Part shown: piece by piece, positions 1 through 64,000 of the stretch
Layout of the letters: each line of letters starts with the position of its first letter
How positions within the stretch are numbered: position 1 is the first letter of the stretch
NCBI RefSeq assembly: GCF_037042905.1
Contig: NC_087245.1
Location: 1,178,001 to 1,242,000 of the forward strand
Reading direction: 5' to 3'
Source of the DNA: Lytechinus pictus
Lineage: Eukaryota
DNA length: 64,000 nucleotides
The notes under the pieces: model-generated
What the model was told of the DNA's origin: nothing
What the model saw: only the letters and a program-made list of their open reading frames with translations
The model's database searches: none
Translations under genes and position numbers: made by a program

Positions 1-2021
1 AATGAATGTAATTGTAATCTACGAGAGAAATATTGTCTAAAAACATGTTTTCTGGCGAAACATATCATTTCCTTTTTCATGCATGAGATTAATGCTGTAT
101 TGTAAAATTCAAAATGGCCCATATGGGCCCTTACAGTATTATCTACAATGTAAATGGGGACAAATACTTTTGAAAGAATTAGGATTTGCCTAGGCTGACT
201 ATGAAATCCATATAATTCTGTTGTATAAGGAAAATATTGTTTGAAAACGTGATTTTTATAATGAAATATAACATTTCCTTTCCCATGAAGGTGATAAATA
301 CTGTATTTTGACTTTCAAAACGGCCGCACAAGCCCCTACAAATTCTGTAACATGCGTATAGGGAAACTAATCATCACCAGAATGAGAACCAAAAACGCAC
401 GTAACTATGTGATGTACAGGTAAAATTTGGTCTTGAACATGATTTCTGACTAAATACATCACATAATGGTTGAGAAGGTAATAAAGGCCTTACTTTGAAA
501 TTCAAAATTGCTGCCATAGCCCAAGTAGTACATGTAGTATGTACATTGTAACTGGGGACAGATAATTTTGACAAAATTTTTACCATGAAAATGGCTTAAT
601 TTTGATGAAAGTGTTAAGTATTGTCTAAACCCAATGATTTCTAACGAAATATATCATAGCTTGTGTCATAAAGGTGATGAATACAGCCTTTTAAAAATGA
701 AAAATGGCCGCCATAGTCCCTTATCTTAATATGTAAAATTTGAATGGGGAAAGATAATTTCCACAAAAAAACATATTGCAGCCATTTTGAAATTTAAATA
801 TAGCATTTATCACCTAAATAACATAAGAAATGATCTATTTGGTTAGAAATCATATTTTCAGACGATATTTCACTCATACATGCAACACAATTTAGTCAAG
901 CAAAGCCAAATTCTGTTAAAATTATATGTTCCCATTCACAAAGTACATAATAGGCCTACCGTTAGGGCCTGTAGCGGCCATTTTGACTTTCAAAATACAT
1001 TATTTATCACCTACCTGGCAGAATGAATGATATATCTTGTTAGAAATTATGTTTTCAGACAATATTTTACTCTTAAATCACAATTATATGCATGTTATGG
1101 TGCTGACTCCTGTGAAAATTGGTTTCCCAGATCGATTGTACATAATACAGTCAATGTCTTTTGGCGGCCATTTTGAAAGTCAAAATACAATATTTAACGC
1201 AAATATGAAACCCGAATAATATATTTCGTTGCAAATTATATTTGAAGACGGTATTCCACTAATTTACCACGAAAAATACGTTTTAGTGCTCACCTTGTGA
1301 TTGTTTTTGTCCTCTCTCACATCGTAGATCATAATTTTAGGGCCATTGGCGGCCATATTAAATATCAAAATACAGGGTTTATCACATACATGGCATGTTA
1401 AATAATAAATTACGTTAACAATACTGTTTTTAGTCAGTATTCCACTCGTTTATCTTAACAAAATGCATTTTAGTGCTCACTCTTGTGATTTTTTTGTGTC
1501 ACCATTCACATTGTACATAATAGCATTAGGGCTTTTGGAGGCCATTTTGAATATCAAAATACAGGATTTATCACATAACTGACATAACAAATGATATGTA
1601 TCGTTAGCAATCATGTTTTCAGACATTGCTTCACTCATAGATCATAATTACTTGCATTTCAGTGCTCAATTTTGTAAAAAATTATTTTTCCCCATTCATA
1701 TTGTACAGGGGTCTATGATGACGGCCATTTTGATATCAAGAAAATAATATTTTGACAAAAATCATTTTTTCAGATATTATTTCACTCCGGCAGCACAATT
1801 GCATGTACTTTATAGCCAATGTGTGGACAATTTTATGATTTTCATGGGTAATTTGAATATTTTGGCGGCCATATTGGATTTTGCCAATTTGCAGAAAATG
1901 CTCAAGGTTACACGAGTGGCATCATTCAGATTCAGAATCAGCACCCTCGAATTGACAAGAAACCATCAAAAAACATTGTATATATAAAAAAACAAGGTTC
2001 GACCCCTTCTATCCTGGACTA
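1..2021. repeat. Degenerate ~180-bp tandem units arranged as two inverted arrays, probably the interior and end of a DNA transposon
   Basis: aaaatggccgcc-type motif recurs at ~110, 315, 505, 700; its reverse ggcggccattttg recurs at ~780, 975, 1165, 1350, 1540, 1722, 1865; ends at ...ctatcctggactaa. Confidence 0.7.
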
Positions 2022-2528
2022 AATCATAAATTAATTGAAGTCTCAAGACCATTTGATTTCTCACTTTCTATTCATTCAAGATGTTTCAGATAAAACTAAT
2101 ATTTGAAGATCATTAATCCTGATTTTTACTCCTTTATTTTGAAGTGGTATTAATCGAAACCAATTGAGAATATGCTAAGTGAACGAATGAGGTGCAAGAT
2201 TTGGAATCTAGTTTGCATACATTTTCTGTTTTACTCTTTTCACATTGACACGAACTGGTACGACAGGTTAACACATAGTTTGCCCATAGTTTGCCCATAG
2301 TTTGCTCATAGTTCACGCACTTTCCGCATTGGCACGACGAGTTTGTGCTGACTTGGGCATGCCATATAAACAGGGGGCCTCCCCAACCCCTTGTCATTTT
2401 TGGATTGGCTGTGGAAGAGACACAATCATTGCAGGGAAGTGAAGATGCCTATACCTGGCAGCTGCTCTAGCCATTGTTGAAGAGCAGCAGAAAAAGCTGG
2501 AAGAGGCAGAAAAGGCAACCCCACCTTT

Positions 2529-3762
2529 CAGAGCTTCCAAGTCTCCCGGATCCTGCGGGAGAATACTGGATTGCGATCCAATCTCCCGTTCTCCCGACCC
2601 CATGCCAAAATCTCCCGGATGATCAGGATTTTTAGCTGTTAAATTGTAAAATTCATACAAACGACTGTTTAACGAGTCTAGCATGTTCAACTCCTTAACA
2701 CCCACGTGGAACCTCCTTATCACATTTTCATTTTACCCAGTAACTTCCACCAGTTTTTGTAGAATCGTACATTGATTTCCCATGTAAATGAACATAATTT
2801 TACTGAACGACTGGTGAAGTAGTCTAACAAGCCATTTTATTTCCGGGTTCTGCAATGTGTGTGATGAAAACTCTTCAGCGGTACTCCATGCACATGGCCC
2901 CCGATGCGCCCCGGCGCGGCTCCAGCCGGCCGCGCTGCGCCAGGAAGCTCCGAGAATTAAAGTTCACGAGCACTGCGAGGCATTTTTCGTAAGCTTGCGT
3001 GCGCCTTATTTGAGCTGAAACTGTGGATCAACGATGGGATTAAAAAGTGGATTACTTTTACACCTCGACTTTCAATTTCAGGAATAATTTTATTGACAAT
3101 CCTGAAGAATTAGAAGCAAAGTGGAGATTTTTTCGCCTACTTTCACTTGGGTTGATCGGATTCGAACATCTTCTCTTTCGTGAGTGAGCTAGCCTGGCGC
3201 TGGCTGGCTGGCTGAGCTGTGCGAAGCACGCCCCGTCCCGATTCATCCACACTACAATCGCATCGCCAGTGACCATGGAGATCATGGAGATGGAGTCATC
3301 CAAGACCAAGACGACAAAATACTTGTCGAAGTATAAAGATAATTTTCAAGCAGAATGGGACTGTGTGACAATTTTCACAGGAATCCCTCAGAGACTTTAA
3401 ACAGTCCACATATAAAGCTCATTTACCATGTTTACCACTTCTGCAGCCCCTCCCCTCTGGCCAATTAAAGGTATTTTCATGTTGAATGCATTCTTGTATG
3501 AATTATTTAAAAAATCTGCTGTATTGCCTGAAGTGTATATTTAGTCAATGACAATTCATGAATTCTCTCTAATGTGCTTTTAATCTATCAGAATTTTTTT
3601 TGATGGTTTAGACAGCTGTCGGTTACTAATATCAAATGTTGTTTCTTAATGTGTTTTGCTACCCAAAACTCCCATCCGTGGGACAACGTTCCGCCGCTCC
3701 CTCACAAAATCATACCTCCGCGAAATCTACTGGATTCTATCATCTCAATGTTGGCAGCTCTG
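2529..3762 (+). mobile_element. hAT-like internally deleted element
   Basis: TIR-like ends cagagcttccaa / ttggcagctctg; subterminal tctcccg repeats; short ORF MEIMEMESSKTKTTKYLSKYKDNFQAEW resembling a transposase N-terminus; no matching TSD. Confidence 0.55.
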
Positions 3763-3769
3763 AGTGAAC

Positions 3770-4612
3770 TGCTCATGAAGTACAGTATGGGTAGAATGAT
3801 GCTTCCGAAAGCCACTCTGCTCCTTTAATAATATGTTATTTTCAGTACCAAAATCGTGGAGTTGTGTATGACTTTCGAACACTTTCATGACTATAGGTAA
3901 GACTGATATTGGCCTGGCTCCACCTTTGTGTAAGGCAGTTACTTTGGCTTCTTTCCATTCATTGGGTATACAACCAGATTAAATTGAGTTGTTATATAAT
4001 CTTGTCAGATGAACGTAAATGACTAGTGCAGCAGATTTCAGGAGTTTGACATTCAACCCATCGCTTCTGGTCGCCTTTTTCGTATCAAGCTTTTTCAGAA
4101 TGTTTAGAAGAACATCAGGTTCTATCATGTCAAATTGGAAGACTTTTTTACCCTGGGAAACACTGGTCAAACAACTCAAGGTATCATTTTCATTAGCATG
4201 ATCAAATGAAGTATTTGCACCAAAAGAACTAAATATTTTATTCAACTCATTTGCTATTTGCTTAGGTTCACACAATTCGTTTCCATTAATATTGAGAATA
4301 TTTGTAGTTTGTCTAGGTCTACCTCCTGTTAGCCACTTTAAAATCTGCCAAAGTTGAGCAGAGTTATTCTTATTCTCCAAAATACCCCTTTTTCAACGTT
4401 TCCTTAAAGATATTTACATGATTCCTACAAGTACGATAATGCATCCAATGTATGGGTAATCAGGAATGCTGTGCAAGACGTTTTAACTTATCTCGTTGGT
4501 AAGATAGAGTTATATATTCATAATTAACCCATGGTGTTTTCACACCCCTAACATTCATAGTAACAACTGGGGCATTAGAATTACAAATTTGCATGAAATC
4601 ATGTTTCCAGCT
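3770..4612 (-). pseudogene. Fragment of CR1/L2-group LINE ORF2 (pre-RT/RT start)
   Basis: KKATRSDGLNVKLLK...YNNSI*SGCIPNEWKEAKVTALHKGG...RPISVLPIVMKVFE...QSGFRKHHST. Confidence 0.85.
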
Positions 4613-5239
4613 GTGGGGGTAATTATGGTGTTCTTTTTCTTTCTTTTTTTATTACAGATTATACATAACACATACACATAGAGTAACATATATGCTCTTT
4701 ATCTTTTATTTTTTTCCTTTTCTTGTTACTTCCTCTTTCCTTTTATTCTTTGCTTATCTTTTCTTTCCTTTATTCTTTTCCTTTTCTTTTAATCTTTTTT
4801 TTCTTCATTCTTTTATTTTACTTTGTTCTTTTTCTTTTTCTTTTTTTCTTCTCTTTTCCTTTTATTTTGATGTTGCCCACATGAATAGATGTTAAATCGA
4901 GCCCTGCCATGGTATTTTCAAATGTAACTAAGTAGGCGTTGGTTGATGCATTAAGGCTCAACTCGGGACGACTGGTGTGTTCTTCAAAGAATACATGTAT
5001 TTGTAAGTCATTGTATGTTAATCCATCTCCCCCCTGTCGCTTTCAGTTGAGGAGATTCCTGATAATTCAAAATGAAAATTATAAAACCACTTTGTATAAT
5101 CAGTTATTCGGCACAGTCATCTTCATTATCTTCACAAATTAATCATCAACATTAATGTCTTTGTCTTTATCAGCAGATCAAGCAGTTTATGTTCCACTAT
5201 ACTAGCATTGATTGTACAGATGGCATGCATACCAGGTAG

Positions 5240-6430
5240 GGTACCATGGCTGTTGGTGTACAAATACATCAAGGTCACTTGTGCCTCCCATGTTGGATGA
5301 AGGCTTTCTTGGTTCCCCTAACAAAACCATCAAAGAATATTCTTGACCTGATGCCAGACCATCTTAATTGGGTTGAGGTCAACACTCTTTGCAGGAGTCT
5401 TCAATGTATATATTTTTTTCTCCTCAAACCAGTGTTTGGCAAGTTTCAAGCATGCTTTTTGTTTCAATTCAATTCATTTATTTCCTGTTTCAATCTTTTT
5501 TTTTTATTTACAATGATAGTTCAATATACATATTTACAAAATATAACATTTAAATCAATTTTTATAGTATAATAATACCATGAAATCGAAAGGGAAGGAG
5601 ACCAACTAAAAGCAGAGCATGTAGGGTGAAGGCCCCCTTTTATGAGTACATTTTATGAATTAAAAATAAGATAAAATAAAGAAATAAACAAAACAAAATA
5701 TATAATAAATCAAAATTAAATGAACAAAAATTGAAATTAAATGAAAATTATTTTGCTGTAGCTGATGGTAATCTGGTAAAATGACTAGGATGAAGGGAAG
5801 CAATGTATCTGTCAGTATTTCTTTAACGTAGAACTCAGAGTCTATTATTCTGTCAAATATCATAATGCCTCTAGGGCTCTACCTAGACTAGATACATGTA
5901 TGCTTGCCCACATGTGCAGCTTTCCAGGATGTTTTGGTTTGGGCTTTATGGGAGGATCACAGTTGCCTTTGGTCAAACATTAACTCCTGTATGTGTTCAA
6001 CTCATAGTCAATTCATGTAAAGTCATGAAAAAACTCCTTACATTGCAAACCTTAGTTGGACCTTTCCTCTGATGTATCATGTGCCGATCTATGCTAGTCT
6101 ACGTGGTTGTTGGCTACATCTTTATTTAATTATTTACATTATTTACCATTTTGGCTTTTTAAACAATATATCACATTGTTTTATTGCACGATAAACATTT
6201 CTCAACGTAACGACTTGATTATGTTTCATAGTATACCGAGAGTATACCGCATAAAGAAGTGGAAATGCAGAGTCAGTACTTGGTCCTATCGCCCCTCTGA
6301 GTGATGGATGATCTTACACATGATAGACATTGTCCAGGTGGTGCTTGATCCTCTCTGAAGTCAGCTTGGTCACCCAGTAGTCTTCAATCCCTTCGATAAG
6401 CTGTTCCTGCATCCTTGGCTTGACATGCTG
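5240..6430 (-). pseudogene. Tc1-like DDE transposase relics
   Basis: KPKPKHPGKLHMWASI (~5950-5900), IFDRIIDSEFYVKEILTDTLLPFI...HQLQQNN (5863-5750), KTPAKSVDLNPIKMVWHQVK (~5400-5335), separate C-terminal piece KPRMQEQLIEGIEDYW (~6430-6290). Confidence 0.75.
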
Positions 6431-7011
6431 AATTTAAGAGTATACATGTATAACAGTATTTTAGCTCTATCACATATTTTGATAAATATATCCTCTTTTT
6501 TATTCATACACCATTTAAAAAAAATTATTTGTTTACTTTTTTCTTCTCTTTTTTTTCTATTACTTTAGTGTCACATTGTTTCTATATTTTATGAAATTGT
6601 GTTCATGAATAATCAGTTTGAATGTAATGAATCAATATTTTTTTGGTATCGACTCATTTCACTTATGAATTATATCCCAAATGTATATATATAGGTATTA
6701 GTGCAAATGATGATCATTTCCTGGGGCTTTCTTTTTGTTCTTTTTTTCTTCTCAGTGATAACACTGATATCGCAAGCCATCATTAAAATCATGCATTCCC
6801 TTAGTTGGTTTTGATGACGTAAATGCTTACGTAATGATCGGTAAAAACTAATTTATCATATGAAGCCTAGTAATGGTCCTCTGGTACTGATATGTCTGTT
6901 AGCATTTTCCTTATGGAGGATATTAAAGACAATAACTTCTGTTATATTATTTCATGGAGCTTGGTTGATTGTTCTATCTGTCAAGTAACTAAGTCTCCAT
7001 CTTTTTTGCCT

Positions 7012-7167
7012 GGGCCCGTTGCAAAAAAGTCATTGTTATTGTAACTTTGCCATCCAATGGTAACTACCATGGTAACGGTGTTCAACAGCCAATCAAAATC
7101 AAGGAGTCCATGGAAGTTACCATTGCATGACAAAGTTGACATAATAGTAACTTGTGCAACAGGGCCC
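7012..7167. mobile_element. Short Harbinger-like MITE
   Basis: gggcccgttgcaaaaaagt / aacttgtgcaacagggccc. Confidence 0.65.
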
Positions 7168-7504
7168 TGACCCTATTAGAGATAAGATAGGGGAAGAGAG
7201 ATTTGAAGAGAAAGGGTGAGAAGAGAGACCAATGTGAGATAGAGAGATAATGTGAATATAAGTGCAATAAGAGAGAGACAGGTAGAATGGGTCGAGAGTG
7301 GGATTAGAATGTACTGTCGATTCCCTCTTGTTTCTCACAGCCAGAGCCTATCTGGATGTTTCGTACACGTTCTCTAAGATTTTCTCTCACCATCCTCGAC
7401 CTATTCCCCCAGGATTAAACTCGCAAGTGTTTGGGGGTCCATTCTCAATTCTATCCACCTATCTTTTCCCCAGTCAGTCTGCAGTCCAAAGTTTTCAATC
7501 TATA

Positions 7505-9409
7505 CACAACAAAAAAAGTAAGTCCCCCTAATTCAAAATGCTGTAACTCTTGAACGGAAAAATTTTGAGATATTATATATTTCGTAGGTGGTCTTTTACA
7601 CTCATTATGCAACTCCTGGGGGAAAATGAGATTGATCGGTTGAGTCATGCATGAGTAATTAAAGATTGAATTAAAAATGACAATTTTTTAAAGTCACAAG
7701 ATTCGTTTTTCAGATTGTGTAAATACAAAGTTGGGCAAAGGTTGTTTTTTTGTGAAGTTATGGTGTTAACGTCGTTTTACTATCCATCATTTAGCCACTC
7801 CACACAAAATGTTGATAACGTATGTTCATGGTTGAGTGAGCACATTGTTTTGTGATGTATCATCGCGTCATCATTTATGGTAGTACCCTCTGTAACTTGT
7901 TAAAACATGTTAAAATTGGAAAATGTTAGTGGCTCCCCTCCCCCAATTTCTCGGCACCTCCCCACTTTCAAATTCTGGATCCACCACTGATTTGTCCATA
8001 ATGCAACTGATCCTGGGAAATTGTTAGGAAAAGAATACATTTATGCAGTAAAAAGAGTATTAATTCCTAAGTTTTCGAGTGTGCTCGCTCAACCATGACA
8101 GTGTAAAAAGTTCGGAAAGTGTGTGGTGATAAAAATGATGGATGATAAAAACACCAATTAAGTTCCACTTGAAACCGAATTTGCCCCCATTATTCACTTT
8201 ATAACCCCTGAAATGAGTCTATGACATTGAAAATGCCCCTTTTTCCCCTTTGTGTCGTGCTCACTCATCCATAAATGAACAAATCGATTTCATATTTGCA
8301 TAGAATTTTGCCCATAGGTTGATAAACATTACTGCCGAATGATACTGCTAAAGACAGCTTTGAAAAAAAGTTCCACCATATTGAATAATGGTTACTTATT
8401 CTCAAACATATGCACCCATAGTGTACGTAGTGTCTATGAGAGAGGAAGTCGAAATTTTAACAAAAGTGAAATAAGGGTTTGTTTCATAGACGGTTTTTGT
8501 TACCTCTGCCAATTGTTTTCTCATGAAACTTCGCACATGGCTTCAGAGTGATTTTATCCAAAGGTCTCGCACTCTCGAATAACCATTCGATACGGTACAG
8601 AGTGGGGCCAAGGCCTTGAACTTTCTTCTCATTTGCATAATTTTTAAATATGTGCTCACTGAAGCATTAAATATCGGGATTTTCATAAAAATCCAATCAA
8701 ATTAACTATGCAAGGTTAGTGACATATCCATAGTTAGCAATTGCATTTTTCCAATAACGTAAAAAAGAGCTAATCACATTCCACATGTTCATTCAAGCGT
8801 GAATATTTAATTAAATGCCTTTGAATCATTGAAGCATGTTAATTGGTCATGAACATAACGAAAAAGGTTGAGAAAAGACAATTTCAGTTACCAAATTGAA
8901 ACATTACTTCCAATGATATTTGAAAATCGTATTTTTTGTTTTCATTAAATATTCATTGAGCTGTGGAATGATGAATATTGTTGAAGATACTCTTCCCAAA
9001 AAATGATTGTCATCATATTCGATCATTTTCATCGATAGAAATGTGTAAAAATTCCAGTAATAGCAAATTTTGACTGTGTTTATTCAACCGTGAAATTTAG
9101 CAAAAAAGTTGTATCGTCTTTTAGTAAGTACCTTTTACAAGCCTTCTGACTATTTTTCATGAGAATGTGGAATTCGTTCCAATAAACTGGAATCAAAGTC
9201 ATGATATTTTGCTTGTGACTTTTCAAAAGTGACAATTTTGCATTCTGCCGGTGCTCACCGAAGCATGACATAAAATACGTCCGTAACATTCACTAAGAGG
9301 GTAGCTTATAAAATTACCTACACGCTCATTTAAAAAACATATTAAAAACTCCCAGTGGTTCGGAAATTATGGATGTTTGTTTAAGGGGGGACTTACTTTT
9401 TTTGTTGTG
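7505..9409. mobile_element. Non-autonomous TA-flanked DNA transposon (Tc1/mariner-like), copy A
   Basis: TIRs cacaacaaaaaaagtaagtccccc / gggggacttactttttttgttgtg; TA flanks; second copy at 57901-59469. Confidence 0.85.
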
Positions 9410-9959
9410 TATATTTTGTCCCCATTGACTGGGACAGTCAGATTTACCTTGTACTCACAGCGATGACCCTTTCCCTTCCCTCTACTTTGCATGATTATGT
9501 GCATCTTTTATCCTCAACCCAGTCCTCCAACTCTCTTCCACTTTGCTTCTGGCCTGTCTTCTTTGTTCGTCCTCTCACCATCTACTCAAAAGCTTTTCTC
9601 ACACAACTTTCTTATAACCCTTATTTATACTCGTACACTACATACATATTTCCTTGTTGTCCCTTGACAGACTCTCCAATCCCCAACAACACAAATAGAA
9701 AGTTCCTAAATCCAAACGATGTACCAGAAAAATATTTGGTCAATCTTCCTATACTATTGTATATCAGATTAGGTTTGACCACACATTTAAGATAAAATGG
9801 ATTAAAAATAAATTCCTGTCATTTTTTAAATATTGTCATTTTTGTTCTCGTGAATGTTCAAGCACCGTTTATCATTAATACACAAATGAAGTTAAACCTT
9901 CATATATCAGCACTGTACCATAACACACAATGCATTGCTCAGAGACTCATATTTGTGTA

Positions 9960-11190
9960 AAACTTTTAGTTTTTATTGCTGGAAAACAGCAGGATGGTGC
10001 CAAAATTTTCTTTTGGTAAAACATTTTTCAGTCAAAATAATAATAATCAAACCACAAGTATTGAAGGAAAAAGAAATTGTACACAGAGGGCAGTTTATAC
10101 TTGATTCATACTAGACATATTTTGCATTCTTTTACATGAAGAAGACATATTGCTTAGACTGCAGTATCATTGCAATTAAGGTATCAGCAATATACGGAAA
10201 TCATTACTTTCCTGTGGTTTTGTATGGCAATTAGATCCAAAATAACGATGAGATACAGAAAAACTTGATGATAAAGCTATGTGTTACTGCATATTTGAAA
10301 CAGGACAGGTTTTTATTTAGGTTAAAAAGAAATTCACATTCCACATGATTTTATCATTTGGTCAAGAAAAATAGCATGGAGAAAATACATTACACAAATG
10401 GCACAGAGCAATGTCCGCTGGACGAATCTGAATTTTCTTACATAAGACAGGCACAACTTTTGACTTATCAAATCAAAACATAAATAATATTACCTGGAAA
10501 ACACTCCACCTTGAACATGGTGCGTGGTTTGAGAAACAATCAACATAAACAGACTACAGAAGCAGGGTAAAAAGAGATCTAAAATGGTAAGTACTTATTA
10601 GTCATATTACCCATAGCTTCATTATACCAAGCATCAATGTTCCTGTACAGACCATAATGTAACAATTATTATTACAAAGTTCAATTAATTATAAAATGTG
10701 TAAATCCACGCAAATTGACAGTAAAGTTTGCAAAAACTGCAAAAATGTTGTATACTACAATAGCTCTAGTCTATGACAAAATCTCGTATCCTTCAATTTA
10801 AGTTTAGTGGCATCCTCCTTTTATTGTTCATAAAACTATGAATAAGAAACATGTTTTTTTTTTGTATTCTACATTTCTATCTACATGAAACAGAAATTCT
10901 TTAATACTATCCTCCGTGAAATGTCCAAAAGCGGAAGCTACAAAAAAATGCTGAGCCCTTCACCAGTAATTTAATAAAGATAAACTATGCTTAGATTCAC
11001 TAATAAATTTAGTGATTTTCAAAAATTTACAAAAACAGTATATTTTAGTTGTAATGACAGAACCTTTGTATTTCAAATTCCCATTGAACGAACAACGAGG
11101 TAAATTATGGTTCCAATCAAATTGCATCATTCTCCTCATGTTTCTTGGTCGTAACATATTGATGACCTTCTATTCATGAATGTGTGAAAC
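9960..11190 (-). other. RPN2: Probable RPN2 terminal (3'UTR) exon
   Basis: Strong acceptor ttcttccctccctgcag| at 11191 pairs with the donor at 13158; non-repetitive AT-rich sequence with minus-strand AATAAA at ~10819, ~10313 and 9972-9977; 3' end uncertain. Confidence 0.55.
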
Positions 11191-11868
11191 CTGCAGGGAG
11201 GGAAGAAAATCACAGAAAAAAAGTTAGTTTGTATGATACTTCTAGTTGCAGATTGTATGAGAATAAAATATTTCACCCTCACTGTACTACAGCAGAGGGG
11301 ACCTCAAGAGGCCATCCTAACGTTCCACGCAATATGTTCACAGAATAATAGACAGCATTTCACAAGGGTGGGTTTTTTTTCCTTTGATTCTTCACAAAAT
11401 CAAAATTCAGGCTTGTAGTTACAAATTTAAAAATCATTTCTTGTTCGCACTGAAGATGAAAGATAATTCTGAATCAGTGATTCATGCACATGTGCAATAC
11501 AATAGTACAGAAAGATGCCAGTGTCTCTATGGAGGTCAGCGCCAATCAGAACCTTACGCCACTCAAAATGTCCAACCTTGATACAATATTGCACCTTCCA
11601 GACAGGTCCTATTCCCCCACTGATACTGAAGATGATAAAAACCGACACCCCCCATCCTGATCCCCAATGGCAGAGTATTGGGTGATTTTTCCTCCCACCA
11701 CAAAAAAGTGACTTATTCCTTTTAGGCAACTTCCAAGCGGTTTGAGCTTTTTCGGCCAACATCTTTTCCGTACATTTTCCTTTATAATTTCCCAGTTGCT
11801 CAGTCAAGGATAGGGTGAAATATTAGAAGGTTGGAGATGCTGAGCACAGTACTTGCTGAGAGATATGG

Positions 11869-12869
11869 CAAGGCTCCACATTAACTTTTTTTGGTGGTGG
11901 CCCGTTCGGGCCACCAAAACCTTCAAATAATTTTTTTTGGTGGCCCGATATTAAAGTTTGGTGGCCCGAAAAATATAAAGAAAAACATTAAAAATGAATA
12001 AATGGGTATAAACGGTTTAACCACTGTAAAAAAAAATGAAAGAAAATAATAAAACGGCAAAAAAAGTGTGAGAAAATTCCTTCCCTAAATTTGCCAAAAT
12101 GTTGGAAAAATTCACATTTCATATTAATGAAATGCCTTCCCAAAGTATTTACTTTCTCAAGAGTTGTTTAAGAAGTCATTTATAAACAAGAAAGAAAGTA
12201 ACTGTCTGTTTATTTTTGGCTAGAAAAGACCGGAAAAGACACAGCTTCGAAAGAAACCAAGTAACAACATACATACAAATGCACATGTGGGACTGTAATG
12301 TACTCACCTATGTGTTTTTATGTGTATTATTTTCATTTGGAAATCGGTCTTTTTGAGTCAAAAGAGAGGTCATGATTCCTCTTTTTAATGCTTGCAAATA
12401 ATCAGGATACACCAGATATTAGCAAAAAGGTCTGTAGAAGGGCATTTCATTGGTGTAAAATGTGACTTTGACTTGGATTTTCACAGTTCTGTGGAAGATT
12501 TCTTAGCAGCAACATTTCGTATTGCAGCTCCCTGAGTCTGAATAGGCTGCTAACGCACAGCTGCTTCAAGCATGCAAAGCTCACGCCAGCCGGCGCGGCC
12601 GGCTGGATAAAAGCTACTTAATGCTATAGCGGTAGGCCAACTTTGTGTGTGTGTTTGTGTGTAGATCAACAAAAAGGGCGCATGACGAACTGGCTTGCAA
12701 TTTGAACTGTAGAAAGTTGATAAATGCGTGCAAAATGGGGAGAAAAATTGCGCTATTCTGAAAATTATTGGTTGCCCGATTCGGGCCACCAAAACTTAAT
12801 ATTTTTTCAATAATGGTTGCCCGAGGTGAATTTCTGGTGGCCCCGGGCCACCGCTAATGTCGAGCCTTG
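11869..12869. mobile_element. P-element-like MITE
   Basis: TIRs caaggctccacatta / taatgtcgagccttg; 7-bp TSD gatatgg; subterminal gtggccc/gggccac repeats. Confidence 0.78.
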
Positions 12870-13162
12870 GATATGGGCAACAATAGTCATAACCTTAATT
12901 TGTTGTGTCCATACAAGAACACCCTTAACACCACACTTTCACGCATCAAGCCTGCATAAGAACATTGCATAATGGTGTTTCTGCACCGATGGGTGCACAA
13001 AAATGTTTTGCTAATGGTTTTCTTGCACCAAAATGACGAAATTACAATACCAAATGTGAGTGAAATAGTAGCAATGGGGCAGAAGCCGGTGAAAACCACT
13101 GTAAAGAATGGCTATTAAACAATGATAAAATGGAAGGGTATCGGATAGTTTTACTCACTATG

Positions 13163-13299
13163 TTACTTTTTTTGCTTTGCGATGCCACTGAGAAGACGGT
13201 TACCAAAGAAGAATGTGATGCCCCCCAAGACAGTCAGATACTGAAGGGTAGCAAACATGTTGAGATGGGTCCAATAGCAGTAGTACAAAGCAAAGATAC
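13163..13299 (-). CDS. RPN2: RPN2 exon 15 (last TM segments, stop)
   Basis: atatag|GT ATC TTT...AAA AAG TAA; IFALYYCYWTHLNMFATLQYLTVLGGITFFFGNRLLSGIAKQKK*; donor ATA|gtgagt 4 nt after the stop. Confidence 0.9.
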
Positions 13300-16200
13300 C
13301 TATATGAAGGGAATATAAAAGGTTGTATGGTAAGTGTAGTAAACATGTTGAGATGGGTCCAGTAGCAGTAGTACAAAGCAAATATGTCCACCTTGCTAGG
13401 TGCTCAAGGCGCTCCTATATTACCCCGGCTAAGCTAGTCTACTGATTCTGGTGCGCACAGCTTTTTGAGGAATTACTTCCTGCCGGTACCCATTTACCTC
13501 ACCTGGGTTGAATGCAGCACAATGTGGGTGAAATTCGTGCTGAAGGAAAACACGCCATGGCTTGGAATCGAACCCACGTCCTTCAGATTGAAAGACGAGT
13601 CTTAAAGATAAATTCCAGTAGTTGCAGTAAACACTGATTTCATGATTTCTGTAAAACCAGGCTTAATTGTCAGTATATCATCGAGGATCTAGATCTGGTA
13701 CAGTTACATAAACTGAACTTTGTGAAATCTTGAAATCTACGCTGAAAAATGTTCAGACTGAACTTCCCCAACACAGATAAGCGCACGTGAGACTGTGTAT
13801 AATTATTGCTTTGAGCGTCGGGCCCGACGCTCTACCCGAATCCTGTGCTTATTTGCTGATTTCTCAGCAATTACACAATTTCTTCCAGAATCCTTTGGCA
13901 CATGCGTTTTATTTATACAAACAGACACTTTGGTGGTCATTTCATTGGATTCTGTACAAACTCATTTTGATATCGTTACCAAAACTAGCATTTACCTTTA
14001 ACCACTAGACCACGATGCCCCCACATAATAATGCTAGCCCTGTGATCCAAAGCGAATCGCATGAGGAATCTTGTACATGGTTATCACTGATAACTTTGCT
14101 CTTAGCCAATAAGAATTACACTACAAGACAATTCATGACACACTCCTCTCATGCTCATGAGTTTCCAAAATATTATGTTGACAGTCCAAATTACAGCTGG
14201 ACGAAAACGCTTAGAAAATCATTTATGCACAAAAGAATTCAAGTAGGTTACATTTTTCTTTGTGAAATTGTTTATAATCAGACACTTCAATTAATTGTTA
14301 AACATCATGTTACAGGAAATAGTAATAATCCAACTGAACAAGTTCAACAAATAGGCTCTAAAACATTTATGTATATTGGACAAAAAATTAAAAACATTCA
14401 CTTTGATGACCATAGTCTTTATACCTCAGTCACATTTGCTCTACGGCGGCCGTACGGCGAGTCGAAAACTGCCGTTTTATTCATTTTTTTTTTTTTACTA
14501 AGTCAATATAAAATTTACAAGTATTTATGAACAAATTAATTTGAGCATAAGAATATAGCTTACCTCCTAAACCAAGATGAAAGCCCACGGCACTGGGAGA
14601 TGGTGAAAAGTTCTTCATGTTGGCTCCAAGCTTGGCCCACTACAATAATACAAATAAAGAGACAAACAAAAAAAATATAGGTATACAGGGAGATACCAAA
14701 GAGTATGGTGTAACAACTGTATAACATGCCTGTCACAAATGAATCAAACAGATTTCACTTCAATTCAATATCCATCCTAATGTAACATTCATAGTTGCAG
14801 AGAAATATCAAAGTTTCTTTGCCTATTTTAGGTAGTTTTACAGATCATTAGTATTAATATCACTCCAAAATTGTTTTCATCAAGGTCTTAAGACTTTACC
14901 ACAGCTATACCAATTTAAAAAGACACCTGTTGCAAAAAGTCTGTAACCCCCTCCCATCTCCACCCACCCCCCCCCCCCCAAGAAAAAAAATGGTAGTGAT
15001 TAAAAGAAACTCATCATTGAAATGATACAGAGAAAAATTCATTATAACAGGCTAAAAAATAAAGATGGCTCGTGGGGCAAACCTAAAAGTGCATGAAAAA
15101 TGCATGATGGGCTTCTTACCAAGATGAAGAGAAGAACAAGAGGAGCCAATACAAGGGCTGTGAAGGCATTAGAGACAATAGATGGAGGGCGCTTCTCAGC
15201 TATACGAAACATATGCTCAATCTCAGGTAACTGTTTGTACTGGCTTCCAGACGGAGAAGATGGCTTGGCGTCAGACTCAGGAAATTTCAAAGACACTACG
15301 GCCTATGGTAAAAGATGAGAAAAAAAGATAATGTGTAATTGACCACTTCGTAGTTACTTCATGGACGATTTTGGTCAAATGACCTTTCATTTCCTTTATT
15401 ATGATAGGCAGATTTCAAAGCAAGATATTACTTAAGCATGCCTTACATAGCAGTATGAAGAAATTGAATAGACCAGGTGACTAGAATAGCACACCAATGA
15501 ACACTCTATGAAGGTATTGTTACATTTCTACATGAATGCAACTGTGAAAATACCAGTCTTTTGTGGACGCATTGTTGTTTTTTGTATATATAAATGAAAA
15601 ACAAATTGCAAAAGAATATATGAATAATCAAGACATCAAGGTTGGTGCTTATCTCATTAAATTTTAAACCACCATGTCACTTTAGTACAAATGACCTTTC
15701 TCTGATCATGCGCAGAGAGGAACTACGAACTGGCTTATTCAAATGAGTATTGAAGGATTCTAGCATTTGGAGCATCCAATCAAATATATTGAAAAAAATC
15801 ATTTCCAATCATATTTTATGTCCACAGTGAAAGGTGTTGTTCACCCTCATCCCCCCAAAAAAGAAGATAGGTCTAGAATTAAACAAGTTTAAAATAACAA
15901 CAACAAAACAAGACAAGTGGAATGCCTCTGGCGGTCTCACCTGCATCACGCGATTCAATGTAGCAGCAGTGCTGACTTTGAAAACTACTATAAAATAATT
16001 ATTCACAAAAAACGCCATTCATATTAATGATACAATACTACATTCATTGATGGTAATTCAACAAATACCCCCAACTTGGCCAAAGTTCATTGACCTTACA
16101 TGACCTTTGACCTTGATCATGTGACCTGAAACTCGCACAGGATGTTCAGTGACACTTGATTACTCTTATGTCCAAGTTTCATGAATCAGATCCATAAACT

Positions 16201-19200
16201 TTCAAAGTTATGATGGTAATTCAATAAATACCCCCAATTTGGCCAAAGTTCATTGATCCTAAATGACCTTTGACCTTGATCATGTGGCCTGAACTCGCAC
16301 AGGATGTTAAGTGATACTTGATTACTCTTATGTCCAAGTTTAATTAATCAGATCCATAAACTTTCAAAGTTATGATGGTAATTCAACATATACCCCCAAC
16401 ATGGTCTAAGTTCATTGACCCTAAATAACTTTGACCTTGGTCATGTGACGTGAAACTCAAGCAGGATGTTCAGTAATACTTGATTAACCTTATGTCCAAG
16501 TTTCATGAACTAGGTCCATATATTTTCTAAGTTATGAAGACATTTAAAAAACTTAACCATAGGTTAAGATTTTGATGTTGATTCCCCCAACATGGTCGAA
16601 GTTCAATGACTCTAAATGACCTTTGACCTTGGTCATGTGACCTGAAACTCAGGCAGGATGTTCAGTAATACTTGATTAGCCTTATGGCCAAGTTTCATGA
16701 ACTAGGTCCATATACTTTCTAAGTTATGCTGTCATTCAAAAAACTTAACCTTAGGTTAAGATTTGGTGTTGACGCTGCCGCCGCCGTCGGAAAAGCGGCG
16801 CCTATAGTCTCACTCTGCTATGTAGGTGAGACAAAAACAGAAACATACCAAGTTCCAGAAGAATGGATTCTGAATGACAGCATCTCCAATGATGAGGTCA
16901 ACAGAGTAGCGACCAGAAAGATCCTTGAAATATTCCTTGCCACTGTCCGCAACATCCAAGGTAAACTTGTAAGCCTTGCCGGAATCTGCCTCCGCAGTAA
17001 AGATGACTTCTTGCTTGGTCTTTACATTTGTGATGCGGACAAAGGTCTGAGAGAAAAATAGGTGAAACTTGATAAACCAGGTGGAATACTGCATAACTAT
17101 TCTGCATGGAGGATCATCATATCCACTCGTTAGCTCTAGTATAAATTGGGGTCTATTGAAAATAAATAACTAAGGAATAACCCAAGGACACCAAACAGAA
17201 TCGTCACAAAGACTTTTATAAAATACACTACACACATGACTGGAGCTGGTATAACAATATCTTACAAAGTTTCAATGGCATATTGATGGATAGTGTACCT
17301 CTTGCTCCCATAAACCCCCTCCAAAAGTTGGAAGTGGTTAGAATGAAGAACAGAAGGATTTTACTTTCCAATGTCATGGAAAAGACATACCCACAATGTC
17401 AGAGTAGTCTCATGGTTACATTGGTTTATTACATTTAAACCTCAATGTGTGGATGAAACCACTTCCGTCTTAAAAATACTTGTAAATGTGTCACAAATGA
17501 GGGTTGGGAAGATAAGCATTAATGAAAAAATGAAAAACCATGAAAAGCCATTGGCTAAGAGACCTAACTTTCACCCACCTCTCGCATGCTACATATAAGA
17601 TGCAACATTCAACATTCATTTTATAAAGCTTATCACCAATAACTAGTTGTATTCTCTTACAGGAACCACATTAACACCCAGAAACCAGTCATTTTCAGCC
17701 AATCAAAACCAGGCATTTCACTCAAATTGTCAGAGCTGACTATTAATTCATTTCTGATAATGAAACATCCCTTAGATTGCAAATGAGAATTCATACCTGA
17801 TGAGCCTCAATGGGTTGTCCAGACTTGTCCTTGAGACTAAACTTGATGACCAGATTCTGATGATGGTCAGCCTCTAGACCCTTCTCAACCTTCTCAGGAT
17901 ACTTGACCCTACAAAAAGAAACAAATGAGTGAATTATTTAAAAGTAACACCACCAATAAAACATCAAAACCTATAAATGGCCAGAGTATAATTCAAAACA
18001 ATGATTTAAATACTTTTTTCTTCTCTCATTTATTTTTTCTCACCTTATATGGAATACAGAAAAAGAATGAAACTATTTAATAGCAACTTCTATGGAAATC
18101 TAAATACCATCGACTGCCGAGTTTTGCAACCATGGTATTTTCAAATTATTGCACAGTTACCAAAAAAGCAAGACAAAGAAAAAATAAAATGCTTCTTAAC
18201 AAAATTATAATGTAATGTTGCAAATGAGAGGGCAACATAATACAGAACATATAATTATTCTCCACCATCATCCTAATGAGCAGTTACTTCACTGACCTCA
18301 TGGTCTTGGCTGTGATTGACTGGTCTTTATCAACCACATTGATCTCTGCAGCTTCAAGGGTGACCTGGGTCGTGACCTTGACAGTGACCTCACCCTCGGC
18401 CAGACCAATAAGGCGAGTGTCTTCCTGGGAGGGCGTGGCATCTAAGGTCACACGGTAGAAGTCAGGTGACAGCTTGGATTCCATCAGGTTTACTTGGTAG
18501 ATAGCTCTAAAATATGTGAAAAATGACAAAACAAGATATGAAATGAAGTGATGGCAGATGGCACAAACAATGTGAATATTGAATGACACATGGGAGTACT
18601 GAATAATGACAACATTTTATCTTGCAACAAGTGATAACTATCATAGCAATGTGTTGAATGTAATAACAAAAACATGGAATTGAAGCAGGTGTATAAAATA
18701 ATTTTTTTTAATGATTTTAATAAATCTGCATTATATTAACCCTATCTTAACTAGGCTCTTACAGACTAACATATACTGGGGGGGGGTCAATTTGACCCCC
18801 CCTCAGATCTCGGCCGTTGACCGCGCGATCGCCGTGAAAATTTGCACACGCATAGAGCCGGATGTAAACTGCAAGACTGTATAGTAAAATTTTCAACAAA
18901 TCAATTGCTTATATTTTTTTATTAATTATGCAAATAAGCATATGAAATTTGTCCTAATTTTGTTTTGTGTATGTAGGGACAGTGATTTTCCGTTTTACCG
19001 GTAAATAAAACGGAAATTCTGTTTGGTTCTTATACTTTTCATGTAAAAGATCATGGAATTCACCTTTGCAAAACTGATCTCACGTTTTTGCTGTGTACAT
19101 TTTCAGTGACAAAACGGAATTTAAATTTTTAGATCAAGTTGAAACGGAATTACAGATTTTCAGAAACGGAAAAGACCATTTTTTGAAACGGAAAATCACT

Positions 19201-22200
19201 GTCTCTATGTATGTTTTTGCCTTTAACTCAATTTATATAGCTAGTAGAATGCTAATTTTTGGCAAACATAGATTTTTACATTTCTAACAAAAATCTACAA
19301 AAAATTGCTGAAAAATAATAAATTTCCTATGTATCTTATTGTTTCTTAAATTCTTATGTATTTCTTTGTTTTTTAAAACCTGTTTTTTATTGTTTTTTTC
19401 GATAAAATTTGTCGGGGACCTTTTGCAATCATAAATAACATAAAATAAATCCTTCTAAACCAACAAAAGTAAAAATAATCATACATTTATAATTTTTGGT
19501 TGAAAAACACAATTTGTATTGACTTTGTACACGTATTCACGTTTTTGAGCAATTTTGGGACCGACATGCGCTTACAAAATATCGCGTAATTTCGGAACCG
19601 CGTACCCGGGCGTTGTGAATTTGGTCTCAGAAGATGCGCAAGACTTGATAGTAAAAAGTCAGAAAGCGGCCCGGTAAAAAAAATTTGCACGGCGGCATAG
19701 CGGCGAAATTTGTCGCCCCAGTTTAATACGGGTTAAACTGTTTAATGACCATATCATTAGAATCCTTTTGGGCAATGACAATGACTTGCAATTGATCCAA
19801 TTAATTTCAACTATGTAAATACCTCAATGTGGAAATAGTTTATACAGGAAAGTACACTAAATCATCTTAGAAATAATGAGCACACTGATTTGTTCAACAA
19901 CGATGCATGCATGACTATACTTTATATTCATAAAGTACTTTGAATGGATATGCATTCTAGGTACTGGCATTACTGGATTTCCATAGTTGTGAATGATCAG
20001 AAAAATCAAAACTTTTTGTAAGGGTGGGCCCACATGACAGAATGAATATATCTTACGGGTCACTGGTGCCAGAAAGGGGAAGGTTGCTAGCAGCGGTGTC
20101 TCCCTCACTTTTAGATTCGACTGAAGTTGCAACAACAATCAGCTTTCCAAGGGTAGAGGAAAGAAGGTTGGATACTCGTACACGAATGCTAGGCTCTGCT
20201 GAGGTGACGGCCATGGGTCCAGCAAGGGAAAATGCTACTGGAATTTGGAACTGAAGAAGAGAGACACATTGTCATTTAGAAGTAAAATATGACAAACTAT
20301 AGAGGGGTAACTTCTCGGGACATACGGCATGCATAATCAAACAAAAGTCCATCCCGCAGAAATGTTGATTTGGATAAAAAGAGAAAATCGAACAAGCATC
20401 ATGCTGTAAATTTCATCAAAATAGAATGTAAAGTACAGACAAAAATTGTGCATTACACTCATGCACTACTTTCATTTCATTTTAATTTAGTTATTTAGTT
20501 CTGAAATAATCATACATGGTGAATATATTGTGTCAAAACAGAAATTGGCAGGTAACTGATGTCACTGTGTATCAGACTATCACTATTTTTTAATTTCTTC
20601 TCCATGCAAGCCAAACCTTGATTTACTAGAAAGCTAAACTCTCAGTAAGCATAAAATCACCTACGATCAATCACTAAGCTTCATATTAGGAGCCTAAAAT
20701 CAACTCACCTTGTTATCTGAGAGGGCTTTGGTCCCACTGAGGACGTAGTATGCATTACGGACGCTCTGTGTTGATTGTCTGCTAACAATGTAATTTCCTA
20801 ATAGCACTACTTGCTCCTAGAAATAAGGAAATAAAATCATTATCAGCAAGGTCATTTCAAGATGGCTAAAAATTTGGGATAATTGATATAAAAAAAATCA
20901 TAAAATCATTATAAGTAAAGTCATTTCAAGATTGGCTAAAAATTTGGGATAATTGATATAAAAAAACATTTAACAATGACAGAACAAAGAAGACACAAAG
21001 CATCTGCAATAATGAAAAACACAAATAATATTAAGTCTTAATAAAAAAAATAAAAAAACAGTTAAGACTGAGTCAGTTGTGATTGTTTGTACAAATACAA
21101 ATTCCTAAGGCAAACTTGCCTCATTTCCTGACAAGGATTATTACAGTAATACTTTGGCTATTTGCTAATTCCCTCTTTGAAAAGAAGGATCTACTTTAAA
21201 CAAAATGCTGTATTAAACATTCCCAATAATAGGATATTTAATGAGCAAAAATGGAAAACAGATCTTTGCTAAATCTGACTACAAATATAAAGTTTACCTC
21301 ACTAATAACTGGTGCTTTATTGACTACTCCAGAAAGTTTATATGCTCCTTCTATGAAAATAGATGTCTGCTGTAATGAGTCAAACTGAAAAGGAAAACAG
21401 AAACATAGAATATAATTAACATCACAATAATCATAACTAAATCCAACTTCAAAACATATTTACTGCACTAATGTTTATGCTTTAAATGTAGAGCTACAAA
21501 CTGACATTCAACAGTGTGGGTTAGGCTATCACCCCCCCCCCCTCCCCACCACCTTTGCTCTCCTATGTAAGTCAAAACTACCTAGGACAGAGCTATCTCT
21601 TCAAAATGTAGTATTATGATATATACTCACTACAAAGATTAATAATTTCTTTCTAGTCTTTACAACATTCACACAAAAAATACTTGCCAACAGATAAAAT
21701 GTTTCTGGGCATTCCCGTTTTTCAACAGAGGTCAAATGATCTTAATATCAAACCAAAATTAGCATTTCGTCTTGTTTGATGAGGGTATATGTACAGTCCG
21801 GCCTCTCTTACCCGGATCTCTCTATTATCGGGAAGCACACTTGCAAATTTTTTTTTTCTTCAATATAGTACGTATGGAAATGAGATTTCAATCTAAGATC
21901 TATAATTCCTATGCAAACTCACTTTGATTACATACATTTTCCAATATAATCTACCTACAACCATATTATTTTTTATGAAGACATCTTGAATAGGATAATT
22001 TTCCAGTAAATCAGGGCACAGCACAACCATTTTATCACGTTCTCTCTCTTTTTTTTTTTTTGGGGGGGGGGGGGAGAAACATCTCGCGTGCTCAGGCCTC
22101 TTGCATTACGGACAACGCCATCTATCATGTTATAGCCTACAGTCAATATAACAATGACCGTCTTTGAGAAGCTGCGATGATCCAATTTTTCAAAGTCAGT

Positions 22201-25200
22201 TTCATTGAGTCATTCTCGTTCTTTTGAGGTAAGCTTGATGTATTCCTCAATCATTTCAGCAGGTAAATTGTCCAAAAGATTTGGCAACCAATCGATTTCA
22301 TTTCCGTAAAAAAAAAATGCCTATGATTTGCACTGACAGCAGTGAAATACTGTCTGTGTGCGCCCACTACTATTACGTGTACCTACCGTTGGGGAGGCAG
22401 CTGCATGTATTTAAGATGGGGTCTCCCAGATCCAGATAAGGGATTTATTGGAGCTAGTTTCAACGTGTCCGGATAAGAGAGGTCGGACTGTATAAACAAA
22501 ATACCCCAATAGGCATATTGGAGGACATTAAACTGGATTCTAAGTTCAATGACTCTAGATCTCGTTAGTGTCCAACAATTTATCATTGAAAAAAAGTAAG
22601 AACAAGCAATTCTTACCTGTAAATATTTTTCTCCTACTTCATCAGCTTGTGCTACAATATCTTCTATAAGATCATGATATTTGTCTACATTGGTTTCATT
22701 TGATAGCATGGATGCCACATGGAGAGCAAGACTGGAACTGCAATAATAAATATATATTCAAAAGAGTTTAAAGAAAATGCCCACTGATAAATAATAATTC
22801 ACACAATACGAAATTGCAATGTAAGACTCTTAGGAGATTAAAAAGCAATATGAACCACGTAGGACCAACATCTCATTCAGAAGAGATGAAAGGATGAGAT
22901 GAATTACATATGATGTATATATGTACATAAGTTACCCCAAGAGACCCAAATACAAGTTACCTTAAAACACTGTCATCTTTCTTCAGTCCAGCATCCAAAG
23001 CCTTTACCACTTCAGCAGAATTAACTAGAGAGAGAAAGACACGAGAAGAAGTAAATGTAGCACTAAAAACAAAGTATTAAGCACTGCATAAATTGAATAT
23101 TATTGTTATCATTATTATGACATAATGATAGAATGACTAGAATGTCCAGAGAGTGAATTTGCCAAACCTTTGTGGACATCAGATTAACTTCTTACCAAAT
23201 CCATGGTGTTTCTAATTTATAGATATTTAATAATTTCCTCTAAGCACTTTATACATATGTGTGACATATTAAAATCAATTTTCATGCACATTTTTTGGTA
23301 TTTTGGAGGTGCTTTGCGAAAAAGTTATTGAGCCAAATCATAAATGGAGGTCAAGCTGTCTAGAATGGAATAAAGATGTGGGAAATAGAGGTAGGTGAAT
23401 AGTGGAGACCAGGATACAAGGATTCTGCATACTTACTGGTGAGGCCAAGAGCAGTCAAGGCTGTGACAGCATAGAAAACTGTTGCTACATCTGAGCTATC
23501 AGTAACAGCAGCATTCAAAACTTGCTGTCCATTGCTCAATGGCACCTACAAGCAAAGTAAAGAAACATTCATGTCTGGTGATATTGAACTACACTAAAAC
23601 AGCTGGTTCAACGAAACGACTCTACACACTCAAGAATGTTTCCCTAACAGTTGTAAATTAAGTAAATTAAACATTGTGCATTTAACATAAATTAGTGCAT
23701 CAGCTAAATCAGGGGCGGATCCTGGATTTTGCAAAAGGGGGGACATTTTTGTACAGGAAAAAAATTGACCAGCAAAAAAAAAGAAAAGACTTTCACTCCC
23801 AAATGGAGGTCATTTTGTTCCAGGAAAAATTTGACAAGCTACATCAATAAAAAGCAGAGACATGTGGAGAGCATATGACTGACATTTTCCAATGATTTAT
23901 TGCCATATGTAATTACCATGTCGACACAGTAAGATTGGCAATGGATATATCAACCAACAAACTGTACGCCTATTCCTATATGCCCACTTATAACTTTGTT
24001 CGACAGGGTATAATTATTTGCATGTTAAGATAAAAGTAATGCACATCTACATGTACAAGTACCTGGCTACACTAAAGTGATGCTCCGGGTTGAAAATATT
24101 TATAGTTAAATAGAGTGAAATTCACAGAGCAAATGCTATAAATTTCATCAAAATCGGATAACAAAGAACAAAGTTATCACATTTTAAAGATTTGCATTAT
24201 TCCGGTGAAACAGTTCTAGACATGTCTTCATGAATATTCATTTTATTAGGTGGGCTGATGTCACATCCCCACTTTCCCTTTTCTTATGTTATTACATGAA
24301 ATCATATCTGTTTCATATTTTCATAAATGTATAAATGATGTGTCTCCATTATTATTATTATGAAATAAGTTGCAGCAAGAAATAACTAATGCACTTAATC
24401 AGTTGCAGTCCTTCACGTTTATAATTTCGTGGAGCTCAATAAATCGCTCTCCTTATTTTTTTGAGGAGCTCAATTGAGCTCCTCAGAATCGCTCTCCGTG
24501 AGGAGCTCAAATCAATTCAATACAATACATGTATGATAAATTGTAGATTTTTCTTAACATTGTATATATGCAATAGCTGTGTTAGCTATTAATTAATCTG
24601 TGGTGAAACTAGGCCTGGGACTGGGTCACGTCAATACGTTTACAAGATGTCGTATGCGCTACTGCTAAAAAAAAAAAAAATTGAAAAAAAAATTGAAAAA
24701 ATAATTGAAAAAAAAATTGGAAAAATTTCACATTTTACATCTTTAAATCCATGAAATGGCCTTCTTTTGCCCTTGTTTTTTCCATAATTCCTCGAAATTA
24801 CTTTGATTTAGTTGAAAACTATCAGAAAAATGAAGAATATTCACCTCTTTCCCGACTCTGATTTGAACTTACCTCGGTAAATATTGTAGTCCCACATGTA
24901 GACTTCCATGGTGTTGCCATGAAAATCTACATATGGGACTACATGGGACTGCAATATTTACCGAGTTTAAATTAAAAATTTATTTTTTTATTTTTTTTTA
25001 AAACTATTTTAGGAGCGCGATTTTTTGCTCTCCTTATTTTTTTCAAGGAGCGCGGTAGGAGCGCCGGCGCGATCGCGCTCCTCAAAAATGAAGGTCTGCA
25101 GTTGTCAATCCAATTGTTTTAGTTCTTTGTAGGAAACTAACCTTGCAGTTGCCTAGTGCTTTGGCACCAGTAGTGGCATGGTAGATGGACTGGATACTGT

Positions 25201-27370
25201 TCACATCCAGGTGCTCTTTCAAAAAGTTGCAGGCCTCCTGGGGAAGGGGGGGGTCATGAGACAAAACAATGCAGTTAGAACTGTGGCAGCATCTCCGTGA
25301 TACATGTACATGAAGGAAGACATCTTACTGACTCACATCGTATGCTATTGGGACATATTTAATTGCTCAGCTTGTCAGTGTTATCCAAACAAAATTTGAA
25401 TGCAACACAGCAATCTACCTTGCCAATTTCCATGTGACAATGTCACACAAAAATGAGCAATGTGAGGCATTGCATACATGTATATTTATTCAGCAAAACC
25501 AATAAACTGATCTTACAGTCAGTAGGCAGGTCCCCAAAAAGTGGCTTCTTTCATCCGATTGATATTCATGACAAAGATAGGTTTTGCATATTTATTGAGC
25601 TTGATGCGGACCAAAACACCTCTTTTAATTCAGACATTGCTGCTCGAACATCAAATTTCATGATTTTGGTATCATTGTAAAAAAGAAGCATTCTTTTAGG
25701 TCATTTGTTTGAATTTATTTAACTCTTAACGTGCCATGAACACATATCTGTGCATCCACTGGAATGCCACGAACACATTTTCGTGCAATGGTCATACAGC
25801 TATTGTTATGCCGATTGCATTTTGTGGAGTACATTGCATGCATGAGTGATTCCATTGTTCAGTTCAGCTTATGGTCAAGAGGTTTAACATTACTGTCTCA
25901 GGAGTGATTCCCTCTAAAAAAAAACAATTAAATATAGACCCTTTGAAAATAAATGCCACTCGCTGATTACAGTGAATGGCACATTAAGAGATTTTGTAAT
26001 GTACAGTGTAGGTGAAACTTTTGATCTAAAATGTGCTTCAAAATAATTATTTTCACCTGACAAATATTGTTATTTTTACACTTTATTATTGTATAAGCCC
26101 AAATGATTTTTAAATCATGATAAAGCTGAATATCTATGTTTCAACTTGGTAAAGGTTTCAAATCAAGAATTTGTTTAATCAGGTCAAGATCACACTTTTC
26201 ATTGGCAAAGTGCATGTACATTAATCAAGCAGCTTGAAAACAAGAATACTGCATGTCAAAGAGACCACACACCCACGCAAATTCCAGCAGTTCCAGCGCT
26301 GAGTTAATGGCAAAGACTTACTCCCCATTTGTTGTTTTGAAGCCTTATCCAGCCAATCAGAACTCTAGAAGTCATGCTACTCCAATATTTTAGAAATCTC
26401 GCCTTGTACCTTGGTGAGAAAAGTGTGATCTTGACCCGATTAAAAGGTGCCGCATATTTAGAGTGACATTGTGAAAAAGTACAGAAATTCAGCTTTCTGG
26501 TGATATAGATACATGTATCTTCGAGGCTCAAAATAAAAAGTTTTGCACAAATTTGCAAAAGAAAACAGACGAAGAAAATTCAGCTTTGTACACATTTTCA
26601 GGCCTGAAATCCACTTATTTATCAAAATACTTTATCCAAAATAATCACTAATAGTAATGCAATATGAAAGAGAAACATTTACTCTGTCCAAATGTGCAAA
26701 GATGTTTAATTTGACTTGAAGATAAAGTAGGTAAATTCTTAGAGAAAGAAAGTCTCACGATTCACAAGATTTTGCAAGGAGGATTCAGCTACAAGAGGAT
26801 TTGGATGAATCTGACCCATTTGCTCATTAGCATAGGAGCCTGCGGTCTGACTTCTTAATGCAAATTTACACAAGTTCCTTCAAGTCACATATTCAAGCAG
26901 TTAATGCATAGGCAGGTCACCATCAGGACTGTTGTCATTCTTCTCGTCAAATTCCAATATTATTGGCTTTACACCAAACTACATGTATTTACATACTTCA
27001 ATAGCAGTAGTAACTTTACTTTGTGAATTATTCTTTAAAAGGGAGTATAAAAATCAACATTTATTATTAGTTACAGACCACTCTTACATAAATGTCTTTT
27101 CTAAAGCTTTGGGGGAAAAATGCAAAATATGAATTAAAAAAAAAAAATCCACTGTGAGCAAATGAAGACGACTTACCTGGGCCTGAGGGATAGGAGCATC
27201 AAGAAGCTTCAGCCCTAAGATAGCATAGTGGGCTGTGCTCAAATCAGCATAGGGCCTGGCCTGTTCAAAGATGGTCTTGAACCTGGCTTGGCTGTCCCCT
27301 GATAGGGTCGAGATAGGACTTAGGGCCTGTCCCACAACTGTGAAGACCAGGACTAGTAGAAATACCAAGC
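13163..27370 (-). CDS. RPN2: Ribophorin II (dolichyl-diphosphooligosaccharide-protein glycosyltransferase subunit 2), spliced; coding exons 2-15
   Basis: GT-AG exons 27370-27177, 25237-25142, 23545-23437, 23024-22961, 22737-22617, 21384-21298, 20816-20709, 20250-20057, 18506-18297, 17908-17797, 17046-16849, 15302-15120, 14639-14564, 13299-13163 join in phase (1889 nt plus 1 nt from exon 1, about 630 codons). Recognisable RPN2 motifs: signal peptide [57 protein letters not shown], and C-terminal TM segments WAKLGAN...FHLGLGGIF...YWTHLNMF. Confidence 0.95.
13386..14021 (-). mobile_element. tRNA-derived SINE split by a TTAA-inserting element
   Basis: Minus strand: ggggcatcgTGGTCTAGTGG (A box) ttaa [insert] gactcgtc...GGTTCGATTCC (B box)...cccaggtgaggtaaatgggtaccgg...ggagcgccttgagcacc (L2-like tail). 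Confidence 0.8.
13606..13997. mobile_element. Non-autonomous Kolobok-like DNA transposon
   Basis: TTAA at 13602-13605 and 13998-14001; imperfect TIRs agataaattccagt / actagcatttacct. Confidence 0.75.
14564..14639 (-). CDS. RPN2: RPN2 exon 14
   Basis: gtag|TGG GCC AAG...GGA G|gtaagc; 76 nt; WAKLGANMKNFSPSPSAVGFHLGLG. Confidence 0.93.
15120..15302 (-). CDS. RPN2: RPN2 exon 13 (TM1)
   Basis: catag|GCC GTA...ATC TTG|gtaaga; 183 nt; [36 protein letters not shown]. Confidence 0.94.
15342..15735. mobile_element. Small TIR element
   Basis: gaccacttcgtagtt / aactacgaactggc; caaatgacctttc near both ends. Confidence 0.6.
15905..16837. mobile_element. Helentron/DINE-1-like element with internal ~162-bp tandem repeats
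   Basis: Subterminal inverted repeats gtctcacctgcat (~15933) / atgtaggtgagac (~16820); terminal hairpin gtctcac...gtgagac next to an A-run; units with atgacctttgaccttg start near 16049, 16212, 16374 and ~16580. Confidence 0.75.
16849..17046 (-). CDS. RPN2: RPN2 exon 12
   Basis: ctcag|ACC TTT GTC...AAC TTG|gtatgt; 198 nt; TFVRITNVKTKQEVIFTAE...[16 protein letters not shown]. Confidence 0.94.
17797..17908 (-). CDS. RPN2: RPN2 exon 11
   Basis: gtag|G GTC AAG TAT CCT...CAT CAG|gtatga; 112 nt; VKYPEKVEKGLEADHHQNLVIKFSLKDKSGQPIEAHQ. Confidence 0.92.
18297..18506 (-). CDS. RPN2: RPN2 exon 10
   Basis: tttag|A GCT ATC...ATG AG|gtcagt; 210 nt; ...DTRLIG...VKVTTQV...VVDKDQSITAK. Confidence 0.92.
18740..19732. 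mobile_element. piggyBac-like MITE
   Basis: TTAA|ccctatcttaactagg ... cccagtttaatacggg|TTAA (18736-18739, 19733-19736). Confidence 0.78.
18974..19207. mobile_element. MITE nested in the piggyBac-like element
   Basis: TIRs tagggacagtgattttccgttt / aaacggaaaatcactgtctcta; tgtatg on both flanks; internal aaacggaa repeats. Confidence 0.78.
20057..20250 (-). CDS. RPN2: RPN2 exon 9
   Basis: ttcag|TTC CAA ATT CCA...GAC CC|gtaaga; 194 nt; FQIPVAFSLAGP...IRVRVSNLL. Confidence 0.9.
20709..20816 (-). CDS. RPN2: RPN2 exon 8
   Basis: ctag|GAG CAA...AAC AAG|gtgagt; 108 nt; EQVVLLGNYIVSRQSTQSVRNAYYVLSGTKALSDNK. Confidence 0.9.
20833..20968. repeat. ~68-bp tandem duplication next to the RPN2 exon 8 acceptor
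   Basis: aaaatcattat...gtcatttcaagat(t)ggctaaaaatttgggataattgatataaaaaaa occurs twice. Confidence 0.8.
21298..21384 (-). CDS. RPN2: RPN2 exon 7
   Basis: ttcag|TTT GAC...AGT GAG|gtaaac; 87 nt; FDSLQQTSIFIEGAYKLSGVVNKAPVISE. Confidence 0.9.
21794..22490. mobile_element. Tigger/pogo-like MITE
   Basis: TA|cagtccggcctctcttacccgga ... tccggataagagaggtcggactg|TA. Confidence 0.82.
22617..22737 (-). CDS. RPN2: RPN2 exon 6
   Basis: tgcag|T TCC AGT...TTA CAG|gtaaga; 121 nt; includes [17 protein letters not shown]. Confidence 0.92.
22961..23024 (-). CDS. RPN2: RPN2 exon 5
   Basis: ctctag|TT AAT TCT...TTA AG|gtaact; 64 nt; NSAEVVKALDAGLKKDDSVL. Confidence 0.88.
23437..23545 (-). CDS. RPN2: RPN2 exon 4
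   Basis: tag|GTG CCA...ACC A|gtaagt; 109 nt; VPLSNGQQVLNAAVTDSSDVATVFYAVTALTALGLT. Confidence 0.9.
24406..25098. mobile_element. MITE inserted in an older repeat; contains a further ~115-bp palindrome (24853-24965)
   Basis: TIRs cagtccttca / tgaaggtctg; cagttg duplicated at 24400-24405 and 25099-25104; subterminal ggagc/gctcc repeats. Confidence 0.7.
25142..25237 (-). CDS. RPN2: RPN2 exon 3
   Basis: cag|GAG GCC TGC...TGC AAG|gttagt; 96 nt; EACNFLKEHLDVNSIQSIYHATTGAKALGNCK. Confidence 0.9.
27177..27370 (-). CDS. RPN2: RPN2 exon 2 (signal peptide h-region, start of luminal domain)
   Basis: tttgtag|GC TTG GTA...GCC CAG|gtaagt; 194 nt; phase 1 to 0. Confidence 0.93.
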
Positions 27371-28416
27371 CTACAAAAAGGGGAGGGGATTAAATTTGGT
27401 TCATGTATGGTATGTTTTAAGAAAGCATATAGTTGATGCACAAATGTTTAATGTGATTCATTTTCTTACAATTTGCAGACCCAATCGATGGCCACACATG
27501 GAAAAATAACTTGACAGTTACAAAAGTTCTCATAATCTATCAAAACGTAAGATCACTGGAACACTGATGAACATGCGCTAATTGATTTATCATTGATTTG
27601 TTCAATGATTATGAGCGATTTTAAAATCAAACTAATGTCGTTTCAGCAAACGATAAATCTCCTAATGAAAATCTTTCAAATCAAGTTAAATTATCACCAT
27701 GTCATAACATAAACCCCCCCAAAAAACCTTGCATATCAGTGAAATCAAAGCTGAAAGTGATCAAACCGACGATCGGCATCTTAAACACACATCACATGAT
27801 AATTCGAACTGGATTGAAGAATGTCAGTAGGGTCTCAATTTATGGTGTTTTAAAATTGCATTCAGACCAAAGTCAAAGACTACAGATTATGTTCTTGACT
27901 TCACAGTAATAATAAAAAAGACTGAAACATTTTATTATTTTTGGTATTTCACTGTTGTCCCAAATGTGTAGGGTGGAAGAAAGGTCAAGATTCGGGGGGG
28001 GGGGGGGGGGCACTTCCATTGACGAATGGATACCAGGTCGATCATGGGGTCTCGAAAAGCACCCTAAACATGTATTTTCCATATTCTGAAAATGCACCCC
28101 TTAAGTACTGTATAACAAGTATTGGCATGTGAATCCTTACCCAAACAAGTATTGGAGACAAAATAGTACCCTTGACAAGTATTCCCTGAATTGACCCCCT
28201 TACACAAGTACAGCGAATTGATCACGAACGTCGGCTTTACATTTACCGTGTTCACTTACATTGGGTTTATTACCATCCGTCCAGTCCTCCCACACCTTGC
28301 TCAAATTGGACCCTAAACACGTGGTGTTGGGGCAAAAAGTAGGCCTTTATCCTGGCTTAAGATTTTTTTTTATAAAGCATCTTTTTTAATTATACCCTCG
28401 CAAATTGGACTGTAGG

Positions 28417-29428
28417 CAGTAGAGGCGCACGGCCAATATGGGAGACTCTCTCCAATAGGGGGGGACAATCTCCCACATTGGAGACTTGCTTTGCAAAAGG
28501 ACAAAATAAGCAACACCAACAAAAGTCAAAAGCATGATTTTTTCCACCCAAAATTTTGTCTCACTGAGGTCAGAAGCCCATTTGTTTTGTGTGTGATTGA
28601 CAACAAAATTCCTTATCAAAACAAAAGTAGACGGTGAATTTTTAAAGTAGACGGTGAACAGGGGTAATTTTTCATGAGGAATCTGCTTATCACATTTTTA
28701 TTTGCCGCCAAGGTAATCCTTTTGCAGCAAATGTAAACAAAGGAAATTGGTCTCCAAAACTGGAGACTGTCTCTGAAATTGGATACCCAAATTCTTTACA
28801 CAAGTCTCTGATACCCTTTTTACACACGCTAAAATTTCCTTAACCCCGTACTATAGGTGGGGCTAAATTGCCATTTAGCCCCACCTATAGTACGGGGTTA
28901 AGCTTAGCCCACTTTCTTTTTACACAGCATTTTTGCAAAGTGGGCTAACCCCACCTTTAGTACGGGATTATTTGGCCCTGCAAAAAAGCAGGGTTATCCC
29001 AGCAATTGCGGTGCTAAGAGCGATAGTACGGGGTTAAGATCGCTAGTGTAAAACGAAAGTGGGCTAAGCTTAACCCCGTACTATAGGTGGGGCTAAATGG
29101 CAATTTGGCCCCACCTATAGTACGGGGTTAAGGAAATTGTAGCGTGTGTAAAAAGGTACGAGTGAAGTACTTGTACTACGAATGATCGACAAAAACCACT
29201 AGTCCGGGGTTAGCGAGTTTCGTGTGTGAAAAGCAAGCATTCCTTATCCGGGGTTAGCAATAACAATTTGGCATGTGTAAAAAGGAAAAAAAAATAGTAC
29301 GGGGTTAAGGATAGTACGGGGTTAGCGATAGTCCGGGGCTAAGAAAATCCTGTGTAAAAAGGGTATGATATTGGAGATAATCTCCCACTATGGAGACAGT
29401 CTCCAATATTGGCCGTGCGCCTCTACTG
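28417..29428. mobile_element. MITE with ~30-bp TIRs
   Basis: cagtagaggcgcacggccaatatgggagac / gtctccaatattggccgtgcgcctctactg; gtagg duplicated at 28412-28416 and 29429-29433. Confidence 0.8.
28812..29365. mobile_element. PIF/Harbinger-like MITE with internal hairpins
   Basis: TIRs taccctttttacac / gtgtaaaaagggta; TGA duplicated on the flanks; repeated tagtacggggtta motif. Confidence 0.78.
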
Positions 29429-29570
29429 GTAGGCCACATAGCTTTCCTAGCGAAATATACACCCTTTTTTCAATATTTTTGACACCCAATCTTGAAAAAC
29501 AGCTTCTTCATGTCTTTCTTTGTTCACGCCTGTTATTTTACGTAAAGTTAGTGCAGTTAAGACTTAAATC

Positions 29571-30681
29571 GGCGCTAGTGTAGTTTCGCACCTCCCCGTT
29601 TAATGGTTTTCAAACATGTACAATCTCACCCTAAATAATTCACAACCTAAAATACTTGCATCTGAGCCTCCAAAGTCCAGTAGAAGTTGAATATTTGCCG
29701 TTTTGACACTTTTTTACAAAGTTTTACACCCATTTCGGAATCACTCGGTCGCTTGATCAAGCTCAGCGCTGCACATAAGCAGTCGGTACGCGTACAGTAC
29801 GTACCACCTAGTGAAGTGCAAGAAGAGCGAGTTTTTCTATGGTATCTTCAAAAAGATTTTTTCCCCTCTTTCAGCTTGCACCAAGTATTACGGTAGTGGT
29901 TGTGCAGAGTGGTTGATGTTTGTTGTGTGAAGGTATGTGTGTGTGGTGTGCGTGTGTGTGATTTTTTTAATGAAATAAGAAATGTGAATACAGTTGAAAG
30001 TTCTCTGACCTAGAGTTCAAAACAAGGCTCTACATTATTATTTCTTATTTCATCGCTAAATCTACGTGTATTCACATTTTTCACATTTCTTATTTCATTC
30101 AAACAAGCACACACACGCACACCCCACACACACCTTCACACAACAAACATCAACCACTCTGCACAACCACTACCGTAATACTTGGTGCAAGCTGAAAGAG
30201 GGGAAAAAAATATTTTTGAAGATACCATAGAAAAACTCGCTCTTCTTGCACAACTGGGCGTTGTGGCGTGCGCCTGTAATCCAAGCTACGTGGGGAAGTT
30301 ACAAATTGATGCAGAGGTTCGAACCCTGGTCACGTCTTTCGGATGGTGACGTTAAAGGTCGGTCCCAGACGTAAATAATCATATCTCATTGATACACGTC
30401 TGACAAAACTCAAAATACACACACACTTCACTAGGTGGTACGTACTGTACGCGTACCGACTGCTTATGTGCAGCGCTGAGCTTGATCAAGCGACCGAGTG
30501 ATTCCGAAATACTCAAATAGGTGTAAAACTTTGAAAAAAAGTGTTAAAACGGCAAATATTCAACTTCTACTGGACTTTTTGGAGGCTCAGATGCAAGTAT
30601 TTTAGGTTGTGAATTATTTAGGGTGAGATTGTACATGTTTGAAAACCATTTAACGGGGAGGTGCGAAACTACACTAGCGCC
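29571..30681. mobile_element. Foldback/MITE with ~420-bp inverted arms and 8-bp TSD (Merlin- or MULE-like)
   Basis: Arms ggcgctagtgtagtttcgcacctcccc... and ...ggggaggtgcgaaactacactagcgcc; flanked by cttaaatc at 29563-29570 and 30682-30689. Confidence 0.88.
30252..30426 (+). mobile_element. SINE copy 1 with 7SL/Alu-domain-like head, Deu-like body, (CA)n tail
   Basis: actgggcgttgtggcgtgcgcctgtaatccaagctac...ggttcgaaccctgg...gtctttcggatggtgacgttaaaggtcggtcc...aaaatacacacacac; precisely interrupts one arm of a palindrome. Confidence 0.85.
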
Positions 30682-31013
30682 CTTAAATCTCTTCTTCCAC
30701 ACTCATTATAGAGACAGCCAGTCTTTTAAGAGAAAATTTCAGATTCCGGTAAACAGCTAGAGTTGTAGACTCTATTCTCTAGACTCTAAGGCTAAACTGT
30801 TTTCAATTACCATAAATATTGATCTTGAGAGATCACTTAATAAGCACTCTAGGCGACACCCCAATACTTACCCGTGCTAATAAACTGGGACTCCACTCAC
30901 GCGCATTTGGGCCGCCCTAGCTTAGAACTAAGCTTTGTTTTACTAAAAAATAAATCTTGTAATGATTCAATAAATGTTACTTAATAAATTAGTACTGTTA
31001 AATCGGTACTCAC

Positions 31014-31090
31014 CGGTTCTTTTCTTGAATTTTCTGGCAATTTCCCACGCTTCTGGCTTCAATTCTGCGGCTGTTCCTGTCGCGGTAGAC
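31014..31090 (-). other. RPN2: Probable RPN2 first exon (5'UTR plus missing/atypical start codon)
   Basis: GC-richer island ending in a strong donor ACC G|gtgagt at 31014/31013, with a TATAAATA on the minus strand near 31108-31115; 5' end approximate. Confidence 0.6.
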
Positions 31091-31500
31091 AGCTACATAT
31101 GCAACTTTATTTATAAATAGAGCGCCCCTTACGATAGTTGTTAAGAACGCGGCCAAATTGTTAGGTTTTTTGCACTGTGTGCAAGGCGTTTTTATTTTGT
31201 TTGATTTTTTATTTTTTAATAAATATTTTGTTAAATAGCGATTTTTACGTCAAATATTAAATTCATATCACAAAATATTTTTAATTGTAGAAATATATAT
31301 AATATCATGCAATTTTTTATTCTATATATATTTTATAATAAAATTTATAATTGTTGCGGTCTTTAAAAAAGGATAGTCGATCGATCAGGTGATGACTACT
31401 CGTATCACGTGATCTGAAAATCAGCTTCGTACCGCTTTGATCGCACTCGACGGGACCGGACTGACTGCCAAGAAAAGATCGAAAAAGGACTCAAATGTAA
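31090..31500. promoter_or_regulatory. Putative bidirectional promoter
   Basis: Minus-strand RPN2 first exon on the left; plus-strand CpG-richer segment ending in donor AAT|gtaagt at 31497; palindromic E-box atcacgtgat at ~31404; TATAAATA on both strands at ~31108-31119. Confidence 0.45.
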
Positions 31501-32328
31501 GTTTCCCTTTATTTTATAACATTTAAAATATGAGTAGGATTATAGTTAATGGGTAATTTTTTAATAAATGCTAAACAAATGAGGACAAAGCTTGCATTTT
31601 TCGAGTAATAATCACTAATATCATAAAAATACTTGGGTGCAGGACTTCTAACCTGTTTTTAACGCATTGTCGCCTATGAGGTCCATACATGTTAATGTTT
31701 GGACCTCATTGGTACTAGGAGTGCTTAATAAGCAGTCTACAGAATACACACAACTTGAGTTGGCCGGACTACGAGCTACGCTACGTGTCCACTGCAGCTG
31801 CCTGCGCTCGCCAGCGCCACCACCCGTGCCCCTTGGCTCTGCCGCTGTAAATCATACACGTGGCAACACTTCCTCACGTCACTCGCTCTCGCGTCCGACG
31901 TCCCGATATCTCTCGCACACAAATTAACTCGGCTCTGGGCAAAATACGCTCTAAAAACATATTAATTTTGAGATTTTCACAGCTGATTTCTCTCTCATAT
32001 TAAAACACAAGCAACCTGGAATCTATAATTATATTACGCAAATTAAAATAGGTGTGTAAAATTCTTATTAAGATAAAATCGAATATTTTAGGCAAACTTT
32101 ACCTCTCGCCATTTCGCCGCTCCTCTTGAACAAAATGTAAAGGTGCAATTTCTCAAAATGATCGATAGGGGACAGATGTCGAAATGACAGACCTGTAAAA
32201 TTCAAATATCTTGAGTGACAACAATATGCTCTTTTCGTAACAGTTATCGAGGGTAAACCTTTGTCTTTATTTATTTTCTTCACTGTTTTTATTTCTGTAT
32301 ATGTCATGTTTATTATGTATGCTTGTAA

Positions 32329-32520
32329 ACCAGGCGTTGTGGCGTGCGCCTGTAATCCAAGCTATGCGGGGAAGTTACAAATTGATGCAGAGGTTCGAGG
32401 TTCGAGCCCTGGTCACGTCTTTCGGTTGGTGACGTTAAAGGTCGTTCCCAGACGTAAATAATCATATCTGATTGATACACGTCTGACAAAACTCAAAATA
32501 CACACACACACATACACACA
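32329..32520 (+). mobile_element. SINE copy 2 (same family)
   Basis: accaggcgttgtggcgtgcgcctgtaatccaagctatgc...ggttcgagccctgg...(ca)n; near-identical to copies 1 and 3. Confidence 0.85.
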
Positions 32521-32559
32521 GGCCAATTGGCTTGAACGGGACAAACCTGTTAAATAAAT

Positions 32560-33280
32560 ATCTAAACAATTGATGCGAGCTGAAAATTTTTGATATTCTG
32601 ACCTCGAATTTTGAAAATCTATTTTAGGAATCAAGAATAGGATGGGTATCTCTATCTCATTTTATGCGAGCGCTAAGCGCGAGCAGAAATTTTTTAAACT
32701 TCCGACCCAAAACTGGACATTCTAAGCACTTTTTATAACCATGAAAAGGATGGGTATCTTTTCAGTGATGCGGCGCGAAGCGCGAGTTTAAAATTTTTGA
32801 TATTCAGACCCAAAACTGGACATTCTAAGCACATTTTGTAACCACGAATAAAACCGGTTTTTTAGGCAATTTATGCGAGCGCGAAGCGTAAACTGAAAAT
32901 CTTTGGACATTCTGACTGAAAATTTGAAAATTCTAACCACTATTGCTGATTATGAACAGGATGGGTATTTATTTAAACAATTGTGCGAGCGCGAACTGAA
33001 AAAAAAATTGATTTTCTAACCTAAAATTTTGACATTCTAAGCACTTTTGGTAATCATGAACAGGATAGTCATTTAACTATAATAAGCAAAACTGTACATT
33101 TTGAGCACTCTTTGTGACCATGAACAGTACGAGTATCAATGTTAACAATTGATGCGAGCGCGAAGAGCGAGATGAAAAGAATATATATATATATATATAT
33201 TCTGACCTAAAATATTTACTTTCTATGCACCTTTGGTAATCATAAACAGGATGGGCATCTAACTAAGCATTTGACTCGAG
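32560..33280 (+). repeat. ~80-bp degenerate tandem units carrying gcgagcgcgaagcgcgagc
   Basis: Motif recurs about every 80 bp with ...tttgacattctaagcacttt... spacers; same family at 52887-54112. Confidence 0.75.
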
Positions 33281-33289
33281 CAAACATGA

Positions 33290-34070
33290 GTTTGGCGCCC
33301 CATGTGAAACATGAATATGGCGCCCCTCCCTATACGTTGAACATCAAATTTGCGCCCCTTTGTCGAACATCGATTCGGCGCCCCCCTAGGGAGAACATCA
33401 ATTTGGCGCCCCTATGTCGAACGTCAATTCGTCACCCCTAATTAGTCGAACATGAATTCGGTCGAACATCAATTCGGCGCCCCTAATTAAAGCGCCCCCC
33501 CTCCCCTCGGTCGGACATAAAGTCGTTGCCCCTCTCCTACCATGTCGAAGATCAATAAATTCGGCGCCCCTATATCGTACACAAATTCGGTGCTCCTAGG
33601 ACGAACATCGTTTCGCCCCCCCCCCCCCAGGTTTAACATCAATTCGTCGCCACGCTATGTCGAACATCAATTCGGCGCCCTAGGTCATGTGGGTAAAAAT
33701 TCAACCCCCCACCTTTGGTTTAATTGAACATAAATTCGGAGCCCCTATGTCGAACATGAATTCGGCGCCCCGATGTCGAAAATCAATTCGGCTCCCCTAG
33801 GTAATACATGAATTCGACGCCCTCCCCTCTAGCTTCATCACCAATTCGGCGCCCTGCTATATCGAACATCAATTCGGCGTCCCGAGGTAAAACAAAGTCG
33901 GCACCCCCTAGCTTGAACATAAATCCGGCACTCCTAAGTAACACACTAATTCGGCACCCCGCTATATCAAACATCAAGTCGTCGCCCCCTATGTCGAACA
34001 TCAATTCGGCGCCCCTAGGTCGAACATCGATTCGGCGCCCCCTGGGTCGAACATCAGTTCGGCGCCTCCC
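33290..34070 (+). repeat. ~26-bp minisatellite (gtcgaacatcaattcggcgcccct)
   Basis: Many degenerate tandem copies; produces spurious ORFs 33783-34004 and 33808-34263. Confidence 0.85.
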
Positions 34071-35586
34071 CCTTCTCCCTTTCCCCCTTTTTTCTCTTTC
34101 TCTTCTTCTTTCCCTCCCTTTTTCTCCTCTTTTCTCCCCCTCTCTTTTCTTCCTCTTTTGGCGCCCCCTTTTTCGCCTACCCGACCCCCCAGAATACGCA
34201 CTTGGAATCTATGACACTGAAGGCTGTCACTCTCTTACACTGTTCAATGTTGGTTTAACATAAAATTATTTCAGAGTGTACCCCCCAAAAAAAATAACCC
34301 TAAGCTCCCCTCTCGCCAATGCAATTCCGTTGCCCCTCCCCCCAAAAAAAAGACGACTGACGGTAGCCATCAGGATTATGCAGGGACTAGCTATGAAATT
34401 TAATTTAATTTACAAAAAAGACATAAGTCTATTATTCTTTAAACAATCATTGTTGAAATTCCTGAGAGATATGAAACAGAGTTTTATTCACTCTTATTGT
34501 ATGAACATGGACATGGAATAAATTAATATGCTGCACGGAGAAACAAAAGCATGCACATTTTAGTTGTGATCTTGACTTTTAGACAAGTTATAAATTGGTC
34601 GGTAAATTGAAAGATGCATGATATCAAAGAACACTTTTTTTCATTTTTTACACCCACCCATACCCTCACATCCGAAAAGATGACGTCACACACTATTTCT
34701 TTTGTATTCTCGTATTCTCTTTGTATTCTCTTACATGAAATATATCAAAGATTTATATTTTTCCTTCTGTAATGTGTTCAAAAATTATTATCATAATGAA
34801 TTAGGATTTAATTAATTCTGAATCGGAACTTCCTTGTCATCGAGTCGACAAAAAATGAATTATTTTACATTTTCATATCATAAAATACAAAAGAATGGGT
34901 GATGACGTCATCCCAATCTCTCCTCTCTCTTTCAAGAATTATGGAGAATCAAGTTAATTTTTCCCGCTATATAGTTCTGAAGGCTTGCCCTTATTTGGAT
35001 TAGAGATCACTCAAGTGTGAGTGTGGGTGGGTTAAATGATATGACTAGGAATACAATACATTGTAACAGTAGACACTTCTTTTTCGGAAATCAGAAGACA
35101 TGTGTGATATCTACTGACGATACATGTTTTCTTTCCATAGTTTACACCTCTATTGTTAGAAACCATCGGGGAGTATATATACATCTTGAGCGTTCATCAT
35201 AAGAACTGCAACCTTCTCGTATCATAAAGTCATATTGGATTTCCCTCGGACTTGGTTTTAGTATACCTGAGCTAGTTTCTGAGTTAGTCCAGATTGGATA
35301 TTTACAAAACAATTCTACCAATTTGAGCCTCAAAACATGCGAGTATAATTTCTCCTTCCTTGTCTGCATAGTGGACGCTTTCTTCACTTCAGATAACAAA
35401 TTTGAATTGTCAAACTTTGCACAGTGATCTACAGAATACGTTTATATCCGCAATTCAAGATCTGTGATTATAGAAAGGACACTTGATAACTTCTTTGTTT
35501 TTTGTTTGTTTGGGGTTTTGGGGGAGTTTTTTTTAAGAGTATTGCGCTTTTGAACAAGGAACAAGATCAGAATATTTGTTTTAATC

Positions 35587-35680
35587 ATGGAGTTTCATCG
35601 CCACCTTCCAAGACCATCAATAATTCGATTTTTAATTTGTGGAATTTTCTTCATTTTATGCAATGGAGCAAATAGTCAGA
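35587..35680 (+). CDS. HYR gene exon 1, signal peptide
   Basis: aatcATG...CAG A|gtaagt; MEFHRHLPRPSIIRFLICGIFFILCNGANSQ; phase 1 matches the next exon. Confidence 0.75.
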
Positions 35681-38600
35681 GTAAGTGAATTAAATTTATA
35701 TTGTGAGTTGTGACAAAATTAATTCATTTTGATTATATTTGATTGTTTGATTAATTCTAACCCTTTCCCATTACAGTGAATGTATATTATTATTAATGTA
35801 TTATTCATGATAGGTATACACATAATCATGTGTTTTAAGAGTAAACAATTTGTAAATAAATTTTGATATTACAAATTCAGATTTATTTAGATTCGTCCTG
35901 AATATTTTTATGTATTAAAAGCTACTGAGAAATCACAAGAGCATATGATATACTTTAATATTTTACTCATTAATTATTCGTTAGTTATTACATTTTACTT
36001 TTAACTTTTTAGTTATCCAATTTTGTAAAACATAAGCTTCCGATAAAGATTGTACTTTTTCAATTATTTTCTACTCTGTTTCAAGTGAAATTATAGTTTC
36101 ATTTTCTTAAACAATGATTGAAGTTCAAATGAAACAGTACAAAACTATCAAAGTAAAAGCGGGAGGTGGTGAAGTTCACAATATTGATTGCAAATCTTGA
36201 CAAGTTTGTGAATAATGATATAGTGAGGGGAAAAAATGATATACACACTCTTTCATTGTTACAATTTTTTTCCCATCCACAAAATAGACTTTAAAAACCC
36301 CGATGGAAGGCAATTCAGGAAAAGATCTTACCACTTCTAAATAAAGGTTTAAGGCATTTTACATTTAGTGGAACCGACAATTTGATACACATGAATGTAT
36401 TATAAATGGAATGATTAATATAAAGATACTGAACGAATACTACATTTTTACTTTTCTGGCTTTTTTAATCAGGTTCTTTCATTTTATTTTAGGCTTGTTA
36501 GATGAGTGAAATAAAATTATTCATATATTATTCTTAAGGCCGTAGCAACCAAGACTATTTTAAAATAAGTCAGAACCTGACAAATTACGTCACCAAATCA
36601 AACACTTGAGACCTATAGACCTATTAGATGATTTGTGTTATTTTTGGCCCACCACTGAAGGACTAAATTTTCTTTACTATTCATCTTATTACTAAAATAA
36701 TACCACGGTCGATTGGTTTTCCTCTTTGAACAACATTCCTTTATGTTTCATGTCCCTCTAAAATATATTATATTGGAACTTTGACAAGGTCAATGAATAA
36801 ATTAAAGTAAAAGAAAATAATAAAGATGACGCGACATTGGGATTCCATGAGAATTCCCAAATACAATGGTTAGGATCTACTTCCACCGGAAATTAAAATC
36901 TAGTCCTTAAGGTTTGATATAAATAAAAAAATGTTATTCTTTCAATATGTGAATATAATTAATCCAGTTTAAGAATTTGGAAAGGGAGATGTATATGAAA
37001 AGAAAGGCCTATTGTTGCAAAGCTTCATCTGCACTTGTTCCTTTTTTATATCATTCTTTATGAACCCCGTTAAGTGACATCCAAGTATAATCATTCTCAA
37101 AGAAGGCAACGCGTGCTGGCGATTAAGCAGATTCGTAAAGTGGACAACAAATAATTATCTGGACATAAGAGATAATTTTGTTTGAAGTGAACTTTCACAG
37201 TGGGAATAAGAACATGGCAAATATTTAGAAAGTGTTAGTCATTAAATGGCATAAGGCAGTCATGTAATTTCGATTGACGACCATTCTTTTCTCCATCATG
37301 ACCATGAACTTGCAAAGTCTTTAAACAAAATCATTATAGTCATATACTGTTTAAAATGTACATTCTTTTGCATTGATTTGTATGGTTATGTTATATTATG
37401 TGTAATCATTTCCTATTGAGTTGACTCGAAATGAATTAAACCAAACTTAAACTTGAAGAATACATATTTCCATGATTATTATGCTGATTACAATAAATAA
37501 TTCATTTCATATCGAAACGGCCTGTCTATATGAAATGATTGTGATAACATAGACTAATACATAGAAAGGGTTTCCGTTTGATAGCCTAGCTATTACCCTT
37601 TGAGGCATGTATCACCAACAGAGAATGACCAGGCTAGTGTACGGACCTTTAAAGCTAATTTTATTTTGCTGTTTTTTTATAGTATAATTACAACGAAATA
37701 AAGAAACATCAAGTTATTGTTCAATAATGATGTGATATACTAAGAGAAATACAAGCATATAGGAGTTAATAATTTACATGAAATCTTACATAAAGGGAAT
37801 TCGTAAACCAAAAATGTAAAGAACTTGCCTTGACCAAAACATTTTTTTCATAGTTAGGTCTGGTCATGGTCGGAAACGAACAAAGATCATTTATCTTGCG
37901 CAGTATATATGTGCAATACAGAGTAAATTGAATTTTGAAGTGTATTCTCGTTAAGAGGAATGAAAATAACAGAGGTGTGTCATAGCTATTCAGATAAACG
38001 AATTCGTCACAGGACATTGCATTTCACAAAAGATTAATTTTATGACCATGCCCGGGGGGGGGCACTCAGTATATAATGCATAGTGGGTATGTGCCGCGGA
38101 GGGGACCCCCATTTTCACACTCAAATTTTCGTTCCGAGGCATAGCATTTTTGTCTTATCGAGACAAAAAACAAAGAAAGCCGCTCCAAGGCATAGCACTT
38201 TGTTCTTATCGAGAAAAAAAAAAAAGAAATCCGCTCCAAAGCTTCGCATATTTTTCGTTACGCCGTTCCGGTCGCATTGATCTGCTGCAATTTTGGTGAA
38301 AAGCGGCCGCCGAGCGCTGTCCGACCATCGTCTCTGCGCTAGCGCACCCAGCGGAGGCCGCGTATAGCTGCATCATGCACGCATGCCCGTTCCATAGGGG
38401 TACATACGCACGTACTCGCACGCTGGCGATCCGTTCCAAGGACCCCCGTTTTCACAAAATTGTAGTTCCGAAGCCCGTTCCCAGGACCCTCCTTTTTACA
38501 ATAAGCCCGCTCCAAGGCCCCCGTTTTTTGTCTCGCCCGCGGCACACCCCTACCACTTTTTTGGTCGAGTGCCCCCCCCGGGTGACCATGAATGAATGAC

Positions 38601-41600
38601 CACATCATGATTATGTGAGACACAAAAGGGATACTCATTTTACTCCATTCCTTCTAACAGATGTGATTAATTTTATATAGAAAAGATTATCGTGGATATA
38701 GGCCTAATATACTGATCAGCACAGTCTTCATGGACTAAATAATATTTCACAAGAAAGGCTTTCAATCTTATCGATATTCACCATCATCGGATCATTAGTG
38801 GGTCAATTTATTTGGAAATGAGAGAGCAACCAAAGAGTAATTACTATACAATTTATTCTAAGTAAACAAAAATCGCCATCTTTTCAGAATCATCTGACTG
38901 ATGAATTATCATTTAGTCACGTGTTGACATTCCTTCCATTCGTTCGTACAGTATTATTGATTTGTCATGGCCCTGTGAAGCGGGGTGCTGAAGTACCCCA
39001 AGACTTTCCCTGGGCGTGCTGCGTGTATTATTCTCTGTAGGCATTAGGTGTAAAAAATGAAGAAATGTATATAAAATGACCTACATTTTGCAGTAACCCC
39101 CCTTTTTTTCTTGTCCAATTTCTGGGGACCAAAATAACCTTCATTTTGTAGAAAAACTGGAATTTTTCAAAGTTTTCAACATTTTGTTCACACAATGTTT
39201 TTGTTTCTTCAATTCAAGTAGCCTAAAATCGTCGTGACTTTTTGAGTAGAGCTTTTGTATTTTATTCAAATTACAGATGTTATCTGCAATTCTGCGGATT
39301 CGGCTACATCTAACACCTTTAACACATACAACGTTACTGTTCCTGGGACTGACAGCCCAATATTGATCTACGACCCCGCAGAATACGGTCCAAACATGAG
39401 GTTACCGGTTGGAACTACCGAGGTTACAGTGACCGCTTACATGACGTCATCGACTCCTATTGGAAACTGTACATTTAACATTACTGTTAGTTGTAAGTAA
39501 TATGAACTTTAGTCACATCTACGCCCTGGCCTATTTGGGCATATTTTTTTTTAGTATTAAACATCTTGACCATTAGATTTAGATTCAAGTAACTTTCCAT
39601 GCATGAAAGGCATACATTTTCTTAAAGCTGAGCGTGATGGGTACTTTCTAAGCATGCTAGGGAACTGACAAAATGGATGTTCCATCGAGTGAAGAAAAAC
39701 AATTTTTGCAGCTTTAGGATACGTTATGAAGTTTTGATAACAAATTTGTAGAACAGGTATGCTACATTTGCCATACAAACACAATAAATGTTCGCCCTCA
39801 TCACTTCTGGTATCTTGAATTACAACATAACGCTATTCAAAATCGTCCATATTTAGTCCTTGAATAATCAAAAGGCTTCAATACTCTTGACCAATGTATA
39901 TTTCATTTTATATACTTGATGAATATGACAGTGGATGAGCTTCCTATTGCTTGTCCTGCAACAAATGACATCGAGCAAACAGATCCAGGCGAATCAACTT
40001 TTCAGTTCCAGATCAACTCTCTAGACTCTCTTCCGGGATTTGACTACGCTTCAATTTCGCCAAATTTTGTACAAAAACAACCATCGACGAACACGAGCGG
40101 AGTGGTCAATGACCGTTTTCCTGTCGGCATCCATGCTGTCAGCTTACTCTTCTTCGATAATTACCTAACTAAACAGTGCAACTTTACTCTTATAGTCGTC
40201 GGTGAGTATTAAAATATATCTTTCCTTTTCTTTTCCCCTTTCTCACTTCCCCTTCCTTAGTACCATAATCGTTTGACTACTATCTTTCTATTCCACAACC
40301 CTTCTTGGAAAGCCACATCAAATTATTTCATCCATCTCCCTCTTCGATTTCTGAGAACTATCCATCAAAAGACTCGTTCCTCTCTCTTTCTATACCTGGA
40401 GAACCTTTGAGGGAAGGAGGAAGAAAAGAGCTGTATTCTAGATTAACAGTCTGTATAAGCGGGAGGGGAATAATATTAAAGAAATTCATCTAAAGATTTC
40501 CTCGTTGCTTCAGTCCAAGGAATCTTCATCATTCTTTCTTACCGTATTTCGCTACTTTAAAAAGACCTTTTTAGTGTTAGATACTAAAGTCCACGTTTCA
40601 CTAACACTACCAGGTCCTATATGAATCATTGTTCATAGGAATTTGCCTGATGCAGACTTAGCCATAGAAATCCTTCTCCTTCATATATCTTACCGTTCAT
40701 TAATTTTCTTTGACTAAAACCAGATGTAGAACCACCAACGGTCACTTGCCCAGACGATATCTTAGCTACCACCACGAACGTCATCACATACACACCTACA
40801 GGAATAACAGACAACGTTCCCGATCCCGATACTCTACATAGCTCCATCACCTTTAGTCCCGTCACTCTATCACCTGGCTCCCGATTCCCGATAGGGAATT
40901 CTACTGTTACTATTTCCGTTACCGATGGAGCAGGGAATCAGGGCGATTGCAGTTTCAACGTCAATGTAGCATGTGAGTGTCAAAGATCTGTCAAAGATCA
41001 GATATGTATTTTTTGAAGCATCTAAAGTGAATTGATATAGATAGTCAGTGGTGATAATGATTAAATATTCACTAAAAAGTATGTTTCCCCCTTCCAAATG
41101 GTTCATAATTTCTCAAATCCATTCTATACTACCGGTATAGACTTACATAAATTCCTCAATAATGTATAAGGCCTAAAGGATAATCCCAATCCCCATGTAC
41201 TGTTAACTGTTAACCAAAGGCTTTTGGCATTAGATAGTCCCACAAACTATTGAATAAAAAGAAATAATATTTCAACCAAAGTACTGAACAAACAAGAACC
41301 AGAACAAACGGGATTATTTTTTTTTTCAAGCTCATGATCAGCAACCAGGCATGTATCACACTTTCTTGCAGTTTGAAGAAACGTTTGATTTGGTTGCATG
41401 AACTGAACTGATTGATTTATATGGGAGTGGGGTGGCGACCCCAGACTCAACTTTAGTCTCAATTTTACATCCGTATTACAACTTCCAATGTATAGTTTGG
41501 TGTTAAAGTGTTTTTCTAAAGAAAAGTCTTTTCTTAAGAAAAGAAAATTTTCAGATACTAACTGATCTACAACTTTGTATTTCTCTGCTTGCTGCAGGTG

Positions 41601-44600
41601 TTTGAAATATAAATTCTATATCCATGTATATTTAGAAGTTCTTTAAGTGTTTTTCTAAACAGAAGTGTTCATCTTGAAACTTTGAAACTTTGAAAACTTG
41701 AAAATGAAACTTTACACAATATAGCTAATCTAAATCCTCGCCTTTCTTTGCCTACTGTGTGTAAAATACAAATAATTTATCAGTTATATTTAAAGTTCTT
41801 TAAAATTACTTTATGTTTTTCAGTACAAGAGCTACCAATCACCTGTCCTGCGCGATTGGATCTAACAGTGGAGACTGATCGTGGTCAACCTTACTTCACT
41901 TACCATGATCCATTATTCAACATCTCTTATTCTACAACCTATATACCATATGAGAATATTACCATGGTGAGAAATTACGGTGGAAGTGTGAACAGTCCTC
42001 AGCTGGCCATCTCAACTCAAGATCAATATGTCTTTCTTACGATATCAGACGGGATGTTGTCTAAGACTTGTATAGAAGCAAGTGTTCAAGTGGAAGGTAA
42101 CATTTCAAATAAAAAATGAATGAAAGTCGTACAAAAAAAAAGAAATCAGTCTAAGTATTGATTCCAAGAAGAAAATCAGCATAATAAATACAGGTATGTC
42201 TAAAAATGGATCGAAACAATAACAAGAAATCTAGGACCGTACTATAACATAGGCTTATTGGAAAAAAATCGGTGTATAAATTTTTTTATTTTCACAAGCA
42301 ATACGCATATCAATTACATTACTGCGTGATGTTTTTAATTTAGGTAAAAATGGATCGGTTGTAATGAGATTTCTCTGTTGCTTTCTTCCTAACAGATCGA
42401 GAACCTCCTGTGATCGTTTGCCCAGATGACATCTACCAAACTAACACTTCAATTGGTTCTAATTTCCAACCAACCTTTTTTGATAATTCCGGTAGTTCTT
42501 TAGATTCTGCGATCATTCCCTTACCACATGGAATATTTTCAGTAGGAACAACAAACTATACCTTTATTATATCCGATAGAAGTGGAAACAATGCGTCGTG
42601 TTCGTTCAACGTTACTGTCGAAATTGGTAAGAGTTTTTAGTTGCGTTTTTTTTTTTGGGGGGGGGAGCGGGGGGGGGGGGGTACTCATTCATTAGTATAG
42701 CAGTGTGTCCATTTAAAACAAAGGAAGATTCGTTTGAATAAATAATGTTTAGTCTATACTCCTCCTTATAACATTGGAAGAATACTTTTTAGACACTTTG
42801 ATCGTCACTATATATGCTATAGCAGTGGCGTGAAGATAGGGGAGGCTTGGAGCATTGGCCCCTAAAAAGTTTCACGACAACGAAAAAAAGGAGGGAGAAA
42901 AGGAAAGGGAAAAGGTGAAATGTGATATCATTAATTTTTCTGAAAAGTATGCCAAATATAATATAATATAGGGCTATCATGTTATGTATTCATTTTTCTT
43001 CTGTCAGACTCCTCTATTTGTCAAAAATATATTCACAAAGATTATGTTAATCAATTATCAGTGATAATTATTGTATTCGGCATTTCTGTTTCGAATCTTC
43101 ATGGATGAAATGAACACAAATTTCAAATATTTAAAAATAGGCCTACACTGTGAAAAAATATTGGGTAAAATTTAAACCAGCACAAAGGTAATTATGTGGC
43201 CAGCCAATTTGGGGCAGTATTTTACCCAATGCGGGAAGCATGCAGTAAGGTTAAAAAATAAGCAGCAATTACTTTAGAATGGGCAAAATTTTCATCACAC
43301 TGGAATGCCCAAAAGAAATGTCCAATGTTGGTTGAACACATAATTACCCCCATAGAGCATTTTCACCCAATATTTTTTTTTAGAGTGTATAAATATATAT
43401 ATTTTTTCTCTTCCTTTATAGTCCCGGAATCAACGACTGCCTCAACTGAAGGTAAGGAACTTTCTTGCATTATGAATTTTAATTAACATCACAAACATCA
43501 TTATTTATAAGAATTCATGATCAGACGAATACATTTTGTTATATTGATTTTTGATGTCAAATTTTGTATTGTAACAAAATAAATGAACATCAAGAATATA
43601 TGTAAGCAAATCACACTAATTTCATTTCATTTGTGTTTCTCATTTTATTAAAAATTCAAATTAAGGTGGAGTAGATTGTAATAAAAAGTCAGCTCTGAGT
43701 GCATGTTTTGTAAGATTTATGACAGGAAAACGAAGTAAAATTTTATGAGATCGAGTCGTCACTCAGGAACTCAAATGTTATAGTCAAGTGCTTGGATTAT
43801 GGAGGTTGCATGATATATTTAGTTTCGTTTGGGTCCATCCAAACACACGTCTATTATTGATCACTGAAAACATTCCTTGTACATCTTGTCTAGAAATACT
43901 GTATTTTTTGTTTATGTAAATGTTTTAAGGAGTTGGAAAGTTAAGTTTAATCTATTCAAGCCAATCGATTTCTACTTTATGATTTTTTTAACACAAACGG
44001 AACAATGTAAAAGAACTTTCTTTGCACGGTATATCATTAATGATTTATTTGCACCGGGACGAAGAACGCTTTCATGAACATATATAATGTATTGAAAATG
44101 CAGTTCAAATGACAATGAACAGTAAGAAGATCTTTGTAGAAAATTGATAAACCGGAACAGCAGTTTTGTTCTAAGTTTCGGAGCTGCAGAAAAATTGCAA
44201 ATATGTCGTTTGTCCAGAGTTTAGGAGGAAAATGCTGTTTTGATTTACCGATTTTCGACAAAGACTTTTATGGTTGATCTTTGTCATGAAGGGTTCTGTG
44301 TCCTTGTGCGAAAAATCCCTAGGTGCATGAAATAATTATGTACCATTTTCCACTTGGGGATATCAAACAGTGTCCTATCATTTTAATTTGTAATCATTGG
44401 TGTTTTCATTTAGATATATATTTATTTATTCGTTTATTTATTCATTTATTTTACTGCAAATTACAATAATGTTATTAATAATGTATTCAGTGATAAAATA
44501 TGTCTATCATTCTGACAACATGCTATAATCACTTTCATTATGCCAGTATAATCGGTTTTCATCGTTAACAGGGTTAACGAAAAAAATAGCTGTCATCTTA

Positions 44601-47600
44601 AATACTTTAAGGACAACTATTGTGAAGACAAAAAAAGGACACCGTTTCACATAAGACGTTAGCATTGACAAAATTGTCAGTCCTGAGTCTCTATTCAGAA
44701 AATACTTTGTTATTGGCTTAGAAGCACCGATATAACTTGTCAATGATGACAACTTTTATGAAATGGTGTCCAGACTTTCCTCAAGGAGAGTGGACTGGTT
44801 AATCGTTCTTGACCATTTATACGATATTTCGACAATTGAATCGACATGGAATCACGAACTAAACCCCTTTTAACACTGCTATCATCGTGAAAACCATTAT
44901 TCTATTTTTCACAGCTAGACGTAGTACATCATCACCTTCCTTTTCTGTTACCATGGTTTCATCCATGACTTCCATCCCTGTATCATCCATCTCATCTTCT
45001 ATAACACCATCACCTATGACATCCATATCTTCCATTCCTACCTCAACTCCTTCCATCCCAATCTCATCCCGGGTCTCATCGATCACATCATCCCCTTCTA
45101 TGATTACATCATCATCTTCATCCTCAATAAGGCATACGAGCTCGAATCTTACCATGGTTACGGTAACGAATCCTGTTACAGTAAATCCCATACCGGCCAC
45201 TTCCATGAGCGCCAATCCAGTCACGTCAGTGTCTTCAACTGAAACAAGATAACAGCCTGGAACTGTGAGCTCTGGTAAATTATGACATTGTGATAAGTTG
45301 TATCATTTGGATGTGTTCCATGTCACAATATTAACTGTGCACGATTAAAGCATTATACGGATTTGAAACAAAGTATAGACGTAAGTTTGTTATGTAATTT
45401 CGAACATAATTGGTTGCGAATTGTTTAACAGTAGGCCTACATTATCATTTTTTTCATTATCCATCTTTTTGCACTTTGTATTTGGGTTCATCCAAGAAAC
45501 TAATCAATTCATCACATTTATTGTAACAAAATAACTTACACAATGATGTAATATTAAATTAAATCATTTCTTACTCATAATACATTCTTATTTTTATGGC
45601 AGACATGACTGTGCGTCGATATGTAGAATATTATTCTTATTTTTCACTTAACAATTGATAAATTGATGTTAGTGTTTTATTGCAATACCTCTTATTTAGA
45701 AAAATTATATCCACTTTGTCAATATTTGATCAAAACACGTCCAATATTAGAGAAATCTATTTATAATTCTTTCGAGGCTGTCCTAGACTCCGTATGTACA
45801 ATCCCGTTATTCATTAATTTTGTAACTAAATACGAAACTTTTAATCAAAATATTTTAGGAATTCTTCATTAATAACTTTTAAATGTAGAAGATAACTTTT
45901 TCTTGACACTTCCATGGGTTTAAGCGCTTTCAAGTATATAGATGATAGAATGTTGTTTGGAAATAAAATATCTTTATCATGGCGTGTTTTTATTTTTGTA
46001 TTTCAGAGTCTACCAATGTGATGGAGACAACAGTGGGTAACGGTAAGAATCGAACAATACATAAAATTAAAGAAAGTCCTCCCTCATTTAGAAAAGTAAT
46101 TTGTGTCACTTTAATAAAAAAAAGTGTTGATAACGAAATACCCGTTAAGAGTATTCCTATAGATAAACCTACTGACTTACTTATGGATAAGGATCCGTGA
46201 AGTTATACATAAATGTTTGTACAAACAAACATTTCTTACTATTCAAAGTTCATAGGAAACAGTTTTAATACCATAATAAATGTTATTTTAGGGTAACGTT
46301 AGGGATTCGAAAATTTTCGATTTTTGGTCAATAATCTGTGTGGATTTAGTCACTGTAATGCAGGAGGGCTAAACATTGGAAATTTTATCAACTAGTGATG
46401 GATAATTAAAAAAAAAACACTTGGATATGCATTATAGAAGAAAAAGAAATGACAGGATGAATAAAGAAAATGACTTGTGACAAAGAAATGATAACTAGGA
46501 TTTAATGAATGCTTATTCAGGAGTGACCAATTCGATAAATCTGAGTTTTACATAGAAGTAAGGGCGGAAAAACTATGGTTTATACATTTTCCCAAAGGTA
46601 TTTTACTTAAAAGTTTATGAATCTTGAGAATTTACCTGTTTTGTTATGTGTGTATTGGAAAAGTTGTCTTATAAGTGACTCGCATTTCTTGTATCTAATC
46701 GATTTATTGATTGGTTGGTTTGTTAGTTGCAATGTAACAACCCTTTTTCAAATGCTTACATACTTTTTGTCATGATAATAAATAAGACTGAAGTAAAGTT
46801 GCTCGGTTGTGATTAGCTTAATATTAATGACACACAAATATATCATAACATCATTTAAAATATTGAAAATAAACACAAATGAGTAGAGAAATGCAATTTA
46901 AAGCATGGTAGCAACTCTATTCCTTAATTAGTGCCATATCCAAGAAAATTCGAGACTGGAGCAAACACTAACATTTCGCCTCGTTCCAACCTTTGACACC
47001 AGTATTTCCTTTAGTTTTTCATCAGATAACACTTTCATTTTTACCTTTATGTGCGCCCCCTAAAAGTGCCCCCCCCCCTCCCTGGACGCATGTTCCCATG
47101 CACTTCCTAGATGCGTCACTGCCAACTAAAAAACAATATTACTTCATCTTTACTGGAAGCGCTTGCAAGATGCTTAGTATTACTAATTTAAGTTGCGCCC
47201 AAGGTGTTTTGTCTTATTGCAAATGCAGTTGCATGTCCGGTGCTCTCTAAATGTCAAATATCTATTACGTATCATAGATGACCAGAGGATGACCAATTAT
47301 TTACCCATTATCATCGGGTGTTCCGTAGCAGCTGGTGTCATTCTCATCATCATCATCATTCTAGTTGTCATCTGCAGCACTCCAAGTAGAAGAAGAATAT
47401 TTGGGATTGGACCTAAGGAACCCAGTAAGATCAAACACGTTGGGGCGAGCAGACATGTAAGTAATAGTGAAAAAAATATGACAAATAAGACAAGACAACG
47501 ATATAGATCCTATAATGCTGAAGGGTTGGTAGAGAATGGAAAGAGGATCTCGTCAATAATATAACCTTCGGACATGTCATTTTACAATTATAAGTACAAT

Positions 47601-48235
47601 TCGACCTCAATATCTCAACGTCGCTTTGTAATCCAAGTTGCTATACGACATAAATATTTAACGTCGTGTTGCAAATCGAATTAAAAGAAGACATTAATTC
47701 TGCGAAGAAAGGATGTCCTCTTGATATTCGTGTTATATTTCGATTGACAAAAAATGTAAATATTTCATCTTGTGTTATGAGTGAACCGATTACACGACGT
47801 CACAATGTCGTGTTGCAAATCGAATTATAACGTAACTTAAATGTTGACATCATTTCGTGATTATAATTGCAACACGAACAAACAAACAAACGATGTAAAT
47901 AACATTAATTAACAACAGCCTACAGCAGCATGGTCAGTACAATGTTGGTGGTCGTATAAATGTTTCGTTGATAATGAAAATTTTCATTAAAAAAACCAAA
48001 TGACGTGAACATTTCTTTTCAATTTGTGTTTGTTGTACTGCAGGGTGTCGCGACCGATTCTGTTCTATTAAACGACCACCTCGAGTCAAGCAAAAGTAAC
48101 ATATATGAAAGCACTGATATCGATGTCGAGATGGTTGATACTCCAAGTGGAGCTGGATTGCAAGAAACCAATGGATCACACCTCAACCACGCTTATGACA
48201 TGACGGATGAGATGATGGGGAGGTCGAGCTTATGA
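35587..48235 (+). CDS. HYR (hyalin repeat) domain type I membrane glycoprotein: signal peptide, 5 HYR-like domains, mucin-like stalk, TM, cytoplasmic tail; in-frame TAA at 45250-45252
   Basis: Exons 35587-35680, 39277-39492, 39932-40201, 40724-40972, 41824-42096, 42396-42626, 43422-43451, 44915-45274, 46007-46042, 47278-47456, 48044-48235, all GT-AG and phase-compatible (2130 nt, 709 aa if the TAA is ignored). HYR consensus DxEPPxxxCPDDI...FP.G...V.....D..GN...CSFNV.V in two exons, diverged HYR-like in three. Confidence 0.85.
38051..38582. mobile_element. MITE with cccggggggg termini
   Basis: TIRs cccgggggggggcactc / gagtgccccccccggg; tgaccatg duplicated at 38043-38050 and 38583-38590; internal cc(g)ctccaagg repeats. 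Confidence 0.82.
39277..39492 (+). CDS. HYR-like domain 1 exon
   Basis: ttacag|AT GTT...AGT T|gtaagt; 216 nt; ...RLPVGTTEVTVTAY...GNCTFNITVS. Confidence 0.88.
39932..40201 (+). CDS. HYR-like domain 2 exon
   Basis: gacag|TG GAT GAG...GTC G|gtgagt; 270 nt; DELPIACPA...TDPGE...RFPVGIH...KQCNFTLIVV. Confidence 0.88.
40724..40972 (+). CDS. HYR domain 3 exon (not in the ORF track)
   Basis: accag|AT GTA GAA CCA CCA...GCA T|gtgagt; 249 nt; DVEPPTVTCPDDI...SRFPIGNSTVTISVTDGAGNQGDCSFNVNVA. Confidence 0.92.
41824..42096 (+). CDS. HYR-like domain 4 exon
   Basis: tttcag|TA CAA GAG...GAA G|gtaaca; 273 nt; QELPITCPA...ETDRGQPYF...SKTCIEASVQVE. Confidence 0.88.
42396..42626 (+). CDS. HYR domain 5 exon
   Basis: aacag|AT CGA GAA CCT CCT...ATT G|gtaaga; 231 nt; DREPPVIVCPDDI...FSVGTTNYTFIISDRSGNNASCSFNVTVEI. 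Confidence 0.92.
43146..43387. mobile_element. TA-flanked MITE (CAC termini) just upstream of the 30-nt micro-exon
   Basis: TA|cactgtgaaaaaatattgggtaaaat ... ttttcacccaatattttttttagagtg|TA. Confidence 0.72.
43422..43451 (+). CDS. 30-nt stalk micro-exon
   Basis: ttcctttatag|TC CCG GAA TCA ACG ACT GCC TCA ACT GAA G|gtaagg; phase 1-1. Confidence 0.75.
44915..45274 (+). CDS. Ser/Thr/Pro-rich mucin-like stalk exon containing in-frame TAA
   Basis: ttttcacag|CT AGA CGT...ACA AGA TAA CAG CCT GGA ACT GTG AGC TCT G|gtaaat; 360 nt; phase 1-1. Confidence 0.8.
46007..46042 (+). CDS. 36-nt stalk micro-exon
   Basis: tttcag|AG TCT ACC AAT GTG ATG GAG ACA ACA GTG GGT AAC G|gtaaga; phase 1-1. Confidence 0.75.
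47278..47456 (+). CDS. Transmembrane exon
   Basis: catag|AT GAC CAG...AGA CAT|gtaagt; LPIIIGCSVAAGVILIIIIILVVIC followed by STPSRRR (positive-inside). Confidence 0.88.
48044..48235 (+). CDS. Cytoplasmic tail exon with stop
   Basis: ctgcag|GGT GTC GCG...AGC TTA TGA; ...NIYESTD...LNHAYDM...GRSSL*. Confidence 0.85.
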   Translation, partial: GVATDSVLLNDHLESSKSNIYESTDIDVEMVDTPSGAGLQETNGSHLNHAYDMTDEMMGRSSL

Positions 48236-50435
48236 GTCTTGGACATCGAAGACGATATCATCCTCCTTTCAATTAAGAATGTGCATCCAACCTAACTTAT
48301 TATTTTTTAATAAACCAAATCCCCGGATGCACTCGCAGCTTCTTCTTTTTAAAAAACTGTATTATAATTTAATAGTTTTTCTTTAAAATCTCTCAGAAGA
48401 AACTATATGGTATTATAAAAGAGATCTAACCATCAATGATACCGCCAAACAAAGAGGAAGGGGTAAAGTTCCACGGCCAAGAAAAAAAATGGGAGAAATG
48501 GGGGAAGGAGAGGAAAGAAGGTGAAATATATTAGTTGTTGAATATTATCTAAAAATCTATTATAAAATTAAATTTTCATTTTCCCACATGCTGTGTACCC
48601 CTAAAATCTTTGGCTCACATACGCCACTGATCTAGGTGAAATGTGAAATTTTGCTATATGGCATGTTTTTGAGCGATCACTTATTCCACATGTTCCATCC
48701 ATTGCAACTCCCCGTCAATCATGAATCCAATGTACTTAGCCATTTTTTCTCTTTTCAGACGATTGTCATTTAGTGTGACAAAAGAAAACCTTTTCTCCAT
48801 TAAGGATTAATTGTTGTCCAATGAACCCCACAAAAGTTCATTTCACTATTCTAATTCATTACTAGATTATAATGGTCTGCCCTGTTATGATGTAAAGAAA
48901 ATGAAATAAAATGTGTTTTATTTAATAAATTAACAGACTTTACTATCAAAGTTAATTTCGATCGTGTGCATATGTATTTTTCTGTTGTTTATATAACATC
49001 CCTTTTAAAAATAGGGAAGACTTAAAATACTAGGATCCTTTACAGTATATTTCTAATAATTTGAACAATAGTTGTTTAGAAGGTTATTTTAAAAAAAAGC
49101 ATTACCGAGACAGGGTACTAGATGCCAATTTTAAGTATAACGGCTGAAAAAATATATTGATCACTAAACTATTCTAAGATGGGAATATTAGATAATATCA
49201 AATTTATTATTTCTTAATACTCTAGTTAAAAAAACTACATGATCCTTTGTAATATGTTTAGACAAGCTTTTAAACTTAAACATTGCACTCTAGCTCAACT
49301 CACTTTATATTGTCATAACAGTACGTGTTTACAGGCCTTGTATTACCACTCTCAGTTGTAGCTCCTATATTTGTATATGAGTTTGAGTTTGAGTTTATTC
49401 ATTTACTTAACAACAATAAAAATAACGATAACAATGTGTTAACATCACAGCACAAACGTTACTATTCTAGTATACAGATGTAATTGCTAACATTATAAAG
49501 GATAAAATGAGAATACAAACAATAAATCTGAATACATAAAATGTGACGTGCGTGTATAAACCTAAAACAAATGTGTTAACATTTTTAAAGATCCCAGTCA
49601 CAGTTTCCAATATTGATAATCTAACAATAAGATACGTATATAGTTGAATGTTGTTGTTGAGAAGGAACCAGAAGGTAGCACAAGTATATCGTTCATAAGT
49701 TTATGAAATATATCAATTTGTATGACTGCAAAGACTAGGGATGAATGCATTTATGTCAAATGTTCCTAATGGTCATGCTGACGTGATGTGTGTACAAATC
49801 AAAACAGAAAATGTGTATTTGTAATATTCTGTTTTCATATTTTATTTGCAAACCCTTCTGCTCAATGCTTAGTCCAGTCGGCATGTAAAATCTATTTCAT
49901 CCATTTAATTAGTATTTTGTTGATCAATAGATTTTTTTCAAATATATAGTCAATGATAAATTGTATGATGTGTATAATAATGTATGTTTTTTTTATTGTA
50001 TGATGTAATACCCGACTAACGTTGAGAGAGAGAGAGAGAGAGTACCAAAAAAGTGATAGTGTAGAAGATATGAGCCTGAAGTTAATGATCGTTTTAGCCT
50101 ACGATTCGCATTCATGCATCTTCTTCATATGTCATTGTACAGTAGATCCATGATTTGAACATTGTCAATATACTAATAAGGTATGCACGCAAATCCTTTG
50201 GTTTCTAATGACGTTGTGTGTTTAGGGGATTTTTTAACTGTGGTCTGGCTTGAAATGCATGCAATTAACTCTTTGCTATTGAAAGTTACAAATGTCGATT
50301 TTTATTTACTGAAAGAATTGACTATCAATTCTTTATTCAAGTACAAAAAGGTTAACCTATTATTTTGTTGCTATAAGTATTGAAATTGGGATGTTGTTTT
50401 CATTTCCTTACTATATCCCGATAAAATATGTATCC

Positions 50436-50812
50436 GATTAATTTCCAATTCGTCCTATTGCCCACTCGTTTACTATCATTTGGTCTACCATCAGTTCGTC
50501 CACTATCCATATGGTTCAAATGCCATTTCGTCCAATTACCATTTCGTCTACTAACCAGTTGGTCCAATAGCCATTTAGTCCATATACCATTTGGTCCAAT
50601 TGGACCAAGTGTTAATTGTGCGAAGTGAATGAAAATGAAATGGATATGGTTATGAGAAGAAATGGTCATAGACGAAATGTTGATTAGACAAAGTGATGAT
50701 TGGACCAAATGGCTGGTAGACGAAATGTTGATGGACGGACTGGCATTAGACTAAATGAAAGCAGACATTTGTTGAGTGGACGAGTTGGCAATAGACGAAT
50801 TGGCAATTAACC
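50436..50812. mobile_element. MITE with inverted arrays of ~15-bp subrepeats
   Basis: gattaatttccaattcgtcctattgccc / ggcaatagacgaattggcaattaacc; ccatttcgtc units on the left, gacgaaatg units on the right. Confidence 0.72.
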
Positions 50813-51015
50813 TATAATCCTGGCTATGACTCTTCCATGATTCAATTTTTTCTCTGTTGCCTCCGATACTTTTTGTTTGTATGATTTTATTCTGGAACTT
50901 ATGATATCTGTATTCCAAAATTTATCTGTGAGTTATTTATATTGATCGTCATGCATCTAAATTATTTGAACATGATTAACTGCATTAAAGTGTAAATTCT
51001 ACTCATTGTTATATT

Positions 51016-51187
51016 TGGGCGTTGTGGCGTGCGCCTGTAATCCAAGCTGTGGGGAAGTTACAAATTGATGCAGAGGATCGAGGTTCGAGCCCTGGTCACG
51101 TCTTTCGGATGGTGACGTTAAAGGTCGGTCCCAGACGTAAATAATCATATCTGATTGATACACGTCTGACAAAACTCAAATACACAC
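51016..51187 (+). mobile_element. SINE copy 3 (same family)
   Basis: tgggcgttgtggcgtgcgcctgtaatccaagctg...gaggatcgaggttcgagccctgg...aaatacacac. Confidence 0.85.
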
Positions 51188-51651
51188 GATCTATAATTGG
51201 CAGCTGTAAAATGTGTATGTTTTTTATTCTTTATATAGGCCTACATGTATGTAGAAGTATTTTTATGCATATTTTAGCCCTAGATGCTAACCATGTGAAT
51301 TCTTAATAAATTATTACTCTTTGTATACCTTTCTTTTATGTTTATATCTTCTGTTTATTGATATGATCAAAACATGTTTGTTGATTTATGGTGTAGGCCT
51401 AATATGCAAGTAAGAACGTACTGGTGTATAAAAGAGATAACTTTCATAATATAGTTCAGTATTAAAATGTCATGCCCGTTCTCTATTCACATGGATACTA
51501 TCCCTCGGATCATGCTCGGATATAAACCGTGGATATATAGCCACTTTCTTGGGCAATACTCGATACTCTCCTAAGGGACAATCATTAAGATCAACCTCCA
51601 AGAAAATGACCCCCATACGTCATAGGTACCCATATTGTAGCAGTGTCAATA

Positions 51652-52563
51652 TAAACCCCTAAAAAAAGTTTGGAAATCTGAGTTTGGCCATTAATTTCTC
51701 CCAACTCCCAATTTTACACAATGCATATTTGACATCATTCAAAAGTTAATTTAATTCTCTTTAAAATTATACCATGATTGTTATGGTCATGCCATCACGA
51801 AAAGAGCAAGATTCAAAAGTGTTGGATAAGGTCTGAATTGAAAAGCTGCAAAACGAGCAAAAACAAGTTTGAAAATCTGAGTTTGGCCATTTCTCCCAAC
51901 TCCCGATTTTACACATTGCATATTTGATACCAGCCAAAAGATCATTTAATTCTCTTTAAAATGATACCATGCTTGTTATGATCATGCAATCACGAAAAGA
52001 GCAGGATTCAAAAGTGTTGGATAAGGTCTGAATTGAAAAGCTGCAAAACGAGCAGAAATAGTCATGAAGGGTCAATACAGAACATGATTCTTTTGTCTGT
52101 GTCAATAGAGATGAAAATCCATTCAAATCAAGCCCCTGCTTCTTCATTTTTTTGTTTTGTTGTGGTTTATGTAGTGGTGGTTATGTGAGATAACATGGTC
52201 TGAGTCGTGGTTTGAAATACCCATGCATGTTTGTTTGTTTGTTATGTGTTTGCTTGTGCAGAGGTGTGTTTGATTGGTGCATGAAAACAATTAAAGGAAA
52301 CCGCTGAGAAACTCACTCATCACCACGGAAAAAAGAACAGTGACTTTCAATATTGTGTCATTTTGCCACTTTTGAATTTTGACCTTGCCCCACATTTCAA
52401 GGCACTGCGCCTCCATGTGAACCATAATCATATCATGTAGGGTATCATTTTAAATAGAATTAAATGATATATTCATTGATATTAATTACACATTGATATT
52501 TACTTAAACCAAGGAGGGATTATCGATCAAATTCAGATTTCCAAACTTTTTTTGAGGAGTTTA
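51652..52563. mobile_element. TA-flanked MITE with internal ~200-bp tandem duplication
   Basis: taaacccctaaaaaaagtttggaaatctga / tcagatttccaaactttttttgaggagttta; 51668-51860 repeated at 51867-52053. Confidence 0.78.
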
Positions 52564-52886
52564 TATATGTATATATATTATCATACAAGACCTCCCCTTT
52601 TTACTCTTCTTCCTCCTTTTATCGCTGGTTACTCTAATTTTTCGTTTCCCCTCTTTTAAAAACTATTTGAAATTCATAAAGAAAGCGGTCGCCCAACTGC
52701 ACCACCCATCCACCGTCCCACCGCCTCTTCTGCCAGGAGTATGAATATAGTATTGATAAGAATTTGGTTCTTGAAGATTGAGGAAAAACAGTGAGGCGAC
52801 AACCTTGCCATCTGTATTTTCTTTACCCTTTTCCGAATGACTTCTTCCCAGTAAATTGCACAGTATTGTACAACTACAACATGTAT

Positions 52887-54112
52887 AAGGGCGGACCCAG
52901 CCTTCGCAAATAAGGGGGGGGGGCGCGGAATTTTTTTCAGCCACATTTTCCCCGATCAGCCACTCGAAGTTGATTTTTGTTTGTTTCTTTGAAGGGATAG
53001 TCGTACTTCTAAGCTTTATTCTTATAAATCAACATAAATAATCCCATAAGCTTTATTTAAATAGTGCGAGCGCGAAGCGCGAGCTATTTTTTTTCATTTC
53101 ATGTATTTTGTTCTAAAATTTAAACATTCTTGGCAATGTTTATGACCCTAAACGAGATGTGTATCCAACTAAATAATTACTGCGAGTGCGAAGCGCGAGC
53201 AGAAATCTTTAATATACGTTTTGATCTGATCCAAAAGGGATCTGTTAACGGTTGCTTGCAGTTAGCCATGAAGACGTTACATATTTCAACAGTCAAAAAA
53301 TGCGAGCGCGAAGCACGAGTTGAAAATTTTGACATTTCTACCTGAAGAATTGAAATTCTAAGCACTTTTTGTAATCGTGAAAAGGATAATTATATAACTA
53401 TACAATTGATGCGAGCGCGAGCGGAAAAATTCGAAATTTACACCTAAAAATGGGACACGAGCATTCTTACTTCGTAAAACAAAAAACAGTATAATATATT
53501 CCATTCTGAAAAAGGGACAATTTGATTATTAAATTAATATCTTATTAATATAATAAACCTAATGAGAGCGCGAAATCTTCTTATATTATGGCCTGAAAAT
53601 CAATGCGAGCGCAAACCGCGAGCCGAAATTTTTGATAAACTGTCATGAAATGGGGATTTTAAGTAAACTGACCTAAATAGGGATATTTCGAGAACCTTCT
53701 GAAATACAGGAAAATAATAGGTACCTGACAAATCAAATTTTGCGAGCGCACAGCGCGAGCAAAAATGTTAATATTTAGACCATAAACATAAAATTTACAG
53801 AGCACTTTTTCAAAATCAATTTGTCAAAAAAAAAATGAAAATTCGATTTTCAAGCTAAAATATGTTTTCTTTATGGCAAAAAAGGCAATGCGAGCGCGAA
53901 TCGCGAGCGAAAATTTTAGTGACATGAAAGATTGTTTTTATCATTTTCCAAGTCTTCCCCTCATCTTATTTTATTCACTCGTCTTCCTCCTCTTATGTTT
54001 CTCCTTTTTTTTCTCCCCTCTTTTCCCTTTTTTTTTTTTTTTTCTATCCCCCGTTTTTTTTGCTCCGCCAATGGCGGGGGGGGGGGGGGGCTCGGCCCCT
54101 CTGGATCCGCCT
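52887..54112. mobile_element. Non-autonomous DNA transposon with gcgagcgcgaagcgcgagc subrepeats
   Basis: Ends aagggcggacccag / ctggatccgccta; internal ~80-bp units as at 32560-33280. Confidence 0.72.
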
Positions 54113-55027
54113 ATGCAACTACACTTTATTTTCAAAGAATACACAGTATTTGATACAAACATCTGAACGCATTAAAATCTTCTTGACTAATGACATTAAT
54201 CATGTTAATGAGTCAGAATGGCAGTGCGTGGGTGACGGTATAATTATTTTCATGTTAGTCTAGACATCTCCATTCATGATTTGTAATTGTGTATTCTCAT
54301 TATCTGAGTAAATTGCTCAGCATTTTAAAACTGCGATCCAATTTTCAAAAATTGACATTACTTGATACAACATCGGCGCATTTATTTATTAATGATAATG
54401 ACATGAGCTGGAATCGGTGATGGTGGCGTTTCCACGATTTTCTTATTAGTCCAGACACGCTATTTAAGTGCCCGTTTTAAATAATTTATGTTCATTGCAT
54501 TTGATGGAAGTTTCGATCGATTTATAATGGAAATTAGTTCCAACTAATTAATAATCCGATCCAAATGATTCGTACAACATGCGATCCAATTTTATTATGT
54601 GCTTTTATTAAAACTTAATTAGTGTCTATACATCATTTTGATGGAAGATCCAATTTTTTTTATTCGTTGAACGAGAATAAAACTTTTCGGTAAAGATTTT
54701 TTTTTCAAAAGTGTCGATTTGAGTTGATTCAATCCTGGCTGATTACGATGAAGGCGTTATGATAAAGACAAGGTGACATGTTATGATGTTTTTAAAACAA
54801 CTAATAGAGCAAACATTAATATGTGTTATCGTGGGTTTAATTAATCAAATATCATTAATCAGGTAGGGGGTTTGCAATCTCTCCACGCGTTTCATTTCGC
54901 GAGTGAGCAAATGAACGAGCAAAAAATCCTTACTTTCAAGAGCGATATTTAAAAAAAAAATTGGTCTTGTAATGTAATAAGGTATATGATAGGATATGGA
55001 TGGGAATGAGATTTAGGTTAAAATTAC

Positions 55028-55232
55028 GAAGGTTCGTTATTCCAAAGGTACTTTATTCCGAAGGTATTTCCCATACCTCGATGTTCGTTAATCCGAAAAC
55101 GAAAAAGGGTTCGTTAATCTGAAAATTTGTGGCATTATTCTGACTGTTCATTTATCCGAAAACAAAGAGGGTTTCGTTATTCCGATGGTTCGTTAGTCCG
55201 AAAACGAAATAAGGTTCGTTAATCCGAAAAAT
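55028..55232 (+). repeat. Short tandem array gaaggttcgtta(a/t)tccgaa
   Basis: Several 15-30-bp degenerate units. Confidence 0.65.
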
Positions 55233-57900
55233 GAAAGAATCTGTGGCGAAACTGGGAAAACAGGAAGGGCAAGGGTGTTGGAGGGGGGGGGGGTAGAAAC
55301 ACCGATGTTGTTCATTTGTAATGAGGATGGGAAGGCAGGGGCGGCGGAACGATTTTTGTTTGGGGGCAAAGCCAAAAAGGGCAGTTATAATGTCAAAATG
55401 GGCATTTTGGTGCTATTTTCACCATGAGATTATCATCTGCGTGAAGTCGTTATGTGTTTGGTAGTAATTAATTTTAGCAAAGCTGGTGGCTGTTTTACCC
55501 CGCCCCAGCCAAAAAAGGGGGGATCGATGTCCCTGTTTGAGGTCTTAATCGCTCCTATTCTGGTCCAAACAATCACCATCCCCACCCAACCTTCCGACAA
55601 GTCCTTTCATAAAAGGCTCCCCAGATGATACTATTAAGCTCGCTATCGTGGTCGATACTAGTCACGCGCGGTTCAACTGGGGGGGGGGGGGGGGGTGGCT
55701 CGAGTCCCCAAAGCCCCCCCCCCCCCTTCCCCCAAAAAAGAAGAAGACATCGCTAAAGCCCAACAAAGCTTTCGATCACAAACAAGGAATATAAATACAT
55801 AATTATCTCGGCCCTATATACGAAATGTAGATGAAGCGCTCCCCTGAATAAAACAGGCTATATAGTTTGATTCCAAATGCGATTCATTAATCATATTGAA
55901 TTATTAATCTCTAATCATGATAAGAGATTGTTTGAGTTTCGTTCTATATTTGAGGCATATATGTTCCGGTTAACCGTGCAATGTTGCCATGATAATTATG
56001 CATTCTAATATTCTAAAATACTCTTGTACCTGATCTCAATTATACTCAGATAAATATTAATAGATCGCCTTCATCATCTATTTGAATACTGAAAACTATT
56101 CACTTTTAATAGCAACGTTTATCGGCCATGTAACAAAACAAACTAACTATCGATGCAGATAGAGATTATATTGCATTTTTAGTGTTTTTAACTCAGTCAT
56201 TTGAATTAACCCTTTCATCATTAACAGGATTAAAGTTGATTATAGCCCTTTGTTGTGATTATGCCGATTGGCCCCCATATTAATAATTTGTTTGATTCGC
56301 TACAGAATGATGTATAATAGTCTTAACAAGTAGATGATGAAATACCTCAATGCAGGGTCGTAATAACAAAAAGTTTTTTTATTGAAAAGGAGACCCCCCA
56401 AAAAAAATTTTTAATATATTTTAAAACTTTTTTAACAAATAATGCATTTTCCTCTATTCGTTAAAGCTATACTCAGTGTTTGTTTTATTTTTTGAAAATT
56501 GTTTTTCCGCGTTCACAACAATACATTATCAAAATTATTTAAATTGTTTGCAACATACAAAAATAATCCATAATTTATACAATAAAATCATAACACACAA
56601 TCAGAAAAAAAAAATTACGTGAGCATATACTTCACTTTTGATAATAAAAATCAACATCAACTAATGAACGCAGGATACCGCCACTGTGCATGTTGATGGC
56701 TGCCTCAAAAAACGGTTCTTGACCAAGTTTGATGTTTATTGATCAAGTAGGTGCAATGCAGGTGCACGTGCGGGTGCTGTAGATAGCAGTAGAATTAATT
56801 TTAAGTTAGTTATTAATGGATGCCAATTGATTTTCACTGAATTTATAACAAAAAAAAACATATTTCCAAAGATTACTTCTCGCAAATCATGGAAAATATA
56901 ATATTTCAAAAATGCATAGGAGCTTCAAATTACAAAATTAGCAAAAAGGGGAACTCCAGGCTTAATCTTAATGAACAGAGTAAAATTCAACGAGGAATAC
57001 GCTGAAAAGTTCCGCTGATTTACATAAAAATAGTTCTGTACATCCTTATACGAATGAAATATCACATTTTTCGATTCATTTGCAGGAGCCGCAGAAGGAA
57101 TTAAAAGTAGGGGGATAGGACCCTAGTATAGATTTGTTACTAGGGGGTTCTGGCTTGGAAGAAAAATCTGACAAGCAGAAAAAAAAATTCTTACTAAAAA
57201 ATAAAGGTGATTTTGGTCAGGAAAAATTAACAAGCAAAATGAAAAAAATAATGAAAAACTAAACATAAATGTTTTCGCCAAAAATTTGAGATGATTTTGG
57301 TGAAATTCCGAGTTCTTAGCATACTTACCTGATTTATAGGGGGTGCTGCCTTTGGTAGATAACACACGCAGCACCCCAGGCAAATCTTGCTGGTACTTAA
57401 GCACTCCGGCTCCCCGGAGCCATGAAGTGTGTGTGTGTGTGGGGGGGGGGCTGAGTAATGCATGCAACACTTGGCGGTAATTTTTAGCACCCACTCAGTT
57501 CCCGCGACCCCTTATTTGATAATAAAGATTATCTCTATAAAATTGCAAAAAACAAAACAAAACAAATATGGCAATGATGATTTCAAATTTTCTTTGAGAA
57601 AATATATGAATTTTTACATTAATGGATATAAAAGTGAAATGAAATGAAAATATGAAGGAAATTATTAGTTTATGACGTCACTGGCTTCTTCATACCACCC
57701 ATTCCCAAAATACACACCTCGTCAAGAGTCATGACTAATGACATCTCTTGTATTTGTGTATAAACCTAACGACCTAATACTTTGGTAATGATCGGAACAG
57801 AGGATATCATGGCGCCTGTACACAATGAACCTTGAAATCGTTGTGGGGGGGGGGGCATTTAAAATTTAGGGTACAAAGAGGAAAAGCGGCAAATATATAT

Positions 57901-59469
57901 ACAACAAAAGTATAAAAAAAAACAAAAAAAAAGTAAGTCCCCCCTAAATCAAAATGCTGTAACTTTTGAACGGAAGAATTTTGAGATATAATATTTCGTA
58001 GTTGATTTTTAACACTCATTATGCAACTCCTTGGGGAAAATGAGATTGATCGGTTGAGTCATGCATGAGTAATCAAAGATTGAATTAAAAATGACAATTT
58101 TTTAAAGTCACAAGAGTCGTTTTTCAAATTGTGTTAATAAAAAGTTGGGCGAAAGTTGTTTGTTGTTAATGCTGTTTTAACATCCATTATTTAGCCACTA
58201 CTCACAATTTTTTTTATAACGTATATGTTCATGGTTTAGTGAGCGCAATTTTTGTGATGTATCATCATAGGGGTTTATGGTAAAGCTATAAATAAAAAAA
58301 AACATGTTAAAAATTTGGAAAATGTTAGTGGCTCCCCTCCACAATTTCTCGCCCCCCTCCCCATTTGCAAATTCTGGATCCACTACTGATTAGTCCATAA
58401 ATTCAACTGATCCTTAGAAATTGTTAGGAAAAGAATGCATTTATATGCAATATAAAGAGTATTTATTCCTAAGCTTTGTAGTCTGCTCGCTCAACCATGA
58501 AAGTGTAAAAAGTTCGGAAAGTGTGAGGTGATAAAAATGATGGATGATTAAAAACAACAACAATTAAGTTAAATTTGAAATCGAAATTACCCCCATTATT
58601 CACATTATAACTCCTCATAATGAGCATGGACCCAAAGGAGTCTGTGATATTGAAAATGCCCCTTTCCCCCTTTGAATACGTGCTCACTCGTCCATAAATA
58701 AACAAATCGATTTAATTTTTGCACATAATTTTCTGCCCATAGGTTGATATTACTGCCAAATGACATTGCTAAAGACAGGTTTGAAAAAAAAAGTTCCACC
58801 ACATTGAATAAGGGGTTACTTATTCTTAAACATATATGCACCCATAGTGTAACTGTAACACGATGTCTATGAGAGAGGAAATCAAAAGTAAAATGAGGGT
58901 TTGTTTTATGGACGGTTTTTGTTACTTCTGCCAACAAATTTTTTTTCATGAAACTTAGCACATGGCTTCAGAGTGACACTATCCAAAATGAAACAATACT
59001 TGCCTATGATATTTGAAAATCGTATTTTTTGTTTTCATTAAATGATGAATGCTGTTGAAGATTAAAGTCCCAAAATTAACTGTCATCATATTTGATAATT
59101 TTTATCGATAAAAAAGATCCAATTACAGGTAGCACATTTTGACTTGTGTTTATTCAACCGTGAAATTTAGCAAAAAAGTTGTATCATCTTTTAGAAAATA
59201 CCTTTCATAAACCTTCTGACGATTTTTCATGATATTCGTTCCAATAAAATAGAATCAAAGTCATGATATTTGGCTTGTAACTTTTAAAAAATTAAATTTT
59301 TGCCTTTTGGCGCTGCTCACTGAAGCATGACCTAAAATACGTCCGTAACATTCATTCAGAGGGTAGCTCATAACATTACCTACACGCTCATGTACAAATA
59401 TACTAAAAACTTCCAGTGGTTCGGAAATTATGGATGTTTGTTTCAGGTGGGACTCATGTTTTTGTTGTG
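57901..59469. mobile_element. Same family as 7505-9409, copy B, more diverged, with an internal deletion
   Basis: Colinear similarity (e.g. gggaaaatgagattgatcggttgagtcatgcatgagtaat, ccagtggttcggaaattatggatgtttg); lacks the segment corresponding to ~8563-8896. Confidence 0.85.
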
Positions 59470-60559
59470 TATATATGAGGAACAGAACTATGTTACATGG
59501 ATATCAAAACCAGAAAATGAGGATGAAACCATGGAAGCTACATGATGATATTTGTCTGACAGTCATTTACTAATTAGTGGCGACTGAGATGAATCGTTAT
59601 ATCAATATTTTGCATTTTTTCACAGAAATTATTATCATAATAATATGTGGGTTATTATTTTGTACATGACCTGTGTATGTGTATGTTGGGGGTATTATTC
59701 CTGGAAATTGTCCGCCCACTCGCGTGTGTATATTGTTTAACATCTGTGTATATGCTATTTGTCACAACAACTTGGGCCGGAATCTCCTGTTTATGGAATA
59801 CGTTCGTTTAAGTGATCAAATTTGTTAAAAGCATGCCTGTAATGAAGAATACGTTCCAATTGAATATCATAGCAAACAATGTGGAACAATACAAAAATCT
59901 ATTTCCAAGTAGCCATGGTTAGACGTTGAAATGCGATTTAAGACAGTATTATCTGAATTGAATTATTGAATTTGGATTATAAATGGTTTCATTTATTCAA
60001 AAGAGCAAAAGTAAAATGATTCACTTTTCATCTGCCTTTTATTTTTTCTATTTCACGTTCACTTTGTTGTACTCTCCCATTTTAACACCCTCTTCCATTT
60101 TGGATGAAAAACTAAGAAAGGTATTTATGTATAAATATCATGTTTATAAACCTACGCGATAATCTTATAGCAGAAATACGTAAGGCCCTGCACATACATG
60201 TGACAAACCTATTCATTCCTCATAAATGACGATCGAACTATCATTTCAACCATACTATCCATTTACTCTCTAACTGTTTCACATTCATTGAAAAATCATT
60301 GATTTGATTATAGCGCAATTGACTTGGTGAAAGCCGGTCCATACTTGACTGAGGATTTGACTTTACCCACAACCTCATGTCTTGAAACTTTATTTACCAC
60401 AATCTTCATAAAAACATACAAATCAAGAAGTATAAATATATCGATAAAATACATTATAACAAAAGTGAGTATATTTAAGAATAGTGGCAGGATCACTGAA
60501 AAGTTACAAGGAACTTATAAATTAGTGATCCTGAAATTAACACAAAACAGCACAATTAA

Positions 60560-63500
60560 AAAACAAATGCAGTAAGGAAATACAGAACAACAAACATAAC
60601 AGAAGTATACAATTGTATCTATATCAGTATTACTATTAGTATTAGACTTTCTGCATGAAATGTATTTTTAAATTTCTTTTAAGACTTTGAAGGGTTTTGC
60701 ACTGCTTAATATTTTGAGGGATCTTATTCCAAATAATGGGACCCCTACATAAAAATATGTCGTTTGAGAAAGAATAATGGCCATATATTGCACGAGTATC
60801 AGCTGAGTTTCTAGTATTATATGTATGTATATCTCTATTGGTTTGAAAAATGTTGTCAAAATTATTAGGCAAAAGGTTGTTATAATAGGAATACATAAAA
60901 ACAGATAATTGAAAATCATGTAGTAAAGAAATTGGGAGTATATTTAATTTTAAGAAAAGAGGTCTGCTATCATGCTATGACTTAGAAAGGGTTTATGGCA
61001 TATTATACGAACTGCTCTCTTTTGAAGAAGAAAGATGCGGTTCAGTAAGTGTTGCTTGCAGGATCCCCAAACAATATTGCAATAAGATATGTAAGGTAAA
61101 ATCAATGAATTATACAATGTAAGAAGAATATTTTGTGGTCAAATGTCTTTAAGTTTACTCATTATTCCTATTGTTTTGGAAACCTTCCTTAAAACCTCAT
61201 AAACGTGTGTCTTCCATTTTAAGGACGTTCCCCAGTTATGTTTGTGCGCATTATGATCTGCGCATAGTTTACACTCTGCGCGCTGACGTCACAATGGATG
61301 AACAGGTGATTAATTAGCTGCGGGTATGTGCTGATTTTTCTCATCTTCTGCACTTTAACTGCAGATCCGATGCGTTATTTCATGAAGCTAAAAAATTGAA
61401 TTATTCCATGGACCATTCAAAAAAAGATTCTCTACAATTTCAAAATACTTTACTTTGCAGTGCTGCCAAGAATCACGAATATTACCCCGAGTTTGAATAA
61501 ATGGAAGAGTGGTTTTGATTTTTTCTTCACATATATACAAAGCATTCGGCGCATTTTTGGTGTTTTAAAAAGCACATTTGCTCTAATAAAAATACTGATA
61601 GTTTAAAAACAAGCACATGAACCCCTATTTTTTAATGTTTGTTCCTCTTAGGTATACCTTCCTCTACAACTCTACAAATTTTGGTGAAAATGACATGGAT
61701 TTTGAATAAAGTGCAGCATTTATTGTACTTTTGTAGTTTGTTACTGAAATTTCACATTTTTTAGATTGGGATTTTGTTATCTTTTACGCCATTTGTAAGA
61801 ACTGACAGTGCTGTTAAACTTAAAATTGCAAACAAATAGCACTATAAATATATTCTCCATTCTAACGATACAATTATTAACTCTCTTGCGAAATTTGATG
61901 ACTTTTTCATGTATTTTGACTGAGTAATACAGGTTTAAACTCATTGTAGTAATCTTGGGCGGTCTAAAAATGCCAAATTCTTTTGAATGCGCAATTCTTA
62001 AAATCATCAATTTGGGTGAACTTTGAAGTTCTATAGCAAAAAATCAAGCACATGGACCTATATTAATTTTTGCATATTTCGAATATTAAGGTTCTAAAGT
62101 ATCTATGTGCAAAGTTTGGTGAAAATGACATGGATTTCACTTTAACTGTGGAACGTCCTTAAATCCTTGTCTATACTAATTCCTAAAAATTGTGTAGTAT
62201 TTACATGTTGAATTAAGTTGCCATTAATATATATATTTACTTCTTTTGCACTTTTTTTCGGAGAATTGAACAGCATTACATGGGTCTTTTCATAATTAAG
62301 TTGTAATTTATTCGCTTCAACTCATTTGCTAACCTTTGAAAGTTCAGAGTTAAAGTTTTGAGTAAGACATTCCACATCACTGTGTTTATAAAATATATAG
62401 GTGTCGTCTGCAAATAACAAACAATTTAATAGTGGAGATACTGAATTTAAATCATTGATGTAAATCAAAAAAGTATGGGACCGAGGATTGATCCTTGCGG
62501 AATACCGCAATAAACAGTTTGATAATTAAAGTTTTTAGAATTGAACACTGTAAATTGTTTGCGGTTACTCAAATAACTGTGAAATAAATTTTAAAGTAAC
62601 ACCACGGATTCCATAATGAGAAAGTTTTTTTAAAAGTATTTTGTGATTTATGGAGTCAAATGCTTTTTTAAAGTCTAAGAACAGTCCAATAATAATCTCT
62701 TTGTTTTCTATTGCTTTTGACACACTCATTAAAAAATCTAAGATAGCATGATGAATGGAATGTCTTGCTCTGAAACCAAACTGTTTATTACAAAAAAAAT
62801 GTGTTTTTATCAAGAAAGTTTTGAAGTCGTGTATAGATGCATCTTTCAAAAAGTTTCGAAAATAGTGGTAGTAAGGAAATAGGTCTATAATTTGTAAATA
62901 AATCTTTTGGTCCCTTTTTATGTATAGGAATAACTTTAGCAAATTTCAGACCTTGAGGTACAATACCCTTTTCAATACATAAATTAAAATACTGCAAAGT
63001 GGTTTAGAAATAACATGTATAACTGTTTTGACAACAGTGCAATCAATAGAGTCAAAACCAGGAGCTTTTCCATTTTTGAAAGATATAGCAATATTAATTA
63101 TTTCTTTTTCTGTAATAGGTAAAAATAAGCTGTATAGGGACATATTTTACCCAAGAATGATTCAAAGTTGTTACAAGTGTTACTATTATTCATTCCAGCT
63201 ATTTCATGACCAATATTCTTAAAATAATCATTGAAACCTTCAGCGATATTCTTGGATTCACTAACAAGTGTACCGTTACATTGGAATACAGAGGTGTTTT
63301 TATGGAGTCTTTTTCTTTGTAACAGATCATTAATTGTTTACCATGTTTTATTAATGTTTCCTTTAAACATATGAAACTTAGAAAAGTAGTAATCCCTTTT
63401 TGCATCACGTATTTGTTTTGTATACGAATTTCGAAATTTGGTATAACATTCTTTTCTGTGTGATGTAGGATTTTTTATATACTTTTTATGTAAATTATTT

Positions 63501-64000
63501 TTTTAGAACACATCTGTTTAAGTTTTTTGTTTAACCATGGTTTATGATTTTTCTTTATTTTTAATCTTCTGAGAGGAAAACATTTATTATAAGTCTCAGA
63601 AAAAAAACTCCATAAATTGTTTATACATATAATTTGGCTCTTCCTGTTATCTGCAAAGCAGATTGTCAAAATCAGTTGAAGATAAAACATTCAGAAAACA
63701 GTCAATATTGATATCATTAATTTGATGTTCATATGTAACAGGTTCATCTTCATATATACCTTTAAAATCAAACATGTCAAATATTGGCAAATGATCAGAT
63801 ATGTCACAGGTTAGTATTCCTGTGGAACTATTGCACATACTTTTTGTAAATAAATTGTCAATCAATGAAGCTGTGGAGTTAGTTATTCTTGTTGGTTTTG
63901 TAATACAAGGAAAAAAGCAATATGAGTAAGATAATTCAAGCAACTCATTACAAGAACTCTGTACATCTAATTTCATTAAATCAATATTAAAGTCTCCAAG
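60560..64000 (-). pseudogene. Decayed CR1/L2-group LINE ORF2 (APE endonuclease end + reverse transcriptase), runs off the window
   Basis: Frameshifted fragments PTRITNSTASLIDNLF, ISDHLPIF, KAPGFDSI, YRPISLLP, FLDFKKAFDSINH, FLIYINDL, LFADDT, FLGISIDKDLKWKTH, GPIIWNKIP. Confidence 0.92.
61223..62158. mobile_element. Kolobok-like non-autonomous element inserted into the LINE
   Basis: TTAA at 61219-61222 and 62159-62162; TIRs ggacgttccccagtta / taactgtggaacgtcc; removal restores FLGISIDKDLKWKTHVYEV. Confidence 0.9.

Follow-up and report, generated by a model that had tools for sequence, protein, structure and literature searches.

Whether SINEs derived from 7SL RNA are confined to vertebrates is the question raised by three near-identical sequences in a 64,000-nucleotide stretch of DNA, referred to here as the window (C1:1178001-1242000; the assembly measures 812 Mb and has 368 contigs). 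An earlier note on this DNA had taken the three sequences for copies of a recently active, abundant, Alu-like SINE family with a 7SL-derived head in a non-vertebrate genome. Alu, of which the human genome holds more copies than of any other mobile element, is a 7SL-derived SINE, and independent origins of such elements are described as extremely rare, namely in supraprimates, in hagfish and in one shrew mole (PMC7245038, PMC13023118). According to the analysis reported here, the three sequences are very probably insertions of one composite sea urchin SINE, which consists of a head corresponding to nt 1-47 of 7SL RNA, a body unrelated to 7SL and a (CA)n tail.

The assembly encodes bindin (PF02084), a protein of sea urchin sperm, for which two neighbouring exons were matched, one with 236.7 bits and the other with 53.1 bits; 14 control genomes had 0 matches. 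This identifies the host as an echinoid, and the premise of a non-vertebrate genome holds. Among the eight long open reading frames of the window, none had a Pfam match.

Three copies of the element are located on the plus strand of the window, and their flanks are unrelated (Table 1). Since these flanks cannot be aligned with each other, the copies were inserted at dispersed sites and do not stem from a segmental duplication, in agreement with what the earlier note had proposed. The 26-nt head word GGCGTTGTGGCGTGCGCCTGTAATCC occurs exactly three times in the window and 0 times in 100 dinucleotide shuffles, and a 27-nt word from the body is likewise found three times, with 0 occurrences in 100 dinucleotide-preserving shuffles. 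The element measures approximately 170 nt plus tail, resulting in window copies of about 175-190 bp. The limits assigned to them previously (30252-30426, 32329-32520 and 51016-51187) were nearly right, as alignment with the family consensus moves only the first start to 30253 and the third to 51014. The start sequence AC[CG]GGCG given for all three is an approximation, with copies 1, 2 and 3 actually beginning with ACTGGGCG, ACCAGGCG and TTTGGGCG. A 7-bp duplication, GAGGTTCGAGGTTCGAG, defines the long subtype and was identified in copies 2 and 3 and in 10 of the 42 copies examined; the head of copy 3 furthermore has a 2-nt deletion in the loop of helix 4. A further resemblance to 7SL, seen before in the pair GAGGATCG..GAGCCCTGG, is a property of copy 3 and not of the family: GAGGATCG (51073-51080) is present in only one of the 42 copies and was created by a private T>A change at position 51077, where the family reads GAGGTTCG.

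Table 1. Positions of the SINE copies in the window and of the parts of copy 1
Feature	Position	Strand	Basis or divergence
SINE copy 1, short subtype with a single GAGGTTC unit	30253..30426	+	1.8% substitutions from the 167-nt family consensus
7SL-derived head of copy 1: helices 2, 3 and 4 and UGUAAU turn	30253..30299	+	RF00017, host SRP genes
B-box-like motif GGTTCGAACCC in copy 1 (family consensus GGTTCGAGCCC)	30316..30326	+	outside the 7SL-derived stretch
Hairpin 1, GTCAC...GTGAC, copy 1	30329..30350	+	folding measured on the consensus-like copy L012
3' hairpin CAGACGT...ACGTCTG, copy 1; candidate recognition element for a partner reverse transcriptase	30366..30402	+	folding of L012
Terminal ACAAAACTCAAA(A)T, then (CA)n of variable length, copy 1	30403..30426	+	sequence
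SINE copy 2, long subtype, 7-bp duplication GAGGTTCGAGGTTCGAG; head 32329-32375	32329..32520	+	3.0% substitutions from the 167-nt family consensus
SINE copy 3, long subtype; head 51014-51058	51014..51187	+	1.2% substitutions from the 167-nt family consensus

The three copies belong to a family of approximately 1,350-1,400 members that is dispersed throughout the genome and contains many near-identical copies, as had been expected from the window. The 26-nt head pattern yielded 1,347 matches with at most two mismatches (692 on the plus and 655 on the minus strand), seven of which are SRP RNA genes, and a 41-nt tail pattern yielded 1,395 matches with at most three mismatches (701 plus, 694 minus), while reversed-pattern controls for both words gave 0 matches. 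In a BLAST-type search, 41 scored matches with 92-100% identity were obtained on many contigs from 1,620 first-look candidates. Of the tail matches, 745 are exact, and the family is in part young; this share of 53% corresponds to approximately 1.5% divergence per site among the copies caught by the tail pattern. Overall, the ages of the copies range from less than 1% to about 20% divergence, and subfamilies are distinguished by diagnostic changes, which comprise the short and long types as well as variants of the helix-4 loop that read ACG or ATG or have a deletion. The old copies L075 and L076 are 19-21% diverged, L090 is also degenerate, and all three have a decayed 7SL head. The head is thus as old as the family members found.

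The marks of LINE-mediated insertion, that is TSDs, 5' truncation and a simple-repeat tail, are present in the family. Exact TSDs of at least 6 nt flank 11 of 38 copies, compared with 4.1% in mismatched-flank controls, and those of at least 8 nt flank five of the 38, compared with 1.0% in the controls. The remaining 27 copies have no exact TSD of at least 6 nt; longer imperfect ones were recognized by eye in some copies, for example L032. Contig C1 contains 59 exact tail sites, 22 of which were judged by eye to be without an exact head nearby. The 20 of these sites that were examined comprise 14 mutated 7SL heads and six copies truncated at differing points of their 5' part, and a head of another type was found at none of them. 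The 5'-truncated copies lie in unrelated flanks, and a TSD was seen by eye at one of them (L052). The length of the (CA)n tail varies between copies, and head-to-tail dimers were observed in which one copy directly follows the (CA)n of another (L009, L020 and L054). The 5' junctions are often preceded by AC or CAC, which fits priming on the CA tail. Taken together, the short TSDs, the 5' truncations and the tandem dimers point to LINE-mediated retroposition.

Several loci might also be explained if larger repeats had carried the element along, or if segmental or tandem duplication had been its main mode of spread. Two other repeat families each contain copies at almost one and the same spot (L028, L036 and window copy 1 in one group, L013, L034, L035 and L045 in the other), a 2.5-kb tandem array at C1:22.736-22.744 Mb carries the element, a copy upstream of an SRP gene was duplicated along with the SRP cluster on contig C10, and L009 and L010 have common flanks. 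As a general account, however, this mode of spread is improbable, given that the flanks are unrelated for most of the 38 copies, that TSDs occur above control level and that the 5'-truncated copies are surrounded by unrelated DNA. Even in the shared flanks, the junctions differ by a few nucleotides and the copies have TSDs of their own (CACTTAA in the case of L036), suggesting that a favoured target was hit more than once. Judging from these junctions, the copies at shared spots look like the outcome of target preference, but they may instead have been amplified as passengers.

The origin of the head of the element was assessed with the Rfam covariance models (cmscan) and by comparison with the SRP RNA genes of the host, and both support the proposed derivation from 7SL. 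At permissive thresholds, the Metazoa_SRP family (RF00017) was found in copy 1 with a score of 32.3 bits (E 4.4e-7), over positions 1-44 of the model, and in copy 3 with 22.1 bits (E 4e-4); at the Rfam gathering thresholds, no family was called anywhere in the window. The sole other sizeable Rfam match to the copies searched, again at permissive thresholds, was mir-1268, itself derived from Alu. The host assembly has seven full-length SRP RNA genes with scores of 272-283 bits (loci L001-L007). The SINE head has the same start point as these genes and agrees with them at every position of nt 4-30, a run of 27 consecutive nucleotides. When aligned with each of the seven genes, 40-42 out of 46-48 aligned columns are identical (85-91%), with L007 being the best match.

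In the covariance-model alignments, helix 2 is closed by ACC/GGU in six of the host genes and by ACU/AGU in the SINE and the L007 gene, and both letters of the closing pair U3-A46 are kept in 49 of 56 SINE heads. Because the ACU/AGU closure is common to the SINE and the L007 gene, this seemingly compensatory pair probably came to the SINE from a paralog resembling L007, or it originated in parallel. The sequence of helix 3 in the SINE is identical to that of the host 7SL genes. The compensatory changes relative to human 7SL that had been read in this stem are therefore real, but they already exist in the urchin 7SL genes and did not arise within the SINE. In the alignment, helices 2, 3 and 4 are all paired, the one non-standard pair being present in the host 7SL as well, and the head is accordingly able to form the Alu 5' domain with helices 2-4 and the U-turn. 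All head variants diagnostic of subfamilies (ACG, ATG or AAG, a 2-nt deletion and an extra A) are confined to the helix-4 loop. The head of the element is a descendant of the host's own 7SL RNA.

It is very improbable that the family represents an ordinary tRNA-derived SINE (SINE2) whose head resembles 7SL by accident. The body does contain a perfect tRNA-type B box, GGTTCGAGCCC, and the named sea urchin SINEs SINE2-1_SP, SINE2-2_SP, SINE2-6_SP, SP-4, SP-5 and SP-6 are described as tRNA-derived (PMC4758252). Against this stand the 27 consecutive nucleotides, the start point and the helix-2 closure that the head has in common with host 7SL, as well as the absence of any tRNA family at E ≤ 10 in the cmscan of copies 1 and 3, by which the head is not recognizable as a tRNA; ARAGORN moreover reported 0 tRNA genes in the 64-kb window. 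A better fit to a tRNA than to the SRP RNA of the host, which would have spoken against the reading of the earlier note, was thus not observed in these searches, the match being to Metazoa_SRP and not to a tRNA.

The homology to 7SL ends at nt 47, where the common GGAAGT is followed by TACAAATTG in the SINE and by CGGGGTTGG in 7SL. Downstream of this point, comparison of the body with the whole host 7SL on both strands resulted in a score of 17, where shuffles averaged 16.9 and equally high scores came from 142-156 of 300 shuffles. The term Alu-like is thus appropriate for the head, of which nt 1-47 come from 7SL, and not for the body. Small RNAs are known to be retrocopied into chimeras by LINE enzymes, as in U6-L1, and the 7SL part of the element is short; nevertheless, truncated 7SL retropseudogenes or one-off RNA chimeras in place of a self-propagating SINE family are hardly credible in view of more than 1,300 copies with an identical 7SL/body junction at nt 47, of subfamilies with diagnostic changes and of ages that extend from less than 1% to about 20% divergence.

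In the composite SINE, the head is followed by a short linker, the motif GGTTCGAGCCC, hairpin 1, a longer 3' hairpin, ACAAAACTCAAAT and the (CA)n tail. The tRNA-type B box is situated at about nt 64-74 of the element. The B-box consensus of RNA polymerase III promoters is GGTTCGANNCC, to which GGTTCGAGCCC conforms. The box B of 7SL lies beyond nt 47 and is therefore absent from the element, and the tRNA-type B box is presumably its replacement. The stretch GGCGTTGTGG at nt 5-14 of the element corresponds to box A of 7SL, which was defined by Kojima as GGCGCGGTGG in human (PMC7245038). No TTTT run is present in the family consensus.

Folding was measured on the consensus-like copy L012. The 3' hairpin reached -13.0 kcal/mol (z -3.37), with one of 200 shuffles being as good, and hairpin 1 reached -8.1 kcal/mol (z -1.75), with nine of 200 shuffles being as good. 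The element as a whole did not fold more stably than shuffles (z -0.04), and the isolated heads were also close to zero. The minimum-energy fold of the isolated head differs from the Rfam fold, and the same applies to the genuine 5' ends of host 7SL. As these genuine ends are equally unremarkable in folding, fold stability says nothing for or against the 7SL nature of the head. A descent of the body from the flank of an SRP gene was also considered and is not claimed here: the only piece that the SINE body and the 3' flanks of SRP genes have in common is a B-box-like 11-14-mer, for which 9-48 of 500 shuffles reached an equally high score in four loci.

On the basis of these motifs, we hypothesize that RNA polymerase III would transcribe the composite SINE using the box A of 7SL and the foreign box B. 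In the transcript, the head of 47 nt would fold as the SRP Alu 5' domain and bind SRP9/14, by which the element RNA may reach ribosomes engaged in the synthesis of a LINE reverse transcriptase. This LINE enzyme would then recognize the 3' hairpin together with the (CA)n, leading to target-primed reverse transcription, and insertion would often take place at targets containing CA or AC and in the tails of earlier copies, giving rise to dimers. The proposed binding of SRP9/14 gains additional weight from a preprint describing the 46-nt 5' Alu domain SA46, which has the same limits as the urchin head, associates with SRP9/14 in HeLa extracts and is enough for efficient retrotransposition driven by L1 (PMC11760393). 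An SRP14 exon was detected in the host genome with 30.6 bits. SRP9 (PF05486) had no match in the exon-wise search, which does not show its absence because the gene is small and split by introns.

The most likely origin of the element is a fusion of nt 1-47 of 7SL RNA to the 3' portion of an RNA from another retroposon, either via template switching or via recombination. A similar chimeric origin has been proposed for the hagfish element (PMC7245038). A search of 316 kb using an nhmmer profile of body and tail recovered only copies of the family itself, some of them very old, and thus no parent SINE carrying a different head. Patterns that demanded non-SINE letters immediately upstream of either the hairpin or the final 28 nt revealed no LINE sharing the tail, and the 45 and 14 sites which they returned were nearly all indel variants or 5'-truncated copies of the SINE. 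More than 12,000 RT candidates exist in the genome; the 3' regions of 12 intact-looking RT open reading frames were compared with the SINE and had no match at E ≤ 10. As neither a partner LINE nor a parent SINE was found, we only infer the chimeric origin and the partner. At one RT locus (L106), the open reading frame is followed by a CA-rich stretch that is unlike the SINE tail.

The restriction of 7SL-derived SINEs to few lineages, which the earlier note had given as Euarchontoglires and hagfish, is borne out by the published accounts with the addition of a shrew mole (PMC7245038, PMC13023118). Kosushkin et al. (2026) describe these elements as unreported outside supraprimates and hagfish and add Urop of the shrew mole; in their account, all described 7SL SINEs arose after a central deletion of approximately 183 nt, with both ends of 7SL being kept (PMC13023118). 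No 7SL SINE of an invertebrate was found among the matches listed from the full-text literature, a search that did not cover the sequences of Repbase, Dfam and SINEBase.

The closest counterpart is SINE1-1_EBu (Ebu1-1) of the hagfish Eptatretus burgeri, the head of which is likewise closest to the 7SL gene of its own host (PMC7245038). Ebu1-1 is also young and of similar family size, with 2,363 full-length copies compared with approximately 1,350-1,400 in the urchin; both elements have a non-L1 tail that ends in a simple repeat as well as TSDs of variable length, and both are probably chimeras (PMC7245038). The hagfish element keeps 96 nt from the 5' end and 44 nt from the 3' end of 7SL, and thereby the whole Alu domain and its own boxes A and B (PMC7245038), whereas the urchin element has only nt 1-47 of 7SL, a foreign tRNA-type B box and an invertebrate host. 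For Ebu1-1, the partner RTE-2_EBu and the parent SINE2-1_EBu have been identified (PMC7245038), while counterparts of these were not found in our searches of the urchin.

Alu, FLAM, B1, Tu and Urop likewise have a 7SL head with the 5' Alu domain and the SRP9/14-binding UGUAAU turn, and association with the ribosome is the presumed route for them as it is for the urchin element (PMC13023118). These elements keep both 7SL ends and are mobilized by L1 through an A-rich tail (PMC13023118); in contrast, the urchin element has no 3' part of 7SL and ends in a 3' hairpin and a (CA)n tail. With the 'mini-Alu' SA46 it has in common that a 5' Alu domain of 46-47 nt is the sole 7SL-derived part. SA46, however, is an engineered human sequence that was transcribed from a Pol II promoter and mobilized by L1 (PMC11760393), whereas the urchin family occurs in nature and has presumed Pol III boxes of its own. 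The elements SINE2-n_SP, SP-4/SURF1, SP-5 and SP-6 are similar to the urchin family in host group, size, B box and probable mobilization by LINEs; they differ in having tRNA-derived heads, a distinction that is made here by their description and not by their sequence (PMC4758252, PMC3531059).

Regarding class definitions, the family agrees with the SINEBase description of a SINE as short (<1 kb), interspersed and non-tandem, apart from some tandem dimers (PMC3531059). The SINEBase rule of at least 60% identity to tRNA, 5S rRNA or 7SL RNA over at least 60 nt is not reached in length, since the identity of 85-91% to 7SL extends over 46-48 columns only (PMC3531059). The 7SL-derived 5' part is the feature that defines SINE1 in the Repbase-style classification, and a complete Alu domain with both 7SL termini is lacking. 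Classified by sequence, the urchin family is of the SINE1 type, but it is unlike all described members in that it lacks the 3' part of 7SL.

The family may be a naturally occurring 'mini-Alu' and the first SINE with a 7SL head from outside the vertebrates, in which a 47-nt 5' Alu domain as the only 7SL part, together with a B box of foreign origin and a tail not of the L1 type, sufficed to found a family of approximately 1,400 copies and to maintain it for a long time; we put this forward tentatively and rate it at somewhat below an even chance. If true, access to ribosomes mediated by SRP9/14 would be a general route into the LINE machineries of different clades rather than a peculiarity of L1 in mammals. 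The echinoderm family would then add an origin of 7SL SINEs outside vertebrates, and it would be the sole described family that retains just the 5' Alu domain, the piece of 46-47 nt reported as sufficient in the preprint (PMC11760393). As such, it would provide a natural test of the SRP9/14 ribosome route with LINEs other than L1. Furthermore, young insertions of the family are possible markers for population and species studies of sea urchins. With respect to sequencing runs, those of one organism from many studies and a single run of a second organism contained 0.64-0.91 of the sampled words, and runs labelled as sea urchin, echinoderm, seawater or marine metagenome contained small shares of them (0.18).

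A B-box-like motif, GGTTCGAGTC(C/T), lies a short distance 3' of the T-run terminator in six of the seven SRP RNA genes of the host; among the seven genes compared, it was absent from the one at L007. The six motif-bearing genes represent only four independent loci, because those at L001, L005 and L006 are tandem duplicates. The sequence surrounding the motif varies from locus to locus, and in the genes on contig C10 the motif folds as a perfect T-arm-like hairpin, CCTGGTTCGAGTCCAGG. A downstream TFIIIC site is known from the yeast SNR6 gene, and the motif found here could likewise be a downstream TFIIIC site or the remnant of a tRNA-like element. When compared with the B box of the SINE, its likeness is limited to 11-14 nt.

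The SRP RNA gene at L007 is a variant paralog: helix 2 is ACU/AGU, not ACC/GGU, and the helix-4 loop is altered. Its helix-2 pair is that of the SINE head.

The three tandem SRP RNA genes on C10 each carry an older SINE copy (~86% identical) approximately 35 bp upstream, gene and SINE having been duplicated as one. This older copy is located within an upstream region that is conserved at other SRP loci, the compared sequence at L003 and L004 being ccctcaataggacaataaa...tccttaatttcgc. The arrangement may reflect a single insertion into the promoter of a Pol III gene, or it may be a hint of targeting.

Positions of SINE- and SRP RNA-related features (L, genomic loci; C, contigs of the assembly)
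Feature	Position	Remark
SINE in other repeat families	window 30230-30252 and 30427-30470; L036; L028; also L013, L034, L035, L045	
B-box-like motif	L001:1815-1835 and corresponding sites in L002-L006	15-35 nt 3' of SRP RNA gene terminators
Variant SRP RNA paralog (one of seven)	L007 = C12:4895279-4895577	
Older SINE copies, SRP gene cluster	L001:877-1049 and 1289-1462; L005:1293-1466; L006:1314-1466	contig C10, about 7.91-7.92 Mb
Interrupted SINE tails	L096:1150-1240; L085:2900-2970 (reverse strand)	

Two other repeat families carry the SINE again and again at a nearly identical position, flanked by ...ctcgctcttcttgcac / cactaggtggtacgtactgtacgcg in one case and by ...gacacaagaatactaccata / gcaaaagaccgatcgatagctcatgaatattcat in the other. 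The junctions within these families are slightly unequal between copies, and the recurrent position could be due to a target preference or to co-amplification. At two unrelated loci, L096 and L085, the SINE tail ends abruptly at ...ACGTCTG(AC), and both loci then continue with one shared repeat of a different kind, CAGYGGCGTA...GGGGGGGCAA...; the arrangement reflects either a further mobile element inserting at that spot or a second chimera.

Four exact matches to the 41-nt tail word were found at C1:22736816-22744448 with a spacing of about 2.53 kb; the SINE is therefore carried by a tandem array. Head-to-tail dimers, present repeatedly within duplicated segments, account for the pairs of SINE matches with a spacing of about 190 bp at C7:25357260, C4:9657048, C2:61992460 and C18:1364626.

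A first look at the host genome yielded more than 12,000 candidates for reverse transcriptase (RVT_1). Many of them have stop-free open frames of about 1,000-1,700 aa. Apparently intact retroelements are therefore numerous in this genome, and each is a possible partner of the SINE.

Follow-up and report, generated by a model that had tools for sequence, protein, structure and literature searches.

The three SINE copies described here (c1, c2, and c3) are members of a real, young, and chimeric 7SL-headed family in a sea urchin. They lie in a stretch of 64 kb of Lytechinus pictus DNA that was analyzed in full (hereafter, the window). We consider it probable that they represent a young family of non-autonomous retroposons in which a piece of 7SL RNA has been placed on an older SINE, with transcription by Pol III and mobilization by a stringent-type LINE. 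The original prediction concerned positions 32395-32520, which correspond to the 3' two-thirds of c2; the element itself starts upstream of this range, at 32329, and is about 175 nt long. Its parts, and the other features discussed below, are listed in Table 1.

Table 1. Coordinates of the SINE copies, the parts of c2, and the element that hosts c1 (positions in the window)
Feature	Position	Strand	Basis or remark
SINE copy c1	30252..30426	+	sits in right arm of foldback element
SINE copy c2, full length	32329..32520	+	93-96% identical to c1/c3
7SL (SRP RNA) 5' Alu-domain head, including A-box position	32329..32376	+	Rfam RF00017
Linker, probably anticodon/variable-loop side of parent tRNA-like head	32377..32398	+	copy alignment, shuffle tests
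Pol III B box, tRNA T-loop type	32399..32409	+	in register with sister-element B boxes
Deu/Nin domain 5' stub, about 38 nt	32412..32449	+	published Deu alignments, L002/L003 alignment
3' stem-loop, candidate LINE-recognition element	32449..32485	+	fold z-scores
A-rich spacer and (CA)n tail	32486..32520	+	sequence; (CA)n itself 32500-32520
SINE copy c3, with 2-nt head deletion and short (CA)n tail	51016..51187	+	BLASTN/nhmmer
Foldback (MITE-like) element hosting c1	29571..30681	.	left arm keeps empty site, mirror position 29816-29818

Searching the 64-kb window with positions 32325-32540 (BLASTN and nhmmer) recovered c1 and c3 with E values of 1e-72 and 1.6e-76, giving a family of three copies in the window, all on the + strand and with pairwise identities of 93-96%. 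A 19-nt core motif matches three times in the window, compared with a mean of 0.00 in 100 shuffles. The copies measure 170-190 nt, are dispersed, and vary in tail length; their borders are sharp, with similarity ceasing at the element ends in 3/3 copies and unrelated flanks beyond. In the terms of SINEBase (PMC3531059), they constitute a short (<1 kb), interspersed, non-tandem repeat. The B-box fit, the Deu-like stretch, and the (CA)n tail without poly(A) that had been predicted are all found on the + strand of c2. The body string quoted with them is that of c1 and c3, from which c2 deviates at 32426 and 32445. Within c2, a 7-nt unit is repeated in tandem at 32390-32403, with its first unit inside the linker, and c1 has one such unit only.

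A single empty site demonstrates that the family has been mobile. The foldback element that hosts c1 consists of long inverted arms (94.6% and 85% identical) around a short central spacer, and when its left arm is read backwards, the site of c1 is found empty. The insertion amounts to 172 nt plus a 3-nt duplication (30249-30251 and 30424-30426), and the insert ends in (CA)n, so that both the empty site and the repeat tail that SINEBase associates with retroposition (PMC3531059) are present at this one locus. The 3 nt are equally readable as tail: because they equal the tail repeat, a duplication and priming by tail-target pairing are indistinguishable here, and the duplication length rests on one site. 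No duplication adjoins the ends of c2 or c3.

The surroundings contain several other repeats. Adjoining the foldback element is a second palindromic element (28815-29156) with an internal 64-nt palindrome, placed within an inverted pair (28417-28473 / 29373-29428). An interspersed repeat of about 1.5 kb occurs at 7506-9414 and 57922-59474 with 82% identity; the former copy has an extra segment of ~330 nt and 28-nt inverted ends (7501-7528 / 9386-9413), which suggest a DNA transposon. Degenerate minisatellites, some of them partly inverted, are found at 32575-33273, 33283-34066, 16048-16772, 1-1707, and 51661-52566, with periods of about 103, 26, 162/192, 189, and 195 nt, respectively. The 103-nt minisatellite begins about 55 nt past c2 and recurs at 53300-53429.

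The identity of the head comes from an Rfam search of 32200-32700, which gave a match to Metazoa_SRP (RF00017) at 24.2 bits, with an E value of 2.2e-4 over 4227 families. This is far beneath the gathering score of that family (70), and the window yields no Rfam match at gathering score and no tRNA gene by ARAGORN. The SRP match opens at model position 1, which is the exact 5' end of the element. Counted by hand, 36 of the first 45 positions are identical to the SRP model (with three inserted bases), followed by 3 of 18; over the 63 positions together there are 39 identities (62%), the last 18 positions being at chance level. When c1 is compared by eye with the hagfish SINE1 consensus, 28 of the first 30 nt are identical. 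Against these metazoan and hagfish references, the family carries the 7SL-derived 5' head by which SINE1 is defined (Kojima 2020). Judged by these alignments, the SRP-like likeness is limited to ~48 nt of the 7SL 5' end, with the junction placed against a metazoan consensus only.

This 48-nt likeness is shorter than SINEBase specifies (a minimum of 60 nt with 60% or higher identity to tRNA, 5S, or 7SL; PMC3531059). The described SINE1 lineages keep both 7SL ends around a central deletion, that is, a whole Alu domain, and such an arrangement was not found in the sea-urchin element. No 7SL 3' strand is kept, because the stretch that Rfam put on the 3' end of the model is the Deu stub, which is common to elements without 7SL. 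The predicted two-hairpin fold of the head does not exceed shuffled sequences in stability (z 0.27 and -0.77).

The chimeric build is best appreciated from related elements under other heads. A pattern fitting both the SINE body and the Deu motif has five matches in a metagenome collection (L001-L005) and none in viral and prokaryotic contig collections. Three of the five (L001, L004, and L005) carry the SINE body and tail, with 71, 77, and 79 of 81 aligned bases the same as in c3; L005 has a 9-nt insertion relative to the c3 body and tail, and its tail ends in (CAAC)n. The heads of these three sister elements are unlike those of the window copies and have no SRP match in Rfam. The claim of a chimera is thereby supported, since the same body and tail stand behind unrelated heads, and the ~50-nt 3' part that the original prediction called unique is common to all of these differently headed elements. 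A B-box-like word begins exactly 19 nt before the common body anchor in 6/6 sequences (c1-c3, L001, L004, and L005). As this register is constant while the heads differ, B box, body, and tail move as one unit; the proposal of an acquired B box is supported, with the B box having come along with the body. In the described SINE1 lineages the B box is inside the 7SL-derived part, and that of c2 is instead in the register of the sister elements.

As an observation in its own right, the body and tail of the sister elements (L001:692-781, L004:679-791, and L005:264-357) are 86-96% identical on three unrelated metagenome contigs, under three heads and with (CA)n or (CAAC)n ends. From its sequence, this looks like a conserved marine-invertebrate SINE module.

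The sister heads appear tRNA-like and presumably are of tRNA origin. All three have the B box, and in 1/3 a pattern search also picked out an A-box-like word; an Rfam test gave no tRNA match for any of them. When the linker and T-arm of c3 were aligned to the L005 head, 0/2000 shuffles were as good; for the linker alone the figure was 37/2000, a weak result from a comparison picked after inspection. The corresponding values were 8/2000 and 1027/2000 for the L004 head, and the linker plus T-arm gave 816/2000 for the L001 head. No tRNA-headed form of the SINE was found in the 64-kb window, the sister elements being known from metagenome contigs only. We infer the direction of the swap (a 7SL piece onto an older SINE) because the 7SL-headed form still has a T-arm of tRNA type. 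Either template switching or DNA recombination would yield this product, and Kojima names both for the hagfish case (PMC7245038).

Downstream of the B box, the body of c1 and c3 agrees with AmnSINE1 in 28 of 37 columns and that of c2 in 26 of 37 (by eye; Kojima 2020, Fig. S4), so that the 5' motif by which DeuSINEs are recognized is present. Bivalve Deu-type consensus sequences start the domain with the same few bases as this stretch. The remaining two matches to the pattern, L002 and L003, run on into full Deu sequence. L002:841-955 (-) is a 5S rRNA-headed Deu copy of SINE3-like type (34.8 bits, E 1.6e-4), and L003 is a related Deu fragment. With model R1, L003 ranks first among the sequences outside the building set of the model, but with an E value of 0.17. 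Aligned to L002 and L003, the stub was equaled by 0/2000 shuffles, a result that is not independent because both loci were fetched by a pattern holding the motif. By contrast with this 5' part, comparison of the element 3' part with the distal Deu sequence of L002 and L003 was matched by 1875 and 1659 of 2000 shuffles, respectively. The Deu claim of the original prediction is therefore retained for about 38 nt of the domain 5' end, with the 28/37 agreement to AmnSINE1, and dropped for the rest of the domain, which is undetectable. Published lengths are 330 bp for the vertebrate Deu domain, ~120 bp for Nin, and 70 bp for BivaDeu (PMC4824008), and a stub of about 38 nt lies outside this range of 70-330 nt. 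On the alignments, then, the stretch should be called a Deu/Nin 5' stub rather than a Deu domain. Inv/alpha, a domain that overlaps the Nin 5' end (PMC4758252) and has been recorded in echinoderms (PMC5804259, Table 1), may be its counterpart, a relation drawn from published descriptions.

The stub is followed by a stretch that folds as a two-stem hairpin, with z scores of -2.74 in c2 (1/200 shuffles as stable), -2.51 in c3, and -2.85 in L004; all three sequences folded were more stable than 195-199 of 200 shuffles. Across the 22 pairs and six sequences there are 0 compensatory changes, and covariation is lacking in the body and tail because the sequences are too alike. No LINE or other sequence sharing the SINE tail was found in the 64-kb window, the best score of 39.5 falling within the 35-44.5 obtained with 20 shuffled tails. 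The window does hold decayed LINE reverse-transcriptase fragments at 3748-4392 (-) and 62568-62945 (-) (Pfam RVT_1, E 2.3e-4 and 1.3e-9), which look CR1/L2-like by eye. Neither has a tail match to the SINE, and neither was accepted as a demonstrated partner LINE. The tail pattern has no match in the prokaryotic contig collection, and its single match in the viral collection (L006) lies within a phage-like gene and was dismissed as a 20-nt coincidence. Within the searched supplements of PMC5804259, PMC4824008, and PMC4758252, the tail words were not found.

Published target duplications measure 1-8 bp for ZfL2-1 (L2 clade), ~12 for Nimb, and ~15 for L1 (PMC4245944), and ~17 bp for the RTE-driven hagfish SINE1 (PMC7245038). 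A stem-loop is a feature of stringent-type LINE/SINE pairs, and three sea-urchin SINE rows in the table of Ohshima 2013 name CR1/L2 partners (PMC3747384). A partner LINE of the CR1/L2 group is fairly likely on indirect grounds: there is no poly(A), a stem-loop is present, the 3-nt duplication at the one insertion site is close to those of ZfL2-1 and unlike those of Nimb, L1, or the hagfish RTE pair, and the sea-urchin SINEs of that table have CR1/L2 partners.

Taken as a mechanism, these parts would work together as follows. The first ~48 nt of 7SL RNA would have taken the place of the 5' half of a tRNA-like head that belonged to an older SINE, contributing an A box and a small Alu fold able to bind SRP9/14; the older SINE would have contributed the B box, the 38-nt Deu/Nin stub, the 3' stem-loop, and the (CA)n tail. 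Pol III would initiate where the 7SL piece begins, on a promoter made up of the A box of 7SL and, about 60-67 nt downstream, the tRNA-type B box, and the transcript would run into a flanking T run. Transcription by Pol III is thus a presumption with which the A- and B-box-like words and the lack of an internal T4 are compatible: the longest T run in c1, c2, and c3 is at most 3, and the first T4 runs are 33-150 nt downstream of the copies (at 32587 for c2). Among the 24 sequencing runs listed in a word search with the sequence, none has as many as half of the words and none is an RNA run. A stringent-type LINE reverse transcriptase, most likely of the CR1/L2 group, would recognize the stem-loop and repeat, and the (CA)n tail would pair with the nicked target and prime copying. 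Binding of SRP9/14 by the head, if it occurs, may raise efficiency by bringing the RNA to ribosomes.

Several other readings deserve consideration, two of which accept the chimera and differ in its details. It is conceivable, and in our judgment improbable, that the 7SL share is longer, with the segment up to the B box being diverged 7SL (~50-80, as in Alu) and the crossover at or just after the B box. An 8-nt word in c3 (51073-51080) does also occur, by eye, in the 7SL-derived consensus of hagfish (about position 53-60), and c1 and c2 match it at 7/8; however, relative to the hagfish head its register is off by about 8 nt, agreement with the SRP model past position 45 is limited to 3 of 18 positions, the B box lines up without gaps with those of all three sister elements, and the linker weakly resembles the L005 head (37/2000 shuffles, chosen after inspection). 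The other reading keeps the same chimera and gives it a partner LINE of the I/Nimb/Jockey or RTE group instead of CR1/L2, which we regard as a minority possibility to be taken seriously. The tail, an A-rich spacer followed by (CA)n, speaks for it, as do the (CAAC)n end of L005, the similar C/A repeats that end mollusc SINEs with Deu/Nin bodies, and the hagfish SINE1, which uses RTE and an (AAC)n tail. Against these stand the single measured duplication, 3 nt long where Nimb makes ~12 and the RTE pair of hagfish ~17, and the inspection of the element, on which no bipartite RTE-type segment was recognized.

The remaining readings would deny the 7SL origin or the retroposition, and both are very remote. 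The head could be a diverged tRNA or another G+C-rich 5' sequence that resembles an Alu domain by chance, or the DNA could be vertebrate contamination. The match is indeed short and under the Rfam gathering score, and the fold is unexceptional; set against this, the E value is 2.2e-4 across 4227 families, the match runs from model position 1 at the element 5' end, and 28 of 30 nt agree with the hagfish 7SL-derived head, whereas contamination conflicts with the location of the copies, in sea-urchin DNA close to RPN2 and within a foldback element of the host. A shade more remote still is that one 7SL/SINE chimeric retrocopy was spread passively, by segmental duplication or in DNA transposons. 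The position of c1 within a foldback element and the small number of copies examined (n=3) would suit such a history, but similarity ends at the element borders in 3/3 copies, the mirror arm is without the insert, and tail lengths differ.

With respect to the genes of the window, ribophorin II (RPN2) is encoded at 13166-27404 (-) in about 14 coding exons. One exon is 96% identical to a Strongylocentrotus purpuratus protein, and tblastn with RPN2 proteins gave 100% identity in 7/13 and 5/15 aligned pieces for two proteins labelled Lytechinus and in 1/15 for that of S. purpuratus, which places the host among the sea urchins, probably in Lytechinus. A second gene is represented by HYR-domain exons at 39246-42637 (+).

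As for novelty, Kojima 2020 presented the hagfish family as the first evident SINE1 outside Euarchontoglires (PMC7245038), and an account from 2024 gives primates, rodents, and hagfish as the only hosts of 7SL-derived SINEs (PMC10886601). As of February 2026, such SINEs were placed in supraprimates, hagfish, and shrew moles, with no other cases known and with independent origins called extremely rare, in the passages of PMC13023118 cited here. Among the literature to 2026, as far as its accessible text goes, no report of an echinoderm 7SL-derived SINE was found; Repbase and Dfam are outside this scope, and a database entry is possible. With an echinoderm among their hosts, 7SL SINEs would gain one more origin and a new build. 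We offer more tentatively, and with slightly less than even confidence, the fuller proposal that this is the first invertebrate 7SL-derived SINE, that it is a natural 46-nt minimal Alu domain grafted as a ribosome-targeting module onto a stringent CR1/L2-dependent SINE that supplied the missing B box, and that the graft drove the recent expansion. If true, the Alu domain would help retroposition even where neither the L1/poly(A) system nor the 7SL 3' strand is involved. Earlier cases, in which both 7SL ends are kept, were interpreted to mean that the Alu fold is needed whole (PMC7245038). Since the same body and tail exist under other heads, the effect of the 7SL head is directly testable with natural matched pairs.

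Placed among known systems, the sea-urchin SINE falls within the broad SINE1 definition and outside the narrower ones (both 7SL ends, own B box, the 60 nt of SINEBase, and the Deu length). Closest in build is SINE1-1_EBu of the hagfish Eptatretus burgeri (PMC7245038), which likewise joins a 7SL head to the 3' portion of a tRNA-derived SINE that predates it, and has a non-L1 partner (in the sea urchin, a likely one), a microsatellite tail, and a young family. The hagfish element retains 7SL 1-96, including the B box of 7SL, together with the 7SL 3' end, has dropped the tRNA part, and has a bipartite RTE tail and duplications of ~17 bp; in the sea-urchin SINE, 7SL amounts to ~48 nt with nothing of its 3' end, the B box is of tRNA type, a Deu stub is present, and the host is an invertebrate. 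The supraprimate Alu, FLAM, B1, and Tu and the shrew-mole Urop (PMC13023118) also start with the 7SL 5' Alu domain, but they are made of the two ends of 7SL with ~183 nt deleted between them, have poly(A), and use L1.

The 5S-headed DeuSINEs (SINE3 and AmnSINE1, PMC4758252, with L002 and L003) are similar in that another Pol III RNA was fused before a tRNA-headed Deu SINE and in the same first ~38 nt of the Deu domain, whereas theirs is a 5S rRNA head with a full Deu domain of 130-330 nt and a CR1-type tail. The presence of the Deu 5' part only is shared with Nin-DC (~120 bp), BivaDeu-SINE1 (70 bp), Inv/alpha, and SINE2-3_SP (PMC4824008, PMC4758252, PMC5804259). These short invertebrate derivatives are all tRNA-headed as described in those sources, and Inv/alpha and SINE2-3_SP (of sea urchin) are compared here by description only; the stub of ~38 nt is below the 70-bp minimum given in PMC4824008.

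Finally, Moldovan and colleagues reported SRP9/14 binding, and support for one round of retrotransposition, by the 5' 46 nt of Alu or 7SL; in their cell assays the 3' part is required solely for its B box, which the 46-nt domain lacks (PMC11760393). Their engineered SA46/AY46, with a 46-nt minimal Alu domain, has nearly the same 7SL stretch as the sea-urchin SINE and likewise a B box from outside, and differs in being artificial, poly(A)-tailed, L1-driven, and assayed in human cells. As the sea-urchin SINE keeps about the 46-nt piece and takes its B box from elsewhere, it fits the view that the 5' 46 nt are sufficient, and not the earlier one of a whole Alu fold.
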